The notes beneath the pieces were generated by a model, which worked only from the letters and a program-made list of their open reading frames with translations, was not told the origin of the DNA and made no database searches. 64,000 bases of DNA from Spirochaetia bacterium (GTDB taxonomy: Bacteria; Spirochaetota; Spirochaetia; CAKZLE01). Where the stretch lies: positions 3,392,001 to 3,456,000 of the forward strand of contig OY782041.1 of the NCBI GenBank assembly GCA_963677595.1, written 5' to 3'. Of the stretch, positions 1-64,000 are shown in pieces. Numbering within the stretch: position 1 is the stretch's first letter; every line of letters begins with the position of its first letter. Both the position numbers and the translations under genes were made by a program.

Positions 1-1
1 C

Positions 2-238
2 GAGATCGATATCGAGGACCAGACGCTGCAGAAACCCCAGGAGAAGAAGTGCCCGAAGTATGAGATGTACTTTGACAAGGCAGGGCAGTACCGCTACCGC
101 ATGATCGCCGCGAACGGACAGAACGTGGCCATCTCGGAAGAGGGCTATGCCTCGAAGAACGGCTGCATCAACGGGATCAAGGCCATCGCACGGGCAGCAG
201 AAGGTGCCGGGGTGGATGAATCCCTGCTGAAGAAGTAG
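2..238 (+). CDS. YegP/DUF1508 family protein, C-terminal part (truncated by window edge)
   Basis: Frame 2 is open from the window start to TAG at 236-238 and reads ...KYEMYFDKAGQYRYRMIAANGQNVAISEEGYASKNGCINGIKAI, the typical DUF1508 repeat pattern. Not in the ORF track. Confidence 0.8.
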   Translation, partial: EIDIEDQTLQKPQEKKCPKYEMYFDKAGQYRYRMIAANGQNVAISEEGYASKNGCINGIKAIARAAEGAGVDESLLKK

Positions 239-259
239 GGTACTTCCACCGCAGGGCGA

Positions 260-1621
260 TCAGTAAGACAAAGTCACGCGATACCGGCCGTTCTTCTTAG
301 CTCCCTCCCGGACGATGAACTTGCGTTCTATCAATTCCTGCAGGGCTCTCTGCACGGTTCGTAGAGACAACCCCGTTAGGTCAGCCAGCTGTTTCTGCGT
401 CAAAGTCCCGTCTTCCTTCAGTGCTTCCAGAACTACCTGGGTATTCACTGAAAGCTTGGTCCCGGAGTCATGGACACTGCTGTTTACACCGCCATTTAAT
501 CCGCCATTTAATCCGCCATCGGCCTGTTCCTTCAGGATGGCTACAGCTTCCTTATTATAGTGGAAGCCTGCTGCGATGAAGTGTTCTGAAATATCGAAGA
601 TGTCCCTGGGGTAGGTCCTCAAGATCTTCTTCATCCCTGAACCAAGCTGCTCACACAGGTCCATATCGGAGAAGATACGCATGAGCTCCCGGTTGCGGGG
701 GTGTGACCTCCCTGCAAAGAACTCATCCTCAGTCATGCCGACCGGGAGACCCCCGCTTGAGACGACATCGATGCGGTCATCATATACTTCGACCACCGGG
801 TATGAGCCGTGTATATAGTCATTATGGAGTATCGCATTGAGGACAGCCTCCCGCAGGGCATCTTTCTCAACGAGACGGAACTCTCTCCTTGCAGCTGCTC
901 CACCGACCCGTACGATCGTGCTGTTGATGACTTCGAGCTTATCGAGGATCTGGTAGGTTGACTTGATCAGGCAGCTGCGGCCGTACTCATTGCGTTCGAG
1001 TATATCGAGCTTCTTCGTCCCCCGGAATCTCGCAACCTTCATCGAGTTGCCGTTGTTGTCTGCCATGAGATAGGCTGCATAGTTGTACCTGCCATCGTCC
1101 GTGAGCAGCCCGAGGTTCCGCAGGAAGAATTCACCACCGGTATCAAATCCTTTTTCGGCATAGTAGATCTTCAGCTGGGTGAACGATAGGTGCTGGTTCG
1201 GGGAAAGGGCATTGCTCAAGGTATGTGCAACCCGTTGGGAACGCAGCTCTGCTATAAGCTTCAAGGTCATCGGGGAGGACTGGGAACCGATACGGGTATA
1301 GCAGCCCTTTGGACTCATCCCATATTTCTTGAGGTAATAGGGCTTCTCCAAGCCCTGGGCGATGGTGAGGAAGATGAATGGGGTATGCTCATCATGTTTC
1401 ACTTCTACATTGAAAAGGCCTAATGTCGCCGGGAGGATATTGTTCTTGATCCGGTCTATGACGGCAAGGGCTGTCGAGTCCGGTTCCGGTATCCCGTACA
1501 CACCTCCATCATCATCCATCCCGATGAACAGTTCCCCACCGGAAGCATTCAGGAATGCTGCGACCTCTTTCTCAAGATCATCAGTGAGTTCCCGTTTATA
1601 TTCGACTGTCATGCTCTCCAC
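260..1621 (-). CDS. Schlafen/AlbA_2 + HATPase_c_4 + winged-HTH protein
   Basis: N-terminal EYKRE..EVAAFLNASGGELFIGMDDDG (AlbA_2). LREAVLNAILHNDY..VYDDRIDVVSSGG..RN..LGSGM (HATPase_c_4). C-terminal TQKQLADLTGLSLRTVQRAL HTH. Confidence 0.85.
   Translation of the reverse strand: MESMTVEYKRELTDDLEKEVAAFLNASGGELFIGMDDDGGVYGIPEPDSTALAVIDRIKNNILPATLGLFNVEVKHDEHTPFIFLTIAQGLEKPYYLKKYGMSPKGCYTRIGSQSSPMTLKLIAELRSQRVAHTLSNALSPNQHLSFTQLKIYYAEKGFDTGGEFFLRNLGLLTDDGRYNYAAYLMADNNGNSMKVARFRGTKKLDILERNEYGRSCLIKSTYQILDKLEVINSTIVRVGGAAARREFRLVEKDALREAVLNAILHNDYIHGSYPVVEVYDDRIDVVSSGGLPVGMTEDEFFAGRSHPRNRELMRIFSDMDLCEQLGSGMKKILRTYPRDIFDISEHFIAAGFHYNKEAVAILKEQADGGLNGGLNGGVNSSVHDSGTKLSVNTQVVLEALKEDGTLTQKQLADLTGLSLRTVQRALQELIERKFIVREGAKKNGRYRVTLSY
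489..519. repeat. In-frame 12-bp tandem repeat (CCGCCATTTAAT x2.6) encoding the GGLN-GGLN-GGVN linker
   Basis: Directly visible at 489-500, 501-512 and partly 513-519. Confidence 0.9.
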
Positions 1622-1825
1622 GGTATTGTTCCTTATCGAATGATCATGAACAGTATAGCATGCATCCCGTATAGTGTCGCATCCCCAATCGAGGGTAGTC
1701 TCTGGGCATGGTCCCCGGTAGTGAAGTGAGGTTATCGGTGAATACGGTCCTGTCTTTCAATAAAACTTACTTAAATAGTCAGAATTATATTGACCCCCTA
1801 TGCCACCTATCAGTATATATGGGGT

Positions 1826-2398
1826 ATGAGTACACGAACAGCAAAGAATCTCCTCTTCATCATCACGATCGCCTTCTTCATCAGCGGCTTCGTGAATATC
1901 ACGTTCTCACTGCTGGCCCTGCTGTGCATGGTCATCCCCTTCATCATGGTCTACCGTGACCGGAAGCTCTCCTGGTGCCAGGGAGCCTGCCCCCGCGCAG
2001 ACTACCTGACGAAGATCGGCAGGTTCTCGCTGCGCAAACCGGTGCCGCGGAGCCTCGTCTCCGCGAAGACGCGGCAGATCGTACTCTCCTATTTCTGCGT
2101 CAACCTCATGTTCATCGGCCTGTCTACCTTTATGGTCTCCCAGGGGAAGCTCGCCCCCATCGACAGGGTCAGATTCCTGATCTTCCTGGAGATCCCTTGG
2201 AGTCTTCCCCAGCTGGTGGTACTCGATCGCATCCCCGATGTCCTGATCCACTTCTCCTACCGGCTCTACTCGATCATGTTCACCTCCACGGTGCTGGGGA
2301 CGGTACTTGCCATCCTCTATAAACCGAGGACCTGGTGCGGGGTCTGCCCGATGAACACGATGAGTGCCAATGTCCTGAGGAACCTGAAGAGGGGTTAG
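1826..2398 (+). CDS. Membrane 4Fe-4S binding protein (Fer4_5-like)
   Basis: Hydrophobic helices with two WCxxxCP motifs (WCQGACP, WCGVCP). ATG 1826 preferred over TTG 1790. Confidence 0.75.
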   Translation: MSTRTAKNLLFIITIAFFISGFVNITFSLLALLCMVIPFIMVYRDRKLSWCQGACPRADYLTKIGRFSLRKPVPRSLVSAKTRQIVLSYFCVNLMFIGLSTFMVSQGKLAPIDRVRFLIFLEIPWSLPQLVVLDRIPDVLIHFSYRLYSIMFTSTVLGTVLAILYKPRTWCGVCPMNTMSANVLRNLKRG

Positions 2399-3306
2399 TC
2401 TGACCCCTTCGCATCGTGGATCGCCTTCCGCTCCAGGTAGGTCCTGCGGAAGTCGGTCGGGGTGAACTGGGTGTAGTTGTGGAATACCGTACAGAAGTAG
2501 TTGCTCGAGGAGAACCCGGCATCCAGGGCGATCTGGGTGATCGGCAGGTCGGTCCCAGCAAGCTGGAGCTTCGCGTACTCCAGTTTCTTGAAGGTGATAT
2601 AGTTCGCCGGGGTGATCCCGACGACCTCCTTGAACTTGCCCTTGAACCTGGAGAGCGAGTAGCCTGAGATAGCGGCAAGCTCCTTGAGATGCAGGGCTTC
2701 CCGGTACTGCCGGTCGATATGGTCTAGCACCCGCTTTATGTTCTCATCGGTTATGTTCTTCTCCTTCCTGATCGGGATGAACTCCGGGATCTTGAAGAGG
2801 AAGCAGCTCAGGTACTGTACCCCGAGCATCACCGTCGCGGGTTCCCCGTCGCTGATGTTCTCGAAGGCAAGGCTGAGCAGTTTCTCATCGCTCGAGGTGT
2901 ACCGCAGGTGCCGGTGTTCGAGGGTCGTGAGGATCTCGAAGAGGGCCAGCGAGTATTCACGGTTGAGCCCGAGGAGGTGCTCCCTGCTGCTGACATCGAT
3001 CTGGAACCCGTAGAAGGAGCAGGGACTCAGGTCATTGGCGCTCGTGTAATGGGGTTCATAGGGGAAGGTGATCAACATCTCGTTCCCGGTCAGGGAGTAG
3101 GTCTTCCCATGGACATGACTGGTCCTCCGCCCCTTGACCATGCAGTGGAGCTCCAGGATGTCGGGGTGGTGGTGCAGCGGTGCCGGCTTCAAGGCCGTGG
3201 GCATGTTCCAGTAGGCCACATTCTTCAGCCCCTGTATCCCGTGCATGTCGCAGGTCAGGATCTTGTTATGCTTCTCCCAGCAGAATTCATCAATGATCTC
3301 CAGCAA
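2395..3306 (-). CDS. AraC family transcriptional regulator
   Basis: Cupin-like N-terminus (HHHPDILELH) and C-terminal double HTH (LAAISGYS..IALDAGFSSSNYFCTVF). Divergent from the TRAP operon. Confidence 0.92.
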   Translation of the reverse strand: MLEIIDEFCWEKHNKILTCDMHGIQGLKNVAYWNMPTALKPAPLHHHPDILELHCMVKGRRTSHVHGKTYSLTGNEMLITFPYEPHYTSANDLSPCSFYGFQIDVSSREHLLGLNREYSLALFEILTTLEHRHLRYTSSDEKLLSLAFENISDGEPATVMLGVQYLSCFLFKIPEFIPIRKEKNITDENIKRVLDHIDRQYREALHLKELAAISGYSLSRFKGKFKEVVGITPANYITFKKLEYAKLQLAGTDLPITQIALDAGFSSSNYFCTVFHNYTQFTPTDFRRTYLERKAIHDAKGSD

Positions 3307-3441
3307 TATCAGCTCCTCCGATGTTTGAAATAGTACTAAAGATAAACCTGAATGTTCCAGTACACTAATCTCATTATACTACAGATACCGTTGAATCAGA
3401 CAAAAAAACAATCGTTATAGATTACAGGAAGGATGTGGGAG

Positions 3442-4368
3442 ATGAGCAGATCAATTTCCAGCGGTGTATGGCCGGTCATGATTACCCCGTACACGGAAGA
3501 CAATAAGATCGATTATGATGGTGTCCTGGAAATACTCCAGTGGTATGCTTCCCAGAAGGTCACCGGCATCTTCGCCGTATGCCAGTCGAGTGAGATGTTC
3601 TTCCTCTCGAAGGAGGAGCGGTTCGAGCTGGCCTCCTTCATCATCAAGAACAGGCCGAAAGGACTGGGCATCGTGGTGTCAGGCCATGTCGCCCCGACCC
3701 TGGAGGAGCAGATCTCCGAAGCCCAGAGCATGGTCGATGCAGGTGCTGACTCCTATGTCTTCATCTCCAACCAGTTCGCAGCCCCGGAGGAGGGTGATGA
3801 TGTCGCAAAACGCCATATCGAGGCCCTGATCACCGGTGTGAAGGCTGACAGCTTCGGCATCTATGAGTGCCCGTACCCCTACAAGCGGCTCATGTCCCCC
3901 GAACTCCTGGCGTGGTGCGCAGGGACCGGCCGGTTCAGCTTCCTCAAGGATACCTGCTGCAGCCTGCCCGAGCTGAAGGCGAAAGTCCAGGCAGTCGAGG
4001 GTACCCCCTTAAAGATCTTCAACGCCAATGCGGCGACCCTGCTCGAGAGCCTTCGGATGGGGATCTCAGGCTACAGCGGCGTCATGGCGAACTTCCATGC
4101 AGATCTCTACAGCTGGCTGTGCGCGAACTACCAGAAGGAGCCGAAGAAGGCTGAAGTACTGCAGGACCTCCTGGGGTTCGCCAGCACCATCGAGTGCCAG
4201 TACTACCCCGTCAACTCGAAGTACCACATGGAACTCGAGGGGCTGGACATCAACCTCTTCAGCCGGGTGCAGGACTTCACCAAGTTCACCCCCAGCCGCC
4301 AGATGGAAGTCGAGCAGATGCGCAGGTCGGTGAACCTCATGCGTTCACAGATTGGTATTTGGAATTAG
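3442..4368 (+). CDS. DapA/NAL-family aldolase or dehydratase (CQSSE subfamily)
   Basis: GVWPVMITPY start, Tyr in GIYECP and Schiff-base Lys in FLKDT. The GxxGE motif is replaced by CQSSE. Catabolic context, so not a true DHDPS. Confidence 0.82.
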   Translation: MSRSISSGVWPVMITPYTEDNKIDYDGVLEILQWYASQKVTGIFAVCQSSEMFFLSKEERFELASFIIKNRPKGLGIVVSGHVAPTLEEQISEAQSMVDAGADSYVFISNQFAAPEEGDDVAKRHIEALITGVKADSFGIYECPYPYKRLMSPELLAWCAGTGRFSFLKDTCCSLPELKAKVQAVEGTPLKIFNANAATLLESLRMGISGYSGVMANFHADLYSWLCANYQKEPKKAEVLQDLLGFASTIECQYYPVNSKYHMELEGLDINLFSRVQDFTKFTPSRQMEVEQMRRSVNLMRSQIGIWN

Positions 4369-4410
4369 ACCCGTTACAGGGTATAATAAATAAAAAACAA
4401 GGAGCTAACT

Positions 4411-5421
4411 ATGAAAAAGATCGCTTTGCTGATGATGGTTCTCGTACTGGCAACCGGATCACTGATCTGGGCCCAGGGATCACAGGAACCCGAAGGTATC
4501 AAGCCCGTAGAACTTATCTTCACCTCAGTCTCGATCCCGGGAGATTCCCATACCGAGGCTATGTATGCATTCGAGGAGAAGTGTGAAGAACTCTCCGGCG
4601 GGTCAATCGACGTCAAGGTCTATGACAGTGCTACTCTCTTCACCCAGGAGAACGAGTACGATGCCCTGATCAGCGGACAGGCTGACATGGCGTACATCTC
4701 ATTCCCGACACTCGCTACCCAGATCCCCTCATTCAGTATGTTCGGGTCAGGATACTTCTTCAGTTCATACGACCACATGACTTCAGTCCTCAACGGCGAC
4801 ATCGCCAAGTATAACATCTGGCCGGACGTCAGGAAGCTCGGTCTCGAGCCCCTCGGCAGCATGTACCTCGGTTCACGTGTCGTGAACACCAAGGACAAGA
4901 AGATCGACAGCTATGATGACATGAAGGGCGTCCTCCTGCGAATGCCTGGTTCAGAGTCATGGCTCTTCTTAGGGAAGGCCCTCGGCGCAAACCCGACCCC
5001 TCTCTCCTTCAGCGAGCTCTACACCGCACTCCAGACTGGTGCTGTCGGTGGACAGGACAACCCGCTCCCGACAGTCGAGAGTGCTAAGTTCTATGAGGTA
5101 ACCAAGTACCTGGCAATCACCAACCACGTCATCGACTCCATCATGCCCTGTGTCAACATGGACAAGTGGAACTCACTGACTGCTGACCAGCAGGCTGCCG
5201 TCAAGGAAGCTGCTACCTATGCTATCGCAGTCAATGACAAGGAGAGGATCGACCGTGAGAACAACCTCGTGGCATTCTTCGAGAGCGAAGGCCTCACCGT
5301 TACCCATCCTGACATCACTGAGTTCAGGGACAACGTTCAGGCTGCATACGCTGCCAACACTGCCATGACCTCAACCTGGGATATGGACCTGTACAACAAA
5401 GTCCAGGCAATGGCTAAATAA
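4411..5421 (+). CDS. dctP: TRAP transporter substrate-binding protein (SiaP-like)
   Basis: Signal peptide, LRMP carboxylate-binding Arg, LGANPTPLSFSELYTALQTG and GQDNP. Confidence 0.93.
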   Translation: MKKIALLMMVLVLATGSLIWAQGSQEPEGIKPVELIFTSVSIPGDSHTEAMYAFEEKCEELSGGSIDVKVYDSATLFTQENEYDALISGQADMAYISFPTLATQIPSFSMFGSGYFFSSYDHMTSVLNGDIAKYNIWPDVRKLGLEPLGSMYLGSRVVNTKDKKIDSYDDMKGVLLRMPGSESWLFLGKALGANPTPLSFSELYTALQTGAVGGQDNPLPTVESAKFYEVTKYLAITNHVIDSIMPCVNMDKWNSLTADQQAAVKEAATYAIAVNDKERIDRENNLVAFFESEGLTVTHPDITEFRDNVQAAYAANTAMTSTWDMDLYNKVQAMAK

Positions 5422-5460
5422 CCGTCTGACTTAAGACGATTTATCACACGCAACATTCGG

Positions 5461-5532
5461 TATGGAGTGACTTCTGCCTAGGGAGTCCTCCATACCTGTA
5501 TATGAAACAACCCAGCCCGCATCCGGGCTGGG
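5461..5532 (+). terminator. Two stem-loops between dctP and dctQ (mRNA-stabilising or partial terminator)
   Basis: TATGGAG..CTCCATA (5461-5494) and CCCAGCCCG-CATC-CGGGCTGGG (5511-5532). No U-tract. Confidence 0.55.
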
Positions 5533-5560
5533 AACACACGGTAGGAAGTAGGAAAAAATA

Positions 5561-6070
5561 ATGGATGTGCTAAAGAAGATCGGTAAGGCTGTGATGTACC
5601 TGCTCGGTACCATCATCCCGAACCTGACGTTTCTCCTGATCTTCGTCACCTTCATGGTGACGATCGTATCTCGCTATGTATTGAAGACCCCGGTACCCTG
5701 GGCGTATGAGATCAGTATCCTCGCTTATATGTGGACGATGTTCTTCGGAGTAGGAAGAGCCATGAAGCATGATGAGCACGTTGTGTTCGGACTGGTCTAT
5801 GACAGTGTGGGGCCGAGGATGAAGATCGTCTTCGAGATCCTGAGCAGCCTCATCCTTGTAGCCCTGCTGTCTATCGTGTTCATCCCATCGGTCCACTCCC
5901 TCCTGGGGAAGAAGATGGTGACGGGAGTATTGAAGATGCCCTACACGGTCGTCTTCTCCCCGCTGATCTACATGTTCGCAGAGATGCTCGTCAGGAGCGT
6001 CATGGGGTCGGTGAGACACATCAAGAACCTGCGTAACGAACTGACCAAGAAGGAAGGTGAGCTGTCATGA
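5561..6070 (+). CDS. dctQ: TRAP small permease
   Basis: 4 TM helices, SRY..WAYE..HV motif, located between dctP and dctM. Confidence 0.9.
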   Translation: MDVLKKIGKAVMYLLGTIIPNLTFLLIFVTFMVTIVSRYVLKTPVPWAYEISILAYMWTMFFGVGRAMKHDEHVVFGLVYDSVGPRMKIVFEILSSLILVALLSIVFIPSVHSLLGKKMVTGVLKMPYTVVFSPLIYMFAEMLVRSVMGSVRHIKNLRNELTKKEGELS

Positions 6071-7347
6071 ATATTGTACTGATCCTGTTTCTCGTCCTGG
6101 CGCTCTGCTTCATCATCAGGATGCCGGTATCCATGGCGATGCTCTCTGCTTCGATCGCCTATTTCATCCTGAGCGGACGGTCCCTCGAGCAGGTGTTCAC
6201 GGTCATGACCGGGAACATGTTCTCGAACTACACGATGCTCGCGGCCCCGCTCTTCATCTTCATGGCGAACGTCATGAACGAAGGCGAGGTGACCGACAAG
6301 CTCTTCAAGTTCTGTAATGGTCTTTTCGGGAGACTTCGCGGCGGTACCGCACAGGTGAACGTCGCTGCCTCCCTCATATTCTCAGGCATGACCGGTTCGG
6401 CTATCGCCGATGCATCCGGTATCGGGCTCATGGAGATCGAGCAGATGAAGAAGGAAGGGTACGATCCCGCCTTCAGCTGCGCACTCACCGCTGCCTCGGC
6501 AACCGTCGGGCCGATCTTCCCACCGAGTATCCCGATGGTCATCTATGCCATGCTCTCCGGTGCCTCGATCGGGAAGCTCTTCATGGGCGGTATGATCCCC
6601 GGGATCCTCCTCTCGATCGTGCTCATGCTCTACGTAGCGTTCATCTCCGCGAAGCGGAAGTATCCGCGAGGCGAACAGATGGCTGTCCGTCAGTTCATCC
6701 GGGTATCCATCACTGCCTTCCCGGCGTTATTCACCGTCATACTCCTCCTCGGGGGTATCTACCTCGGTGTCGTGACCCCGACGGAAGCAGGGGCCCTCGC
6801 ATCTTCCTACGCGATCCTCATCTCGGTCCTCCTCTACCGGAACCTCGGGCCTGAGAAGTTCTGGAGGATCATCAAGAAGAGTGCAGCCAACACCGCGACC
6901 CTCGCGCTGCTTGCCGGTACCTCGATGCTCTTCAGCTACATCATCGCACTCGAGCAGGTGCCGAGAGCGGTAGCATCGGTCGTCATGGGGATCACCGAGA
7001 ACAAGATGGTCTTCCTCATGGTCGTCAATGTCGTATTCCTCCTGCTCGGCTGTGTCCTTGATGTCAGCACGATCCAGCTGGTGTTCGTACCGATGGTCCT
7101 CCCCCTGGTGAGGGCGTTCGGGATCGACCTGGTCCACTTCGGCGTCATCATCTGCTTCAACATGATGATCGGACTGTCAACGCCACCGTTCGGTATGCTG
7201 CTCTTCATAGTCGCGGGACTTGGCAAGACCAAGATAAGCGGGGTCATACGGGAGATCATACCGATGATCATCGTCATGATCATCGTTTTGGTGCTGATCA
7301 CCTATGTGCCGGATATCGTGATGTACATCCCCAACCGGTTCATGTAG
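6067..7347 (+). CDS. dctM: TRAP large permease
   Basis: FSGMTGSAIADA, GPIFPPSIP, TPTEAG and TPPFG motifs. ATGA overlap with dctQ. Confidence 0.95.
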   Translation: MNIVLILFLVLALCFIIRMPVSMAMLSASIAYFILSGRSLEQVFTVMTGNMFSNYTMLAAPLFIFMANVMNEGEVTDKLFKFCNGLFGRLRGGTAQVNVAASLIFSGMTGSAIADASGIGLMEIEQMKKEGYDPAFSCALTAASATVGPIFPPSIPMVIYAMLSGASIGKLFMGGMIPGILLSIVLMLYVAFISAKRKYPRGEQMAVRQFIRVSITAFPALFTVILLLGGIYLGVVTPTEAGALASSYAILISVLLYRNLGPEKFWRIIKKSAANTATLALLAGTSMLFSYIIALEQVPRAVASVVMGITENKMVFLMVVNVVFLLLGCVLDVSTIQLVFVPMVLPLVRAFGIDLVHFGVIICFNMMIGLSTPPFGMLLFIVAGLGKTKISGVIREIIPMIIVMIIVLVLITYVPDIVMYIPNRFM

Positions 7348-7365
7348 CTGCAGCACACCGGCTGA

Positions 7366-10300
7366 ATGATGGAAACGCTCAAGGATGTGATCGAACGGGC
7401 TGCCGGTACGAAGTACCATGCAGCCCCGTTCTGGGCATGGAATGACGCACTGGATAAGCAGCGGCTCCTCGAACAGCTCGAGGGGATGCGTGAGAAGCAT
7501 ATTGGGGGGGTATTCATCCACTCCAGAGATGGACTCGAGACGGAGTACCTCTCGAAGGAGTGGATGGACTGCACCGATGCGGTCATCGACCATGCGGGAC
7601 GTACCGGCATGGAGGTCTGGATCTACGATGAGGATACCTGGCCCTCGGGAAGCGCAGGGGGAGCCGTCAGTGCGGCGGACCCCGCGGCTTTCTCTGCGAA
7701 GGGCCTGACGATCGAGATCCTCCCCATAGACAGCCCTGCATCATACCGTAGTACGGTACGCAGCCTCCATGCGGAGGCATCCATCCTTGCCATCTACCGG
7801 ATCGAACGAGACCCGGAGTCCAGCCACCTGTTCAGCTTCGAGCAGCTTCCTTCAGAAGATGCAGGTCCGGCTGACCTTCCCGGTGAACTCCTAGCCTTCA
7901 GGGTAGAGACCTCGGGCCCTTCCGAGTGGTACAACGGCTCTGCCCCGAGCGACAACCTCAACCCCGAAGCCGTACGCCGCTTCCTTGACCTCACCCATGA
8001 GCAGTATGCCAAGCGGTTCAGCGACAGCTTCGGAACGGTAGTGAAGGGGTTCTTCACCGATGAGCCGAATGTCTGCGACTTCTTCTCTTCCTTCACCGAG
8101 GGGCGCCCCTGGCTTCCCTGGGGCGGGGACCTGCTGCGGTTCTTCGAACAGAAACGGGGTTATTCCATGCTGCTCGGCCTCCCGCTGCTCTTCTTCGAGG
8201 GCTCCGGCATGGAGAAGATGCGGTATGACTACTGGCTCAGCGTGACTGAGCTCTTCGTCTCCTCCTATACGAGACAGCTCCATGATTGGTGCGATGAGCG
8301 GGACCTCTCCCTTACCGGCCATATGCTCTATGAGAACGACCTCGGCTATGGGGTCCGCTGCAGCGGGGCTGTCATGCCCCACTACCGCTGGATGCATGCA
8401 CCGGGGATAGACCTGCTCGGCGACCAGCGGGAGGAGTACCTCACCGTGAAGCAGTGTACCAGCGTGGCAAACCAGTTCCGGAGGGAGATGGTCGTCAGCG
8501 AGATGTACGGCTGTACCGGCTGGGAGTTCTCCTTCGCAGGGCAGAAGCGTCTCGGTGACTGGCAGTACATCATGGGCGTGACGCGCCGTTGCCAGCACCT
8601 TGCCCTCTATTCGATCACTGGCTGCAGGAAGCGGGACTACCCGCCTGCCTTCAACTACCAGGCACCCTGGTGGGAGCACTCACACCTGCTCGAGGACTAC
8701 TTCGCGCGTCTCGGGGCCTGCACGAGGGCTGGGACCGTCCACCGAGAGATCCTCATGGTCCACCCGGTAGGGACGTTCTGGATGAAGTCAGGGTCCTCCC
8801 CTGATGAGGACCTCTCGAAGGTATATATGAACATGGGCTGGCTCGATCGGCATTTCACCGACCTCAACCGGGAAGGTGACTGGTACAACCGGCTGACTGA
8901 AGAGCTGCTGAGGCTGCAGTTCGACTTCGACTTCGGCGATGAGCTCATCATGAAGGAATCAGGAAGCATCGAAGAGGGTCGGCTGAAGGTCGGCTTCCAC
9001 TCCTACTCGTGTATTGTGGTGCCGCCGGTCGAGACCCTGATGGATTCGACCGTACTGCTGCTGCAGGAGTTCCTCGATGCGGGTGGACATATCGCCTGGA
9101 TGGCACCCTTCCCGAAGATGATCGATGCCCTGGAGACCGATGAGCTCGACTGCCTGATCGCACATGAGCGTGTGCACCAGGTCGAGTCCGTCAGCGAGTT
9201 GGCTTCATGCCTCGATACCCTCATCAAGCGACCGGTACGCATCCTCGACCGCCACGGGAATGATGTGAAGAGGATACTCTCGATGACCCGGGAGGTGGAG
9301 TCTGGAAGGATCATCACGGTCACCCATACTGGTGATACCGAGATAGATGATGTACTGCTTCTCATCTCCTGCAGGGGCAGGGTCACCCAACTCGATCTCC
9401 TCACCGGTGATACGTCCCCAGTGGCGGTGCGGTCACTCAATTCTGACCGTATGGAGACCAAGATCACCTTCTCTGCTGAGGAGACGAAGGTCTTCTTCAT
9501 CGCATATGATGAAGAGCCAGAAGAGGTGAGGGCACTGACTCCTGCGTATCACCACCCCCATGACTCGGTCTCCCTGGTCTACGGGTTCCCTGCCGTATGC
9601 CAGGTCGAACTCTCCGGGGAGAACGGCTTGACCCTTGACCGGTGCCGTATCAGGGTCGGTGATGGACCCTGGGAGGAAGAACAGCCGGTGTGGATTGCCC
9701 AGAAGCTCCTGCGGGAGCAGTTCGGCATGCAGCCGGTCTATTACAACGGTGGACCCCAGCGCTACCTCTGGATCGACGATGACACCTCGTACCCGGTGGT
9801 ACTGCAGTTCACCTTCACGAGCGATGAGATCCCCGATGGGGAAGTCTTCGCTGTCGTGGAGAAGTCGCAGGACATGAGGATTACCTGTAATGGAGATCCC
9901 TGCAGCCTGACAGATGACTGGTTCATCGACCGGGACTTCCAGAAGTGGAAGATGCCATCCCTCGTTGCAGGAGAGAATACCCTCGAGCTGTCCCTCGATT
10001 ACACCGCGGCGACCGAGTTTGAGAATATCTACATCATCGGTGCCTTCGGGGTGAGCCCTGACCGGCAGATCACGTCACTGCCGACTCACCTGAGACGGGG
10101 TGACTGGACGACCCAGGGTCTGTTTCACTACCCGGGGAGCTGTACCTACCGCTATACCGTCCCGGCTGTAGGGAAACAGGATGCTTCCCGGCAGCTCATG
10201 CTCAAGCTCGGGGAGTTCTCCGGGACCCTTGCTGTGATCCGGATCGATGGGGGAGAGCCGATCTATGCATTGCGGGAGAGGGCTATACCCGTTAGCGGGC

Positions 10301-10521
10301 TGCTGGACCCCGAACGGGAGCATAGGGTGGAGATCGAGATCATCGGCAGCCTCAGGAATCTCCTCGGGCCGCTCCACCGGTCAGCGAATGTCTGCAGCAG
10401 GATCAGCTGGGAGGATTTCCATCCCCATGGCTCCCTTTATACCCCTGAATATGGGACAGAACCCGCGGGACTGCTGGGGGAAGTGTATCTCTATACCCTG
10501 AAACAGGAAAAGAATACCTGA
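7366..10521 (+). CDS. Large cytoplasmic glycoside hydrolase, GH106-like (alpha-L-rhamnosidase-type)
   Basis: PFWAWN, FIHSRDGL..YLS.EW, WIYDEDTWPSG.AGG, FFTDEP, PGID and SEMYGCTGW motifs. No signal peptide. Confidence 0.75.
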   Translation: MMETLKDVIERAAGTKYHAAPFWAWNDALDKQRLLEQLEGMREKHIGGVFIHSRDGLETEYLSKEWMDCTDAVIDHAGRTGMEVWIYDEDTWPSGSAGGAVSAADPAAFSAKGLTIEILPIDSPASYRSTVRSLHAEASILAIYRIERDPESSHLFSFEQLPSEDAGPADLPGELLAFRVETSGPSEWYNGSAPSDNLNPEAVRRFLDLTHEQYAKRFSDSFGTVVKGFFTDEPNVCDFFSSFTEGRPWLPWGGDLLRFFEQKRGYSMLLGLPLLFFEGSGMEKMRYDYWLSVTELFVSSYTRQLHDWCDERDLSLTGHMLYENDLGYGVRCSGAVMPHYRWMHAPGIDLLGDQREEYLTVKQCTSVANQFRREMVVSEMYGCTGWEFSFAGQKRLGDWQYIMGVTRRCQHLALYSITGCRKRDYPPAFNYQAPWWEHSHLLEDYFARLGACTRAGTVHREILMVHPVGTFWMKSGSSPDEDLSKVYMNMGWLDRHFTDLNREGDWYNRLTEELLRLQFDFDFGDELIMKESGSIEEGRLKVGFHSYSCIVVPPVETLMDSTVLLLQEFLDAGGHIAWMAPFPKMIDALETDELDCLIAHERVHQVESVSELASCLDTLIKRPVRILDRHGNDVKRILSMTREVESGRIITVTHTGDTEIDDVLLLISCRGRVTQLDLLTGDTSPVAVRSLNSDRMETKITFSAEETKVFFIAYDEEPEEVRALTPAYHHPHDSVSLVYGFPAVCQVELSGENGLTLDRCRIRVGDGPWEEEQPVWIAQKLLREQFGMQPVYYNGGPQRYLWIDDDTSYPVVLQFTFTSDEIPDGEVFAVVEKSQDMRITCNGDPCSLTDDWFIDRDFQKWKMPSLVAGENTLELSLDYTAATEFENIYIIGAFGVSPDRQITSLPTHLRRGDWTTQGLFHYPGSCTYRYTVPAVGKQDASRQLMLKLGEFSGTLAVIRIDGGEPIYALRERAIPVSGLLDPEREHRVEIEIIGSLRNLLGPLHRSANVCSRISWEDFHPHGSLYTPEYGTEPAGLLGEVYLYTLKQEKNT

Positions 10522-10624
10522 AATATTGTTCATGTTCGGCTGTAGGAAGAAGAATTTCCTTCATCTCAGCCCGATTCTGTCATATACTGATGCAAATTCA
10601 CACAGGGGACACAGGCATAGGTCA

Positions 10625-11713
10625 ATGGGAAGACGTACGAACATCCTTACTCAGAAGATAGAACGCGGGGAGATGGCGCTGGAGCTTCTTACGCTGAACC
10701 TCCACCGGATGATGATCGTGGCTCCCATCCTCTTCTTCATGGAGATCTTCGTCTACCTCGGTTCTGACAAGCTCATGGATACGGGGTACATCATCCTCCC
10801 GTTCCTCATCTCGAACCTGGTCACCGTGCCCCTGCTGTTCATCTCATGGAAGCGTATCGCATTGAACCGACTTGGCTTGTCGCAGTTCAGCCTCTGTCTC
10901 TACATAGCGACCTTCCTGGCTTTCGGGATCGCGCTCACGCTCCATACGGTCAAGTCCTTCGACCTGGTGCATGTCTATCTGATCTTTGCCATGGGAATCA
11001 GTCTCTTCATCTACCTCAATCCCCTGAGGCATGGGATCCTGCTTGGGATCTCCCTTGCTGTCTTCCTCTTCTTCCTGCCCAGGTTCCAGGACATACCTGC
11101 ACAGAATGCCGTCACTGGAAGCAATGCCGCGATTTCGATCTTCCTCTCCTGGCTCTTCGGCCGTGTCTCCCTCGCGCTGATGATCTCGAACTTCCGGGCG
11201 AAACGAGCCCTGGAGATCCAGAACCGTCGGCTCGTCAGGATGGTGAGGCATGACCAGATGACCGACCTACTCACCCATGAGGCCTCCTTCGAGACGCTCT
11301 CGAGCGAGATCGAGCAGGCCCTGGAGAATGAGAAGCCGTTAGCACTCTTCCTCTTCGACGTGGATGACTTCAAGCAGATCAATGAGGGGTTCGGCCACCT
11401 CTCCGGCGACAAGGTGCTCATAGAGGTGGCGAAGACCATCAAGCAGGTTGTGAGGCCTGCGGACCAGGCCGGCCGGTACGGCGGGGATGAGTTCCTCATC
11501 ATCATGCCGGCAACCACCCTCGGGGAGGCGAAGCCCCTCGTTACTGAGCTCTCCGATGCGATCCATCGCCTGGACCTGCTTCCCGGCAGGAAGGTCACCC
11601 TGAGCGGCGGGCTCGTCGAGCTGCGGGGTGAGTCAACGATCGAGTTGATCGACCATGCCGATAAGCTCCTCTTCCAGGCAAAAGCCCAGGGCAAGGACCA
11701 GTTCATCTGTTGA
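10625..11713 (+). CDS. Membrane-bound diguanylate cyclase
   Basis: About 6 TM helices, then DVDDFKQIN..GH..GD and RYGGDEF. Start uncertain. Confidence 0.88.
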   Translation: MGRRTNILTQKIERGEMALELLTLNLHRMMIVAPILFFMEIFVYLGSDKLMDTGYIILPFLISNLVTVPLLFISWKRIALNRLGLSQFSLCLYIATFLAFGIALTLHTVKSFDLVHVYLIFAMGISLFIYLNPLRHGILLGISLAVFLFFLPRFQDIPAQNAVTGSNAAISIFLSWLFGRVSLALMISNFRAKRALEIQNRRLVRMVRHDQMTDLLTHEASFETLSSEIEQALENEKPLALFLFDVDDFKQINEGFGHLSGDKVLIEVAKTIKQVVRPADQAGRYGGDEFLIIMPATTLGEAKPLVTELSDAIHRLDLLPGRKVTLSGGLVELRGESTIELIDHADKLLFQAKAQGKDQFIC

Positions 11714-11903
11714 GCAGGGCCTATCAGACGTTGCCTGGGATAGAGAGCGGTACCCGACCCCCTACACACAACTGCAGTCTTGGTATACTTGGGTATATCT
11801 TTATACGGATCACTCATTGCACAGGTCTCTATACCCGGAAATGGGAATTGTGTCTTTTTGACTCCTCTTATAGTGTACAACGTATCGATGAAACTCTTGT
11901 TAT

Positions 11904-11925
11904 TTAGTATCAAATATAGTACTAA
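11904..11925. promoter_or_regulatory. Inverted repeat upstream of hicA (candidate HicB operator)
   Basis: TTAGTA-N10-TACTAA in an AT-rich promoter region. Confidence 0.4.
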
Positions 11926-11930
11926 TACAG

Positions 11931-12203
11931 GTGGCGTCAGTGTCAAAGAGACGGAAAAGAATAGAGTCTGTCTTACGTAATAGGACGGATGTTGATTTTG
12001 CGACGTTAGACCGGATCCTCAAGGATTTCGGGTTTATCCCCAAGCAGCCAAAGCGGGGGAGTTCCCATTATACCTATAGGAATGCGGAAACTGCTGAGAA
12101 AATAACTGTCGCAAAACACAATTCGGTGAATCAGTCAACAGTTGATGCGATTATCAACATACTGGATCTTAAAGGATGGGTACTGCATGAAAACGGTAGA
12201 TGA
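11931..12203 (+). CDS. hicA: Type II TA toxin, HicA family
   Basis: ILKDFGF..RGSSHYTY..ITVAKH contains the HicA GSH-like motif. Overlaps hicB. GTG start at 11931 or 11940. Confidence 0.82.
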   Translation: MASVSKRRKRIESVLRNRTDVDFATLDRILKDFGFIPKQPKRGSSHYTYRNAETAEKITVAKHNSVNQSTVDAIINILDLKGWVLHENGR

Positions 12204-12642
12204 GTATTTGAGATTACCGTATACCTTTGAAACGATCAGACAGGAGGATGGTTCTGTTTTTATCGCGGTGAAGGAACTGAGTGGATGTATGTCGTGTGGA
12301 GGTTCCATAGAGGAAGCTTATGAGATGATCAAGGATGCAATGGAATCTTGGATATCTGTTACCCTTGAGAATCAGGATCCGATCCCGGAACCGGAAATTT
12401 GCTCCCCGAAAGAGTACAGCGGTAGGTTCGTAGTGCGTACCCCGCAACAGCTGCATAAGGAACTTGTCCTGAAAGCTGCCGAGAACGGGGTAAGCTTGAA
12501 CTCTTTTGTTGTATCGCTCCTGTCAAGACGCTGCGGAATCATCGATGCGAAGCATGAGATCATTCAGGAACTCTTAAGAGGGACTTGTTCTGGGAAGGAT
12601 GAGCAGACTGCGGCAAGCTTTGCTCACGTTCACGTTAACTGA
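12187..12642 (+). CDS. hicB: Type II TA antitoxin, HicB family with RHH domain
   Basis: YLRLPY..ELSGCMSCG.S.EEA (HicB) and YSGRFVVR.P..LH..L...A...GVSLN (RHH). Confidence 0.9.
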   Translation: MKTVDEYLRLPYTFETIRQEDGSVFIAVKELSGCMSCGGSIEEAYEMIKDAMESWISVTLENQDPIPEPEICSPKEYSGRFVVRTPQQLHKELVLKAAENGVSLNSFVVSLLSRRCGIIDAKHEIIQELLRGTCSGKDEQTAASFAHVHVN

Positions 12643-12737
12643 TCTATTCATACTACAGCTCATGCGGACTTAAAGTTCAGAGAAAGCTTCGGGGAATGCA
12701 GATTGAAATACCAAAGAAGTTCAGCTTTGGTACGTCC

Positions 12738-15359
12738 CTACAACCGCTCCCTGATCCCATCGGCATCCAGGTCGATTGCCTCTGCGGTAAGGGTGATCCC
12801 GTGTTCCTCCAGCATGGCTGTCTGCGCTTCTATGAAGCTTGCGAAATCCTGGGGCTCCCTCGAGAGGATCACGAAGGCACTGCGTGCGATGCGGAAGATG
12901 AACGAATCAGGGTAGGTTGCCTCCATGCGAGAGGCGAAACCTGCGAGCAGGGTCCTTCCGGTCTCCCAGCCAGCTGAAATGCTGTAGGCATCGAAGCCCT
13001 TCAACGCTATATGCATCCCGCAGCAGATCTGTGACCGCCACTCCTCTGTCTCTATGAAGACCGAGAGGAACGACTTGTTGTAGAGGTTTGTCGTGTTGTC
13101 CTTGAAGTGGTAGGCCATCCGCTCGAAATCAGAGCCGCTTACCGGCAGCTGGCTGACGGAGTTCTCCTCGGTGACATCCTTGAGGGCGGAGACGGCATAC
13201 CCAACGACCCTCGGGTCGAACTGTGTGCCGCTGCAGGCGGTAAGTTCCTCAAGTGCATTCTCGATCGTCCTGCGTTTCTTGTAGATCCTGTTAGTGGTCA
13301 TGGCATCGAAGGAGTCCGCGACTGCCATGATGCGGGAGAGCAGGGGGATTGCATCACCAGTAAGCCCCTTCGGGTAGCCGGTGCCGTCATACTTCTCATG
13401 GTGGTAGACCATGATGTCCCTCAGGCTCCTGAAGAACCCGATCTCCCCGAGGACCTCGGCCCCAGCTATGACGTGGTCCTTGATCAGCTGGTACTCCTTG
13501 GCAGTTAGTCTTCCCGGCTTCAGCAGTACCGAGTCAGGTGTCACGATCTTCCCGATGTCATGCAGCATGGATGCCTCATTGAGGTCCGAGAGCTGCTGTT
13601 CGTCGAGTCCCATCGCCCTCCCGATCTTCATGGCATACTCGGAGACCCGCCGGGTATGTCCTGCCGTGTAGTTGTCCCGCTTCTCGATGAGGTCCGCCAT
13701 GGCGAAGAGCATCTCTCGGTAACTCTCGAGTCGCTCCCGCTCGAGCTGCTCGTTCTCCTCCTTGCGCTTCAGCGAGAGGATCGACTTGGAGATCGTCTGC
13801 CCGAGCTCCTGGAAGAGAAGCCGCTCCTCTTCGAGGTCATGGGTTGTAGAGGTGAAGATCACCATGTAGCCGAAGACCGGGGCCCTGTCCGACTGCGAGA
13901 CGAGGGGCACGAAGACCAGCGCCTTGATATGATGGTCAGTCAGGAAGCTCTCGACATACTCGGCGCAGGGCCTGCTGCGGAGGTCGTTCTCCACCAGGAT
14001 ATGGCCGGTAGCCAGAGACTCCTGAACCTGGGGTGAGGTCTCTAGCTTCTTGTAGAACCGATCCAGGGCGGCAGTATCCATGTCTTGCTTGACGGCACTC
14101 GATACCAGCAGTTCGTTCAGCTTGCTGTCGAAGGTGTGGACATGGGCGAAATTGTAGAAGTCATGGAGCGTGATCCGCTCGCAGGTATCGGAAAGTAGGC
14201 TATCAATCTTATCGACGACGTTGAGATGCTCACTCACGCTGAAGACCGTTTCCAGCACATTCTTGATGTAAAGCTCCTTCTGCAGGGAAAACTGGATCTC
14301 TTTCGTGCGTTCCTGCACAGTATGCTCCAAGACTCTCTTCTGCTGCTCCAGCCACGTCTTTCGCCTGTGTATGAAGAAGAGCACAGCAAAGACCAGGGTG
14401 ACAGCCAGGAAGCTCAGCAGGGAGACAGTAACCATGCGAGACCTGATCACCGCAAGCTTTGGAAGGGGGCTGGCCACGAAGATGTAGGCGACTGAGTTCC
14501 CTATCACATTCTCGACAGGGATGAGGTTGATGATAGTCTCTTTCCCGTCCAGCTGTCTGGTAATGCTGAACGGCTCGATCTGGGCGAGTGCCTCACCCAA
14601 GCCGTCGGCGGCAAGCATCTCCAATACAGCTGGGTTGTCTGCGGTGAAGCCCTCGTTATTTAAGCCGTTATCAAGGGCAAACCCCTCACCGAAGGGGCTC
14701 TCGCTGTAGTTTCCCTTCTCCTCCTCGAAGACCTTCTCCCCGATCACTTCAGTGCTGAGCATGAAATAGTAGGAATCCCCGTAGATATGGTGGAGTGAGT
14801 CGAGCAAGGCTCCTTCCGAGACACTGATTTCCACCGTACCCAGGTGCCTGCCTTCATAGGGAATAGGATAGACGAAGCGGTAGCCGTTGAAGATGCGGCC
14901 CTCCTCGAAACCCTGAACCGGCTCCTCAAGTGTATTGGCAAGCATGACTGAGTAGCGGATATCGAAGAGCCGGTCGCCGTAGGTCCCAGGCCGGTGCATC
15001 CTCAGGAAGCTTGTCCCGTCGGGGAGGTGGAACTGTACCTGCCTGACTTCGGCGATCTCGACGAGATTTTGGTAGGCATACTCCATATGGTCATAGAGTT
15101 GTGCTCTCAGTCTGTCCAAGGTAGGTTGATCCACATACTTTATCTGCGACAGGATCTCAAGGACTTCAGGGACCAGGATCTCGTTGTGGAACGAGACATC
15201 ACTGTTCACCTTGAGGGTATAGATAATATTATCGATTCGATCGAGATGCTGCTCGTAGGCCTCTGCGATAAGATCCTGCCTCGAAGATGTATAGCTGTTG
15301 ACCGAGAAAAACACAGCTACAGCAAGAATGAGAATATAGAGACCGATAATCTTCTTCAT
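12738..15359 (-). CDS. Membrane sensor: Cache + GAF + HD-GYP phosphodiesterase + degenerate GGDEF tail
   Basis: TM-[FHLPDGTSFLRMH..FEEGR..GYRFVYPI]-TM, then HDIGK and HHEKYDGTGYP. The C-terminal DNTTNLYN..FRIARSAF segment is a GGDEF remnant. Confidence 0.85.
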   Translation of the reverse strand: MKKIIGLYILILAVAVFFSVNSYTSSRQDLIAEAYEQHLDRIDNIIYTLKVNSDVSFHNEILVPEVLEILSQIKYVDQPTLDRLRAQLYDHMEYAYQNLVEIAEVRQVQFHLPDGTSFLRMHRPGTYGDRLFDIRYSVMLANTLEEPVQGFEEGRIFNGYRFVYPIPYEGRHLGTVEISVSEGALLDSLHHIYGDSYYFMLSTEVIGEKVFEEEKGNYSESPFGEGFALDNGLNNEGFTADNPAVLEMLAADGLGEALAQIEPFSITRQLDGKETIINLIPVENVIGNSVAYIFVASPLPKLAVIRSRMVTVSLLSFLAVTLVFAVLFFIHRRKTWLEQQKRVLEHTVQERTKEIQFSLQKELYIKNVLETVFSVSEHLNVVDKIDSLLSDTCERITLHDFYNFAHVHTFDSKLNELLVSSAVKQDMDTAALDRFYKKLETSPQVQESLATGHILVENDLRSRPCAEYVESFLTDHHIKALVFVPLVSQSDRAPVFGYMVIFTSTTHDLEEERLLFQELGQTISKSILSLKRKEENEQLERERLESYREMLFAMADLIEKRDNYTAGHTRRVSEYAMKIGRAMGLDEQQLSDLNEASMLHDIGKIVTPDSVLLKPGRLTAKEYQLIKDHVIAGAEVLGEIGFFRSLRDIMVYHHEKYDGTGYPKGLTGDAIPLLSRIMAVADSFDAMTTNRIYKKRRTIENALEELTACSGTQFDPRVVGYAVSALKDVTEENSVSQLPVSGSDFERMAYHFKDNTTNLYNKSFLSVFIETEEWRSQICCGMHIALKGFDAYSISAGWETGRTLLAGFASRMEATYPDSFIFRIARSAFVILSREPQDFASFIEAQTAMLEEHGITLTAEAIDLDADGIRERL

Positions 15360-15524
15360 GTAAACCCTCAAGGATGAGAAAGATTGACTTATTATATCAT
15401 GGAAAACTGGGGAACAGTCGCTGAAATTGAATAGTCGTAACAGGCTGGCAAGACAAGGATGGTAGTATGCTGTTGAGTACCTGTCTGACTTGCTGCAGGA
15501 GGGATGAACTAGTAAAATGATTCC

Positions 15525-17069
15525 TTACATTAGCTGCTTCAGCAACCAGATAGGAGTGCAGCTCCAGGCATGGCAGTAGCTGTTGACCAGGAAGCTCCCA
15601 TAGGGGGAGAAATACAGGTCCTCAGGGCGGTATACCTCCCAGAAGGTATCGGCCCCGAGGCTTGCCATCCCGCCCCAGAACTCGCGAATGACCTCATGTG
15701 CCTGCTCCCTCAGCCCCGCCTTGATCAGGGCCTCGACGTAGTAGTGCATGAGGTAGGGGGTGGTGATCGAGAGACAGGTAGTAGACAGATCCCTGGAAAG
15801 GATCTCCCGTGCCCGATCGGTGTCTGCCACCCCTGATAACACCATCCATATCTGAGATGCATAGGAAGCCTGTCTCTGAGTTCCGCTCAGGTAGAGACCG
15901 AGTAGGGGATCGTAAGACTGGTCTGCCCGATTGCGGGATCTTCCGATCAGTCCCTCCAGTTCCTCTGCAGTCTCCGTATCACCAAGGATCCCTGCCATCC
16001 GTATCCCTGCCTCCATGCAGTAGATGAGGATGCCAAGAGCCGGGAGACGCTTGTCGAGGTCGGGGTGCCAGTCGATGAAGGCCCACCAGCTCTCATCATC
16101 TGGTATGGATCCGAGCTGCTTCCTGCCGAGCTTTATCTGCCGTAATGCGACGGGGTAGAGCTCCTCGAGCGTCTCCCGGTCCCCGCTAGCCTCATAGTAC
16201 TCCAGCAGGGTCGGGACGAAGAGCAGGTAGTAGTCGAAGAGGTAGATGGTGTCAGGCCGTACGACCGGCTCAGTGAAGAGACAGGAGGCGATCCTCCCGT
16301 TGATATCTCTCGTACCTGCGAAGAGGTAGAGACACCGCTTGACGAGATCATGATTCCGGTAGCTCTCGTAGTTAGCCAGGGCCTGGAGCCGCAGGTCCCC
16401 CAGCCAGAGCCGTCGGTCCCGCTTGGGACCGTCCTCGAAGACGTCCTGCATGCAGTCACGCAGGGTCCTCCGGCTGATCTCGTCGATCGTGCCGAGTATG
16501 CCCGGATAGCGTGAAGCAGATATGTCCAGCTCTTTTGCTGAACTCTGCTGGATGCAGCTGACTTGTTCCAGGACGAGGCTGTTCTTCGTGGAGATCCCGA
16601 GGAGCTCAACCTTCAGGTACCTGAAGCTGAACCTCCGCTCAAGCTGCAGTACCGATGGGGTGGCATCCAGGAAGCGGGTCTCCTCCTGGAACCAGGTGTC
16701 GCTGAGCCAGCCATCATAGTCGTCGGTCGGGTAGAAGAGTTCTGAGGGCAGCTCGCCGAAGCTGAATCTCAGCTTCACCGGGGCATCCTGGGGGTTGTCT
16801 TCCACATCGAAGCTGAAGGCGGCCCTGCCGACCAGATGCTCCCCGAAGTCAAAGATGACCGAAGAGCCTTTCCCGGTGAACCTGAACGGCAGGAGGGCAG
16901 GAGTCGTACTGCCGACAGCAACCCCGTGCAGGGAATGCTCATCGGGTACGAGGGAGACGATACGCACCGGCTCCCTGGTCCTGGTCGTCATAGGGCATGT
17001 GGCTGCTTCCGCCTTCTTAAGAAACCTCTCCTCATATGCAGTCGGGGTATGGTCGGCCTGGGTACCCAT
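15525..17069 (-). CDS. Alpha-L-rhamnosidase, GH78-like
   Basis: DFGEH.VG, FRYL, EDGPKRDRRLWLGD, GADTFWE and SYCHAWS. TGATG overlap with the upstream gene. Confidence 0.88.
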   Translation of the reverse strand: MGTQADHTPTAYEERFLKKAEAATCPMTTRTREPVRIVSLVPDEHSLHGVAVGSTTPALLPFRFTGKGSSVIFDFGEHLVGRAAFSFDVEDNPQDAPVKLRFSFGELPSELFYPTDDYDGWLSDTWFQEETRFLDATPSVLQLERRFSFRYLKVELLGISTKNSLVLEQVSCIQQSSAKELDISASRYPGILGTIDEISRRTLRDCMQDVFEDGPKRDRRLWLGDLRLQALANYESYRNHDLVKRCLYLFAGTRDINGRIASCLFTEPVVRPDTIYLFDYYLLFVPTLLEYYEASGDRETLEELYPVALRQIKLGRKQLGSIPDDESWWAFIDWHPDLDKRLPALGILIYCMEAGIRMAGILGDTETAEELEGLIGRSRNRADQSYDPLLGLYLSGTQRQASYASQIWMVLSGVADTDRAREILSRDLSTTCLSITTPYLMHYYVEALIKAGLREQAHEVIREFWGGMASLGADTFWEVYRPEDLYFSPYGSFLVNSYCHAWSCTPIWLLKQLM

Positions 17070-18097
17070 CAGATCTCCTTCTTCCACCAGGGGGTAGGTC
17101 CGTCACTGACCTCCCACTCCTCTATCTTCCACTCATCCTCCCAGCTGACATAGGCCCGGTCTCCATCGAAGCGAACCGGGAGCCAGATGTACCCGGCTTC
17201 CCGGGTCTCCGCTTCCGGCTTCCCGTCGATGAGGGTGGTCTTTGCCATCCACCGGTCTCCTACCGCAATATAGAGCCCGTAGCGGGTTGGGTGGCGGAAG
17301 ACCGAGCAGAACTGGGTATCGAAGCTGGTCTGTTTCACGTCATCATAGCAGAACTCACCCTGAACCTCGTACGGTCCGTGGGTCAGGAGGGCAGAGGCGA
17401 CCTCGGTGGGGTTCGGGTTGTAGCCGGTAGTGCCTGATGAGATGATGTAGTAGCGGGTTCCCCGTTTGAAGAAGCAGGGAGCTTCCCGGGCAAGGGGCGG
17501 CTCATCATGGGGGAAGTGGCTCGAATAGTTCCCCGTCACGTCAAGGTAATCATCCGTAAGGTCGGCGATGACCACCTCGGTGTGGACCCGGTCGGCAATG
17601 AAGTAGCCCTTGCCGTCGCGAGGGTCGACCCAGAGATCGAAGTCCCCCGTCTCCATCCCCAGGGGACGGATCGTCTTCACCATAGTGAAAGGTTGCGTGA
17701 TGTCCTCCGATACGGCGATGCCCATGTACTGTGTCAGCCAGTCCCAGTGATCCTCATCGGTTCCGGCGAACTTGACCCACATGACGAACTGCTTCGTCCG
17801 CTCGTTGTAGATGATATGGGGCCGGTCCATGATCCGGTGCGGGTGCATGGGGTCATGTATATCATCGACGATCGGGAGGATCGTACCCTCGTCCTTCCAG
17901 TTATAGAGATCAGTCGAGGAGTAGAGCCGTACCCCGTCATGCCAGACCTTGCCCTTCGGGACGTAGGTCTCCTTATCCTCACCGTACCAGTAGTAGGTGC
18001 CTTCGTGGTAGAGGATCGAGCCTCCATGTGCCTGGATAAGCTTACCCTCGGTATCGTACCAGGGCTTGCCTGGACGTATGCTGTGCGTTGTGGACAT
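17069..18097 (-). CDS. Glycoside hydrolase GH43 (subfamily 24-like, exo-beta-galactanase type)
   Basis: PG..W.DT.G..IQAHGG..YYWYGE, REAP and SFDTQ. ATG 18097 has a GGAGG RBS. Confidence 0.82.
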   Translation of the reverse strand: MSTTHSIRPGKPWYDTEGKLIQAHGGSILYHEGTYYWYGEDKETYVPKGKVWHDGVRLYSSTDLYNWKDEGTILPIVDDIHDPMHPHRIMDRPHIIYNERTKQFVMWVKFAGTDEDHWDWLTQYMGIAVSEDITQPFTMVKTIRPLGMETGDFDLWVDPRDGKGYFIADRVHTEVVIADLTDDYLDVTGNYSSHFPHDEPPLAREAPCFFKRGTRYYIISSGTTGYNPNPTEVASALLTHGPYEVQGEFCYDDVKQTSFDTQFCSVFRHPTRYGLYIAVGDRWMAKTTLIDGKPEAETREAGYIWLPVRFDGDRAYVSWEDEWKIEEWEVSDGPTPWWKKEI

Positions 18098-18110
18098 ACT
18101 GCCTCCTGTT

Positions 18111-19625
18111 TTACGAATGTTTCTGTATCTTATACTCGCTCGGCGTACAGCCGTTCTGTGTCTTGAATACCCTGGTGAAGTAATATGGATCGTCATAGCC
18201 GGCAGCGGCTGCAACCTCCCGGATCTCGAGGTCCGGGTCCACTTCCAACAGCCACCGTGCATGCTTCATCCTGCATTCGGTGATGTACTCATTGGGTGAA
18301 GACCCTGTGACCTTCTTGAAGAGGATGCTCAGGTACGAAGCGCTGAACCCGAACTGGTCGGAGAGGGACGCGATCCTCAGCGGCTTGCTGAAGTTCCTCT
18401 CTATATAGTCCCGGACTGCCAAGACCTGGGCATCTGAGCCCTGCTCACCATGGGCAGCTGCCTGCTTCGAGAACATCACGACCAGGGAGGCGATCTCCTC
18501 TGATAACTGCTCATGGGTATGGGCGGAACAAAGCACCTGGTCGATGAGGGAACTGTGATCCCCGACAGTATGCCCGGTATCGATGATGGATAGGATCCCC
18601 CGGATAGTGAGCTCGATCTCCCGCTGGGTGGTCTGCTGGTGTCGATACCCTTCGAATAATGGCCTGATGATATCTATGCGTGACTGGCTGCCGGCAGTCC
18701 GGGGGAGGGCGGCGAGTTTGTCCAGAGGGTCATGCCCCTGGGCTGGCCCTGTGCCATCCTGGCCGTCTGTTTCATCGGCACAGATGAGCGACGAGCTGAG
18801 AAAGAGCGTCCTCCTGAAGAGTGCCTGCTCGATCGCCGTAAGTCCCTTCTGGAAGCCCAGTAACCCGGTCGGTACGGCACTGAAGCTGATGGTGCAGCTC
18901 ATACGCTCACCGAGATGGGCATTGATCGAGCGGAATGCCTGTCGATAGAGCCTGGAGATGTCGCCCTGTCCGGCTTCGATGATGAGGAGCAGCTCATTCG
19001 GCAGCGCTTCCCGGACTACCCAGGACTTGATCCCGTCCCGGACCAGGCTCTCGATGACCGTGGAGACTATGCCCAGGTGGTCCTCTGAAGGGACCCTGTC
19101 CGTCACATTCCTTCGCTGCAGTCGATAGGCTCCGAAGCAGAGTTTTGCGAGGAAGAACTTCCTGCCTAGAAGGTCCGTATGCTTCCGGAGTGCTGCAGGA
19201 TCGGTATACATCGCTTCTCGCATGATCCGCTCCAGGGCCTGGTCACGTGATGCGAGGATCCGCTCCTTCATTCGCGCAAGGAAGGAAGGGAACGACCTGG
19301 GGTCTATGGGTTTCACCAGGTATTCCGCTACCCCGAGCCTGATCGCCCGCTGGGCCTTCTCGAACTCGCTGTAGCCGCTCAGGATGACGGTGAGGGTATC
19401 AAGCCCCTCTTCCCTGATCAGCTTGATCATCTCCAGTCCGCTGCACACCGGCATCGAGATATCGGCGAAGAGGAGGTCTGGCCGCTCGTCGGTGACGAGC
19501 TTCCATCCCTGATCCCCGTTCGACGCTGTCCCGACGACCTTGAAGTCAGCATCAGCTGCCTCTATGCTCTTCTTCAACCCGCGAAGGATGACTGGTTCGT
19601 CATCGACGAGCACGACCCTGATCAT
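18111..19625 (-). CDS. Two-component response regulator, YesN-like (REC + AraC)
   Basis: LVDDE..DISMP..KP receiver domain and C-terminal AraC HTH (GYDDPYYFTRVFK). Confidence 0.92.
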   Translation of the reverse strand: MIRVVLVDDEPVILRGLKKSIEAADADFKVVGTASNGDQGWKLVTDERPDLLFADISMPVCSGLEMIKLIREEGLDTLTVILSGYSEFEKAQRAIRLGVAEYLVKPIDPRSFPSFLARMKERILASRDQALERIMREAMYTDPAALRKHTDLLGRKFFLAKLCFGAYRLQRRNVTDRVPSEDHLGIVSTVIESLVRDGIKSWVVREALPNELLLIIEAGQGDISRLYRQAFRSINAHLGERMSCTISFSAVPTGLLGFQKGLTAIEQALFRRTLFLSSSLICADETDGQDGTGPAQGHDPLDKLAALPRTAGSQSRIDIIRPLFEGYRHQQTTQREIELTIRGILSIIDTGHTVGDHSSLIDQVLCSAHTHEQLSEEIASLVVMFSKQAAAHGEQGSDAQVLAVRDYIERNFSKPLRIASLSDQFGFSASYLSILFKKVTGSSPNEYITECRMKHARWLLEVDPDLEIREVAAAAGYDDPYYFTRVFKTQNGCTPSEYKIQKHS

Positions 19626-21412
19626 AGTTCACCTCCGCCGATTGAGGAGTCGATCCTGATGAGGGCTCCGCCTTCGGACCCATTCCCGAGCGTCATCGAC
19701 AGGCTGCCGCGGTACTGCAGCTTGAGCCTGATGTAGATGTTGAGGATAGCCTGGTCGTTGGTCTTGAGCTCCTGGTAGTCTTTGCCTCGGCTGAAGATCT
19801 CATCGACGGTACGCAGCCCTTCCTGGAGACCTGAGAGCTTCTCCTCGGTGAAGCCTCCCCCGTTGTCCCGCAGGGTAAGGTCCCAGGCAGGGGCAGCTGC
19901 AGATACGGTGACATCGATCCGGTAGGGAGGCAGGGTCTGCCTGAACCCGTGGTTGAAGGAGTTCTCGATCAGGGGCTGCAGGATCAGTTTTGGTACCGGG
20001 ACCTGTGCGAGGTCTCCTTCACTGGTAATGGTAAATTCGAAGTCCTGTTCGAACCGCCACTTCATGAAGTCCATGTAGAGCTCAATATTGTCAACCTCAT
20101 CCTGGAGCGTGGTCGCGCCCTTCTCAGTGGTACTGCTGGTATAGCGGAAGAGGTTGCTCAGCTGTGCGCACATGACCGGGACGGTAGCACTCCCTTCTTC
20201 CATCCCGATCGAGCTGATCGCCGTGAGGGAATTGAAGAGGAAATGGGGGTTGATCTTGGCCTGCAGGTTCATGATTCGCAGGTTGAGCTCGGTCTCATGG
20301 GCGAGCATGAGCTCATCAACAGACTCCCTGAGCCTGCCGATCAGACGTATGAACGCCGATTGGATGACTGAGACCTCCTTGACGGGGTACTCGTGGAAAC
20401 GGGGTTCCCCCTGGTCCAGGGAGTAGCCGTCGATCTCATCCACCAGTTTCGAGATCGGCCGGGTGACGGCGTTCACGATGAGGATGATCACGAAGAAGAC
20501 GAGGAGCGTCAGGGCACTGATCACGAGGATGAGGTTCCGAATGAACTGCCTGAGTGGGTCTGAGAAGTACTTCTCCTCCTGGAGGAGCACGACCTCCCAA
20601 GGTGCCCAGCCCAGGGAAGCCTTGGCCATCCGGTAGCGCTCCCCGTCGATCTCGATCGATTCATCGGGGGATGAGAGAACATCCTGGAGGTTCTCCCCGA
20701 TGAGCGTTTCCTCCGCTGCGGGGTAGACCAGGGACCCAGCATGGTCGAGGATGATGATGCGGCCCACGGTTTCAGGGACACCGTTCTCACAGATCTTCAC
20801 GATCTTCGCATAGTCCTCCTCGATCTCGATGGTGCCGAGTTGGGAGAATCCGTAATCACTGGCGACGTAGGGCCGGTAGAGGGAGACGACCTGCTTCCTG
20901 TTGATCGTATCCCAGTAGCTCGTATGGGGAGGGAGGACACGGTAGAACTCGTCTGCGGAGATCTCATCCCAGGCAGGGAGGGAAGAGACCTGCCTCACCC
21001 GGCTTACGCTGGGGTTGAACCGGAGCCCGAGATAGTCGGAGTCATTGAAGATACTGATGTTGTAGATTCGCGATTTCGGGGAGTTGAAGGCCCACAGGAT
21101 ATCCTGGGCGGTCCTCATCTCCGTGATGTGGCGGTCGAAGTAGTTTAGCTCATCATCGGACTCTGAAGCCTCGAGGAAGATCCCCTGCAGGGTCTCACTG
21201 GAGAGGAGCTGGGTGGAGAGGGTATCCATCTCCTCGAAGATCCCGTCTATCTGCTGTGCGACATCCTCGGTCGCCTGCCGGAACAGCAGTTCCGAGCGCT
21301 CCCGGATCTCCCCGGCATAGAACCGGTAGATCATGAAGGTGACAACGATGATCACCAGGAGCAGGTAGGCGAAGATCATCAGGATCAGTCTTGAACGTAT
21401 TCGTGTCAGCAT
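19622..21412 (-). CDS. Sensor histidine kinase, YesM-like
   Basis: 2 TM helices, HAMP, LQAKINPHFLFNSL, ILQPLIENS..HG and DNGGG. Confidence 0.92.
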   Translation of the reverse strand: MLTRIRSRLILMIFAYLLLVIIVVTFMIYRFYAGEIRERSELLFRQATEDVAQQIDGIFEEMDTLSTQLLSSETLQGIFLEASESDDELNYFDRHITEMRTAQDILWAFNSPKSRIYNISIFNDSDYLGLRFNPSVSRVRQVSSLPAWDEISADEFYRVLPPHTSYWDTINRKQVVSLYRPYVASDYGFSQLGTIEIEEDYAKIVKICENGVPETVGRIIILDHAGSLVYPAAEETLIGENLQDVLSSPDESIEIDGERYRMAKASLGWAPWEVVLLQEEKYFSDPLRQFIRNLILVISALTLLVFFVIILIVNAVTRPISKLVDEIDGYSLDQGEPRFHEYPVKEVSVIQSAFIRLIGRLRESVDELMLAHETELNLRIMNLQAKINPHFLFNSLTAISSIGMEEGSATVPVMCAQLSNLFRYTSSTTEKGATTLQDEVDNIELYMDFMKWRFEQDFEFTITSEGDLAQVPVPKLILQPLIENSFNHGFRQTLPPYRIDVTVSAAAPAWDLTLRDNGGGFTEEKLSGLQEGLRTVDEIFSRGKDYQELKTNDQAILNIYIRLKLQYRGSLSMTLGNGSEGGALIRIDSSIGGGEL

Positions 21413-21425
21413 GGCTATGATTCTA

Positions 21426-22241
21426 TCAGCTCTTCACTGCCCCGGCAATCATTCCCGAGACGATGTACTTCTGGCCGAGCACGTAGATGACGAGCAGGGG
21501 TAGTACGGTGATCACGACATCGGCGAAGATCAGGTTCCAGGAGGAGGAGTGTGCCCCGTAGAAGTTGTAGACGGTGAGGGGAAGACCCCACTTGTCGCTG
21601 TTGGCGAAGTAGAGGGGGATCTGGATCTCGTTCCAGCTCCCGACGAAGTTGAAGAGCGCGAGGGTGATCGTGACGGGCTTCATGAGGGGGAAGACGATGA
21701 GGTAGAACATCCTCAGCAGGGAGCAGCCGTCGATGATCGCTGCCTCGTCAAGGGCCCTCGGCACGGTCTTTATGAACCCGGTGAAGAGGAAGATCGACAT
21801 CGGCAGCCCGAAGGTCGCGTTGATGAGGATCAGCCCCGCATAGGTGTTTAACAGGTCCATGCTGTTGAGTACGAGGTAGGTCGGGATGAAGGCTATGGGG
21901 ATGACCAGGCCGCTGAGGAAGATGTAGTAGAGGACACTTGTCGACTTCCTGCTCGAACGGGCGATGATGAAGGCTGCCAAAGAAGCTGCGGCGAGGATGA
22001 TGATGCCCGACCCGATGGAGACGATCATACCGTTGAAGAACCCGCGGAAGACCTTCGCCGTCTTGAGCACCTCGAGGTAGTTGGAGAACATCCACTCCTC
22101 CGGCAGGGAGATGCTGAAGAAGCCCGCGGCCTTCCTGCTCTTCAGGGAGTTGACGAGTACCATGTACATCGGGACGAGGAAGACCAGCCCTGCCAGTACG
22201 GCAGCCAGGCGTTCCGTAAGTCTCTCTAAGGTTCTTCTCAC
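21426..22241 (-). CDS. Carbohydrate ABC transporter permease (MalG-like)
   Basis: EAAIIDG EAA loop and terminal GAVKS. Confidence 0.92.
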   Translation of the reverse strand: MRRTLERLTERLAAVLAGLVFLVPMYMVLVNSLKSRKAAGFFSISLPEEWMFSNYLEVLKTAKVFRGFFNGMIVSIGSGIIILAAASLAAFIIARSSRKSTSVLYYIFLSGLVIPIAFIPTYLVLNSMDLLNTYAGLILINATFGLPMSIFLFTGFIKTVPRALDEAAIIDGCSLLRMFYLIVFPLMKPVTITLALFNFVGSWNEIQIPLYFANSDKWGLPLTVYNFYGAHSSSWNLIFADVVITVLPLLVIYVLGQKYIVSGMIAGAVKS

Positions 22242-23119
22242 AGCTGGATCTCCTTCTTCCTCAGGTACCCGACGATGCCGAAGGTCATGATGACGATGAG
22301 CAGGGTCATGAAGAGCCCTACCGCGGCGGAATACCCGAGGTAGCCGTTGCCGTAGCTCTTGTAGAGATAGGTCCCGAGGACCTGTGTCTTGTCTGCAGGT
22401 CCCCCGTTGGTGGTCCCGTAGACCTGGGCGAAGACCCGGATCCCGCTGATGATCGAGAGCATAAGGGTCACGTTGATCGACTGGATGATCAGCGGCAGGG
22501 TGATGTGCCGCAGCTGCTGCAGGCGGGAAGCCCCGTCGATTCTGGCCGCCTCGTAGAACTCAGCCGGTATGGACTGGAGGCCTGCAAGGAAAATCGCCAT
22601 GGAGAAACCGGTCTGCTGCCAGATCTCCATGAAGCTGATCGAGTTGAGCGAGAACCGGGTGTTGAAGAGCCAGTCCTGCTTTAGCCCCCCGAGATGCAGG
22701 AACTCGAGGAAGCTGTTGAGCAGCCCGTGGGTCGGGTTGTAGATAGACACGAAGATGATCGCCAGCACCAGGGTGCTGATGGTGATCGGCATGAAGATGA
22801 TCGCCCTGACCAGGGTATTGAACCGGGAGGGCTTGAGTACCAGCAGGGCCAGGAGAAAGCCGATGACATTCTTGCCGATGACCGTCAGGAAGGCGAAATG
22901 GAAGGTGTTCCTGACCGACAGCCAGAAGTTCTTCTCACTAAAGAGCGTCCTGAAGTTCTCCAGGCCGTTGAACCTTATGTCATCGAAGTAGAATATGGTC
23001 CAGTCGGTGAAGCCGAGGCCGAGCCCGGCAACGTTCGGCAGGATGAAGAACAGGGCAAAGAGCCCCACGGCCGGCAGGGTATACCACAGGCTGTAATAGG
23101 TATGATGTGGAATCTTCAT
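22238..23119 (-). CDS. Carbohydrate ABC transporter permease (MalF-like)
   Basis: GLENF, AGLQSIP..YEAARIDGA and TNGGP. Confidence 0.92.
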   Translation of the reverse strand: MKIPHHTYYSLWYTLPAVGLFALFFILPNVAGLGLGFTDWTIFYFDDIRFNGLENFRTLFSEKNFWLSVRNTFHFAFLTVIGKNVIGFLLALLVLKPSRFNTLVRAIIFMPITISTLVLAIIFVSIYNPTHGLLNSFLEFLHLGGLKQDWLFNTRFSLNSISFMEIWQQTGFSMAIFLAGLQSIPAEFYEAARIDGASRLQQLRHITLPLIIQSINVTLMLSIISGIRVFAQVYGTTNGGPADKTQVLGTYLYKSYGNGYLGYSAAVGLFMTLLIVIMTFGIVGYLRKKEIQL

Positions 23120-23154
23120 AGGGTTTGCGTACCTTCAGGGGCTGTCATGGGCGG

Positions 23155-23191
23155 CTGTCTTGCCGGCTGCTGTTTGCAGCTGACAAGACAG
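23155..23191 (-). terminator. Stem-loop downstream of the ABC binding-protein gene
   Basis: CTGTCTTGCCGGCTGC-N5-GCAGCTGACAAGACAG imperfect inverted repeat. Confidence 0.55.
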
Positions 23192-23208
23192 ATCTTACTG
23201 TGAGTGTA

Positions 23209-24513
23209 CTAGAATCCCTGAACCCGTCGGGCCTTCGCATCCGATGCATAGGCTCCGTACCAGCTCTCCAGGGTCTCCTCGACGCTCAGGCCGGCATAGA
23301 GTGCCTGGATCTGCTCGTTGAACTTGCCGTAGAACGCTTCGAGCGGGGTCGCACCGTCATAGCTGTTGTTGTTGAAGGTGCTGTAGGAGGCGAGGTCAAG
23401 AGAGTACCCCTTCATCTCGGCATTGAGCGGGCTCATCGTAAGGTCGAACCCGAGATCGGTGTAGGGGACCGCACCCGGTACCAGTTCGTAGTAGGTGGTG
23501 AGCGGTTCCTTGGTCAGCATGGTGTCGATGAACTCCCGAGCGAGGTCTACGTTGTCGCTGTTCTTGACAGCCGAGAGGTAGTTCGTTGCCGTGCCAAAGA
23601 GGACCATGCCGTTAGCCGCGTCATCCCAGAGCGGGGTGTAGGTCATGCCGATCTTGTCGATGCTCTCCGGGTAGAACTCAGCGATGGTGCCGTAGGCGCT
23701 GTCAAGCATGGCATAGAATGCGCATTCGCCATTCGCCAGGGCTTCGAGGGCCATGTCGTTGGTCGCTGACATATAGTCGGGGTTGACCAGCCCGAGGTCG
23801 AGCAGGGACTTGGCATTCGCGAAGAGGTCCACGAGTTCCGGGATGTCGGTCGGGTCGAGGGTGTTGGTGATGATGCCGTCGATATAGGAGGGGTTATCCG
23901 CAAAGATCGGGGTCATGGAGGTCAGCAGCAGGATCTGTGCTGTCCAGACTTCCTTGTTGGAGAGGTAGACCGGAGTGTAGCCTGCAGCCTTGATCTTCTT
24001 CAGGGCTGCGATGAACTCGCTGTAATTGGAGAGCGGGAGGCTCACGCCTGAGGCAGCGAGCACGTCCTTGTTGTAGAGGAGTCCCATGTTGGACTCACCG
24101 CCGAGCGGGGCCTTCAGGACGTTCCCGTTCTCATCAATGGTGAGGGGACGTGTCGTATTGGTGATCTTGTCGACCCATGGACCGGTCAGCGGGGCGAGGT
24201 GCCCTGCGGAGATGTCAGTGAGACCGAAGTTATGGACGATGAGGTCGGCGGCATTGTCGGTGATCAGCCTGGTATTGGCTACATTGAGCATCTGGTCATC
24301 GGGGATGACGTCATATTCGAGGTCGACTCCCATCACGGAAGCGGCCTTGTCGAGCGCCTTCTTGATATTTCCCGGGCCTGCATCACCTGAACTCATCAGG
24401 ACCCTGAGGATCTGCGGCTCAGCGGCTTTCGTGCTCTCCTCCGAGGCCCCGGCCGCACTCAGTCCCGTGATCAGGACAGCGATGAATACCAGCATACAAA
24501 CAGTCTTCTTCAT
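23209..24513 (-). CDS. Sugar ABC transporter substrate-binding protein
   Basis: Signal peptide and LLYNKDVLAASG SBP_bac_1/8 motif. First gene of the ABC operon. Confidence 0.88.
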   Translation of the reverse strand: MKKTVCMLVFIAVLITGLSAAGASEESTKAAEPQILRVLMSSGDAGPGNIKKALDKAASVMGVDLEYDVIPDDQMLNVANTRLITDNAADLIVHNFGLTDISAGHLAPLTGPWVDKITNTTRPLTIDENGNVLKAPLGGESNMGLLYNKDVLAASGVSLPLSNYSEFIAALKKIKAAGYTPVYLSNKEVWTAQILLLTSMTPIFADNPSYIDGIITNTLDPTDIPELVDLFANAKSLLDLGLVNPDYMSATNDMALEALANGECAFYAMLDSAYGTIAEFYPESIDKIGMTYTPLWDDAANGMVLFGTATNYLSAVKNSDNVDLAREFIDTMLTKEPLTTYYELVPGAVPYTDLGFDLTMSPLNAEMKGYSLDLASYSTFNNNSYDGATPLEAFYGKFNEQIQALYAGLSVEETLESWYGAYASDAKARRVQGF

Positions 24514-24646
24514 GTTTCACTCCTTTAGCCGGTGCAGGGACTCCCCCCTCTCCGGTCTTATGATACTGTATTATCAGGGGAGTTTCATGAGGCGTGAATG
24601 GATTATTCTTTGAAGATCACTGGATTATTCTTTCAAGGAGTCGTCC

Positions 24647-26125
24647 CTACAGTACCTGGTGGTCTTCCTCCACGGGGCCGTCCAGGGCCTCGAGCGTGAT
24701 ATCGACGATGTTGATCGAGGCGCTTTCCACGTAGAATCCCAGCAGGTCCTGCATGTAGTAGCTGGTCTCCACATACCGCAGGACGACCTTACCGTTGACC
24801 GACAGTTCGACATAGCCGCCGAAGGCGATGACCTCCACGGTGCTGAACTTGCCTGAACAGGCTTCGAACTTGTTATCCTGGATGGTGCGGTAGCGGTATG
24901 AGTTCTCGATGCCGCCCTGTTCGTTGAAGCCCCAGATGCGGCCCTGGGCGAACCCGTGGATCATGTCGAGGCTGATGTAGTGTGCATTGGCCTCCCCGTC
25001 AGATCGGAAGACCACCCCCATCTTCCCCAGGCCGGCCATCCCCATGGTGAAGCGCAGCCGGAAGTCAGTCACCCTGCTGCCGAGGAGGAAGATCTCGTAG
25101 CCGCTGTCCGAGGAGAAGGTCATGCCCCTGTCATGGAATTCCACGGAAGCCGTGGGGTTGTCCAGGAGCTGGCTTACCTCACGCAGGGGGGCAGGAGCGA
25201 GGGTCTCCTGGACTTTGTCATCGAACTTGCGGTAGGAGGTGAGGTAGAGCTCTCCCTCCTCGTCCGTGCACAGCTCGGTAGGCGGGGGGAGGATGGTGGA
25301 CCGGCGGCTCTCATCGCGGTCAGTGAAGAAGTTCCAGGCAAGCAGGCTCCCGTCATCCTCCCTGGTCACTCGCAGTGCATAATTGCCCTTTGGCATGAGG
25401 ACGTTGGAGGCATAGGATTCATAGGGACCGTTGAGGACATCGGACTGCCAGTAGTGGATCTTGATATCCTCCTTGATGTTGCCGAAGAGGTAGTACCGGC
25501 CATTGATCCTATGCAGGCCCGGTACCTCGATATCATCATACATCCTCGGGTAGAAGAGGGGAGCCTCCCAGGAAAGATGCCCTTCTTCCCGCTCCCTGGC
25601 GATACCGACACAACCCCTGCGGGCAACAGGTCCGGATGGCACCCGTGCATCCACGAGCAGGAACTGCTCGTCCCCTTCCTTGAAGAAGAAGGGGTCCCGG
25701 CAGCTCACCCAGTGACGGCCCTCCTCGACGGTTGACTCATAGTATGGACCCGAAATCGAGAGGGGACAGCATGCCCCGGACTCCTTCTCCCAGCTGTAGA
25801 GGTCCTGCGAGCGTGCCATCCCGAGACGCTGGACCCTGCCTCCCTCCTTACGGGAGAGCCCGGTGTAGAACATCCTGAACCAGCCTTCCCGGTAGGGATC
25901 CCGGCTGACATGCATCGTCCAGACCATGTCGTCATCCCATGCCCCCGGTTCTCCGATGAAGAGGGCGTTCTTCACCCGTCTCCAGAGGAACCCGTCCCTG
26001 CTCACCGCATGGGCGATGTAGTCGTGGTTGGGAAGCACGAGATGAAAGAGATGGTAATACCCATCATGCCTGAATACGTCGATGTCGCCGAGTTCTGATA
26101 CTTCGAATCCCTTTCCTGAATACAT
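24647..26125 (-). CDS. GH32-like five-bladed beta-propeller glycosidase
   Basis: GDIDV..YHLFHL..HAVS.D, RDPF and EVP catalytic-like motifs, plus a C-terminal beta-sandwich. Confidence 0.78.
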   Translation of the reverse strand: MYSGKGFEVSELGDIDVFRHDGYYHLFHLVLPNHDYIAHAVSRDGFLWRRVKNALFIGEPGAWDDDMVWTMHVSRDPYREGWFRMFYTGLSRKEGGRVQRLGMARSQDLYSWEKESGACCPLSISGPYYESTVEEGRHWVSCRDPFFFKEGDEQFLLVDARVPSGPVARRGCVGIAREREEGHLSWEAPLFYPRMYDDIEVPGLHRINGRYYLFGNIKEDIKIHYWQSDVLNGPYESYASNVLMPKGNYALRVTREDDGSLLAWNFFTDRDESRRSTILPPPTELCTDEEGELYLTSYRKFDDKVQETLAPAPLREVSQLLDNPTASVEFHDRGMTFSSDSGYEIFLLGSRVTDFRLRFTMGMAGLGKMGVVFRSDGEANAHYISLDMIHGFAQGRIWGFNEQGGIENSYRYRTIQDNKFEACSGKFSTVEVIAFGGYVELSVNGKVVLRYVETSYYMQDLLGFYVESASINIVDITLEALDGPVEEDHQVL

Positions 26126-26232
26126 TCGCTCTCCTCATGTCCTATCAGTTGTAGAAATATCTCTTTATACAACCTTACCACAGCGAGAGGGGGTCTGTAA
26201 AATGGATTACCACCCTGGTCAGCTTTCGGCTG

Positions 26233-26949
26233 TTAGCCGAAGAAGCGCACCCAGAGGTGGGAGAAGGGCATGATGAGCACCAGCGACGGCAGCATGGCCA
26301 CCACGGGGAAGGGCTTGATCCCGCTGATCTTGAAGCCTGTCGCCAGGAGGATCATCCCCCCTGCCGCTGAGAAGTCTGCCAGTATGATATCGTCGGTGAT
26401 CGGGATGAGCAGGGTGGCGGCAAAGAAGAGGGCTGACTGGATGATCAACTGCGGGAGGGCTGCCGTCACGGTGATGATGCCGATCCCGGCGGCGAAGATG
26501 ATCGCCGTGAAGAAGTCGAGGATTGACTTGATCAGGAGCAGGGAGAAATCCCCGCTGATCCCCTCCTCGAGGGCTCCGAAGATGCCGAGGGTGGAGACGC
26601 TGAAGAGGACTGCGACCGCGATGAACTTCTCGAGGTGCTCCTCCTGGGAGTGTTCGTGTGTTGAGTGGGAAGCGATCTTCCCGGTGAGCTGCTGCAGCTT
26701 TCCTGAGATGGAGAGGACCCCCTCCTCAAGGTGGAGCAGCTCCCCGATGATTGTCCCGAAGATGACAGCGATGACCACGGGCGGAAGATTCTGGACCTTC
26801 ATGACCATGGTGATGCCGATAGACAGGGCGATGATGCCGAAGACCATCGGGAGCCGCCTCTTCATCGTCTCCGGGATATGCCTGGCAAGTAGTACCCCGA
26901 ATAAGCTCCCTGATACGATGCCTGCGGTATTGAGTAATGGACCGACCAT
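26233..26949 (-). CDS. DUF554 (YqgA/YdfK) membrane protein
   Basis: GPLLN, G.IIGE.L.LE, LGIFGAL.EG..GD..L.IKSILD and GG.ILLA.G motifs. Confidence 0.88.
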   Translation of the reverse strand: MVGPLLNTAGIVSGSLFGVLLARHIPETMKRRLPMVFGIIALSIGITMVMKVQNLPPVVIAVIFGTIIGELLHLEEGVLSISGKLQQLTGKIASHSTHEHSQEEHLEKFIAVAVLFSVSTLGIFGALEEGISGDFSLLLIKSILDFFTAIIFAAGIGIITVTAALPQLIIQSALFFAATLLIPITDDIILADFSAAGGMILLATGFKISGIKPFPVVAMLPSLVLIMPFSHLWVRFFG

Positions 26950-26969
26950 GTTGTTCTGTTAGCTCCTGC

Positions 26970-27055
26970 AACCTGTATTGATTCCTGACAGCGTACCGGG
27001 TTTAGGGAAGGGGGACAACCCCGGAAGGCGTCACCGAATAGAAAAGGTACAGGTT
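26970..27055 (-). ncRNA. Candidate structured 5' leader of the DUF554 gene (family unrecognised)
   Basis: Nested inverted repeats AACCTGTA/TACAGGTT, TGAC/GTCA and CCGGG/CCCGG, ending just before the GGAG RBS. Confidence 0.4.
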
Positions 27056-27073
27056 TGAAAGGGATAATAGTGC

Positions 27074-27105
27074 TTGACACTCATAGTGTTCCGTACTATC
27101 ACTAT
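27074..27105 (+). promoter_or_regulatory. Sigma70-like promoter of higA with ATAGTG/CACTAT inverted half-sites
   Basis: TTGACA-17-TATCAC. ATAGTG occurs twice and CACTAT once across the promoter. Confidence 0.5.
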
Positions 27106-27120
27106 CGTGTGGAGAAAACT

Positions 27121-27423
27121 ATGGACCCAGATCTGATCGAACTGACTACACCGGGAGAGGTGCTGAAAGAAGACTTTCTCGATCCCATGGGGATCACCCC
27201 CTATGCACTTGCGAAGGCGATCTTCGTCGATCCTCCCAGGATAGCAGCGATCATCCAGGGAAAGAGGCGGATAACTGCAGATACTGCTTTACGTCTGTCC
27301 CGATTCTTCGGCAACTCGGCCACCTTCTGGATGAACATGCAGAGTCGCTATGACCTTGATGTGCAGTCTGAAGCTCTCCGTGAGACATTGCTGCTGATCA
27401 AGCCCATACACAGGACTTCATAG
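27121..27423 (+). CDS. higA: HigA/VapI family antitoxin (orphan)
   Basis: PGEVLKEDFLDPMGIT..LA..I..GKRRITADTALRLSRFFG.S..FWMNMQ..YDL. Confidence 0.9.
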   Translation: MDPDLIELTTPGEVLKEDFLDPMGITPYALAKAIFVDPPRIAAIIQGKRRITADTALRLSRFFGNSATFWMNMQSRYDLDVQSEALRETLLLIKPIHRTS

Positions 27424-27436
27424 GGGGGGGGAGAAC

Positions 27437-28525
27437 TTATGGATGGATCCTGAACCCATCCTTCCCTGACCGCTTCACCTCGTACATCATCTCGTCAGCA
27501 CACTTCCTGAGCTCCTCGAAGGTGGATCCGTGGTCGGGGAAGTAGGAACAGCCGATGCTGATCGTCGTGGAGAACGATCCCTTCTCGAAGGGTATATCTC
27601 GTGATGCGGACCTCAAGATCCTCCTTGAGATCTCACTCAACTCGGCTTCCGGCTTCAGGATGTGGTTGAGGATGACGATGAACTCGTCACCGCCCATCCT
27701 GCTTACTGTATCACCTTCCCGGATGCTCAGCTTGATCCGATGGGAGATCTCCTTGAGGGCCAGGTCCCCGATGTCGTGCCCGTAGGTGTCATTGATCTGC
27801 TTGAAGTTATCGAAGTCTATGAACATGAGCCCTACCATGTCCTCGGTACGCTTCGCCTGGGTGACTGCCACATTCAGCCGGTCCTCGGCGATCCGCTGGG
27901 AGGGGAGCCCTGTCAGCGGGTCGGTGTTCGCAAGCTCCCGGATCACCGCATTCTGCCTGCTCACCTCTTCGGAGAGCGCAGTCAGCCGCCTGACCAGCTG
28001 GGTCATGGCGACGAAGAACAGGGCTGAGGTCGTCAGGGAGGCGATGATGCTCGTACTCCAGGATTGCGGTTTATGTATATAGTCATCGATCTCGGTGGGG
28101 AAGACCAGGGCTCCGCTGACCCAGAGATGGGCATAGAGAGCGGTGATTCCCAGGAAGATGATAGCACTGATGGTGCTGACTCTCAGACTCTGGGTAGTGG
28201 AGACGATGAACAGAGCGCCCATCATGAAGTAGATCCCCCCGCCGACGAGCCCCCACTGGTTGAAGCCTGCGATGCTCAGGAGGAGGAACAGTAGGATCGA
28301 GTAGATGTTGAGCGTCCGGTAGGAGAGCCGCCTGCGGATGAGGAAGAGCACGAAATGGACCACCACGAGGACCAGCTGGATCGCATGAACCATGACGAAT
28401 CCCGTATAGGGGATCCTTGAGAGGGAGAGCGGCATCCCGACGATGACCAGGATGAGGATGATCCTCATGACGCTCTCGGTGAACTTGCTCCGTATATCCT
28501 CGATACTGTTTCTTATTTCAGGCAT
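27437..28525 (-). CDS. Membrane-bound diguanylate cyclase
   Basis: About 6 TM helices, DPLTGL, DFDNFKQINDTYGH, RMGGDEF and an RxxD I-site (REGD). Confidence 0.92.
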   Translation of the reverse strand: MPEIRNSIEDIRSKFTESVMRIILILVIVGMPLSLSRIPYTGFVMVHAIQLVLVVVHFVLFLIRRRLSYRTLNIYSILLFLLLSIAGFNQWGLVGGGIYFMMGALFIVSTTQSLRVSTISAIIFLGITALYAHLWVSGALVFPTEIDDYIHKPQSWSTSIIASLTTSALFFVAMTQLVRRLTALSEEVSRQNAVIRELANTDPLTGLPSQRIAEDRLNVAVTQAKRTEDMVGLMFIDFDNFKQINDTYGHDIGDLALKEISHRIKLSIREGDTVSRMGGDEFIVILNHILKPEAELSEISRRILRSASRDIPFEKGSFSTTISIGCSYFPDHGSTFEELRKCADEMMYEVKRSGKDGFRIHP

Positions 28526-28733
28526 AGATCCCCATTCTATTCATGACATGCAGTGTGAAAACCGATGTAAGGATACGCAGGTGCCTGCAGTATCCCGTTC
28601 CCCTGTTCAATAGTATCATGGAACATGAGAGAAAGGGGAGTAATACGGATGGGAAACTGCCGTTTTTTGTATCGCGGTGTCAGTGACTGTCTGGCCGGAT
28701 CATGTTGAGCCTGAGTGAACGTGAAGAAAACCA

Positions 28734-28763
28734 TTGTCAGCCCCTCAGTGTATACAGTAGAAT
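28734..28763 (+). promoter_or_regulatory. Sigma70-like promoter 6 nt upstream of the ATG (probable leaderless mRNA)
   Basis: TTGTCA-18-TAGAAT-6-ATG, with no SD. Confidence 0.55.
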
Positions 28764-28769
28764 AGTCCT

Positions 28770-29468
28770 ATGGATTATATCGTCGCACGATCATTCAACT
28801 ACCTCTTCATCATACTCGACATCCTGTGGCTGATCATCTATACCGCTATCCTGCTCGACCGGAAGAAGTACGCGGCTATCACGGTAGGCCTGCTGGCAGG
28901 CCTCCTCTATGTCATCGTCGACTATGGGTTCTTCTACCTCATCCTCGGGACCAGGCATGTCGAAGGGGCTGCGACTTTCCCGCTGCTCTTCTGGCTGAGC
29001 ATGAGCTACGGGTTCACCAACTTCACTTGGATCTGGCTGCTCCTTGACCGGGACGGGAAGGCCCTGGAGTGGTCACTCCTGCTGGTCATCGGATGGCTCG
29101 CGGTAGGATTGCTGAGCATGAATGCCGGCGGCAGGTTCCCGATGGTGACGATCGAGCGGCGGGTAGCCTCATACCACGGCTATATGGCTGCCATACTGGC
29201 CGTCGGCTACGGGATCCTGATCGTCAGGAACCTGCGAGCCGAAGCGGGGGAGGAGACTGCCCCGATCGGGCGTATCCTGCTCATCGGTATCGGAGTGCAG
29301 CTCGCCTGGGAGTCGGTGCTCCTGCTTACGGGGATCAGGCCCTCAGGGCTGCGGCCCATCGTGGTCAACAGCCTGCTTGAGACCAACCTCGGACTCCCCT
29401 ATATGTATCTCATCCACCGGCGATACCGGCTCAGGTATGAGACAGCTGCAGGGCTGCCTGTCTCATGA
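28770..29468 (+). CDS. Hypothetical integral membrane protein (about 7 TM)
   Basis: Long hydrophobic ORF with host-like codon usage. No family recognised. Confidence 0.75.
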   Translation: MDYIVARSFNYLFIILDILWLIIYTAILLDRKKYAAITVGLLAGLLYVIVDYGFFYLILGTRHVEGAATFPLLFWLSMSYGFTNFTWIWLLLDRDGKALEWSLLLVIGWLAVGLLSMNAGGRFPMVTIERRVASYHGYMAAILAVGYGILIVRNLRAEAGEETAPIGRILLIGIGVQLAWESVLLLTGIRPSGLRPIVVNSLLETNLGLPYMYLIHRRYRLRYETAAGLPVS

Positions 29469-29570
29469 AAGTCACATATTGGCAGAAGTGTTCAATAAAA
29501 CCATGGAAAGAATGTGACAATGTGTTAGAATCTAAGTAATGTGACTATCCTGCAGGAGGAAGCGTGCTTC

Positions 29571-31154
29571 ATGGGATTCGATTATGAACGACTGACGACC
29601 CACTGTTATCTCATTCTGGCGTTCTCGTTCCTGCTTTCAGTCGGCGTCATGGTGCTGATCATGGTCACCGGCGGTACACCGAGCGTCTACATGAACCTCA
29701 TGTACATCCCGCTCGCCCTGGCCTCGACCTTCTCCGGAAGGAAGCGGGCTTTCATCTTCGCGGTCATCACCGGCATGATGCCTTGGATCGTCATGGCGGT
29801 GAGCCCCTACGGGCTCGAACCGGTCAAACAGCTCGTCACCCGACCGGTCTCCTTCATGATCATCTCCCTGGTCATCAGCAGCCTATCCGACTTCCATCGG
29901 GACCGGCTCATCCACGAGGAGACCTATGATGCCCATACCGGGTTGAAGAAGCTGCAGGCCCTCAAGAACTCACTCAAGCTCAACGACAGCCGTTCGGACC
30001 TCGTCATGCTCACGATCAGCAACCTCCAGTCTATATTCACGACCTTCAGCTATGACTTCGCCTCTGATTTCATCAGGGAGTTCGCCCATATCCTCAAGGA
30101 CCGGGTGAAGAAGTACCCGGGAGTCGAGGTCTACCGACTGGTGGAGAACGGGTTCCTCATCGAAGTCGTCTGCCGGCAGGACTGCGAGGGGAAACGGCTG
30201 GAATCGGTACTGCAGGACCTGCTGCCCATCCACAAGTCGATCATCGACGTGGACGGGGTCCCGGTCTATGTCGAGCTCAAGCTCGGGATAGCCACCGAGA
30301 ACCAGGGCAAGAGCCCGGAGGAGAGCATCAAGCATGCCTCGCTCGCACTCAAGTCCGCACAGGACTCGAACCGGGTCTCCTACCGGTATGAGGCCGAGCT
30401 CTCTGAGCGCTTCCTCATGCAGACCTTCGTGCTCAACCACTTCCGTTCGGCCATCGGGAGCAGGAAGCTCAAGCTCGCTTCCCAGAACATCTACACCTCC
30501 CGGGATAAGGGCCTTGCCGCGAGGGAGTTCCTCATCCGCTGGGAGCATGAGGAGGGCAGGTTCATTAGCCCCGCCATCTTCATACCGCTCATAGAGAAGA
30601 CCGACCTCATCCACGACCTGACACGCTTTGTGATAGATGAGGTCCTGCGGTATGTGTCGAACCGCAGTGCCGAGGAGAGAGATGTCATCGCATCGATCAA
30701 CTTCTCCTCGAAGGACTTCAGCCATGCGAACATCGAGTACCTCGTCAGGAGGATCAAGGAGTCTGGAGTCGATCCTGGCCGGATCCAGGTCGAGATCACG
30801 GAGGAGACGCTGAGCCAGACCGCCATGCTCCTCAGCCCCATCAGGAGCCTGAAGGATTCCGGGGTCCGGATCGCCATCGACGACTTCGGGACCGGCTACT
30901 CCTCCTACGACCTGCTGGCGAAACTGCCGATCGACGTAGTCAAGATCGACCGTTCGATCGTCAGCAGCATCGATACCGAGGTGCGCCATAAGAAACTGTG
31001 CGAGAACCTCGTTGACTACTGCACGACCTTCAAGATCGAGACGGTGGCTGAGGGTGTCGAGACTGAGAGCGTGGCAGAGGCCTGCAGGGAGATCGGGATC
31101 GACTACCTGCAGGGCTTCCTCTTCAACAGACCACAGCTGATCGAGCAGGCTTGA
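29571..31154 (+). CDS. Membrane EAL phosphodiesterase with degenerate GGDEF
   Basis: TM N-terminus, GGDEF replaced by LVENG, and EFLIRW, EITE, DDFGTGYSS, KIDRS, AEGVE and QG retained. GGAGG precedes ATG 29571. Confidence 0.88.
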   Translation: MGFDYERLTTHCYLILAFSFLLSVGVMVLIMVTGGTPSVYMNLMYIPLALASTFSGRKRAFIFAVITGMMPWIVMAVSPYGLEPVKQLVTRPVSFMIISLVISSLSDFHRDRLIHEETYDAHTGLKKLQALKNSLKLNDSRSDLVMLTISNLQSIFTTFSYDFASDFIREFAHILKDRVKKYPGVEVYRLVENGFLIEVVCRQDCEGKRLESVLQDLLPIHKSIIDVDGVPVYVELKLGIATENQGKSPEESIKHASLALKSAQDSNRVSYRYEAELSERFLMQTFVLNHFRSAIGSRKLKLASQNIYTSRDKGLAAREFLIRWEHEEGRFISPAIFIPLIEKTDLIHDLTRFVIDEVLRYVSNRSAEERDVIASINFSSKDFSHANIEYLVRRIKESGVDPGRIQVEITEETLSQTAMLLSPIRSLKDSGVRIAIDDFGTGYSSYDLLAKLPIDVVKIDRSIVSSIDTEVRHKKLCENLVDYCTTFKIETVAEGVETESVAEACREIGIDYLQGFLFNRPQLIEQA

Positions 31155-31208
31155 GGACTCCTGTAGGGAAGCTCCTCTTCTTCTCGGTATATTTCTGACT
31201 TTTTTAGT

Positions 31209-31236
31209 TTGAAATTCAGGAACTATCCAGTATACT
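31209..31236 (+). promoter_or_regulatory. Sigma70-like promoter 7 nt upstream of the ATG (probable leaderless mRNA)
   Basis: TTGAAA-16-TATACT-7-ATG, with no SD. Confidence 0.6.
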
Positions 31237-31243
31237 CTCCCTC

Positions 31244-32881
31244 ATGGAATATACAATACCGAAAACAGAATCAGCATATGAGTACCCGCTGCTCATCAAA
31301 CAGCTCTATCTTGCCCCGACCGAGTACCGGCCTGATGAGAAGATCATCTACCGGGACGAGATGGAGATCACCTATGCCCAGTGGCGTGAACGTGTCTGCC
31401 GGCTGGCCAGCGTCCTGGAATCGATCGGTGTGGTGCGCGGCTCGACGGTTGCCGTGCTCGACTGGGACTCGCACCGCTACCTCGAGGCATACTACGGCAT
31501 CCCGATGATGGGGGCAGTCCTCCACACGATCAACATGCGCTTAGCCCCGGAGTTCCTGGCCTACACGATCGAGCATGCCGAGGATGACGTGATCATCTGC
31601 CATGCAGACTTCCTGCCCCTGCTCGAGTCGATCAAGGGTCGTATCTCGGAGGACAGGAAGTTCCTCCTCATCGGGGAGAGCGACCATGCCACCACCCTCG
31701 ATATAGTAGGGGAGTATGAGGAACTGCTTGCGGCAGCCGAGCCTGCCTATGAGTTCCCCGATTTCGATGAGAACACGAGGGCGACCACCTTCTACACGAC
31801 CGGTACGACAGGACTGCCGAAGGGCGTCTACTTCTCCCACCGACAGATCGTGCTCCACACCCTCATCAACACCATCTCCCTCTCAGCATCGGCAGTGCAG
31901 GGGAGACTGCACAAAGAGTCCGTCTATATGCCGCTGACTCCCATGTTCCACGTGCATGCGTGGGGGATCCCCTACATCGCGACCTACCTCGGGGTGAAGC
32001 AGGTCTACCCCGGGAAGTACGAGCCTGCCATGATCCTCAAGCTCCTGATCTCCCAGCGGGTCTCCTACAGCCACTGCGTACCGACGATCTTACACCTCAT
32101 CCTGAACTCACCGGCCGCAGCCGAGTTCGACCTCTCGCACTGGACCGTGATCATCGGGGGCGCCGCCCTGCCGAAGGCGACAGCCCTGCAGGCACTGAAG
32201 CGCGGGATCGATGTATCGAGCGGCTACGGTATGTCAGAGACCGCACCGGTCCTCTCAGTCACCCAGCTCTCGAGCAAGGAGCTCGAGCTCGACTTGGAGG
32301 AGCAGGCAGCTATCAGGACACGTACCGGGAAGCCAGTAGGCTTGACCCAGATACGGGTCGTCGACGCAGAGGGGAATGAGGTGCCTGCAGATGACCGGAC
32401 ACCCGGCGAGATCCTCGTCAGGAATCCCTACCTCTCCATGGGCTACCTTAAGGACCATGTCCACTCGGAGAAGCTCTGGGAGGGCGGCTGGCTCCATACC
32501 CATGACGTGGCCTGCGTGAACCGTGAGGGCAGCCTGAGGATCATAGACCGTACGAAGGACGTGATCAAGGTAGGCGGGGAGTGGGTTGGCTCCCTCGATA
32601 TCGAGGATGTCATCACCAAGCATGAGAAGGTAGCGGAGTCGGCGGTCATCGCCTATCCCGATACCCAGTGGGGCGAGGTCCCCCTGGCGATCGTGGTGCC
32701 TGTTACAGGGGCCGAGATCACCGAGCGGGAGGTCAGGGCGATCGTCATGAACTCCGTCGAGGCCGGCATCCTGCCGCGTGAAGTGGTGACGCTGAAGGTC
32801 CGCTTCACCGACATGATCGACAAGACGAGTGTCGGCAAGATCAACAAGATCGCCCTGAGGGAGCGGTTCCTGGAATCATGA
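31244..32881 (+). CDS. Medium-chain fatty-acid--CoA ligase (AlkK/DmdB-like)
   Basis: YTTGTTGLPKG AMP-binding loop, PMFHVHAWG, GYGMSET, DR.KDVIK.GGEW and KTSVGK. Confidence 0.9.
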   Translation: MEYTIPKTESAYEYPLLIKQLYLAPTEYRPDEKIIYRDEMEITYAQWRERVCRLASVLESIGVVRGSTVAVLDWDSHRYLEAYYGIPMMGAVLHTINMRLAPEFLAYTIEHAEDDVIICHADFLPLLESIKGRISEDRKFLLIGESDHATTLDIVGEYEELLAAAEPAYEFPDFDENTRATTFYTTGTTGLPKGVYFSHRQIVLHTLINTISLSASAVQGRLHKESVYMPLTPMFHVHAWGIPYIATYLGVKQVYPGKYEPAMILKLLISQRVSYSHCVPTILHLILNSPAAAEFDLSHWTVIIGGAALPKATALQALKRGIDVSSGYGMSETAPVLSVTQLSSKELELDLEEQAAIRTRTGKPVGLTQIRVVDAEGNEVPADDRTPGEILVRNPYLSMGYLKDHVHSEKLWEGGWLHTHDVACVNREGSLRIIDRTKDVIKVGGEWVGSLDIEDVITKHEKVAESAVIAYPDTQWGEVPLAIVVPVTGAEITEREVRAIVMNSVEAGILPREVVTLKVRFTDMIDKTSVGKINKIALRERFLES

Positions 32882-32912
32882 TCACAGGATGCGTGAACAC
32901 TGTGTGACATGA

Positions 32913-32940
32913 AGAGAGACCGGCAGCAGCCGGTCTCTCT
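32913..32940. terminator. Bidirectional hairpin between convergent genes
   Basis: AGAGAGACCGGC-AGCA-GCCGGTCTCTCT, a perfect 12-bp stem. Confidence 0.75.
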
Positions 32941-32965
32941 CTAGTGATTACGTCGTTGTTCGTGT

Positions 32966-34018
32966 TCAGCCGTTCGGGTGGATGACGATCTTCATCGCCT
33001 CTGCATCGTTCAGGGCCTCGTCGAGGGCTTCGAAGTACTCTTCGAGGGGGTAGATCTTCGAGATGACCGGGGCTGAGTCGATTCGTTTTTGCTCCAGGAT
33101 GTCGAGACAGTCCTGGAAGTGGTACATCTGCAGCGGTGCGCTCAGGATCTTCAGTCCCTTCCTGATCAACAGGCCCGGGGAGACTGCTACCGTCTTCGGC
33201 TCGAAGTAGAAGAAGGAGTAGAGGACATAGCGGCCAAAGGGCGCGAGCAGGTTGATGCAGCTGTCGAACATGGGTCCGTCATCCCCTGCAGCGTCGATGA
33301 TCACGTCGACCCCATGGGGGAAGAGTTCCTTCAGTGCCTCCTCATGCTTGCTGTAGTCATCAGCGTCGACGAGGATGGTCTCTATGCCGCAGGCTGCGAT
33401 GCGATCAAGCTTGGACTGGATGAGGTCGAGTGAGACGACCCTCCCGGCACCGGAACTCTTCGCGAGCTGCGCGATCAGGTTCCCGCTCGAGCCGCAGCCG
33501 ATGACGGCGACACTGTCCCCGGGCTTGATCTCAGCATGGCTCACGCAGCTGTGGGCGCAATTGAGCAGCTCACTCAAGCAGGCGCTGTCGAAGCTGATGC
33601 TCTCAGGGAAGGGATAGACCTTGTCGGCCCTGCAGATGATGTACTGGGCGAACCCTCCCTGCATATTATGACCCTGCGCCTTATAGTTCTCGCACATCGT
33701 CGGCATGCCCATACGGCAGTAGTAGCAGGTACCGCACTGGTAGCCGTTATCGGCAGTGATCCGATCCCCGACCGAGACATGCGTGACATCCTTGCCCACT
33801 GCCGCGACCACGCCGGCGAACTCATGTCCAGGTGTGGCGGGATAGACCCCGAGCAGGGACCCGTTGCGGTCATGGCTGCTCTCCGCAGGCTTGCAGATAC
33901 CGCAGGCCATGACCTTCATCAGGACCTCATTGTCCTTGCAGGTCGGTACGGGTATCTCCTTCACGCTTCCATTCGCCCTTCCGGGCTTCTCATAGACAAC
34001 TGCTTTCATCATTTCCAT
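32966..34018 (-). CDS. Zn-dependent (MDR) polyol/sugar-acid dehydrogenase
   Basis: GHE, CGTCYYC..C structural Zn site and GCGSSG Rossmann motif. Confidence 0.88.
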   Translation of the reverse strand: MEMMKAVVYEKPGRANGSVKEIPVPTCKDNEVLMKVMACGICKPAESSHDRNGSLLGVYPATPGHEFAGVVAAVGKDVTHVSVGDRITADNGYQCGTCYYCRMGMPTMCENYKAQGHNMQGGFAQYIICRADKVYPFPESISFDSACLSELLNCAHSCVSHAEIKPGDSVAVIGCGSSGNLIAQLAKSSGAGRVVSLDLIQSKLDRIAACGIETILVDADDYSKHEEALKELFPHGVDVIIDAAGDDGPMFDSCINLLAPFGRYVLYSFFYFEPKTVAVSPGLLIRKGLKILSAPLQMYHFQDCLDILEQKRIDSAPVISKIYPLEEYFEALDEALNDAEAMKIVIHPNG

Positions 34019-34045
34019 ATCGTTAGTATACCATCCTTTGTGTTA

Positions 34046-35347
34046 TTATTTCAGGAGACTCGGGAGCCAGGTCGACAGTCCCGGGATGAAGATCATCAGC
34101 AGCAGGACGAACACACAGCATCCCAGGTACGGCCAGATGTAATAGACGACCTTGGTGAACTCCACCCGCTTCATCTTCGTCGTGACGAAGATGTTGACGC
34201 AGAACGGAGGAGAGATGGCTCCGATACAGAGGTTCACGAGGATGAGACCCGCAAGCTGTACCTGGTCGATCGCATAGGCATCGGCGATGGGTGTGAGCAG
34301 CGGGACGAACAGCAGAATAGCCGCATAACTGTCGATGAACATACCGCAGATGATGAAGAGTACCTGCACGATGAGCAGGAAGACGATCGGTGAGTGTATG
34401 TTTGCCGTCATCCATACGACGAGTTCCTCAGAGATGCCTGAGAAGGCGATCGCCTTCTGGGCCAGAGAACCTGCGGTCATGATGAAGAGGATGATACCGG
34501 TGAGGCTGATGGCGAACTTCATCATGTCCCGTACGGTGCCGCTGACGAGGTTCGGGTTCATCCGCTTCCGGATGAGGTAGTACCCCAGGCCGTAGACGGC
34601 AGAGATAGCCCCTGCCTCGGTTGCCGTGAAGACTCCGCCGTAAATACCGCCGAAGATGATGATCGGCATGAGGAGTGCCGGGAACGCCTTGTAGGTGCTC
34701 ACCCCGATGTTCTCCACATACTTGCTCATCACCAGCGGTTCGGTGTTCTTGGGCTCGACCTTGATCCGGTGGAAGTAGTTGACGATCGAGTAGAAGAGCG
34801 CGATGAGCAGGCCGGGGATCAGGGTGGCCATCCAGGCATCGGCGATACTGATGTTCGATGCCATGGCATAGATGATACCGGTCATGCTCGGAGGTATGAG
34901 GACCCCGAGGAAGCCCGCGGCCGCCATCAAGGCTGCCTGGTAGGCAGGCTCGTAGCCTCGCTTGTCCATCTCCGGGAAGACGATCTTGCTGATAGATGCG
35001 ATCGTGGCCTGGGTGGATCCAGTCAAAGCCCCGAATGCGGCACTAGCGAAGATCGCGACCGTACCGACAGATCCCCGCACACGCCCGACGAAGGCATCGA
35101 TGAACTTGAAGATACTCCTGGAGATCCCCGAGTACTCCATGATCGCACCTGCGAAGAGGAAGAAAGGGATAGCAAGGAGGTCGAAGTTGTTCGTTCCGTA
35201 GAACGCCGACTGTGCCAGGCTGTTGGTCGAGTAGCCGAAGATCAGGAAGACCGCGGTTGCCCCGAGCCCGATGGCGAACCCGACAGGGACACGGAACAGC
35301 AGGGCCGTTCCCAAGAAGATCAGGATGAATATAAGTAGGACTTCCAT
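34046..35347 (-). CDS. dctM: TRAP large permease
   Basis: LLAIPFF, FGALTGS, LIPPS, FTATEAG and SPPF. Confidence 0.93.
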   Translation of the reverse strand: MEVLLIFILIFLGTALLFRVPVGFAIGLGATAVFLIFGYSTNSLAQSAFYGTNNFDLLAIPFFLFAGAIMEYSGISRSIFKFIDAFVGRVRGSVGTVAIFASAAFGALTGSTQATIASISKIVFPEMDKRGYEPAYQAALMAAAGFLGVLIPPSMTGIIYAMASNISIADAWMATLIPGLLIALFYSIVNYFHRIKVEPKNTEPLVMSKYVENIGVSTYKAFPALLMPIIIFGGIYGGVFTATEAGAISAVYGLGYYLIRKRMNPNLVSGTVRDMMKFAISLTGIILFIMTAGSLAQKAIAFSGISEELVVWMTANIHSPIVFLLIVQVLFIICGMFIDSYAAILLFVPLLTPIADAYAIDQVQLAGLILVNLCIGAISPPFCVNIFVTTKMKRVEFTKVVYYIWPYLGCCVFVLLLMIFIPGLSTWLPSLLK

Positions 35348-35350
35348 ATG

Positions 35351-35926
35351 CTATTTCTCCTCCGTTCCTTTCTTCTGGTTCTCTGCGTTGATGACATCAC
35401 TCCAGTGTTCCCTCGGGAGCAGCAGGTTGCAGAGGGTATGTATGAATATGAGCAGACCGCCGATGATGACGAAACTCATGGGTATCCACATCTTGAACGG
35501 GAGGGCGACTGCAGCAGTCCCGATCTTGGCCATCTTGAACACGAACCGTGTATAGTAGAACATGAACACGCCAAGGAAGGACATGGAGAGCAGTTTCGAG
35601 ATCCTGTCAGTGATCGCGAGGATCTTGTCCGGGTTCTTCGTATGTTTCTTGACCAGGGCACCGAGGATGTCGATCTCAAGGTGGTCCCCGTTTGATGCTG
35701 CATAAGCAGCCCCGAGCCAGCCAAGCAGGATGAGCAGGTACCTGGCTGCCTCATCCGACCATGGCATCGAGATCTTGAAGACATACCGTGCCAGGATGAA
35801 GACGATGACCATGACCACCAGCAGCCACATGGTGATCATGGACAATACAGACTCAGCTGTACCGATATTCTTGTTCAGTTTATAGATAAAACGGTGAAAC
35901 TTATTAGTGAACTCTGGTTGTTTCAT
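35351..35926 (-). CDS. dctQ: TRAP small permease
   Basis: ARY..PWSDEAARY..HLEID with 4 TM helices. Confidence 0.9.
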   Translation of the reverse strand: MKQPEFTNKFHRFIYKLNKNIGTAESVLSMITMWLLVVMVIVFILARYVFKISMPWSDEAARYLLILLGWLGAAYAASNGDHLEIDILGALVKKHTKNPDKILAITDRISKLLSMSFLGVFMFYYTRFVFKMAKIGTAAVALPFKMWIPMSFVIIGGLLIFIHTLCNLLLPREHWSDVINAENQKKGTEEK

Positions 35927-35981
35927 TGGTTGTTAACCTTTCTCATTAGGAATGGGAGAGCTGATGCCCCGCCTGCACCAG

Positions 35982-36009
35982 GTACAGGGAAGCCGATGCT
36001 TCCCTGTAC
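35982..36009 (-). terminator. Stem-loop after dctP
   Basis: GTACAGGGAAGC-CGAT-GCTTCCCTGTAC, a perfect 12-bp stem. Confidence 0.65.
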
Positions 36010-36028
36010 GTAGTGTGATCATTCGATA

Positions 36029-37054
36029 CTACATATTCTCTTTGAAGATGCGCTCCATAGCTACCGGATCGAAGATGTCACGGTACTCTTCCCAGACATC
36101 GTAGGCAATAGCCTGCATTGCAGCCTGCATCTCTGCGCTCGGTTCGACGACGGTGATCGTCGGGTCGTCTACGCACTTCTGTACCCAGGTATCAGCGATG
36201 CCCCTCCAGGTTGCCCTGAGGTTCGCTGCGGTCTCGAAGCATGCATCGGTGATGATCTCTTTCTGTGCATCGCTCAGCTTGTCAGAGAACTCGCCGTTAG
36301 CTACCCAGTAGGTGGTCCCGTACATATCCCAGGTGAGGAGGATCCAGTCGATGACCTCTTCGAGCTTGAAGATCTGTGAAGCGGGGATGTTGTTGTGGAC
36401 AGCATCCATGGTCCCCTGCTGGAGGCCGGTGTACATGTTCACACCACTGATAGGCAGGGCTCCAAGAGCCTGGAAGTAGCTGTGGTGGAATGGGATGTCC
36501 GGTACGCGGACAGTCAGGCCCTTGAGGTCTTCCATAGAGTTGATCGGGTCACCGGTACCTTCGAGTACCTTCAGACCGAACTCTCCCGGACAGATCAGAT
36601 CTACGCCGTTCTCTGCAGCGACTTCTTTCTGTCGTTCGAACATCCACCCGGTGTTGAACTCGTCAACATCGTCCCAGGAAGTGATCAGGCCAGGCAGACA
36701 AGGCCAGGACATACCGACGTTGGGGACGAGCCAGTCAAGGGCATCGATAGACATGACTGACATGTCGATATCGCCCATGAGCATCAGCTGGCTAGCTTCA
36801 CGCTCGCCGCCGAGGGTCCCGGCCGGGGTGATATTACAGGTGATCGCCCCATTGGAACGTTCCTTCACCAGGTCCGCAAACTGTGATACCGTCTCCATGA
36901 TAAATGGGTCCGCTACCCCGTGATAGATATTTATCTTGAGCGGTGCGATCCCGCCGTCATCTGCAGCTGCAGCCGTCTCGGACTGTCCGCCTGCGAAGAC
37001 CATGGTGAAGCTCATCAGCATGATGAGTGACAACACAAGTACCTTTTTCATCAT
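36029..37054 (-). CDS. dctP: TRAP substrate-binding protein (divergent)
   Basis: Signal peptide, P.GTLGGERE, DLKGLTVRVP and YTGLQQG. Confidence 0.88.
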   Translation of the reverse strand: MMKKVLVLSLIMLMSFTMVFAGGQSETAAAADDGGIAPLKINIYHGVADPFIMETVSQFADLVKERSNGAITCNITPAGTLGGEREASQLMLMGDIDMSVMSIDALDWLVPNVGMSWPCLPGLITSWDDVDEFNTGWMFERQKEVAAENGVDLICPGEFGLKVLEGTGDPINSMEDLKGLTVRVPDIPFHHSYFQALGALPISGVNMYTGLQQGTMDAVHNNIPASQIFKLEEVIDWILLTWDMYGTTYWVANGEFSDKLSDAQKEIITDACFETAANLRATWRGIADTWVQKCVDDPTITVVEPSAEMQAAMQAIAYDVWEEYRDIFDPVAMERIFKENM

Positions 37055-37333
37055 CTCCTACACTCCTATGTTTGTTGATTGTTTATTGAACACTAGAAAA
37101 GTGCAAATAAACTATCATTATGTTATCATAAATAATCATAAAGTCAACATGAAAATGTAAAATACCTATATGATACTGATTGTCAGGATGTAATAATTAT
37201 ACGCAACATCTGTGAACATGTGAAGGAAGGAAGATTATTCCTTATCCTGTAGAGTGATCCTATAGTGTCCTGCTATACCATAACAGTGCAGAGTGCAGTT
37301 ATTCGCCGGCATATGTCATGATATGAAGTGAAC

Positions 37334-37370
37334 AAAAATAAAGACCCTGGCCAGATCATTGGCCAGGGTC
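37334..37370 (-). terminator. Rho-independent terminator
   Basis: GACCCTGGCCA-N6-TGGCCAGGGTC followed on the minus strand by TTTATTTTT. Confidence 0.8.
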
Positions 37371-37389
37371 CCTGCGCTGGTATGTGGTG

Positions 37390-37827
37390 TTACGCAGCCC
37401 GTTTTCGTGTATGCCGCGGGAGGTCGTTCCCGGCAGTCTTGCTGAAGAGCCTGACGAACCAGTTGGTGCTTGCCTTGTAGATATAGTCAGCCACTGCATC
37501 CTCTGCAAGGGTGTCCTTGTCTTCCTGCATCATGGAGAACCAGTGCTCTGATACGTTGAGGTAGAGTTCCATCATAGTCCGCTTTCGGAATGCCAGTTTC
37601 ACCATGAGGGTGTCGAGTTCATAGGTCAGGGGAACATAGATGTTCTCATAGTACATGAAGAGCATATCATCGAAGGAGAACTCACAGTTGTATCTCTTCT
37701 GTGTCTCGTTATTGTAGAAGTTGATGTGGTCAAGGAGCGTGTTCCATCCCTCGTCACTGCCCATGACCATGCCGACGTTGGTAAAAGCATTCTCAACATA
37801 TTGTCTCTTGTCAGTTATCTGTGACAT
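37390..37827 (-). CDS. Stand-alone DUF4032-like domain protein
   Basis: LLDHI..YENIYVP..F.KRT..ELYL.VSEHW resembles the helical C-terminal domain of spirochaetal DUF4032 proteins. AAGGAG RBS. Confidence 0.55.
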   Translation of the reverse strand: MSQITDKRQYVENAFTNVGMVMGSDEGWNTLLDHINFYNNETQKRYNCEFSFDDMLFMYYENIYVPLTYELDTLMVKLAFRKRTMMELYLNVSEHWFSMMQEDKDTLAEDAVADYIYKASTNWFVRLFSKTAGNDLPRHTRKRAA

Positions 37828-38001
37828 GCGCCACTCCTTAAAAAGTATTTATTTATCGATACCATACGGTATATCGAAAAATAAATCAATATATTCAAGA
37901 AGAAAATGCTTGACAAATATGACATTTCACCCATATCTAATAAAAGATTCGATAATCCTCAAAAAAACAAAGAGAATACTCATAGATATATAAGTGTGCA
38001 G

Positions 38002-39003
38002 TCAATGCAGGCGCTTGAAGAAATCCTTTCCGTAGGATGCCAGCTCATCCTCGTAGATCGCCTTGACCTCGGGATAGATCGGGATGAAGTTCGGGATGCA
38101 CGGGATGAAGTGCCCTGCCGGGCAGTACTCGTCGATGCAGCGCCGTACCTCAGAACGGATTAGCTCTTCGTGTGCATCGGGTATGTCGATGAGCTGGGCA
38201 TCGATCCCGCCGATCAGCGCCATCCTGCCCTGTAGGGTCTCCTGGATGGCCGGGATATCATTCTGGGGGATGCCCCCCTGCCAGGCGTCCATCCCCATCT
38301 CTGCCATATCCTCCACGATGGGTTCACAGAAGCTGTCTGAGTGGTGGATGTAGATGATCCCCGCTGCCTTGATACAGTCCACGATCCGCTGCTGGTGGGG
38401 TTTGATCAGCTGTCTCCAGAGGTCGGGATGCATGAAGAGGCTCTCTTTGGTACCCCAGTCGTCATGGAAGATGATCACGTCGGGATGGATATGGGATATG
38501 ACCTGCCGCAGGTGTTCGAGCTTCCAGTCCGCGATAGCCCCAAGGAGGTCATACATATGGTCCGGTTCGAGCATATAGTTCACCAGGGCGTCCTGGAAGC
38601 CCATCAGGTAGTGCGTTCGTTCGAACAGCCCCCCGATGAGCATGGCCCCGACGAGGTACTCGCTGCGATCCACCCCAGCAGCACAGGCCTCAGCCTGGGT
38701 CCAGTCCTGGCCAGTGAGGGGTGGGAGGACCAACTGTTCCCGCCACCTCGTGATGTCCTTCACTGCCTTGTTTCCCTCGGTGATGAAGGGATTGGGGAAG
38801 CTGTGCCCATCAGTGGTCTTCCAGGTGACACCCCAGGGGTCGAGGAACTCGCCCGGGACAGCGGGGGCTTCGCTCTCCTGGGTGATGGGGTCGGTGACGA
38901 TATGGCCGTTCATGAAATCCCCCTGGAATGCCTCCCAGGGATCAGCTATCCATCCGGGGCTGTCATGATGCAGCAGGCGAAGCCAGTTCTCTCTCTTCGT
39001 CAT
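38002..39003 (-). CDS. URO-D/methylcobamide methyltransferase family protein (O-demethylase MT-I-like)
   Basis: DPWGVTW, GLFER..LMGF, HDDWG, HSDS and LIGGID, with a Cys near the C-terminus. Confidence 0.8.
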   Translation of the reverse strand: MTKRENWLRLLHHDSPGWIADPWEAFQGDFMNGHIVTDPITQESEAPAVPGEFLDPWGVTWKTTDGHSFPNPFITEGNKAVKDITRWREQLVLPPLTGQDWTQAEACAAGVDRSEYLVGAMLIGGLFERTHYLMGFQDALVNYMLEPDHMYDLLGAIADWKLEHLRQVISHIHPDVIIFHDDWGTKESLFMHPDLWRQLIKPHQQRIVDCIKAAGIIYIHHSDSFCEPIVEDMAEMGMDAWQGGIPQNDIPAIQETLQGRMALIGGIDAQLIDIPDAHEELIRSEVRRCIDEYCPAGHFIPCIPNFIPIYPEVKAIYEDELASYGKDFFKRLH

Positions 39004-39130
39004 AGATGTATGCTCCCTGTGGTGTTCTGCAATATACAATGATCAGATATCTACACTAATATGATATGTTAGATTCAAAGAGAACGCAATCATAATGTGA
39101 AACCGGACAAGGGGTATGGTCCGGGTCAGG

Positions 39131-39562
39131 TCACTTCTGGATCTGGAGGATGCTCGTCAGCACGATCAGGTGCAGTACCGCCGTCTCGATCCAACCGATC
39201 CAGTCAGAACCGTCGAAGTTGCCGAAATCGATGGTCAGGATATCGAGGATGACGATGAGCGCCAGCCAGAAGACCAGGATGACAGCAGTGGCCGTCTTGC
39301 CGAGCTTTGCAGGGATGGCCTTGACGAAGAGCTTCGCGGCGAGGAAGACTCCGCAGATCAGTTCGAACCCCGATATGATATAGGTCAGCAGTTCCCGGTC
39401 CCCGCCGAACATGTTCGAGACCTCACGTGAGAGATCGCTGCCGATCCCGTCGCCAGATGAGAACCCGGTGATCCCCATCGCGAGGAGGAGGAGGGCGAGA
39501 AGGACCTGCAGTACATTCTTCGACGCGAGTCCCTGGAGCTTGACTGTTGGGTCTTTTGCCAT
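39131..39562 (-). CDS. Hypothetical 4-TM membrane protein
   Basis: Four hydrophobic segments and an AAGGAG RBS. Confidence 0.75.
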   Translation of the reverse strand: MAKDPTVKLQGLASKNVLQVLLALLLLAMGITGFSSGDGIGSDLSREVSNMFGGDRELLTYIISGFELICGVFLAAKLFVKAIPAKLGKTATAVILVFWLALIVILDILTIDFGNFDGSDWIGWIETAVLHLIVLTSILQIQK

Positions 39563-39727
39563 AGTATTCTCTCCTTATGCATTCATACCTGTCGTAAGTA
39601 TACCGTATAATGACCTGGAATAGCATAAATAGCTTATGAATTTAGCACAGCTGGATACCGATTACGGCAGATACAGGCAATCGATAAGAAATGTCTTCAT
39701 ATTATACACTTTCATTTCATCCCTTCT

Positions 39728-39755
39728 TTGATTTCCACCGGAATCCGTGTATAGT
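39728..39755 (+). promoter_or_regulatory. Sigma70-like promoter of the aroQ operon
   Basis: TTGATT-16-TATAGT followed by an AAGGAG RBS. Confidence 0.5.
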
Positions 39756-39775
39756 GATAGGGTAAGGAGACCCTG

Positions 39776-40246
39776 ATGCCCGAACGACTCATCGCTGTCA
39801 TACATGGACCGAACCTCAATATGCTTGGATTACGGCAGATCGGTATCTACGGTACCGGGACCATGGAGGACGTCAACCGGGAACTCGCCGCTGAGGCAGA
39901 TTCCCTCGGCTATGAGCTTGAGTTCTTCCAGTCCAACTCGGAAGGGGGGCTGGCAACCTACATCCAGCAGTGCCGGGGTCGTGTATCCGGGATCGTGATC
40001 AATGCAGGGGCCTATACCCACTATTCGGTGGCACTGCGGGATGCCATCAGCTCCTGCGAGGTGAAGACGGTCGAAGTCCATATATCGAACATCCACCAGC
40101 GGGAGAAATTCCGGCACTTCTCGATGATCGCTCCAGTCTGTGTGGGACAGATCTGCGGCTTCGGTCCCTACAGCTATATCCTGGGCCTGCGGGCCCTGGT
40201 CCGCAGGATAGAACGGACAGCCCACAGAAAAGGGGAGAACTCATGA
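39776..40246 (+). CDS. aroQ: Type II 3-dehydroquinate dehydratase (catalytically intact)
   Basis: HGPNLNMLG.R...YG, FQSNSEG, INAGAYTHYS, VEVHISNI..RE.FRH.S. Confidence 0.95.
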   Translation: MPERLIAVIHGPNLNMLGLRQIGIYGTGTMEDVNRELAAEADSLGYELEFFQSNSEGGLATYIQQCRGRVSGIVINAGAYTHYSVALRDAISSCEVKTVEVHISNIHQREKFRHFSMIAPVCVGQICGFGPYSYILGLRALVRRIERTAHRKGENS

Positions 40247-40683
40247 AGAAATACCTGGTAATATCGGGACCGAACCTGAACCTGCTCGGCCAGCGGAAGA
40301 CCTCCATTTACGGCGGTGTCTCGCTTGCCGAGATCCATGAGGAGCTCGGCAGCCTTGCCGATAAGCTCGGGGTCGAGGTCGAGACCTTCCAGTCGAACTC
40401 GGAGGGGGAGATCATCGACAAGCTGCAGGAATCCCCGGAGACCTGCGACGGCATCATCATCAATGCCGGGGCACTTGCCCACTACAGCTACTCCCTGCGG
40501 AGCGCGCTCGGGGCTACGCTGCTTCCCTGCGTCTCGGTGCAGATGTCCAATGTCTTTGCCCGGGAGGAGGAGTTCCGCCACGAATCTGCCATCGCCTCAG
40601 TCTGTGTGGGGTCGATCGGGGGGTTCGGGATGGACAGTTACCTGCTGGCCCTCGAGGCCCTGGTAAACCTGACGAAAGTATAA
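40243..40683 (+). CDS. aroQ: Type II dehydroquinase paralogue with altered active site (VSVQMSN)
   Basis: GPNLNLLG.R...YG, FQSNSEG and INAGALAHYS retained, but VEVH is replaced by VSVQ. ATGA overlap with copy 1. The true start is 40243, not 39970. Confidence 0.85.
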   Translation: MKKYLVISGPNLNLLGQRKTSIYGGVSLAEIHEELGSLADKLGVEVETFQSNSEGEIIDKLQESPETCDGIIINAGALAHYSYSLRSALGATLLPCVSVQMSNVFAREEEFRHESAIASVCVGSIGGFGMDSYLLALEALVNLTKV

Positions 40684-40693
40684 GGGGGCACAG

Positions 40694-41467
40694 ATGGTCG
40701 CAGCATGGGGACGTGTAGCAAACAGTTTCTCAGATCTTACGCAGACAGCACACGATGGGTTCGATTTCTCCCTGCCTCTCCCACGTCTTATCACAGACCT
40801 GGGGGATGATGACTTCGCACGGCTGCAGACCCTTCGTGGGGAGGAGGGAATCTCCCTGGATGTTTGCATGGTCCCGCTCCCTGCATCGATCACAGTCACC
40901 GAACCAGGGTTCAACCTCTATCTCTGGATGGAGAACCTGAAATCCCATATCTCCCGCATCTCAGCACTCGGCTGCCGTACACTCCTGTGGAACAACGGCT
41001 TCGCGAGGATGATCCCGGAGGAGGGATCGATCGCCAGGGCGAAGGACCAGGTGCTCCACTTCCTGAACCTGCTCGGCGGCATCGCCGAGGACTTCGGGAT
41101 GCAGGTGCTCATCGAGCCGCTCAGTCCGGACAGGACGAACTTCCTCAACACCCTCCCCGAGACGGTGGATTTCCTCTCCCAGGTCAACAGGCCCGCCTTT
41201 TCCTGTGCCCTCAGCACCGGGGAGTTGGATATGATCGGGCTCACCCCTGCAGACCTGGCGGGATCCCTTGATATGGTCAGCCTTGTCCTGCTGGGAAAGC
41301 CGCTCTATGCGTATGACGGGACCATCGAGCCAGGCTCCTGGGACCCTGATACGAGCCTGGCTCTCCTGGATACCCTGAAAGCTGCCGGGTATACCGGTAT
41401 GTTCTGTCTTCCTGCCGATGCTGTCGCCTCAGACCTGGTGCAGTGCCGGGAGCACTGGCGCAGCTGA
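40694..41467 (+). CDS. Xylose-isomerase-like (AP_endonuc_2) TIM barrel with degenerate metal site
   Basis: VLIEPL...TNFLNT and LKAAGYTG retained. The usual DxxH, HxH and final Glu ligands appear absent. Confidence 0.7.
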   Translation: MVAAWGRVANSFSDLTQTAHDGFDFSLPLPRLITDLGDDDFARLQTLRGEEGISLDVCMVPLPASITVTEPGFNLYLWMENLKSHISRISALGCRTLLWNNGFARMIPEEGSIARAKDQVLHFLNLLGGIAEDFGMQVLIEPLSPDRTNFLNTLPETVDFLSQVNRPAFSCALSTGELDMIGLTPADLAGSLDMVSLVLLGKPLYAYDGTIEPGSWDPDTSLALLDTLKAAGYTGMFCLPADAVASDLVQCREHWRS

Positions 41468-41543
41468 CCCTGTCTTAAAAGCAGTAAGATATCGCTTCTT
41501 TTTTACCGATTGAAGAATTTACAATTTCTTTTCTATAAGTAAG

Positions 41544-41584
41544 TTGACATGTGATATATTTGTGTTATTCTTAGATTATAATCT
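41544..41584 (+). promoter_or_regulatory. Promoter plus palindromic operator upstream of dctP
   Basis: TTGACA-16-TATTCT with TG extension, followed by the perfect palindrome AGATTATAATCT (41573-41584). Confidence 0.65.
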
Positions 41585-41658
41585 GTTTATTTTAACAGGC
41601 ATGGGTGTATTCCTGCAGGTTCTACGGGGCTCATCCATGGGAATTTAAGGAGGAAAGG

Positions 41659-42669
41659 ATGAAAAAAATTCTTATTGCTGTCGTTTTGGTTCTTCTCGTC
41701 GGGACATTCGTCTGGGCTGAAGGAACTCAGGAAGCAACTGGCCCAAAGACCTTCAAGCTGACCTATAACCAGCTCAATCCTGAAGACCAGCCGCAGGGGA
41801 TCACCGAGACCAAGTTCAAACAGAAGATAGAGGAACTCTCAGGCGGTCAGATCACGGTAGATACCTACTACAGTGGATCGCTGTTCACCCAGGAAGGAGA
41901 GGTTACGGCCATGATGACCGGGGACCTGGATATCTCGACCCTGGCCTTCCAGGATATCGCACCATACCTTCCTTCTGCTGCCATGTTCGCAGCACCCTAT
42001 ATCTTCACCAGCTATGACCATGTCAGGAATGTATGGGGACCGGATTCCGAGGTCGCACAGAAATTCTATCAGCAGGTATCGGATGCCTGCGGGTACACCC
42101 CGATCGCTGCCATGCACCAGGGCTCACGGCTCATCAACACCAAGTGGGAGACCCCGATCATGACCCCGGATGACATGAAGGGGATGGTCCTGAGGATGCC
42201 GAATGCACCATCCTGGATCGATGCAGGCGAGTCGATGGGAGGGGATGTCACCCCTATCGCCTATTCTGAGGTCTATACCGCACTCCAGACCGGTGCGATC
42301 GAAGGCCAGGATAACCCGCTGACGAACACCTATGCCATGAAGTTCTATGAGGTCACCAAGCAGATCTCCCTCACCAGGCATATCATCGATGTCAAGCTCC
42401 TCTGCGTGACCAACAGCACCTGGGAAGCCATGACTGCACAGCAGCAGGCCTGGATGAAGCAGGCAGCCCAGTATGCATGTGATGCCGGTACTCAGGCAAC
42501 CGTGAACAGTGAGAACGACCTGCTCGACTTCTACAAGGACTACGGTCTGATGATCACCTATCCTGACGTCGAGGCTTTCCAGGCACACTCATTCAAGTGG
42601 TACCAGGACAACGGCAGGACTGCAGAGTGGGACATGGACCTCTACAATGCCGTCCAGGCACTGAAGTAA
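41659..42669 (+). CDS. dctP: TRAP substrate-binding protein
   Basis: AAGGAGG RBS, signal peptide, LRMP and YSEVYTALQTGAIEGQDNP. Confidence 0.93.
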   Translation: MKKILIAVVLVLLVGTFVWAEGTQEATGPKTFKLTYNQLNPEDQPQGITETKFKQKIEELSGGQITVDTYYSGSLFTQEGEVTAMMTGDLDISTLAFQDIAPYLPSAAMFAAPYIFTSYDHVRNVWGPDSEVAQKFYQQVSDACGYTPIAAMHQGSRLINTKWETPIMTPDDMKGMVLRMPNAPSWIDAGESMGGDVTPIAYSEVYTALQTGAIEGQDNPLTNTYAMKFYEVTKQISLTRHIIDVKLLCVTNSTWEAMTAQQQAWMKQAAQYACDAGTQATVNSENDLLDFYKDYGLMITYPDVEAFQAHSFKWYQDNGRTAEWDMDLYNAVQALK

Positions 42670-42698
42670 GGTCTCCTGATAGATAAATCAACAAGGGT

Positions 42699-42729
42699 AC
42701 AGGCGCTGCGGTCCTAAGGCGGCGCCTGT
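42699..42729 (+). terminator. Stem-loop after dctP
   Basis: ACAGGCGCTGC-N9-GCGGCGCCTGT. Confidence 0.55.
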
Positions 42730-42764
42730 CCTGTACAAGGAAGTTACGAGAAAGAGGAGTCTGA

Positions 42765-43292
42765 ATGAATGTGCTAAAGAGGGTCTTTAAGTTTCTTGTG
42801 GATATCATTGAGGTGTGGGTTCCGGCAACGGTCTTCGTCGCGATGTTCCTGGTGTTCCTGGTGAACGTGTTCTTCCGGTATGTGATGAAGAATCCGCAGA
42901 ACTGGACCTATGAGTTCTCGATCAATGCCTTCGTCATCGTCGGGCTCATGGGAGCCTGTACGGCAGCCCGTGCCGAGGACCATGTCGTCTTCGACCTGCT
43001 CTATTCCAATCTCCAGCCGAAGTCCCAGAACATCCTGAGGATCATCAGCTATGCGGTCATCATCATCCTCTTCAGTATATCGCTCCCGGCGACCGTGAAG
43101 TATATCTTCAAGCTCCCGAATGTCACCTCGATCATGAAGATACCGCAGAAGATCATCTTCAGCTCATACCCGATCCTGCTTGTCTCGATGATCATCCGGT
43201 CGGCGCACAGGATGGTCCTCGATATCATCGCATTGAAGAGAAAGACCTACGCCCAAACCTACAACACTGATAAAAAGGAAGTCCTCATATGA
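42765..43292 (+). CDS. dctQ: TRAP small permease
   Basis: FRY..WTYE..HVVFD with 4 TM helices. Confidence 0.9.
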   Translation: MNVLKRVFKFLVDIIEVWVPATVFVAMFLVFLVNVFFRYVMKNPQNWTYEFSINAFVIVGLMGACTAARAEDHVVFDLLYSNLQPKSQNILRIISYAVIIILFSISLPATVKYIFKLPNVTSIMKIPQKIIFSSYPILLVSMIIRSAHRMVLDIIALKRKTYAQTYNTDKKEVLI

Positions 43293-44572
43293 GCTGGTAT
43301 ATCCTGATTCCCTTCGTGTTCCTCATCTTCGCCTTTGCCATCCGGATGCCGATCGGCCTTGGCATGATCGCCGGTTCCATCGCCTACTTCCTGATCAAGG
43401 GGATGCGGATCGGGATCCTCGTCAACGCGATCACCTATGGGCTGACCAATGCCTATATCCTGATAGCGATCCCGCTGTTCATCTTCACGGCCAACGTGAT
43501 GAACTCCAGCGAGGTCACGGACAGGATCTTCGATTTCGCACGCTCAGTCATCGGCGGCAAACCCGGTGCCACGGGCTATGTGAACATCATCGCATCCCTG
43601 ATCTTCGCCGGGATGACCGGCAGCGCTGTTGCCGATGCATCAGGGCTGGGGACCCTTGAGATCGCCCAGATGGAGAAGGAGGGCTACGATATGCCGTTCT
43701 CCTGTGCGATCACCTCTGCAACGGCAGTCATCGGCCCGATCTTCCCACCGTCGATACCCTTCGTCATCTATGCCATGATCTCCGGGGCTTCGATCGGGAA
43801 GCTGTTCATCGGCGGTATGGTACCGGCTATCATCCTGGTCATCGTCATGGGCATCTACGTCTATATCGTCTCGAAGAGACGTAATTACCCCAAGGGTGAG
43901 CGGGTAGCGTTCAAGGTCTTCATCGTCAGCACCCTCAAGGCTGTACCGGCACTGCTGACACCGGTCATCCTGCTCGCAGGTATCTATACCGGTATCATGA
44001 CCCCTACCGAGGCAGGAGCCATCGCAGCAGGCTATACCCTGCTGATCTCTTTCTTCATCTACAAATCCCTGAGCTTCAAGTCGCTGGGTACCATCCTGCT
44101 CAACACCATCCGCACGACCGGGGTCATCTTCCTCGTCATCGCCGGTGCCTACGGGTTCTCGTTCATCGTGACCTCAGAGCAGGTCTCCCGCTATGTCGTC
44201 GATGCCCTCGCCGGTGTCGTGAACAGCCCCATCGTCTTTCTCTTCGCCGTGAATATCCTGTTCCTCATCCTCGGGGCCCTCATCGACGTGAATGTCTCGG
44301 AACTCGTGTTCCTGCCGATCATCCTGCCGCTCGTGAAGCACTTCGGGATCGACCTCGTCCATTTCGGGGTCATGATCTGCCTGAACATGATGATTGGCTT
44401 GCTGACGCCGCCGTTCGGCATGCTCCTGTTCGTCACGGCCGGGATCGGGAAGATATCATTGAAACCGCTGATCAAGGAAGTACTGCCCCTGATCGGGGTG
44501 CTGCTGATCGCGCTGTTCATCATCACCTATGTACCAGAATCCGTGCTGTTCCTGACACGGCTCGTGAAATAA
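43289..44572 (+). CDS. dctM: TRAP large permease
   Basis: FAGMTGSAVADA, GPIFPPSIP, TPTEAG and TPPFG. Confidence 0.95.
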   Translation: MSWYILIPFVFLIFAFAIRMPIGLGMIAGSIAYFLIKGMRIGILVNAITYGLTNAYILIAIPLFIFTANVMNSSEVTDRIFDFARSVIGGKPGATGYVNIIASLIFAGMTGSAVADASGLGTLEIAQMEKEGYDMPFSCAITSATAVIGPIFPPSIPFVIYAMISGASIGKLFIGGMVPAIILVIVMGIYVYIVSKRRNYPKGERVAFKVFIVSTLKAVPALLTPVILLAGIYTGIMTPTEAGAIAAGYTLLISFFIYKSLSFKSLGTILLNTIRTTGVIFLVIAGAYGFSFIVTSEQVSRYVVDALAGVVNSPIVFLFAVNILFLILGALIDVNVSELVFLPIILPLVKHFGIDLVHFGVMICLNMMIGLLTPPFGMLLFVTAGIGKISLKPLIKEVLPLIGVLLIALFIITYVPESVLFLTRLVK

Positions 44573-44574
44573 CA

Positions 44575-44599
44575 CTGCCTGCCGGGTAACCGGCAGCAG
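44575..44599 (+). terminator. GNRA-capped stem-loop after dctM
   Basis: CTGC(C)TGCCGG-GTAA-CCGGCAGCAG. Confidence 0.5.
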
Positions 44600-44629
44600 G
44601 AGTGTAGGAGAGGTTTTTAGTTATTTTAT

Positions 44630-44641
44630 GATTATAATCTA
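44630..44641. promoter_or_regulatory. Second copy of the GATTATAATC operator, upstream of the enzyme operon
   Basis: GATTATAATCTA is the reverse complement of TAGATTATAATC at 41572-41583. Lies in an AT-rich spacer. Confidence 0.6.
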
Positions 44642-44686
44642 AAAGTATTTATATTATTTTTTGAGATTACCTACAGGAGGCAAGCC

Positions 44687-45358
44687 ATGGCCCATGTATA
44701 TACCAAGATCGATAGACCGGAGAGAAGCCTGATTGAGGCATTCGCGGAGTTCTCTTCTGCGACCGTGTACGAGGCATCGGGCAGGAAGGGGTCGGTGAAC
44801 CCGGCGATCAAGCCGATCGCCAAGGGACTGAGACTGCTCGGTCCCGCGGTCACGGTCAGCTGCAAGCCCAATGACAACCTCATGCTCCATAAGGCCATCC
44901 AGATAGCCAAACCGGGCGATGTCATCATCGCCGATACCCAGGGGTTCTATGATGCCGGGTACTGGGGTGACCTGATGGCAGGATCCGCCAAGGCCCGGGG
45001 GATCGCCGGGCTGGCGATCGACGGCGGGGTGCGGGACAGCGAGGAGATCATAAAGATGGGATTCCCGATCTTCTCGAGGGGATTGTGCATCCGGGGAACC
45101 AATAAGGCTGTGCTGGGAAAGGTCAACCACCCGCTGGTCTTCGGGGATGTACTCGTGAATCCCGGCGACCTGGTCCTCGGAGACGATGACGGGATCGTGA
45201 TCGTCGCAAAAGAGGATATGCTATCCGTTCTGGAAGCAACGAAGAAGCGGGTCGCCAAGGAGATCGACAAGGCCGCACAGCTGGCTGAAGGCATCCCTGG
45301 TGTGATCATCAACAAGCTGGATGCCGTCTTCGAGCGGCTGGGGCTGATAGAGGAATAA
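44687..45358 (+). CDS. RraA-like HMG/CHA aldolase (4-carboxy-4-hydroxy-2-oxoadipate aldolase, LigK/GalC type)
   Basis: SATVYEA.G, GPAVTV..DNLMLHKAI..PGDV, GYWGDLM, DGGVRD and PGD.V.GD.DG. Confidence 0.85.
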   Translation: MAHVYTKIDRPERSLIEAFAEFSSATVYEASGRKGSVNPAIKPIAKGLRLLGPAVTVSCKPNDNLMLHKAIQIAKPGDVIIADTQGFYDAGYWGDLMAGSAKARGIAGLAIDGGVRDSEEIIKMGFPIFSRGLCIRGTNKAVLGKVNHPLVFGDVLVNPGDLVLGDDDGIVIVAKEDMLSVLEATKKRVAKEIDKAAQLAEGIPGVIINKLDAVFERLGLIEE

Positions 45359-45359
45359 G

Positions 45360-46406
45360 ATGAGAGTTGATGTAGCTAATCTGAAACAGGCTATCGTCTC
45401 CCTGCTGGGGACGGTGGACCTGGAGCCCGGGGAAGCTGACGCAGTCTCGAGGATCATGGCTGAAGCTGACATGAAGGGGATCTCCACCCACGGGATCTAC
45501 TTCCTGCCGATGCTGCTCAAGCGGATCGATGCAGGGCTGGTGAAGGTGCCCACACAGGTGACGGAAGTCTCCGAGAGCGGTGCGCTCCTCCATCTTGATG
45601 GGGGTAACGGGATCGGGCAGGTCGCCGCCGAGCGTGCGATGGGCGGGGCTATCGAGAAAGCCCGTGATTTCGGGATCGGCATGGCCCTGGTGAGGAATAC
45701 CAACCATATCGGGCTGCTGGCCCATTACAGCCTGATGGCTGCCAAGGAGGGGATGATAGGCATCTGCCTCTCGAACAGTGCCCCAGCCATGGCCCCATGG
45801 GGCGGGGCTCAGGCGCTCTTCGGCACGAATCCCTTCTCCATAGCGGCTCCTGGGAATGGTGAGTTCCCAATCGTCCTCGACATGTCCACCTCCATCGTGG
45901 CTAGGGGAAAGATCAGGAAAGCTGACCGCCTGGGGGAGCGTATCCCGGAAGGCTGGGCCCTTGATGGGAGAGGGGAGCCAACGACTGACCCGTCCGAGGC
46001 CTTGAAGGGCAGCCTGCTGCCGATCGGCGGGCCGAAGGGATACGGGATGGCCCTGTTCATCGATCTCATCGGAGGCATGATCTCGGGATCGAGTTACCTC
46101 AACGATGTGAAGACCTTCCATAAACCCCTGGGCCCGACCGGTGTGGGAATGGCCGCGATCGCTATCGACATCAGTCGGTTCATGGCCCCGGAGACCTATG
46201 AGCCGCTGATCAAGGAGTATATACAGCAGCTGAAAGCTTCTCCCAAGGCACAAGGTGTCGAGCGCATCTTCATGCCCGGGGAGATCGAACTGAGCAGGGA
46301 GCAGGAAGCAGCTTCGGCAGGTGCCGAGATTGATGATGATGTGGTCGCAACGATCAACGGGCTCCTGTCTGATAAGCATATCGATGTTCAATTACGAGGG
46401 AAATGA
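45360..46406 (+). CDS. Ldh_2 (type-2 malate/L-lactate/sulfolactate dehydrogenase-like) oxidoreductase
   Basis: G..THG, DGGNG.GQ, RNTNH.G, GTNPFS.AAP, LDMSTS, PIGG.KGYG and MPGE. Confidence 0.9.
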   Translation: MRVDVANLKQAIVSLLGTVDLEPGEADAVSRIMAEADMKGISTHGIYFLPMLLKRIDAGLVKVPTQVTEVSESGALLHLDGGNGIGQVAAERAMGGAIEKARDFGIGMALVRNTNHIGLLAHYSLMAAKEGMIGICLSNSAPAMAPWGGAQALFGTNPFSIAAPGNGEFPIVLDMSTSIVARGKIRKADRLGERIPEGWALDGRGEPTTDPSEALKGSLLPIGGPKGYGMALFIDLIGGMISGSSYLNDVKTFHKPLGPTGVGMAAIAIDISRFMAPETYEPLIKEYIQQLKASPKAQGVERIFMPGEIELSREQEAASAGAEIDDDVVATINGLLSDKHIDVQLRGK

Positions 46407-48137
46407 ATGAATAGGATCTTACGTGTGAACACGCGTACCGGGGAGCTCCGGTACGTTAAGACTACTGAGAAGGAGATGCAGGAGGGCGGTCGTTCGTTCA
46501 TCGTCCATAACCTGCTGCGTGAGGTGGATCCTGCCTGCGATCCCATCGGGGGTGATAACCACTTCATCATCGCCAACGGCCTGCTGGGCGATACCAGCCT
46601 CACGACTGCCGGCCGTCTCTCGATCGGGGCGAAGAGCCCGCTGACCGGGGGCGTGAAGGAGAGCAATGTCGGGGGGAGTGCCGGGAAGGCCCTGGGGAAG
46701 CTGGGGCTCAAGGCAGTCATCCTCGAGGATATACCGGAGAAGGTGAGCTGCAGGGTCCTGGTCGTCAGAAAGGACGGGGCAGAACTCGTGGAGACGCCCG
46801 AACTGCAGGGGGTGGAGTCCAAGAAGACCATAGACGCCCTGCAGGGACGGTACGGGACAGAAGCAGCAGTGCTCTGCATCGGCCCGGCCGGTGAGTACCG
46901 GCTGTCAGCAGCTGTGGTGGCTACCACGGACCATACGGGTGTCCAGGTGCGAGTCGCCGGACGCGGCGGACTGGGGGCAGTCATGGGTTCGAAGGGGATC
47001 AAGGCGGTCGTCCTGGACAGCAAGGGGGCAACAGCCCCGAAACCGGCTGACCCTGAAGCCTTCTCAGACGTGAAGAAGCAGATCGCGAAGATCATCAGGG
47101 ATGACCCCAAGACGGAGAACCGTCACGACTACGGGACCCCGGCGGTGCTCGGGACCTGCAACGCACTCGGTATCCTGCCGACGAGGAGCTTCCGCACCGG
47201 GAGTTTCGAGCAGGCAGACGCGATCTCGGGGGATACCGTTGCCGAGCTGATCGTGAAGAGAGGCGGCGAGGGGAAGCGGGGACTGCCCTGCGTCAGGGGC
47301 TGCATCATAGCCTGCTCCAACATCTTCCCTCATCCGGACGGGAAAGCACATATCGCTTCCCTGCAGTATGAGAACATCGCGCTGCTCGGGTCGAACCTCG
47401 GGATCGGCGACATCGACGAGGTGGCTGAATTGAACGACCTCTGCAATGAGGTTGGGATCGATGCCATAGACGGCGGGGCCGCCATCGGGGTCGCCATGGA
47501 TATGGGGTTGCTTCCCTTCGGCGATGCCGAAGGTGCCAAGGAGCTCGTGCGCCAGGTCGGGCAGGGAACCGCGATGGGCAGGGTCATCGGCTCAGGTGCT
47601 GCGGTCACCGGCAAGGTCTTCGGCTCGACCCGGATCCCGACGGTCAAAGGACAGGCCATGCCGGCTTATGACCCCCGTTCACTCAAAGGCATCGGCGTCA
47701 CCTATGCCATGTCAGCCATGGGTGCGGACCATACCGCAGGGAATGCCCTGGAGACCGCGAAGTACCTCGACCCGCAGGGAACTGAAGGCCAGGTGCAGAT
47801 CTCGCACAAACTGCAGGTACGCGGAGCGATCCTGGACTCTTTCGGGGTCTGCCTCTTCCTGCGGCCAGCCTTCGTCAAGGACCCGGAGCTTGCCGCACAA
47901 CTGCTCAATGCCCGGTACGGCTGGGACTGGACCTATCGCGACGTGCGGGCGATGAGTGATGAGTGCCTCAGGGCTGAACACGAATTCAACCGGGCAGCGG
48001 GGATCGATGAGACCCGCTGTGATATCCCGGAGTTCATGAGGAAGGAGGCGTTGCCCCCTATGAATACGACCTTTGACATACCCCGTGATGAGATGCAGAA
48101 GATCTGGGAGACTGAGGTCGAGGAAGGAGTTTTTTAG
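46407..48137 (+). CDS. W/Mo aldehyde:ferredoxin oxidoreductase family protein
   Basis: KSPLTGGVKESN.GG, IGPAGE, GRGGLGAVMGSKG.KA, CxxGCxxxC cluster ligands, YDPR and GADHT. Confidence 0.92.
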   Translation: MNRILRVNTRTGELRYVKTTEKEMQEGGRSFIVHNLLREVDPACDPIGGDNHFIIANGLLGDTSLTTAGRLSIGAKSPLTGGVKESNVGGSAGKALGKLGLKAVILEDIPEKVSCRVLVVRKDGAELVETPELQGVESKKTIDALQGRYGTEAAVLCIGPAGEYRLSAAVVATTDHTGVQVRVAGRGGLGAVMGSKGIKAVVLDSKGATAPKPADPEAFSDVKKQIAKIIRDDPKTENRHDYGTPAVLGTCNALGILPTRSFRTGSFEQADAISGDTVAELIVKRGGEGKRGLPCVRGCIIACSNIFPHPDGKAHIASLQYENIALLGSNLGIGDIDEVAELNDLCNEVGIDAIDGGAAIGVAMDMGLLPFGDAEGAKELVRQVGQGTAMGRVIGSGAAVTGKVFGSTRIPTVKGQAMPAYDPRSLKGIGVTYAMSAMGADHTAGNALETAKYLDPQGTEGQVQISHKLQVRGAILDSFGVCLFLRPAFVKDPELAAQLLNARYGWDWTYRDVRAMSDECLRAEHEFNRAAGIDETRCDIPEFMRKEALPPMNTTFDIPRDEMQKIWETEVEEGVF

Positions 48138-48139
48138 TT

Positions 48140-48898
48140 ATGTCTGATTGTACGTATGATCTGTCCGGGAAACGCTGCCTGGTCACAGGGGCTTCCAGGG
48201 GGCTCGGGGAAGAGGTCGCCAGGCTGCTGATCGCAGCCGGGGCCAGTGTCGCCCTCACTGATATAGACATCAGCGGGGCCGAGAAGATTGCGAAGGAGCT
48301 CGACCCAGGGGCCGAGAGGACCCTCTGCCTTGCGCTGGATGTCTCGAAGGAGGAGCAGGTGAGCTCTGTCGTCAAGGCAGTCGCTGAGTCCTACGGGGGA
48401 CTCGATGTCCTGGTCAATGTGGCGGGAATCCTCAAGCATCTGCCTATTGACGAGATGAGCCTGCAGGACTTCCAGAGTATCCTCGACGTGAACCTCACCG
48501 GCATCTTCCTGATGTGCCGGGAGTCAGTCCGGGTCATGAAGAGGCAGGGAAGGGGTAAGATCGTTAACATCGCCTCCCTCGGCGGGGTGACGGGACGACC
48601 CGGGGTCGGGGTGAACTATGCCGCCTCCAAGTCGGGCGTCATCGGCATGTCCCAGTGCCTGGCACGGGAAGTGGGTAAGTACGGGATCTATGTGAACACG
48701 ATCAATCCCGGGCCCATCCTGACAGAACTGACCAAGGTGTACCCGGAAGAGGTCTTCGCAAAATGGAATGCTGGCAGGGCTGTCGAGAAGAACGGCCTGC
48801 CGGAGGATATAGCAAATGCGGTCCTGTTCCTTGCCTCTGACCAGTCTGACTGGGTCACCGGCGTGTCGTTGAACGTCAACGGCGGAATATTCATGTAA
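48140..48898 (+). CDS. Short-chain dehydrogenase/reductase
   Basis: TGASRGLG, VNVAG and YAASK catalytic motif. Confidence 0.92.
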   Translation: MSDCTYDLSGKRCLVTGASRGLGEEVARLLIAAGASVALTDIDISGAEKIAKELDPGAERTLCLALDVSKEEQVSSVVKAVAESYGGLDVLVNVAGILKHLPIDEMSLQDFQSILDVNLTGIFLMCRESVRVMKRQGRGKIVNIASLGGVTGRPGVGVNYAASKSGVIGMSQCLAREVGKYGIYVNTINPGPILTELTKVYPEEVFAKWNAGRAVEKNGLPEDIANAVLFLASDQSDWVTGVSLNVNGGIFM

Positions 48899-48920
48899 TT
48901 ACACACAGGAGGTTTCATAT

Positions 48921-49286
48921 ATGGCAAAGACTATAGCAGTCAATATCAAGGACGTGACGCCGGTGAAGCGTGAACCGGCCCGTACGTCATGGACGCTCGT
49001 ATCGGAGAAGACCGTCGGGGCACAGAACCTGGCGGTTGGGGTGAATGAGACCCCTGCCGGGAGCCAGGTCCCTGAGCACGAGCATAACGTGGAAGAGGAG
49101 GTCATGTTCTTCGTCGCTGGTCGCGGCCTCTTCGTCACGGAAGACCAGGAGATTCCCCTCGAACCTGGCGTCTGTGTCTACAACCCGCCGGGCGGGAAGC
49201 ACAAGATCCTCAATACCGGGGATGAGGTCCTGAGGTTCATCTGGATCTACTCGCCGCAGCTGCCCAGCCACAGGGTAGAGAAATAA
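48921..49286 (+). CDS. Cupin domain protein (metal-binding)
   Basis: PEHEH..EE.M..G.G and P.G..H cupin motifs. Confidence 0.88.
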   Translation: MAKTIAVNIKDVTPVKREPARTSWTLVSEKTVGAQNLAVGVNETPAGSQVPEHEHNVEEEVMFFVAGRGLFVTEDQEIPLEPGVCVYNPPGGKHKILNTGDEVLRFIWIYSPQLPSHRVEK

Positions 49287-49303
49287 TCAGGGAGGAGAAG
49301 ACC

Positions 49304-50272
49304 ATGTCAGATTGGAAATTCCCGCCGAAAGGCGGACATGCAGAGAGTCCTACGAAATTGTATTACCATACCATGACGAAGAGGGAGCTGGAAGAGCGCC
49401 TGAAGGTGAACGATATCATCCTGATCCCCTTTGGTTCTACCGAGAACCATGGAGACTCGCAACCGATGGGAGAGGACGGGTTCATCGCTACCAGGACCTG
49501 CGAGATGATCGCGGAACGGACCGGCTGTACGATAGCTCCTCCTATCTGGTATGCATCGCATCCGTTCTCCCATCTGGGACAGCGGTTCACCGTCCCGGTC
49601 TCGGACCAGGTCAACTCCGACTATGTCAGGGCGATCATATCGGGGTTCTGGAATGCGGGTTTCCGGAAACAGATCCTGATCAGCAGCCACGGGCAGGAGT
49701 ATATCATCCCGTCAGCCATGCAGGAGTGGGCTAAGAAGTACCAGGTACCGGCCATGCTCTTCTTCATCGATGTGTGGAAGACTGCCGGAACGGCCATGAT
49801 GGACCAGGCTCACGGGGGACCGTTCGAGACGCCGTTCCGTCATGGCGATGAGGCTGAGAACTCAGTCTGCCTCGCGCTCTTCCCTGAACTCGTGCAGATG
49901 GAGCATGCCGTGGACACGAAGACCTGGGGGTTCCTCCCCGAGGGCCATGTCGACAAGGGCGGCGACATCTACGGGCTCCCCCTTGCCGGGCAGAACCAGG
50001 TTGGAGCCGGCGGTGTAGAGTTCGCCATCTATCCCGAGGGCGTGTTGGGCAAGCCATCCCTTGCCAAGGCAGAGAAAGCCTACCAGGCGATCTCGAACTA
50101 CATGGACTATGTGGTGAAGCTCCATGACGATGTCCTGGAACGGTTCCCTGCTGGGGTGTTGCCTGAGATGAAGTATGTGACCCAGCGGGACAAGGAGGAG
50201 ATCGAGGCCCTGCTGAAGGGACCGAACGAGGAAGGCGGCAAGCATATCTGGACCGTCGCCTGGCCGTCCTGA
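49304..50272 (+). CDS. iolN: Creatininase-family hydrolase, IolN (3-dehydro-scyllo-inosose hydrolase)-like
   Basis: GSTENHG..GED, GFWNAGFRKQI..HGQE, GGPFETPF.H.DE.E, FLPEGH.DK and PEGV.GK match the Thermotoga IolN pattern as recalled. Confidence 0.8.
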   Translation: MSDWKFPPKGGHAESPTKLYYHTMTKRELEERLKVNDIILIPFGSTENHGDSQPMGEDGFIATRTCEMIAERTGCTIAPPIWYASHPFSHLGQRFTVPVSDQVNSDYVRAIISGFWNAGFRKQILISSHGQEYIIPSAMQEWAKKYQVPAMLFFIDVWKTAGTAMMDQAHGGPFETPFRHGDEAENSVCLALFPELVQMEHAVDTKTWGFLPEGHVDKGGDIYGLPLAGQNQVGAGGVEFAIYPEGVLGKPSLAKAEKAYQAISNYMDYVVKLHDDVLERFPAGVLPEMKYVTQRDKEEIEALLKGPNEEGGKHIWTVAWPS

Positions 50273-50289
50273 TAGGAAGATCCGGCAGT

Positions 50290-50313
50290 CAGTGAGCCGG
50301 TACCGGCTCACTG
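50290..50313. repeat. Perfect 24-bp intergenic palindrome
   Basis: CAGTGAGCCGGTACCGGCTCACTG. Confidence 0.85.
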
Positions 50314-50347
50314 GCCAGTCTTTTCGATTGATACAATGGTTGGACAA

Positions 50348-51379
50348 ATGAAAGCGATAGTAAAACCCAATGCCGAACCCGGCGTGTTCGAAGTAAGAGA
50401 TGTCCCGATACCGAAAGTCACCGATAACCATATCCTCGTCAAGGTGAAGGCTACCGGTCTCTGCTATACGGATGTATCCATCCTCAACGGGACCTATAAA
50501 GGAAGGAAACCGGTTCCTTATCCCCTCATCATGGGCCATGAGGGATCTGGTGTGGTGGCTGAAGTAGGGAAGGGTGCAGGCCACTTCGACCCGGGTGACC
50601 GGGTCGCCTTCGAAGCCCTGAGCGGCTGCGGCACCTGCATCAACTGCCGGAAGGGCGACAAGAACATGTGCCGCAACTGGGACCATATCGGGATCACCTA
50701 CGATGGGACCTTCGCAGAGTATATCCTGCTCCCTGCTGAACTCGTGCATCCTCTGGCCGATTCCGTCTCCTTTGCAGATGCGGCCGTGATGGAGCCGTTG
50801 AGCCTGGTGGTGCGGTCGATCAGCCATGTGCTTCCGCAGATCGGGGAGACAGCGACCATCATCGGTCCCGGATCGGTAGGATTACTGCACCTGCAGGCAC
50901 TCAAAGCCGCAGGCTGCGGCAAGATCATCGTCATCGGCCTCGATATCGACAGCCATCGCTTCGAGCTTGCCAAGAAGCTCGGCGCGACCCATATCGTGAA
51001 TGTGAGTCACGAGGACCCCGTCGAGTCTGTCATGGAGATCACCGACGGCTGGGGTACCGACATCCTCATCGAGACTGCAAGCTCCCCGAAGGTCTGGGAC
51101 TACATGGTTGAACTCCTGGCCCCGAAGGGGAGGATCTCGACCTTCGGGCTCTACCCGCAGTCGAACTTCGAGCCGCTGCAGCTGATACGGAGGGGCGTGA
51201 CCCTCTATGGGGATGTGGCATTCCTGCAGAAGCACTTCCTCCAGGGGCTCAACTGGCTCGAGACGGGAAAGGTCTCTGGGGAGGCACTCATCACCAAACG
51301 GTACTCGCTTGATGATGCGGCACAGGCATTCGAGGACTTCAGGGCAAAAGAGACGGTGAAATGTCTCTTTGAGCTGTAG
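50348..51379 (+). CDS. Zn-dependent (MDR) cyclitol/polyol dehydrogenase
   Basis: GLCYTD, GHE, CGTCINC..C and GPGSVG. Start at 50336 or 50348. Confidence 0.9.
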   Translation: MKAIVKPNAEPGVFEVRDVPIPKVTDNHILVKVKATGLCYTDVSILNGTYKGRKPVPYPLIMGHEGSGVVAEVGKGAGHFDPGDRVAFEALSGCGTCINCRKGDKNMCRNWDHIGITYDGTFAEYILLPAELVHPLADSVSFADAAVMEPLSLVVRSISHVLPQIGETATIIGPGSVGLLHLQALKAAGCGKIIVIGLDIDSHRFELAKKLGATHIVNVSHEDPVESVMEITDGWGTDILIETASSPKVWDYMVELLAPKGRISTFGLYPQSNFEPLQLIRRGVTLYGDVAFLQKHFLQGLNWLETGKVSGEALITKRYSLDDAAQAFEDFRAKETVKCLFEL

Positions 51380-51394
51380 AGAGTAGGGGAAGGT

Positions 51395-52534
51395 ATGCTG
51401 AAGAGGGACGAGCTGTTCGACAACGAGCTGCTGGGTCAGCTCCTTGAGGAGGGAAATATCGATCTCCTCCTCGTCTCCTCACGGCATAACGTCCGCTACC
51501 TGACGGGGGGGTACTTCTTCCCCCTCTTCGTCTGGGACACCAATACCCGGGGGACGCAGTACCTGCCGTTCATCGGGATCCCGCAAGGGAGGACTGACGA
51601 GTCGTTCTTCATCGGCAGACCCTGGGAGAAGGGAGTCCTGGAGGATGCGGGGGTCTGGATCTCTGACTGTCAGGAGACCCCGACACTCGGGATCGAACCT
51701 GCGGTGGAACTGCTTGCTGAGACAGTCACGACACGCGGGTTCGCTTTAGCATGCATCGGGGTCGAGATGACGGTCCTCCCTGCGGAGGCCTACCTCCTCC
51801 TCAAGAGACTCCTCCCGCATGCACAGTTCGTGGACTGCACCCCGGTCATGGACAGCCTGCGGGCTGTCAAGCACGAGCGGGAGATCGACATCATCCGGCG
51901 CGGGACGCTCAAGAACCTCACTACCGTGAATGATGTACTCACCTCCGTGGTCCCAGGGATGACCACCAAGGAGGTGGCTGATGCCGTAGCTCAGGGCTAC
52001 CGGGAGAAGGCCATCCACTTCCTCTATGCACTCGTCTGTGCAGGCCCCTCGTTCTACCGGGCGGCCTCCGAGCATATACAGCTGAAAGAGGGACATATCC
52101 TCCAGATCGATACGGGGGCCTTGGAAGAGGGGTATACCGTCGAGACCTGTCGGACCGGACATCTGGGAGAGCCTACGGAAGAGGCACAAACCATGCTCGG
52201 GCTCTGCAGGGAGCTCGAACACCACATGCTGCCTTGGTTCACCCCCGGTATGATGGCCTCTGCCATCCAGCAGGAGGCTGACAGGTTCCTGGGAGAACGG
52301 GCTTCCCCATTCAGGGGGAACTTCATCGCCCACGGTATCGGCATGATCCATCATGAGAAGCCCGTGATCAATGCGACTTCCAACGAACGCCTGCAGGAAG
52401 GCATGGTCCTCTCCCTGGAGATGGAGCATTTCTCCAAGTCTACCGGGCACGTGAAGATCGAGGACATGGTCGTGATCAGGGGTGACGGGGTGGAGATCCT
52501 GAGCCCAGGCGGCAAGAGATGGAACCATGGATAA
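51395..52534 (+). CDS. M24 (Xaa-Pro peptidase/creatinase fold) metallohydrolase
   Basis: NVRYLTG, LRAVK..E, ID.G...GY..E..RT, HGIG..HE.P, LE and IED. Confidence 0.82.
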   Translation: MLKRDELFDNELLGQLLEEGNIDLLLVSSRHNVRYLTGGYFFPLFVWDTNTRGTQYLPFIGIPQGRTDESFFIGRPWEKGVLEDAGVWISDCQETPTLGIEPAVELLAETVTTRGFALACIGVEMTVLPAEAYLLLKRLLPHAQFVDCTPVMDSLRAVKHEREIDIIRRGTLKNLTTVNDVLTSVVPGMTTKEVADAVAQGYREKAIHFLYALVCAGPSFYRAASEHIQLKEGHILQIDTGALEEGYTVETCRTGHLGEPTEEAQTMLGLCRELEHHMLPWFTPGMMASAIQQEADRFLGERASPFRGNFIAHGIGMIHHEKPVINATSNERLQEGMVLSLEMEHFSKSTGHVKIEDMVVIRGDGVEILSPGGKRWNHG

Positions 52535-52760
52535 GGGGACTGGTATCACGATAGAGCTCAAGGCCCCGATGAACAAACAGGTACGATCCGGTACCTATAC
52601 TGCAGCTGAAGGCAGTACGGTAAGCGGATTCTTGAGCTCTCTTGGTATCGGTGATTTGTTAGATTACCTGGTCCTGATTAACGGCAGGCCGGCTGAAGGA
52701 TCATCAACCCTCAAGGACGGGGACGAGCTGCAGCTCCTGCTGCTGCTCAGCGGCGGGTAA
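52527..52760 (+). CDS. moaD: MoaD/ThiS sulfur carrier
   Basis: 77 aa, ING..LKDGD..LSGG C-terminal diglycine. Co-operonic with the AOR. Confidence 0.85.
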   Translation: MDKGTGITIELKAPMNKQVRSGTYTAAEGSTVSGFLSSLGIGDLLDYLVLINGRPAEGSSTLKDGDELQLLLLLSGG

Positions 52761-52766
52761 GGTCTG

Positions 52767-53423
52767 TCACCAGAGCCTGTTCACGAACTTGCTTGCCTGG
52801 GTGAGGTGCTGCACCATCTTCTCGGAAGCCTGCTGCTGGTCCCCTGAAAGGATCGCATTGAGCAGTTCAAGGTGTTCTCTCAAGACATCGTGGTAGCGTC
52901 TCTTCGTGAATCGTTCGCCGATGAAGTTGCGGATACGCAGGGTCCGGTCCATGAGCTGGCTGTATATCTTGTTCAGGGACTCGTTCTCCAGGGAACTGAC
53001 GATCGCCATATGGGTGGTCTCTCGGGTACCCCACTCGATGGACTGCTCATCAAGGTCCTCGGAGGTGGCAAGCATCACCTGCAGTTCATCACGCAGTGCC
53101 TGCAGTTCCTCATTCCCGCCTCTCGCAGCAGCCCTGGCCGCTACGCTGGACTCGATGATCTCCCTGATCTCGTAGATATCACGGATCTCGTTCTGCGTGA
53201 TGTTGGAGATGATGGAACCGCGTCCCGGGAAGTTCTCGACGAAGCCGTTCTGTTCCAGTTCACGAAGTGCTTCCCTGATGGGGGTCTTGCTCACACCCAG
53301 GTTCTCGGCCAGGATGGCTTCGTTGATGGGCATCCCGGGCTTGAGCTCATTGCTGATGATCTTCTGCTTCAGGGTCTCATAGACTTGTATCTTCTTGTTC
53401 TTCGTCTTATTATAGATATCCAA
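52767..53423 (-). CDS. GntR/FCD family transcriptional regulator
   Basis: LKPG..INE..LAE.LGVSKTPIREAL..L...G.V...PGRG plus an FCD-type C-terminus. TTG 53423 is the likely start. Confidence 0.9.
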   Translation of the reverse strand: MDIYNKTKNKKIQVYETLKQKIISNELKPGMPINEAILAENLGVSKTPIREALRELEQNGFVENFPGRGSIISNITQNEIRDIYEIREIIESSVAARAAARGGNEELQALRDELQVMLATSEDLDEQSIEWGTRETTHMAIVSSLENESLNKIYSQLMDRTLRIRNFIGERFTKRRYHDVLREHLELLNAILSGDQQQASEKMVQHLTQASKFVNRLW

Positions 53424-53663
53424 TTCAGCAACCTTGGCAATAAAAAATAATGAAAAAATAATCGTATTATTATTATATCCTGTTAATGGTGAGACGTCTA
53501 TTACTGTTTTACTCTTTTTTGTGGAAACTTCCTGTAACTGGTAGCATGGAAAAGTTTTAGTTGATACCAATGGTTGGTACTCTGCTGGAGAAGCATAGAT
53601 GAGCCCTCCAGGATCTGTTGTCCCGGAGGGCTGTAGAGTTTGGATCATTCAGGTAGATGCCTG

Positions 53664-54914
53664 TCAGCCGTCAAGCCCAAGGCTGACTCTCACGGAGAGT
53701 GCATCGATCGGCCTGTCGCCGATGTTGAGGCCGTACTCCCTCCAGTAGTAGCTTGCATCCACATGGAAGATGAGCAGGTCAGCCCCGACCCCTGCTGAGA
53801 GGTAGCCCTTGTTCATGCCGGCCCTTACATCGAGGAGGGAGAGCAGCTTCACCTCAGCACCTGCTGAGAGGTGCTTCCAGAGGGCATTGGGGTCACTCTC
53901 ATAGGTCTCTGCCAGTCCCAGCACGTCATCCAATCCGACTGCGATCCTCGGGTTGAGTATGGATGCGAGGCCGCCCCTGACAGGTGCCCAGCCAAGGCCG
54001 AGGTCCACACTCCAGGGGACTGCCGCGGTGAACGTCGAACTCGTCGCTGCCTCGTCGGTATCGATATAGACCGCGTCTGTCCCGGCAAGGGCTGCCAGTT
54101 CGTTCAGCCATGCGCCAGCCTCGCTGTAGCGGGTGATCGTGTAATCCCCGTTGAGGTTGCGCAGGACACCGCTGAGCCGAAGCCCGACAGGTCCGTTCAC
54201 GTTGACCCCGACATCGATAGGAAGCGCGTAGCCTGCTGCCAGTTCGTAGTTCGCGAGCAGGTCACTGGTGATGTCTTCTGACCCGCTCATGACGGTGGTG
54301 AGGATGCCTGAAGCGCCGATGGAATCAGAATAGGCTGTATAGGTCGGCCGTGCCGTGACGCCGGCATCGATCGAGAGAAGATTGTCTACCAGGGGCAGCG
54401 AGAACCCGATACCAAGGGCCGCGGAAGCGTTGAGCTCAGCGACCAGGTTGAGGCCGGCTCCCGTCCCGACGGTGTGCAGCTTCTCCTGCAGGTTGACGCC
54501 GAAACCGAAGCCGCCGCCGGCAAAGCCGACAGAGAGATCCGTGGTCAGCAGTTCACCGCGGGATGCGGTGATGGTATCGAGGAAACTGAGGGCGACCGTC
54601 TCATCGACGGTCCCCGCGAGCACCTCCTCGATCAGCCCGGAGTCCACGATGTTCTTGACATTGTAGGCAGTGAGCGTGAGGCTCGGGAGGTAGAGAGAGA
54701 AGGGCTGCCCGGCAAGATTCGCCGGATTCTCATAGAGTGAGTCTAGGCCTGTGGAGGAGGAGACTCCAGCCCCTCCCATGGCCTCGACACGGGCGCTTGT
54801 GGGTGAGAATGAGGTCCCTGAGTAGAACGGTTCAGGGAAGTCCGACTCTGCAGCAAGGTTGAATGCAGAGATGCCAATAAAACTTATAAGCAGCAGTATG
54901 GTAATTCTTTTCAT
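53664..54914 (-). CDS. Putative outer-membrane beta-barrel (TraF/FadL-like N-terminus)
   Basis: Signal peptide, SAR.EAMGGAG...LY.NPA.L motif and amphipathic strands (LDVRAG..GYLSAGVG.DL). Confidence 0.65.
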   Translation of the reverse strand: MKRITILLLISFIGISAFNLAAESDFPEPFYSGTSFSPTSARVEAMGGAGVSSSTGLDSLYENPANLAGQPFSLYLPSLTLTAYNVKNIVDSGLIEEVLAGTVDETVALSFLDTITASRGELLTTDLSVGFAGGGFGFGVNLQEKLHTVGTGAGLNLVAELNASAALGIGFSLPLVDNLLSIDAGVTARPTYTAYSDSIGASGILTTVMSGSEDITSDLLANYELAAGYALPIDVGVNVNGPVGLRLSGVLRNLNGDYTITRYSEAGAWLNELAALAGTDAVYIDTDEAATSSTFTAAVPWSVDLGLGWAPVRGGLASILNPRIAVGLDDVLGLAETYESDPNALWKHLSAGAEVKLLSLLDVRAGMNKGYLSAGVGADLLIFHVDASYYWREYGLNIGDRPIDALSVRVSLGLDG

Positions 54915-56023
54915 GATTCTTCCTCCGGCAGGTTAAGTTCAAGCTCTACAAGATATGTCTGGAGCATATCGGTGATGAAGTAGTTGTTCGGAACAAAGTT
55001 GGAAATGAAGACAAGCAGCTCTGCATAGGTCCCCGTTGCAGGGAGTGTGTTCAAGCCATCTGATACCTGGAAAGTGACTTCCCTCCTGAACGAGGTCTTG
55101 AGGTTCTCCATGATGGGAGTCAGGTACTCTGTGCTTAAAGTATCCCAGTCTGGATCTGAGGACTCTATCGTATTCAAGGCTTCATATAAAAGTTCTCCCA
55201 TGGTGAATGAAGCGCCGGTCATGATGGCATCCCGGTCACTGACGATGATGTTGAAGGCCGCCAATAAGATGTCATTCAGAGACATTTCAAGATTTTCGAA
55301 AGAGGTCGTAGCCAGTTTTGTGTACACCTCAAGAAGCAGCTCTGAGTTGGCATCAAATGCCGCAAGTTCCTCTTCGCTGATGACTGAATCACCGTTTGTG
55401 TTGAGACCGTCAACCAATTTGCTCAGCTCACTGGCAGCGATTGATATATACTGCTCGAACCCGCTAGTCGAGACTTCCCGTGAAGCTGGACCTGATCGTT
55501 CAATATCTGCGCCTCCAAAGGGGGACATCGCGATCAGGAAGTCATAGAGGGTCTCGGCCTGCTGCTGCAGGATTTCCTCCTCCTCTGCGGTGAGGGTCTG
55601 TCCCTCTGCTTCGATCAGGTCAGTAATGAGGATAGCCGCGATCAGGTCTCCCTGGTTCTTGATCTCGATCCCGAGATCGTTCATCTTCGTCCCGACATTC
55701 TGCGGTACCTGTTCAGGGGAGACGGGTACACTCCGGAAGGTCTCTACCGCATTGGCGGTCTCGCCCTCGCTCTCGAGCAGTAAGCTCACGGAACCCCGTA
55801 TCTCAGCCACCTGATCCTCTGTCGTGGGATTATCGCTGCTGGTCCCTTCAAGGGAGCTGCTTATTGCCTCGGTGTTCTGTGTCACCGGTGTGACAAAGCC
55901 CTGGTCGACCAGTACGTTCCCCCCGAACTGTCCCAGCACGGAACTGATGTCGGTCAGCTCACACGAGCCGAGCAGCAGTATCACGACGAGGGCAGCGGGT
56001 ATCAGTCTGTATAGTTTCTTCAT
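54911..56023 (-). CDS. Acidic lipoprotein, unknown function
   Basis: MKK..LLLGSC lipobox. ATGA overlap with the barrel gene. Confidence 0.75.
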   Translation of the reverse strand: MKKLYRLIPAALVVILLLGSCELTDISSVLGQFGGNVLVDQGFVTPVTQNTEAISSSLEGTSSDNPTTEDQVAEIRGSVSLLLESEGETANAVETFRSVPVSPEQVPQNVGTKMNDLGIEIKNQGDLIAAILITDLIEAEGQTLTAEEEEILQQQAETLYDFLIAMSPFGGADIERSGPASREVSTSGFEQYISIAASELSKLVDGLNTNGDSVISEEELAAFDANSELLLEVYTKLATTSFENLEMSLNDILLAAFNIIVSDRDAIMTGASFTMGELLYEALNTIESSDPDWDTLSTEYLTPIMENLKTSFRREVTFQVSDGLNTLPATGTYAELLVFISNFVPNNYFITDMLQTYLVELELNLPEEES

Positions 56024-56258
56024 ACCATTCCTCCATAGCTATGAAATCTGCACGTCGTAGTAAATCTACAAGTATTCTCTATGCACTTATACAATGAATA
56101 TAATAAAGTTCATAGAAGTTGTGAACTATAAAGTTATTTTTCTTTACCAGGGGGTAGACAGCCCCTCTATGCAGCAGGGGAGGTTGAGAAAGAGAGAGAT
56201 GACTAATCCACTGATTGCATGTCAGTCAGAGGAATTCATAGGGTATGAGGCTGAGCAC

Positions 56259-57734
56259 TCAGTCGTACCAGCCGGGAAGCTCCTCGGAGAGCGAGACATA
56301 GATGTTCTTCGTCTGGGAATAGCTCTCCATGGCCATCAGGTGGGCATCACGCCCATAGCCTGACTGCTTGTAGCCGCCGAAGGGACTGTGGGACGGGACG
56401 AGGTTGTACTCGTTGACCCACATGGTCCCGGTCCGTACTGCCTTCGCTACTCTCATGGCCCGGTTCAGGTTACGTGTCCATACAGCGCCTGCGAGGCCGA
56501 AGTCCGAGTCATTCGCTATCCTGATGGCTTCCTCTTCGTCAGAGAAGGGGATCGCTACCAGGACCGGACCGAAGATCTCCTCCTGGGCTATCCTCATGGA
56601 GTTGTCCACATCGGCAAAGAGGGTTGGTGCGACATACGCCCCGCCTTCATACTTCGGGGTAGTGAGCCTGATACCCCCGGTGACAAGACGTGCCCCCTCC
56701 TCGATGCCGGCCTGTACATATCCCAGCACGGAGGATGCCTGGGACTCGTCGATCATCGGCCCCATGCGGACTGATTCGTCGAGCGGGTCGCCGATCCGTA
56801 CCGCTTCGAAGCGAGTCTTCAGCTCCTTTACTGTCTCCTCGTAGATATCCCGGTGGACCAGCAGTCGTGAGCCGGCATTACACATCTGTCCCTGGGCGTA
56901 GAGAACCGCGAGGAGGGCAGTATCAAGGGCCTTCCCCATCGGGGCATCGGGGAAGATGATGTTCGCCGATTTGCCCCCGAGTTCCAGGGTGGCAGGGATG
57001 ACGTTCTGCGCTGCGGCAGCAGCGATGGACCGGCCTACCTCGGTTGAGCCGGTGAACGCGATCTTATCGATACCCGGATGAGAGATCAGGTGATGCCCGG
57101 CAGTCGACCCCGGCCCCACGATGACGTTCAGGACACCGGGAGGCAGGAGGTCCGCTGTCACCTGGGCGAGCAGGAGCAGGCTCAGGGGTGTGGCCGATGC
57201 AGGCTTCGCCACGATGGTGTTCCCCGCAGCAAGGGCCGGGCACAGTTTCCACCCGGCTATGAGGAAGGGGAAATTCCAGGGGACCACTGCTGCGACGACA
57301 CCGATGGGCTCCCTGGTGATCATGCTGTAGGAGTGCTCATCGTGCCATACCAGCTTGTCCTCATGGGTCCGAATTGCCCCTGCGTAGTAGCGGAACTGGT
57401 CAATGACGGCAAGGACGTCCTCGCGCGTCTCCACGATCGCACGGCCGGTATCCATGGTCTCGGCCCGGGCGAACAGCTCAAGCTGCCCTTCGAGCCTGTC
57501 CGCGACAGCGAGCATCAGGTCCGACCGCTCCACGGCTGATACCGCGGCCCAGGAGGCGAAGGCTCCTCGGGCGCTCTCCACAGCCTGGTCCACCATGCTC
57601 GCATCTGCCTGGCAGATCTGGGCTAGGGTATCCCCGGTCGTAGGGTTTCGGTCAGGACGGTTCTCCCCGGCAGGAGAGACGAACTCCCCTGCGATGAATG
57701 AGGAGTAGTGCTCGTTAAGTTCAAATGTACTCAT
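56259..57734 (-). CDS. NAD(P)-dependent aldehyde dehydrogenase
   Basis: PWNFP, FTGSTEVG, LELGGKS, GQMC, EEIFGPV and PFGGYKQSG. Confidence 0.95.
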   Translation of the reverse strand: MSTFELNEHYSSFIAGEFVSPAGENRPDRNPTTGDTLAQICQADASMVDQAVESARGAFASWAAVSAVERSDLMLAVADRLEGQLELFARAETMDTGRAIVETREDVLAVIDQFRYYAGAIRTHEDKLVWHDEHSYSMITREPIGVVAAVVPWNFPFLIAGWKLCPALAAGNTIVAKPASATPLSLLLLAQVTADLLPPGVLNVIVGPGSTAGHHLISHPGIDKIAFTGSTEVGRSIAAAAAQNVIPATLELGGKSANIIFPDAPMGKALDTALLAVLYAQGQMCNAGSRLLVHRDIYEETVKELKTRFEAVRIGDPLDESVRMGPMIDESQASSVLGYVQAGIEEGARLVTGGIRLTTPKYEGGAYVAPTLFADVDNSMRIAQEEIFGPVLVAIPFSDEEEAIRIANDSDFGLAGAVWTRNLNRAMRVAKAVRTGTMWVNEYNLVPSHSPFGGYKQSGYGRDAHLMAMESYSQTKNIYVSLSEELPGWYD

Positions 57735-57758
57735 ATTTCCAATCCTTTTTATCTATGA

Positions 57759-59321
57759 TCAGTCCCGCACGACCTCGATCAGGGTAGGCCCCTGCTCATT
57801 GAGTGCGCCGGTGAGTGCCTCAGCCAGCTCTGTCGGGCTGGTGACCCTTCGGCTGGGGATGGCATAGGCATCAGCCAGCTTGAGGAAATCGGGATTCTTC
57901 AGGTCCACGGCGATGCGTTCACCCGGGTGTCTGGCATCCTCGGTGCGTCGTATCTCCCCGTAGCCGTCATTGTTGAACATGACCAGCGGTAGGCAGAGTC
58001 CCTGCTCGCAGGCAACGGCAAGCTCCTGCATGGTGAACTGGAACCCACCGTCCCCAGTGAGGATGCATACAGCCCTCTGCGGGTTTGCAGTCTTGGCCCC
58101 GATGGCGGCAGGCAGGGCAAAGCCCAGTGTCCCGAACCCCACGGGATGGAGGAAGCTGCGGGGCACATAGGCCGGGTATTCGCTTAACCCCAGGTAGGCC
58201 GGGGAGGTCATGTCAGAGACCAGGAGCCCGTCCCGGGGGAGGACGCTCCTGATCGCCCCAAAGATCTCCCGGTAGAAGTCGATATCAGCCTGGGGGACTC
58301 CAAGGGTAGGGGCAAGCTCTTTTGCAGCTCCCTCAAGGATCGGTGCTTTATCGAAGGAGGGTTCCATGAAGTTGAGTTTCCACACCATCTCGGAAAGGAC
58401 GGCAGCAGCATCACCGCAGACACCCACCTCACACCGGAGTTCGTTGTCAAAGTCAGCAGGGTTGATGTTCACCTGGATCAGTTTCCCCCCGAATGTGAAC
58501 GGGACTTCCCAGAGATCGGTCGGAGATAGTTCCGTTCCCACAGCCAGCACGACATCCGCGCTGTCGATCAGCTTCCTGATGCTGGGAAGGTGGATCCGGG
58601 TCCCCAAAGCCAGGGGATGGTCCTCAGGCAGCACTCCCTTCCCGCCGAGGGTAGTGATGACCGGTGCCCCGAGTCTCTGGGCAACTCCCTTCAGCTCGTT
58701 GGCCGCACCCACACTCCCTCCGCCTGCGATGATCACCGGGGAGGAGGCTTCATTCAGGATCCTGCAGGCTTCGATGAATTCCCTATTGTCGAGGATATCC
58801 TCCCCCGGGACCTCCTCGAGGACATCGAGGGGGATCTCCACATGTACCGGGCCGGGTTTTCCCTTCGAGGCGATGGCGAAAGCCTCGGTTACGGTCTTCT
58901 CGATCATATCGGCTGACATGACGATGCGGCTCTCCTTGGCTACCGAGGAGCTCAGGATAGTGGAATTCTTCAGCTCATGGAGGAAGCCGCTGTCGCGCAG
59001 CCTGGTACGGCGGGAGAGCTGGCTGGAGATCACGAGCATGGGGATAGAGTCATGCAGGGCTTCCCCCATGGCTGTCGATATGTTGGTCAGACCGGGTCCG
59101 GTGATCACCAGGGCGACCCCGGTCTTCCCGGTGCTCCTGCCGTACCCGTCAGCCATGAAACCGGCCCCTGCCTCGTTGCGTGAGGTGATGTGTTTCAGGG
59201 AACTGTGTATGAGCTCATCATAGATCCTCAGGTTATGGATTCCCGGGATCCCGAAGATATGTTCACATCCCAGGGACTCCAGGGTCTGTACCAGTATGGC
59301 TGCACCGTTCTTCTGTTTCAT
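57759..59321 (-). CDS. ThDP-dependent 2-oxoacid decarboxylase (AruI-like)
   Basis: FGIPGIHNL, RNE.GAGFMADGY, GFGTLGFALPAAIGA, GDGG..NN.GYGEI. Confidence 0.8.
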   Translation of the reverse strand: MKQKNGAAILVQTLESLGCEHIFGIPGIHNLRIYDELIHSSLKHITSRNEAGAGFMADGYGRSTGKTGVALVITGPGLTNISTAMGEALHDSIPMLVISSQLSRRTRLRDSGFLHELKNSTILSSSVAKESRIVMSADMIEKTVTEAFAIASKGKPGPVHVEIPLDVLEEVPGEDILDNREFIEACRILNEASSPVIIAGGGSVGAANELKGVAQRLGAPVITTLGGKGVLPEDHPLALGTRIHLPSIRKLIDSADVVLAVGTELSPTDLWEVPFTFGGKLIQVNINPADFDNELRCEVGVCGDAAAVLSEMVWKLNFMEPSFDKAPILEGAAKELAPTLGVPQADIDFYREIFGAIRSVLPRDGLLVSDMTSPAYLGLSEYPAYVPRSFLHPVGFGTLGFALPAAIGAKTANPQRAVCILTGDGGFQFTMQELAVACEQGLCLPLVMFNNDGYGEIRRTEDARHPGERIAVDLKNPDFLKLADAYAIPSRRVTSPTELAEALTGALNEQGPTLIEVVRD

Positions 59322-59336
59322 GTATTCCCTCTTGTC

Positions 59337-59351
59337 TGCCGTAGTACGGCA
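59337..59351. promoter_or_regulatory. Palindrome upstream of the ThDP enzyme RBS (candidate operator)
   Basis: TGCCGTA-G-TACGGCA. Confidence 0.35.
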
Positions 59352-59415
59352 ACTGTAATTCTTAGTGTATAACGTAAAAAGCTTGATGAATAAGGAGCTG
59401 TATGGTGTCTTGGGA

Positions 59416-60411
59416 TCACCCTGACACCTCCGGGTTGATGACCCGCTGTATCAGCTCGTTCCTGCCGTGTATGAAATGAATGATATTCCAGGCAGCTCTC
59501 TCCTGTACTTCCCTGAGAGAGCGCTCGGAGTAGAACGCGGAGTGGGGTGTGATGATAACATTGCTGCGTCCCACCAGGGGATGTCCGGCAAGGACCGGGT
59601 TCTCGGTTGCCAGCACATCGAGTCCTGCCCCTGAGATGGTCCCTTCATCGAGGGCGGTTATGAGGTCCTCCTCGCAGATGAGGCCCCCACGGGCGACATT
59701 GATGATATAGGGGGCTCTCTCCATCTTCCTGAACGCCTCTTTATTGAGGAATCCCTCGTTCTCCGGTGTCAGGAGCATGTTGAGGCTGATGAAATCGGCA
59801 CGGCTGTAGATCCCTTCCGGACTGACACGCTCAACATTCGCATTCTTGAACACCTCATCAGGCATGTAGGGGTCATAGGCGATCACGGTAAGGCCGAAAG
59901 CCTGGGCTCGTGCTGCCAGAGCCCTCCCTATCTTGCCGAACCCGAGGATACCCAGGACGGAGTCTGCAAGACGGAGGCATCCCTGTGCTGCGAGGTAGTC
60001 CCAGACACCCCTATTCTCGATATTCCTCTGGTGGACCTTGATCTTCTTGTTCAGGTCCAACAGCAGGGTCATTGCATGGTTGGCGACCTCCCCGCTGCAG
60101 TAATCGCTGACGTGTGAGACGAGGACCTTCTGCCCGGTCGCAGCTTCGATGTCGACGAAGTTGAAGCCGGTGGCAGCTACCGATACCATCTTCAGACGTT
60201 TCGCTTCGCTGATGACATCGGCCGTTACCGGAGCGAAGGCGGTCAGGAGGTAATCAGCATCCCGGACATTGCCGGCAAGGTCCTCTTCACCTGAGATTGC
60301 CTCGACGATTATCTCGGTATCACGGGACAGCTCCCGTCTCAGCAGGTCGTAGGAGAAGGATATGTTGTCTCCCAGTCCTTCTTCGTAATCACTGATCAGA
60401 ATCTTCATCAC
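59416..60411 (-). CDS. D-isomer-specific 2-hydroxyacid dehydrogenase (CtBP-like)
   Basis: DYC..EVA.HA, GFGKIG, INVARG, GAGLDV..E and TPHSAFYS. Confidence 0.92.
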   Translation of the reverse strand: MMKILISDYEEGLGDNISFSYDLLRRELSRDTEIIVEAISGEEDLAGNVRDADYLLTAFAPVTADVISEAKRLKMVSVAATGFNFVDIEAATGQKVLVSHVSDYCSGEVANHAMTLLLDLNKKIKVHQRNIENRGVWDYLAAQGCLRLADSVLGILGFGKIGRALAARAQAFGLTVIAYDPYMPDEVFKNANVERVSPEGIYSRADFISLNMLLTPENEGFLNKEAFRKMERAPYIINVARGGLICEEDLITALDEGTISGAGLDVLATENPVLAGHPLVGRSNVIITPHSAFYSERSLREVQERAAWNIIHFIHGRNELIQRVINPEVSG

Positions 60412-60654
60412 TCACTCTCTTTGTATGAATCTTCGCTACTCGGCATCGAATGATTCCTGATGGAATATTAAGTAAACGAAGTATTATGTCAGCATACTGA
60501 AACAGAGAGGAAAAGACAACCTCCGTATTATGCAGGTGATATGGTTAATTAAGGTTCTTGGAATGCTCATGGCTTTGTATAAATGAACCACAGTCTTGAC
60601 GTATTTCCATAAAAAAAGTTAGTATTCTAAATAAAATTACATATTGGAGTACTT

Positions 60655-61608
60655 ATGAAAAAGATCAGTATTTTTCTAGTCATACTGTTCCTGCTGTCGT
60701 TCTCCGCCATCACGGCAGAAGGTCAGAAAGAGGATGCACCACAGACGATCGTCTTTGGGGACATGTCCTGGGACAGTGTACAGGTCCATAACCGGATCAT
60801 GGGATTCATTATCGAGAATGGGCTTGACGGCTATGTGGCGGAGTATGTCGTAGGCGACACCGCTCCCATCCTCAATGGTATCGTCAATGGTGATATCGAT
60901 GTCGACATGGAGTCATGGCACTCAAACTACATGGACCTCTATGAGAAGTCCATGGCAAGCGGTGAGATGCTGAACCTCGGCGATAACTATCCAGATGGTC
61001 CCCAGGGCTGGTATGTACCGAGCTTCCTCGTGGAAGGCCCAGATGCCCCTGCACCGGACCTGAAGGGTATCTCGGACCTGCCGAAGTATGCCCACCTGTT
61101 CGAGGACCCGGAAGATCCTGGCAAGGGTGCGGTCTACGGCGGGGTCGCCGGCTGGATGCTGGTGAAGATCTCACAGGAGATGTTCGACGAGTATGGTCTG
61201 GAAGACACCTATAACTTCACCGTCGCTGGTTCCAGTACGGCACTTGCCGCTACCATGGCAGGGGCCTACCAGAAGGGAGAAGGCTGGTGCGGGTATTACT
61301 GGGAACCTTCGGCCATCCTCGGACGATTCGACATGGTACGGCTTGAAGGAAGTGAGTTCGAGCCTGCATTCGTTGACATCCTGATCAACAAGACGATGGA
61401 AGAGAAGGCTCCTGAGGTTGTCGACATCCTCAAGAAGTACTCGACCACAGTAGCTGACAACAACGAGTTCCTGGCTAAACTGTCGGAGAACGAATGGGAC
61501 AGCGAGCAGACAGCGATCTGGTTCCTCGAGAACAAGGAAGATGTCTGGACCCAGTGGGTCACCCCCGAGACGGAGAGTCGGGTGAAAGCAGCCCTCGCAG
61601 CTCTTTGA
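60655..61608 (+). CDS. Glycine betaine/proline-type ABC substrate-binding protein (OpuAC/ProX family)
   Basis: Signal peptide, SWDS, GDIDV.ME.W, GWYVP, YYWEP and W..W. TTGACG-18-TAGTAT upstream. Confidence 0.88.
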   Translation: MKKISIFLVILFLLSFSAITAEGQKEDAPQTIVFGDMSWDSVQVHNRIMGFIIENGLDGYVAEYVVGDTAPILNGIVNGDIDVDMESWHSNYMDLYEKSMASGEMLNLGDNYPDGPQGWYVPSFLVEGPDAPAPDLKGISDLPKYAHLFEDPEDPGKGAVYGGVAGWMLVKISQEMFDEYGLEDTYNFTVAGSSTALAATMAGAYQKGEGWCGYYWEPSAILGRFDMVRLEGSEFEPAFVDILINKTMEEKAPEVVDILKKYSTTVADNNEFLAKLSENEWDSEQTAIWFLENKEDVWTQWVTPETESRVKAALAAL

Positions 61609-61625
61609 TCGGAATAACCAATAAC

Positions 61626-61650
61626 GTCCGGAGAGGATGCCTCTCCGGAC
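61626..61650 (+). terminator. Hairpin after the betaine-type SBP, at the compositional boundary
   Basis: GTCCGGAGAGG-ATG-CCTCTCCGGAC. Confidence 0.65.
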
Positions 61651-61957
61651 TGTATCAACGATATAATTCGGAAAGAGTTCCTCTCATCTGAAATGATTCA
61701 CAGGAAGAGGTTTTAATCTAAACCCATAAATATAGGCCAAATAGAAGCTAAGCTTCTGGAGTGATAGGGTGTCTACAATATTGAGGGAATTCCACTATCT
61801 GAGTATTCAAGTATGTTAAGAATTGGCGATGAAGTCAAATATATCAGCTGACTCAATATGTTGAATACTAGGGCTTTCTCATGTGGACCTCTAACTGAAG
61901 CAAAAAACAAGCAAATCTTTTTCTTATTATTCATGACAAAATATGATTTCTCTGTTT

Positions 61958-63022
61958 TCATTCTATAGCAGAATGGATCATTGCTTCGAAGTTCTCTATT
62001 GGAGTATCAAGTTGAACATGGTGAGTAGGACCAAGGATAAGACCCCCATTATAACCGCAGAACTCTATTCGATCTTTGACTTCATGCCAGACATCTTTTG
62101 GAGTTTTAAACGGTAACGTTTCCTGTTCATCAATGGTTCCCCACAAGGTGAGGTTCTCCCCATATTTCTTTTTGATTTCAGCTGCATTCATACATTTGGG
62201 TTGTATGGGGTTTAGTACATCTAAACCGATTTCAATGAGATCCGGTATAATGGGTTCGATATTTCCGTCGGAATGATAACCAACATACACATTTGGATTA
62301 ATGTGCTTAAGATCTGAGATCAAGGATGCCATCCTCGGTTTTAAGTGTTTTCTCCATGTTTCAGGTGACATGATCATATGTTCTTGCCCGCCAACATCAT
62401 CACCTAACCGAATCATATCATATCCCATCCGAGTCAACTGTTTTGCAACTTCGGCATGGTACTGATATGGTATATCAAGGATTGATTCAGCTAGATCAGA
62501 GTCTAACAAGAAATCCATGAGAAGCTGCTCCATACCACGCAATGCACATCCAGTCTCAAAGATTGTTGTTACTGCACAACCAACCATAAACCAGTCATCT
62601 TTATAGAGATCAAGCAATTGAAAAGCCTTGTGATATAGTTCTGGCCTTGTTGGATCCGGGCTCCGATAAGATGAGATATCACTATCCTGTTGTAGCGGAT
62701 GCGACATGACTTCGGCATAAGAACCAGTCCCAAATTTAGTAGTATATGGGATCCTTTCATAGGCGACTCCCCATTCATCAGTAAAGTGAGGTTCCTCAGA
62801 TGAGAAATATCCATTTACCCAACCTACAGCATGCAGCAGCATATCCTGGTAAGACAACTCTTCTAAAGAGATGGAATTCCCAGCCATAGGAGTGTGATTG
62901 TCGTATACCCCATAATGGGCTGATAAACGTTCTCCGAACTCCTTGGTGAAAGAAATCTGCAGTGGTGGGCGATCTGGTTTTTCTTTAGATAGGGCTGTGT
63001 GGACTCTCTCTCTTCTATTCAT
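61958..63022 (-). CDS. URO-D/methylcobamide methyltransferase family protein
   Basis: MNRRERV..PDRPP, DEWGV, GDDVG.Q, YHSDG, LNPIQP and WGTID. Start 63022 with an AAGGA RBS. Confidence 0.88.
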   Translation of the reverse strand: MNRRERVHTALSKEKPDRPPLQISFTKEFGERLSAHYGVYDNHTPMAGNSISLEELSYQDMLLHAVGWVNGYFSSEEPHFTDEWGVAYERIPYTTKFGTGSYAEVMSHPLQQDSDISSYRSPDPTRPELYHKAFQLLDLYKDDWFMVGCAVTTIFETGCALRGMEQLLMDFLLDSDLAESILDIPYQYHAEVAKQLTRMGYDMIRLGDDVGGQEHMIMSPETWRKHLKPRMASLISDLKHINPNVYVGYHSDGNIEPIIPDLIEIGLDVLNPIQPKCMNAAEIKKKYGENLTLWGTIDEQETLPFKTPKDVWHEVKDRIEFCGYNGGLILGPTHHVQLDTPIENFEAMIHSAIE

Positions 63023-64000
63023 GGTGTTTTCCTTCTGTCTCATATCCCCAATTTGACAGGTAGAGTTCCAGCTCATTGGGATTAAGAGCCGTTGCGAATT
63101 TCCGAGTATACCCATAGTCTTCAAGAAGCTCGAAACCGCTTTTAAATTGATCATTCCTTTCCTGTAACAAAGTATTTAATCGAATCTGTAGCTGATGCAT
63201 GATCTCAAAAGCTTCTGCTTTTCCTACAAGATTATGGAGTTGTTTGGGATCTTTTTCTAAATCATAACATAACCAGGGTCCCTGCTTGTCTATCACATAG
63301 AGAAATTGGTTTGTTCTAATACCTCTATATTCCCTGCCTGTATATCCAAGTTCCCCACCGTCAGAATCTCTTGTCCATTGTCCCCCTGTTTGGTATACAC
63401 TTATTAGAGCACAATCCTCTTCCAGTGTTTCTTCTTTCTTCAAATATCCGGAGTAATCGGTACCTTCCAATATGTTTGGTATATCTGCTGATAACAATCC
63501 AAGCAGGGTAGGGAGTATATCCTGTGGTTCTATCATCGCATCAGGATATACTCCTGGTTCTACACCAAGATATGCTGGAGTCTGTATAAGGAAGGGGACC
63601 AGAATCGATTCCTCAAAGGGGACCTGTTTTTTCCACAATCCATGAGACCCGAGCATGTCTCCATGATCTGAAGTAAAGATCAGTATCGTATTCTCATCAA
63701 GACCAGACTTTTTTAGGAAAGCCCTGATCTTGCCAAAACTGTTATCCAAGGCTGTACAGTGGGCATAATAACCTTCGAGCATATTGGATGACTGAAGCCT
63801 GCAGGAAGCTGGCACGTTCTCAGATATCTCCAAGTCCTCAGCCTGGTATAGCCCCGCTACATCCTCAGGATATTGATCATAAGGAGAGTCTCTCATATAT
63901 GGCGGCGGAGCATGGGGTGGTCCCCATGAGAGAAACAAGCAAAACGGGTTACTGTTATGTTTCTTTTGCTTGGCCATATATGAAATAGCATCATCAGTTT
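63015..64000 (-). CDS. Sulfatase (C-terminal part, truncated by window edge)
   Basis: PFCLFLSWGPPH.P, YYA....D, NTI.IFTSDHGDMLG.HG...K and YDL..DP.QL.NL. The frame stays open to the window end. Confidence 0.88.
   Translation of the reverse strand, partial: TDDAISYMAKQKKHNSNPFCLFLSWGPPHAPPPYMRDSPYDQYPEDVAGLYQAEDLEISENVPASCRLQSSNMLEGYYAHCTALDNSFGKIRAFLKKSGLDENTILIFTSDHGDMLGSHGLWKKQVPFEESILVPFLIQTPAYLGVEPGVYPDAMIEPQDILPTLLGLLSADIPNILEGTDYSGYLKKEETLEEDCALISVYQTGGQWTRDSDGGELGYTGREYRGIRTNQFLYVIDKQGPWLCYDLEKDPKQLHNLVGKAEAFEIMHQLQIRLNTLLQERNDQFKSGFELLEDYGYTRKFATALNPNELELYLSNWGYETEGKHHE

Follow-up and report, generated by a model that had tools for sequence, protein, structure and literature searches.

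The window analysed here is a 64-kb stretch (positions 3,392,001-3,456,000 of contig OY782041.1) from the Spirochaetia bacterium GCA_963677595.1, whose genome is called G000 below, and the cluster fills window positions 39776..53423. The gene list and family names of the first-pass annotation were correct for all 16 genes, as judged by an open reading frame check and family profile searches: 15 co-oriented plus-strand genes and a convergent GntR gene, with no internal stops.

39776..40246, +, AroQ1, type II dehydroquinase (profile match, catalytic residues)
40243..40683, +, AroQ2, likely pseudo-enzyme (residue check, n = 15 copies)
40694..41467, +, TIM-A, AP_endonuc_2, degenerate ketose-epimerase-like TIM barrel (profile and residue check)
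41544-41571, +, promoter-like site (sequence scan)
41574-41583, +, palindrome GATTATAATC, candidate GntR operator, first copy (sequence scan)
41659..42669, +, DctP, TRAP binding protein (profile match, Arg R179)
42765..43292, +, DctQ (profile match)
43289..44572, +, DctM (profile match)
44630..44639, no strand, palindrome GATTATAATC, second copy, 5′ of the aldolase gene (motif search)
44687..45358, +, HMG/CHA-type class II aldolase, RraA family (profile, structure match, residues)
45360..46406, +, Ldh_2 2-hydroxy-acid dehydrogenase (profile match)
46407..48137, +, aldehyde:ferredoxin oxidoreductase, tungsten AOR family (AFOR domains, solved-AOR matches)
48140..48898, +, SDR, predicted ring dehydrogenase (profile match, residue after second strand)
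48921..49286, +, single-domain Cupin_2 (invariant residues, synteny, fold comparison)
49304..50272, +, IolN-like creatininase-family hydrolase (profile, metal-site residues, tree)
50288..50315, +, 12-pair hairpin with T-rich tail, terminator-like (sequence scan)
50336..51379, +, Zn-dependent dehydrogenase (profile match)
51395..52534, +, M24/creatinase-fold hydrolase (profile match)
52527..52760, +, MoaD/ThiS sulfur carrier (profile match, GG C-terminus)
52767..53423, -, GntR-FCD regulator (profile match; start uncertain, open frame to 53648)

Gaps of 191 and 114 bases interrupt the run, which is on that basis probably three transcription units; the hairpin separates the hydrolase and Zn-dehydrogenase genes, such sites being no commoner in the scan than in shuffles. 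The gene order is found again in related loci and is thus more than chance. The palindrome has three exact copies in the genome, two of them within the cluster, and as a candidate operator it stands 5′ of dctP and of the aldolase gene, with none before aroQ1 in the window; GntR-FCD homologues mostly precede the aldolase gene. Transporter type differs widely between loci. DctP likely binds a carboxylate, to judge from R179, which aligns with the Arg of the SiaP motif and is retained in 11/11; its closest solved relatives are 4pf6, whose ligand we take to be KDO, and sialic-acid binders.

Whole-genome searches placed no aroB, aroC, aroD or aroE within the window, and found an AroDE fusion, aroB and aroC elsewhere; the genome's own aromatics are made with the separate AroDE. 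Profile searches identified no ring dioxygenase, PDC hydrolase or OMA hydratase among the 16 genes, and the sole LigB-family gene of the genome lies outside the window, with a 4,5-DOPA dioxygenase as best match, under the cut-off. For these aro genes and the LigB family, the absence from the window first annotated is upheld.

Enzymes of the core

The RraA-family aldolase passes the CHA-aldolase model NF006731 (226 bits, cut-off 179) and falls below the LigK cut-off of TIGR02798 (216 of 304.5). Its best solved match is the Pseudomonas putida HMG/CHA aldolase 3noj (E 1.6e-48), with no gaps over residues 6-220, and it carries the LigK/GalC catalytic and substrate residues R123, D124, E199, N71, K147, G144 and T145, which, together with H75 and R195, are invariant in 54/54 cluster aldolases. 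In an excerpt of PMC5065237, N71 and K147 are proposed as binders of the C5 carboxylate of CHA. Since the LigK/GalC active-site residues are present, the end step to pyruvate and oxaloacetate is likely shared, and CHA cleavage is the predicted last step. The Ldh_2 gene follows after a gap of 1 base, and its product, from a family that includes malate and lactate dehydrogenases, is predicted to form CHA or, alternatively, to reduce oxaloacetate or pyruvate. AOR has both AFOR_N and AFOR_C domains, matches the solved AORs 9mqx (E 1.7e-69) and 1aor (E 1.1e-66), and is predicted to perform an aldehyde-to-acid step; the MoaD/ThiS protein, ending in GG, likely serves its cofactor. Two of the six AOR-less loci (L028, L094) have an NAD-linked aldehyde dehydrogenase.

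The creatininase-family hydrolase exceeds the IolN cut-off of NF041098 (468 vs 245 bits), has an intact metal site (E47, H49, D58, H129, H180, E185) and is the predicted ring-opening enzyme. In a quick tree it sits in a separate 55-row clade (SH-aLRT 100), every locus of which holds at least one of RraA, Ldh_2, AOR and cupin. Loci with IolM and IolO above cut-off (L128, L132, L133) branch outside that clade, and in nine distant IolN loci no RraA, AOR, cupin or aro gene was found. The Zn-dehydrogenase scores under the IolM cut-off of NF041097 (203 vs 450 bits; true IolM, 524-570), and no IolM above cut-off occurs in G000 or among the four cluster Zn-dehydrogenases tested. It is not an IolM orthologue and is predicted to carry out the second ring oxidation. 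In the SDR an acidic residue follows the second strand, as is typical of NAD-type enzymes. SDR is absent from 11/40 long loci; a Gfo or second Zn-dehydrogenase is present in 8 of these 11, yet also in 13 of the 29 with SDR; the case for an exchange of SDR and Gfo between loci is weak.

The cupin has H53, H55, E59 and H94 invariant in 51/51, and its gene lies immediately 5′ of the hydrolase gene in 86/95 loci. Its top folds are tied, at Z 16.6 for DddK lyase (rmsd 1.7, 115 aligned), 16.2 for TM1287, 16.2 for TM1459 and 15.7 for phosphomannose isomerase (rmsd 1.8, 107 aligned), and favour neither isomerase nor lyase; it is a tentative candidate for a ketol isomerase. The M24 hydrolase is accessory (7/24 long loci), and no role can be assigned to it.

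The AroQ pair, the TIM barrel and linkage to the core

AroQ1 keeps every catalytic residue (R20, Y25, N76, H82, D89, H102, R109, R113), and Arg19, Tyr24, Asp88 and His101 of type II dehydroquinase, the roles of which are given in an excerpt of PMC6011038, are present in all 12 AroQ1-type copies. The enzyme likely lets shikimate enter by hydration of 3-dehydroshikimate. In AroQ2, Asp88 is Ser in 15/15 copies and His101 is Phe in 14 and Gln in 1, with the remaining active-site residues retained, which suggests a conserved pseudo-enzyme; the two AroQ proteins are fused in G075.

In qui/qsu operons, aroQ stands next to an AP_endonuc_2 barrel. TIM-A has lost the Asp of its metal site, and the last Glu is Pro, in 14/14 copies; the other TIM barrels have a complete Glu/Asp/His/Glu site in 10/10, a motif verified against the epimerase alignment. 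TIM-A reaches 28 of the 300 bits required by the IolO model NF041099 and is nearer to ketose epimerases, with AsbF only a faint match (E 0.0017). A dehydroshikimate dehydratase of the AsbF/QsuB/QuiC type is not credible with two metal ligands gone, and TIM-A is likely non-catalytic. On AroQ2 and TIM-A, both of which have lost catalytic residues, the first-pass annotation is corrected.

The core (RraA aldolase, Ldh_2, AOR, SDR, cupin, IolN-like hydrolase and Zn-dehydrogenase) is kept in spirochaetes, NC10, Thermodesulfobacteriota and metagenomes, and hence in several bacterial phyla. The minimal clusters (L115, L116, L119, L120) have seven enzymes, equal to the number of predicted steps. Among 24 long loci (at least 18 kb, de-duplicated at 95%), 14 have aroQ, aroD or aroE within ~10 kb of the core, 12 of them without aroA/B/C/K; in an alternative set (at least 14 kb, 90% de-duplication) the count is 9/19. 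The background is 42 of 4306 20-kb windows of G000 (~1%), and because the loci share ancestry these counts are not independent events. The slot is filled by differing types (the AroQ pair, one AroQ from a different subfamily, the type I AroD of L084, AroE of several types) at positions that vary between loci. A flanking aro gene is missing from 10/24 long loci and from all six Thermodesulfobacteriota genome loci, and four of the five Thermodesulfobacteriota genomes checked have one aroE, away from the cluster. In L061, L063, L064, L081 and L108 the adjoining aro genes are a biosynthetic operon. aroQ, whose conservation beside the cluster was a condition of the first-pass annotation, is accessory to the core and in some loci clearly biosynthetic, and has no candidate operator here. 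The aroQ genes are surplus in genomes with another dehydroquinase outside the cluster, which is a type I enzyme in each of G000, G404 and G405 and a second aroQ in G401. Counting the other way, G075 is without aroD and carries a further aroQ-TIM module outside its cluster. Other suggestive neighbours of the core are esterases (L009, L010), two PEP carboxykinase families and an isocitrate-lyase-family gene.

A predicted oxygen-free route and its rivals

The reading we prefer, at a probability of roughly 0.6, is that these genes form a conserved unit for the catabolism of quinate, and of shikimate via AroQ, which would proceed without O2 or aromatic intermediates through hydrolytic ring opening to CHA and then to pyruvate and oxaloacetate. 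Quinate would be imported by the TRAP system (DctP/Q/M), and SDR and Zn-dehydrogenase would oxidise C3 and C5 to 3,5-didehydroquinate (C7H8O6), a 2-hydroxy-1,3-diketone, with shikimate entering through AroQ. The IolN-like enzyme would hydrolyse the diketone to C7H10O7, an acid ending in CO-CH2OH, which the cupin would isomerise to a 2-hydroxy-aldehyde; AOR would oxidise this to C7H10O8, Ldh_2 would oxidise the product to CHA (C7H8O8), and the RraA aldolase would perform the aldol cleavage. C1 of quinate would become C4 of CHA unaltered, still bearing OH and COOH and flanked by two CH2 groups. Counting against the pathway, 3,5-didehydroquinate would be prone to dehydration, which would give gallate. 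The exact order of steps is somewhat less likely than not to be right. Comparative genomics and residue conservation agree with the substrate class, hydrolytic opening and CHA end point first annotated, and no finding named there as fatal came up among those checkable computationally; the enzyme-to-step assignments remain tentative, notably for cupin and Ldh_2.

One doubtful but serious alternative, its weight counted inside that 0.6, retains substrate and end point and redistributes the work: the cupin would be a ring tautomerase, a dehydrogenase would make a 2-oxo-aldehyde from the CH2OH end, AOR would yield CHA directly, and Ldh_2 would reduce oxaloacetate or pyruvate, regenerating NAD+. 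The closeness of Ldh_2 to the aldolase gene, the scope of its family and the tie of the cupin to the hydrolase, not to AOR, speak for it, but three alcohol dehydrogenases would be required and the minimal clusters have two.

It is unlikely that the core instead acts on another cyclic or branched polyhydroxy carboxylate, such as a stereoisomer of quinate or an acid resembling a 3-deoxy-ulosonate, yielding a 4-hydroxy-2-oxo acid, with the aroQ module a separately regulated neighbour. The loci without flanking aro genes, the lack of an operator at aroQ1, the free-standing module in G075 and the relatives of DctP all fit this, as do loci where a second, intact TIM barrel and another Zn-dehydrogenase replace the usual one. 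Against it are the dehydroquinases and shikimate dehydrogenases, of several unrelated types, that recur beside the core, at varied positions and far above background, and the invariant CHA-type residues of the aldolase.

Improbable is a ring opened from the unsaturated side (3-dehydroshikimate to a gallate tautomer, or gallate as substrate) to 4-oxalomesaconate, which a hydratase would convert to CHA. This would put AroQ on the main path, and some clusters have aconitase X (L060, L078, L087), PrpD (L022, L037, L103) or an amidohydrolase (L061, L064); but the window and the minimal clusters lack such a hydratase, a search of G000 (95% complete) turned up no PrpF/GalD tautomerase, and many loci are without AroQ.

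Two readings can be given very little credence. A classical aromatising route, in which AroQ and a dehydroshikimate dehydratase would yield protocatechuate for cleavage to CHA, has the qui/qsu-like pairing and the faint AsbF match in its favour (for Listeria QuiC2, see an excerpt of bioRxiv 2025.04.08.647683), but is opposed by the missing ligands and epimerase affinity of TIM-A and by the lack of an identified ring dioxygenase among the cluster genes, the LigB-family gene being DOPA-dioxygenase-like and far off; it also has no part for hydrolase, AOR or cupin to play. An inositol pathway of the Thermotoga type, as the hydrolase's database name implies, agrees with the IolN score and with IolG-like Gfo genes in many loci (two tested, below cut-off at 154 and 147 of 355), but not with the IolM results, the lack of an intact IolO in the window, the position of true IolMNO loci outside the hydrolase clade, the carboxylate-type Arg of DctP, or the branched carbon that the CHA aldolase requires and inositol lacks.

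Comparison with known systems

The Thermotoga maritima inositol pathway, IolG-IolM-IolN-IolO (TM0411-TM0416), was reportedly described by Rodionova and colleagues in 2013; its intermediates are listed in an excerpt of PMC5931981. Like it, the cluster combines an IolN-family hydrolase with a Zn-dehydrogenase, joined in many loci by a Gfo dehydrogenase, and is predicted to make two oxidations before hydrolysis of a cyclic diketone. Unlike it, the cluster has a hydrolase in its own clade and neither IolM nor an intact IolO; it also carries genes for CHA aldolase, Ldh_2, AOR and cupin as well as aro genes, and has a branched carboxylate as predicted substrate. The aerobic qui/qut/qsu pathway uses quinate dehydrogenase, dehydroquinase and dehydroshikimate dehydratase. 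The likeness here is a dehydroquinase, and in related loci a shikimate dehydrogenase, beside a transporter, with a TIM-barrel neighbour; the differences are a barrel without metal ligands, a dispensable dehydroquinase and a predicted branch-off at 3-dehydroquinate. With the protocatechuate 4,5-cleavage/gallate pathway (LigK/GalC, 3noj; PMC5065237, in excerpt) the cluster shares the aldolase active-site residues, but it would reach CHA without O2 or an aromatic ring. The anaerobic phloroglucinol pathway, PGR-DPGC-TfD-TAL in an excerpt of PMC10470551, shares with the cluster an adjoining SDR and, as is predicted for the cluster, the hydrolysis of a cyclic 1,3-diketone by a retro-Claisen reaction that needs no O2; it differs in that DPGC is of the "cyclase" family, not a creatininase or cupin, in its reductive entry and in a second cleavage by a BKACE enzyme, and neither cyclase-family DPGC nor BKACE lyase is among the cluster genes.

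No gene-level description of an O2-free, non-aromatic quinate/shikimate route was found in the literature searched, in line with the first-pass annotation. The physiological precedent is Ilyobacter insuetus and Propionivibrio limicola, which ferment quinate and shikimate (Brune et al. 2002, via excerpts of PMC10512730 and PMC2822220). Quinate and shikimate are common plant acids, and, if the preferred reading is true, the cluster would provide candidates for the genes behind a fermentation that has until now been described at the physiological level only.

Gene content and distribution of the cluster

The cluster is a real, widely conserved catabolic unit, best explained, with a probability that we put at roughly 60%, as a hitherto undescribed anaerobic route from quinate and shikimate to CHA (4-carboxy-4-hydroxy-2-oxoadipate). 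All 16 reading frames claimed by the first-pass annotation are present and open in the window, and its family names for the cluster genes were upheld by Pfam and NCBIfam. The genome (G000) is a single contig of 4.33 Mb. Its cluster hydrolase, whose nearest relatives come from spirochaete MAGs, scores above the cut-off of the IolN model (468/245 bits), and the aldolase above that of NF006731 (226/179); the Zn-dehydrogenase falls below the IolM cut-off (203/450) and the TIM barrel (TIM-A) below that of IolO (28/300). Atlas searches with the cupin and the M24 protein returned generic families and nothing more specific. The run from aldolase to MoaD is tightly packed, with intergenic gaps of -8 to 63 bases, and gaps of 191 and 114 bases divide aroQ1-aroQ2-TIM, dctPQM and the core, i.e., the enzyme set from RraA aldolase to Zn-dehydrogenase. 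The palindrome GATTATAATC has three exact copies in G000, two of which precede dctP and the aldolase gene and form a candidate operator, putatively for the convergent GntR regulator:

Window 41574-41583: palindrome GATTATAATC, candidate GntR operator
Window 44630-44639: palindrome GATTATAATC, candidate GntR operator

Comparable palindromes occur 0 to 35 times each in the genome. When up to one mismatch is allowed, the palindrome lies before the aldolase gene at 5 of 64 loci; for dctP the figure is 5 of 69 and for GntR 2 of 49, compared with 2 of 331 among control regions. The window aroQ1 has no copy upstream. It also precedes core or TRAP genes in L009, L010, L012, L020, L038, L042 and L056, all loci fetched around homologues of the hydrolase.

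Conservation was assessed over 20 genome loci, 80 metagenome loci (the best among 446 that were confirmed), and stretches of the other genomes compared. An IolN match is found in 117 loci, 108 at no less than 43% identity (window counted) and 9 distant. The 28 loci of at least 18 kb were reduced by greedy clustering at 95% de-duplication to 24 representatives, among which RraA is present in 21, Ldh_2 in 23, AOR in 22, the cupin in 23, SDR in 16 and M24 in 7; the loci are akin to one another, and such counts are not counts of independent events. RraA, AOR, cupin and aro genes are absent from all 9 distant loci. A dehydroquinase or shikimate dehydrogenase lies near the core in 14 of the 24 long representatives (12 of these 14 without aroA, aroB, aroC or aroK). 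The same aro count is 9/19 at a minimum of 14 kb and 90% de-duplication; taking in all 108 loci, which include many short ones, it is 30. The background is 42 of 4306 20-kb windows of G000. The aro slot may hold the AroQ pair, one AroQ from a different subfamily, type I AroD or AroE of several types. On the other side, 15-20 kb of sequence shows no aro gene at any of six Thermodesulfobacteriota genome loci (L115-L120), and biosynthetic aro genes adjoin the cluster in five loci (L061, L063, L064, L081 and L108). In even genome samples, the IolN model is passed by 5 of 401 genomes of the phylum of G000 (2 above 460 bits), and by 11 of 251 and 8 of 251 in the phyla of the comparison genomes G402 and G403; an order-level search around G075, another such genome, yielded no additional cluster (1/17). 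The names on close protein homologues include Oscillibacter valericigenes and Thermovenabulum gondwanense. Neither of the quinate/shikimate fermenters Propionivibrio limicola and Ilyobacter insuetus figures in the 120 homologues listed from a total of 895, nor among the listed members of 10 clusters.

The hydrolase tree speaks against an inositol cluster. IolM and IolO are both above cut-off in three loci (L128, L132 and L133). When 69 hydrolase sequences (loci of at least 11 kb plus four added, shorter ones dropped) were placed in a quick maximum-likelihood tree, all three fell outside a 55-row clade (SH-aLRT 100 in this quick tree) that contains the window hydrolase and in which each locus has at least one core gene. 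G000 has no IolM above cut-off and no match to PrpF; its one LigB-family gene is distant from the cluster and best matches DOPA dioxygenase.

Several neighbouring and variant arrangements were also recorded. Three further creatininase-family paralogues in G000 (L109-L111; G000:C1:1819250, 2746928 and 2215074), each near an SDR and two also adjoining Ldh_2 and TRAP genes, probably belong to other catabolic clusters. The URO-D gene upstream was rejected as a shared neighbour, being 22-26% identical to the URO-D beside other clusters and not orthologous; tblastn gave 9 hits in G000. Nothing in G000 closely matches the Gfo dehydrogenase of related loci (best 29-31%). In Chloroflexota loci L023, L025 and L129, hydrolase, AOR and cupin accompany a 304-aa protein outside any Pfam or NCBIfam family, with no RraA in view; L023 and L025 also have Ldh_2, fumarase-like subunits, a CoA transferase and an esterase, and L023 and L129 a malic enzyme. 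In L007, L028, L071, L083, L084, L088 and L092-L094, an intact TIM barrel and a second Zn-dehydrogenase type replace the missing usual Zn-dehydrogenase, a swap that suggests isomerase-assisted entry or other stereoisomers. Beside the cluster, L009 and L010 have esterases, L011 and L019 have acyl-CoA dehydrogenases, and L019 also has a flavin ene-reductase; speculatively, these could process the caffeate half of chlorogenate. Tricarboxylate hydratase-type genes, outside our model, lie in or beside some clusters (aconitase X in L060, L078 and L087; PrpD in L022, L037 and L103). Within the window, two minus-strand genes at 53664-56023 (416 and 370 aa, the latter product with a lipoprotein-like start) have no Pfam match at E 1e-6. 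A minus-strand run at 56259-60411 of aldehyde dehydrogenase, TPP enzyme and 2-hydroxyacid dehydrogenase, then an opposite-strand betaine-type binding protein, follows; the aldehyde dehydrogenase/TPP run was not seen with the cluster in the other loci. Two further TRAP systems lie at 3433-10521 and 32966-37054, one with a DHDPS-family gene, a GH106-like protein and the closest paralogue (41%) of the cluster DctP, the other with a Zn-dehydrogenase.

The AroQ1/AroQ2/TIM-A module

The two aroQ genes of the cluster are the only ones in G000, where aromatic biosynthesis is handled elsewhere by a 486-residue AroDE fusion, aroB and aroC. Among the compared genomes, G404 and G405 have a type I dehydroquinase apart from the aroQ pair of the cluster, and a second aroQ is present in G401; the aroQ of G075 may be biosynthetic, since aroD is absent from that genome. 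AroQ1 has the full set of catalytic residues given in PMC6011038. In AroQ2, Asp88 is replaced by Ser and His101 by Phe or Gln in 15/15 copies, and the remaining six active-site residues checked are kept, one copy being truncated at Arg19. TIM-A has lost two metal ligands in 14/14 copies and is nearer ketose epimerases than AsbF, which together argue against aromatisation. AroQ2 accompanies it in each of the 14 loci where it occurs, and 3 loci have AroQ2 without TIM-A; in the 401-genome sample, strong matches to TIM-A are confined to G000 and G075, with one weak match in G246. In G075 AroQ1 and AroQ2 are fused, and one fusion lies outside the cluster, among housekeeping genes. Judged from these residues, AroQ2 and TIM-A are likely two conserved pseudo-enzymes travelling together:

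Window 40243-41467: AroQ2 and TIM-A, behind intact AroQ1
L136 9550-11263: AroQ2 and TIM-A, behind intact AroQ1
L108 3716-5606: AroQ2 and TIM-A, behind intact AroQ1

The three proteins may form a module that serves in regulation or sensing. When three AroQ2 chains were modelled with TIM-A, the predicted complex scored 0.56 (runs 0.56, 0.01 and 0.61; best control 0.01), with partner pLDDT of at least 82 and no less than 30% of contacts shared between runs. Among solved pairs, 116 of 157 attain this mark, as do 2 of 215 mismatched ones; at scores up to 0.60 it is attained by 18 of the 157 solved pairs and both mismatches. This modelling hints faintly at an AroQ2-TIM-A complex, on which the pathway reading does not depend.

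Proposed route to CHA

CHA corresponds to quinate with its C3-C4 bond cleaved and three of its carbons oxidised, for a balance of C7H12O6 + 2 H2O -> C7H8O8 + 8[H]. The chemistry of IolM and IolN is the basis of an analogy with the Thermotoga route, by which two ring oxidations would give a 2-hydroxy-1,3-diketone; the IolN-like hydrolase would open its ring, and an isomerase, an aldehyde oxidoreductase and a 2-hydroxy-acid dehydrogenase would complete CHA. We infer every enzyme-to-step assignment by such analogy, the intermediates of the Thermotoga inositol route being those listed in PMC5931981. Along the proposed route the predicted [M-H]- masses run from 191.056 for quinate through 189.041, 187.025, 205.035 and 221.030 to 219.015 for CHA. 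The smallest clusters contain exactly the seven predicted-step enzymes. Six loci are without AOR: two have an aldehyde dehydrogenase, two end shortly past the hydrolase, and two are unexplained. AroQ would be required for shikimate only, which agrees, post hoc, with its patchy presence. The host taxa are presumably anaerobic in habit.

The window aldolase aligns gap-free with 3noj. N71, H75, G101, R123, D124, G144, T145, K147, R195 and E199 are invariant in 54/54 homologues; position 40 carries R in 49 of them and K in the other 5, and D102 is variable (D in 8, including the window). PMC5065237 assigns R123 to catalysis and D124/E199 to metal binding, and proposes that N71/K147 bind the C5 carboxylate of CHA. 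The hydrolase retains the creatininase metal residues, and in 86 of 95 loci its gene is directly preceded by that of the cupin, which retains H53, H55, E59 and H94 in 51/51. Since lyases, isomerases and uncharacterised cupins match the cupin model (pLDDT 95.8) within about 1 Z unit, its role is not fixed by fold. AORs are O2-sensitive, and beside one the cupin is unlikely to be an O2-dependent diketone or acireductone dioxygenase. It was rejected as DPGC, which in PMC10470551 is of the cyclase family. DctP retains R179 in 11/11 close homologues, and among solved structures it is closest to 4pf6 and to sialic-acid binders.

A fuller form of the proposal is, in our estimate, evenly balanced between right and wrong: a widespread undescribed anaerobic pathway that would yield pyruvate and oxaloacetate from quinate and shikimate and use neither O2 nor CoA nor aromatisation. 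In it, a cupin and a tungsten AOR would link inositol-type ring hydrolysis with the aldolase of the gallate pathway, and a heteromeric AroQ1/AroQ2/TIM module (one enzyme, two pseudo-enzymes) would gate shikimate entry.

Significance and relation to known pathways

Quinate and shikimate are plentiful plant acids, and their fermentation is reported for specialised anaerobes in PMC10512730 and PMC2822220. No description of the cluster, the route or the fermentation genes was found in a search confined to the openly accessible literature, and novelty is accordingly provisional. The cluster supplies seven defined enzymes and predicted masses for the intermediates, so that the question is testable in vitro; O. 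valericigenes and T. gondwanense, judging by homologue names, are possible cultured hosts. If the route is correct, it would be a new O2-free entry to the CHA aldolase, AOR would gain a defined catabolic role, and many proteins labelled "3-dehydro-scyllo-inosose hydrolase" would be misnamed. The ring cleavage proposed for the cluster would work like that of the Thermotoga inositol route, yet the cluster is not a member of it; likewise, the proposed last step is shared with the LigK/GalC pathway, to which the cluster does not belong.
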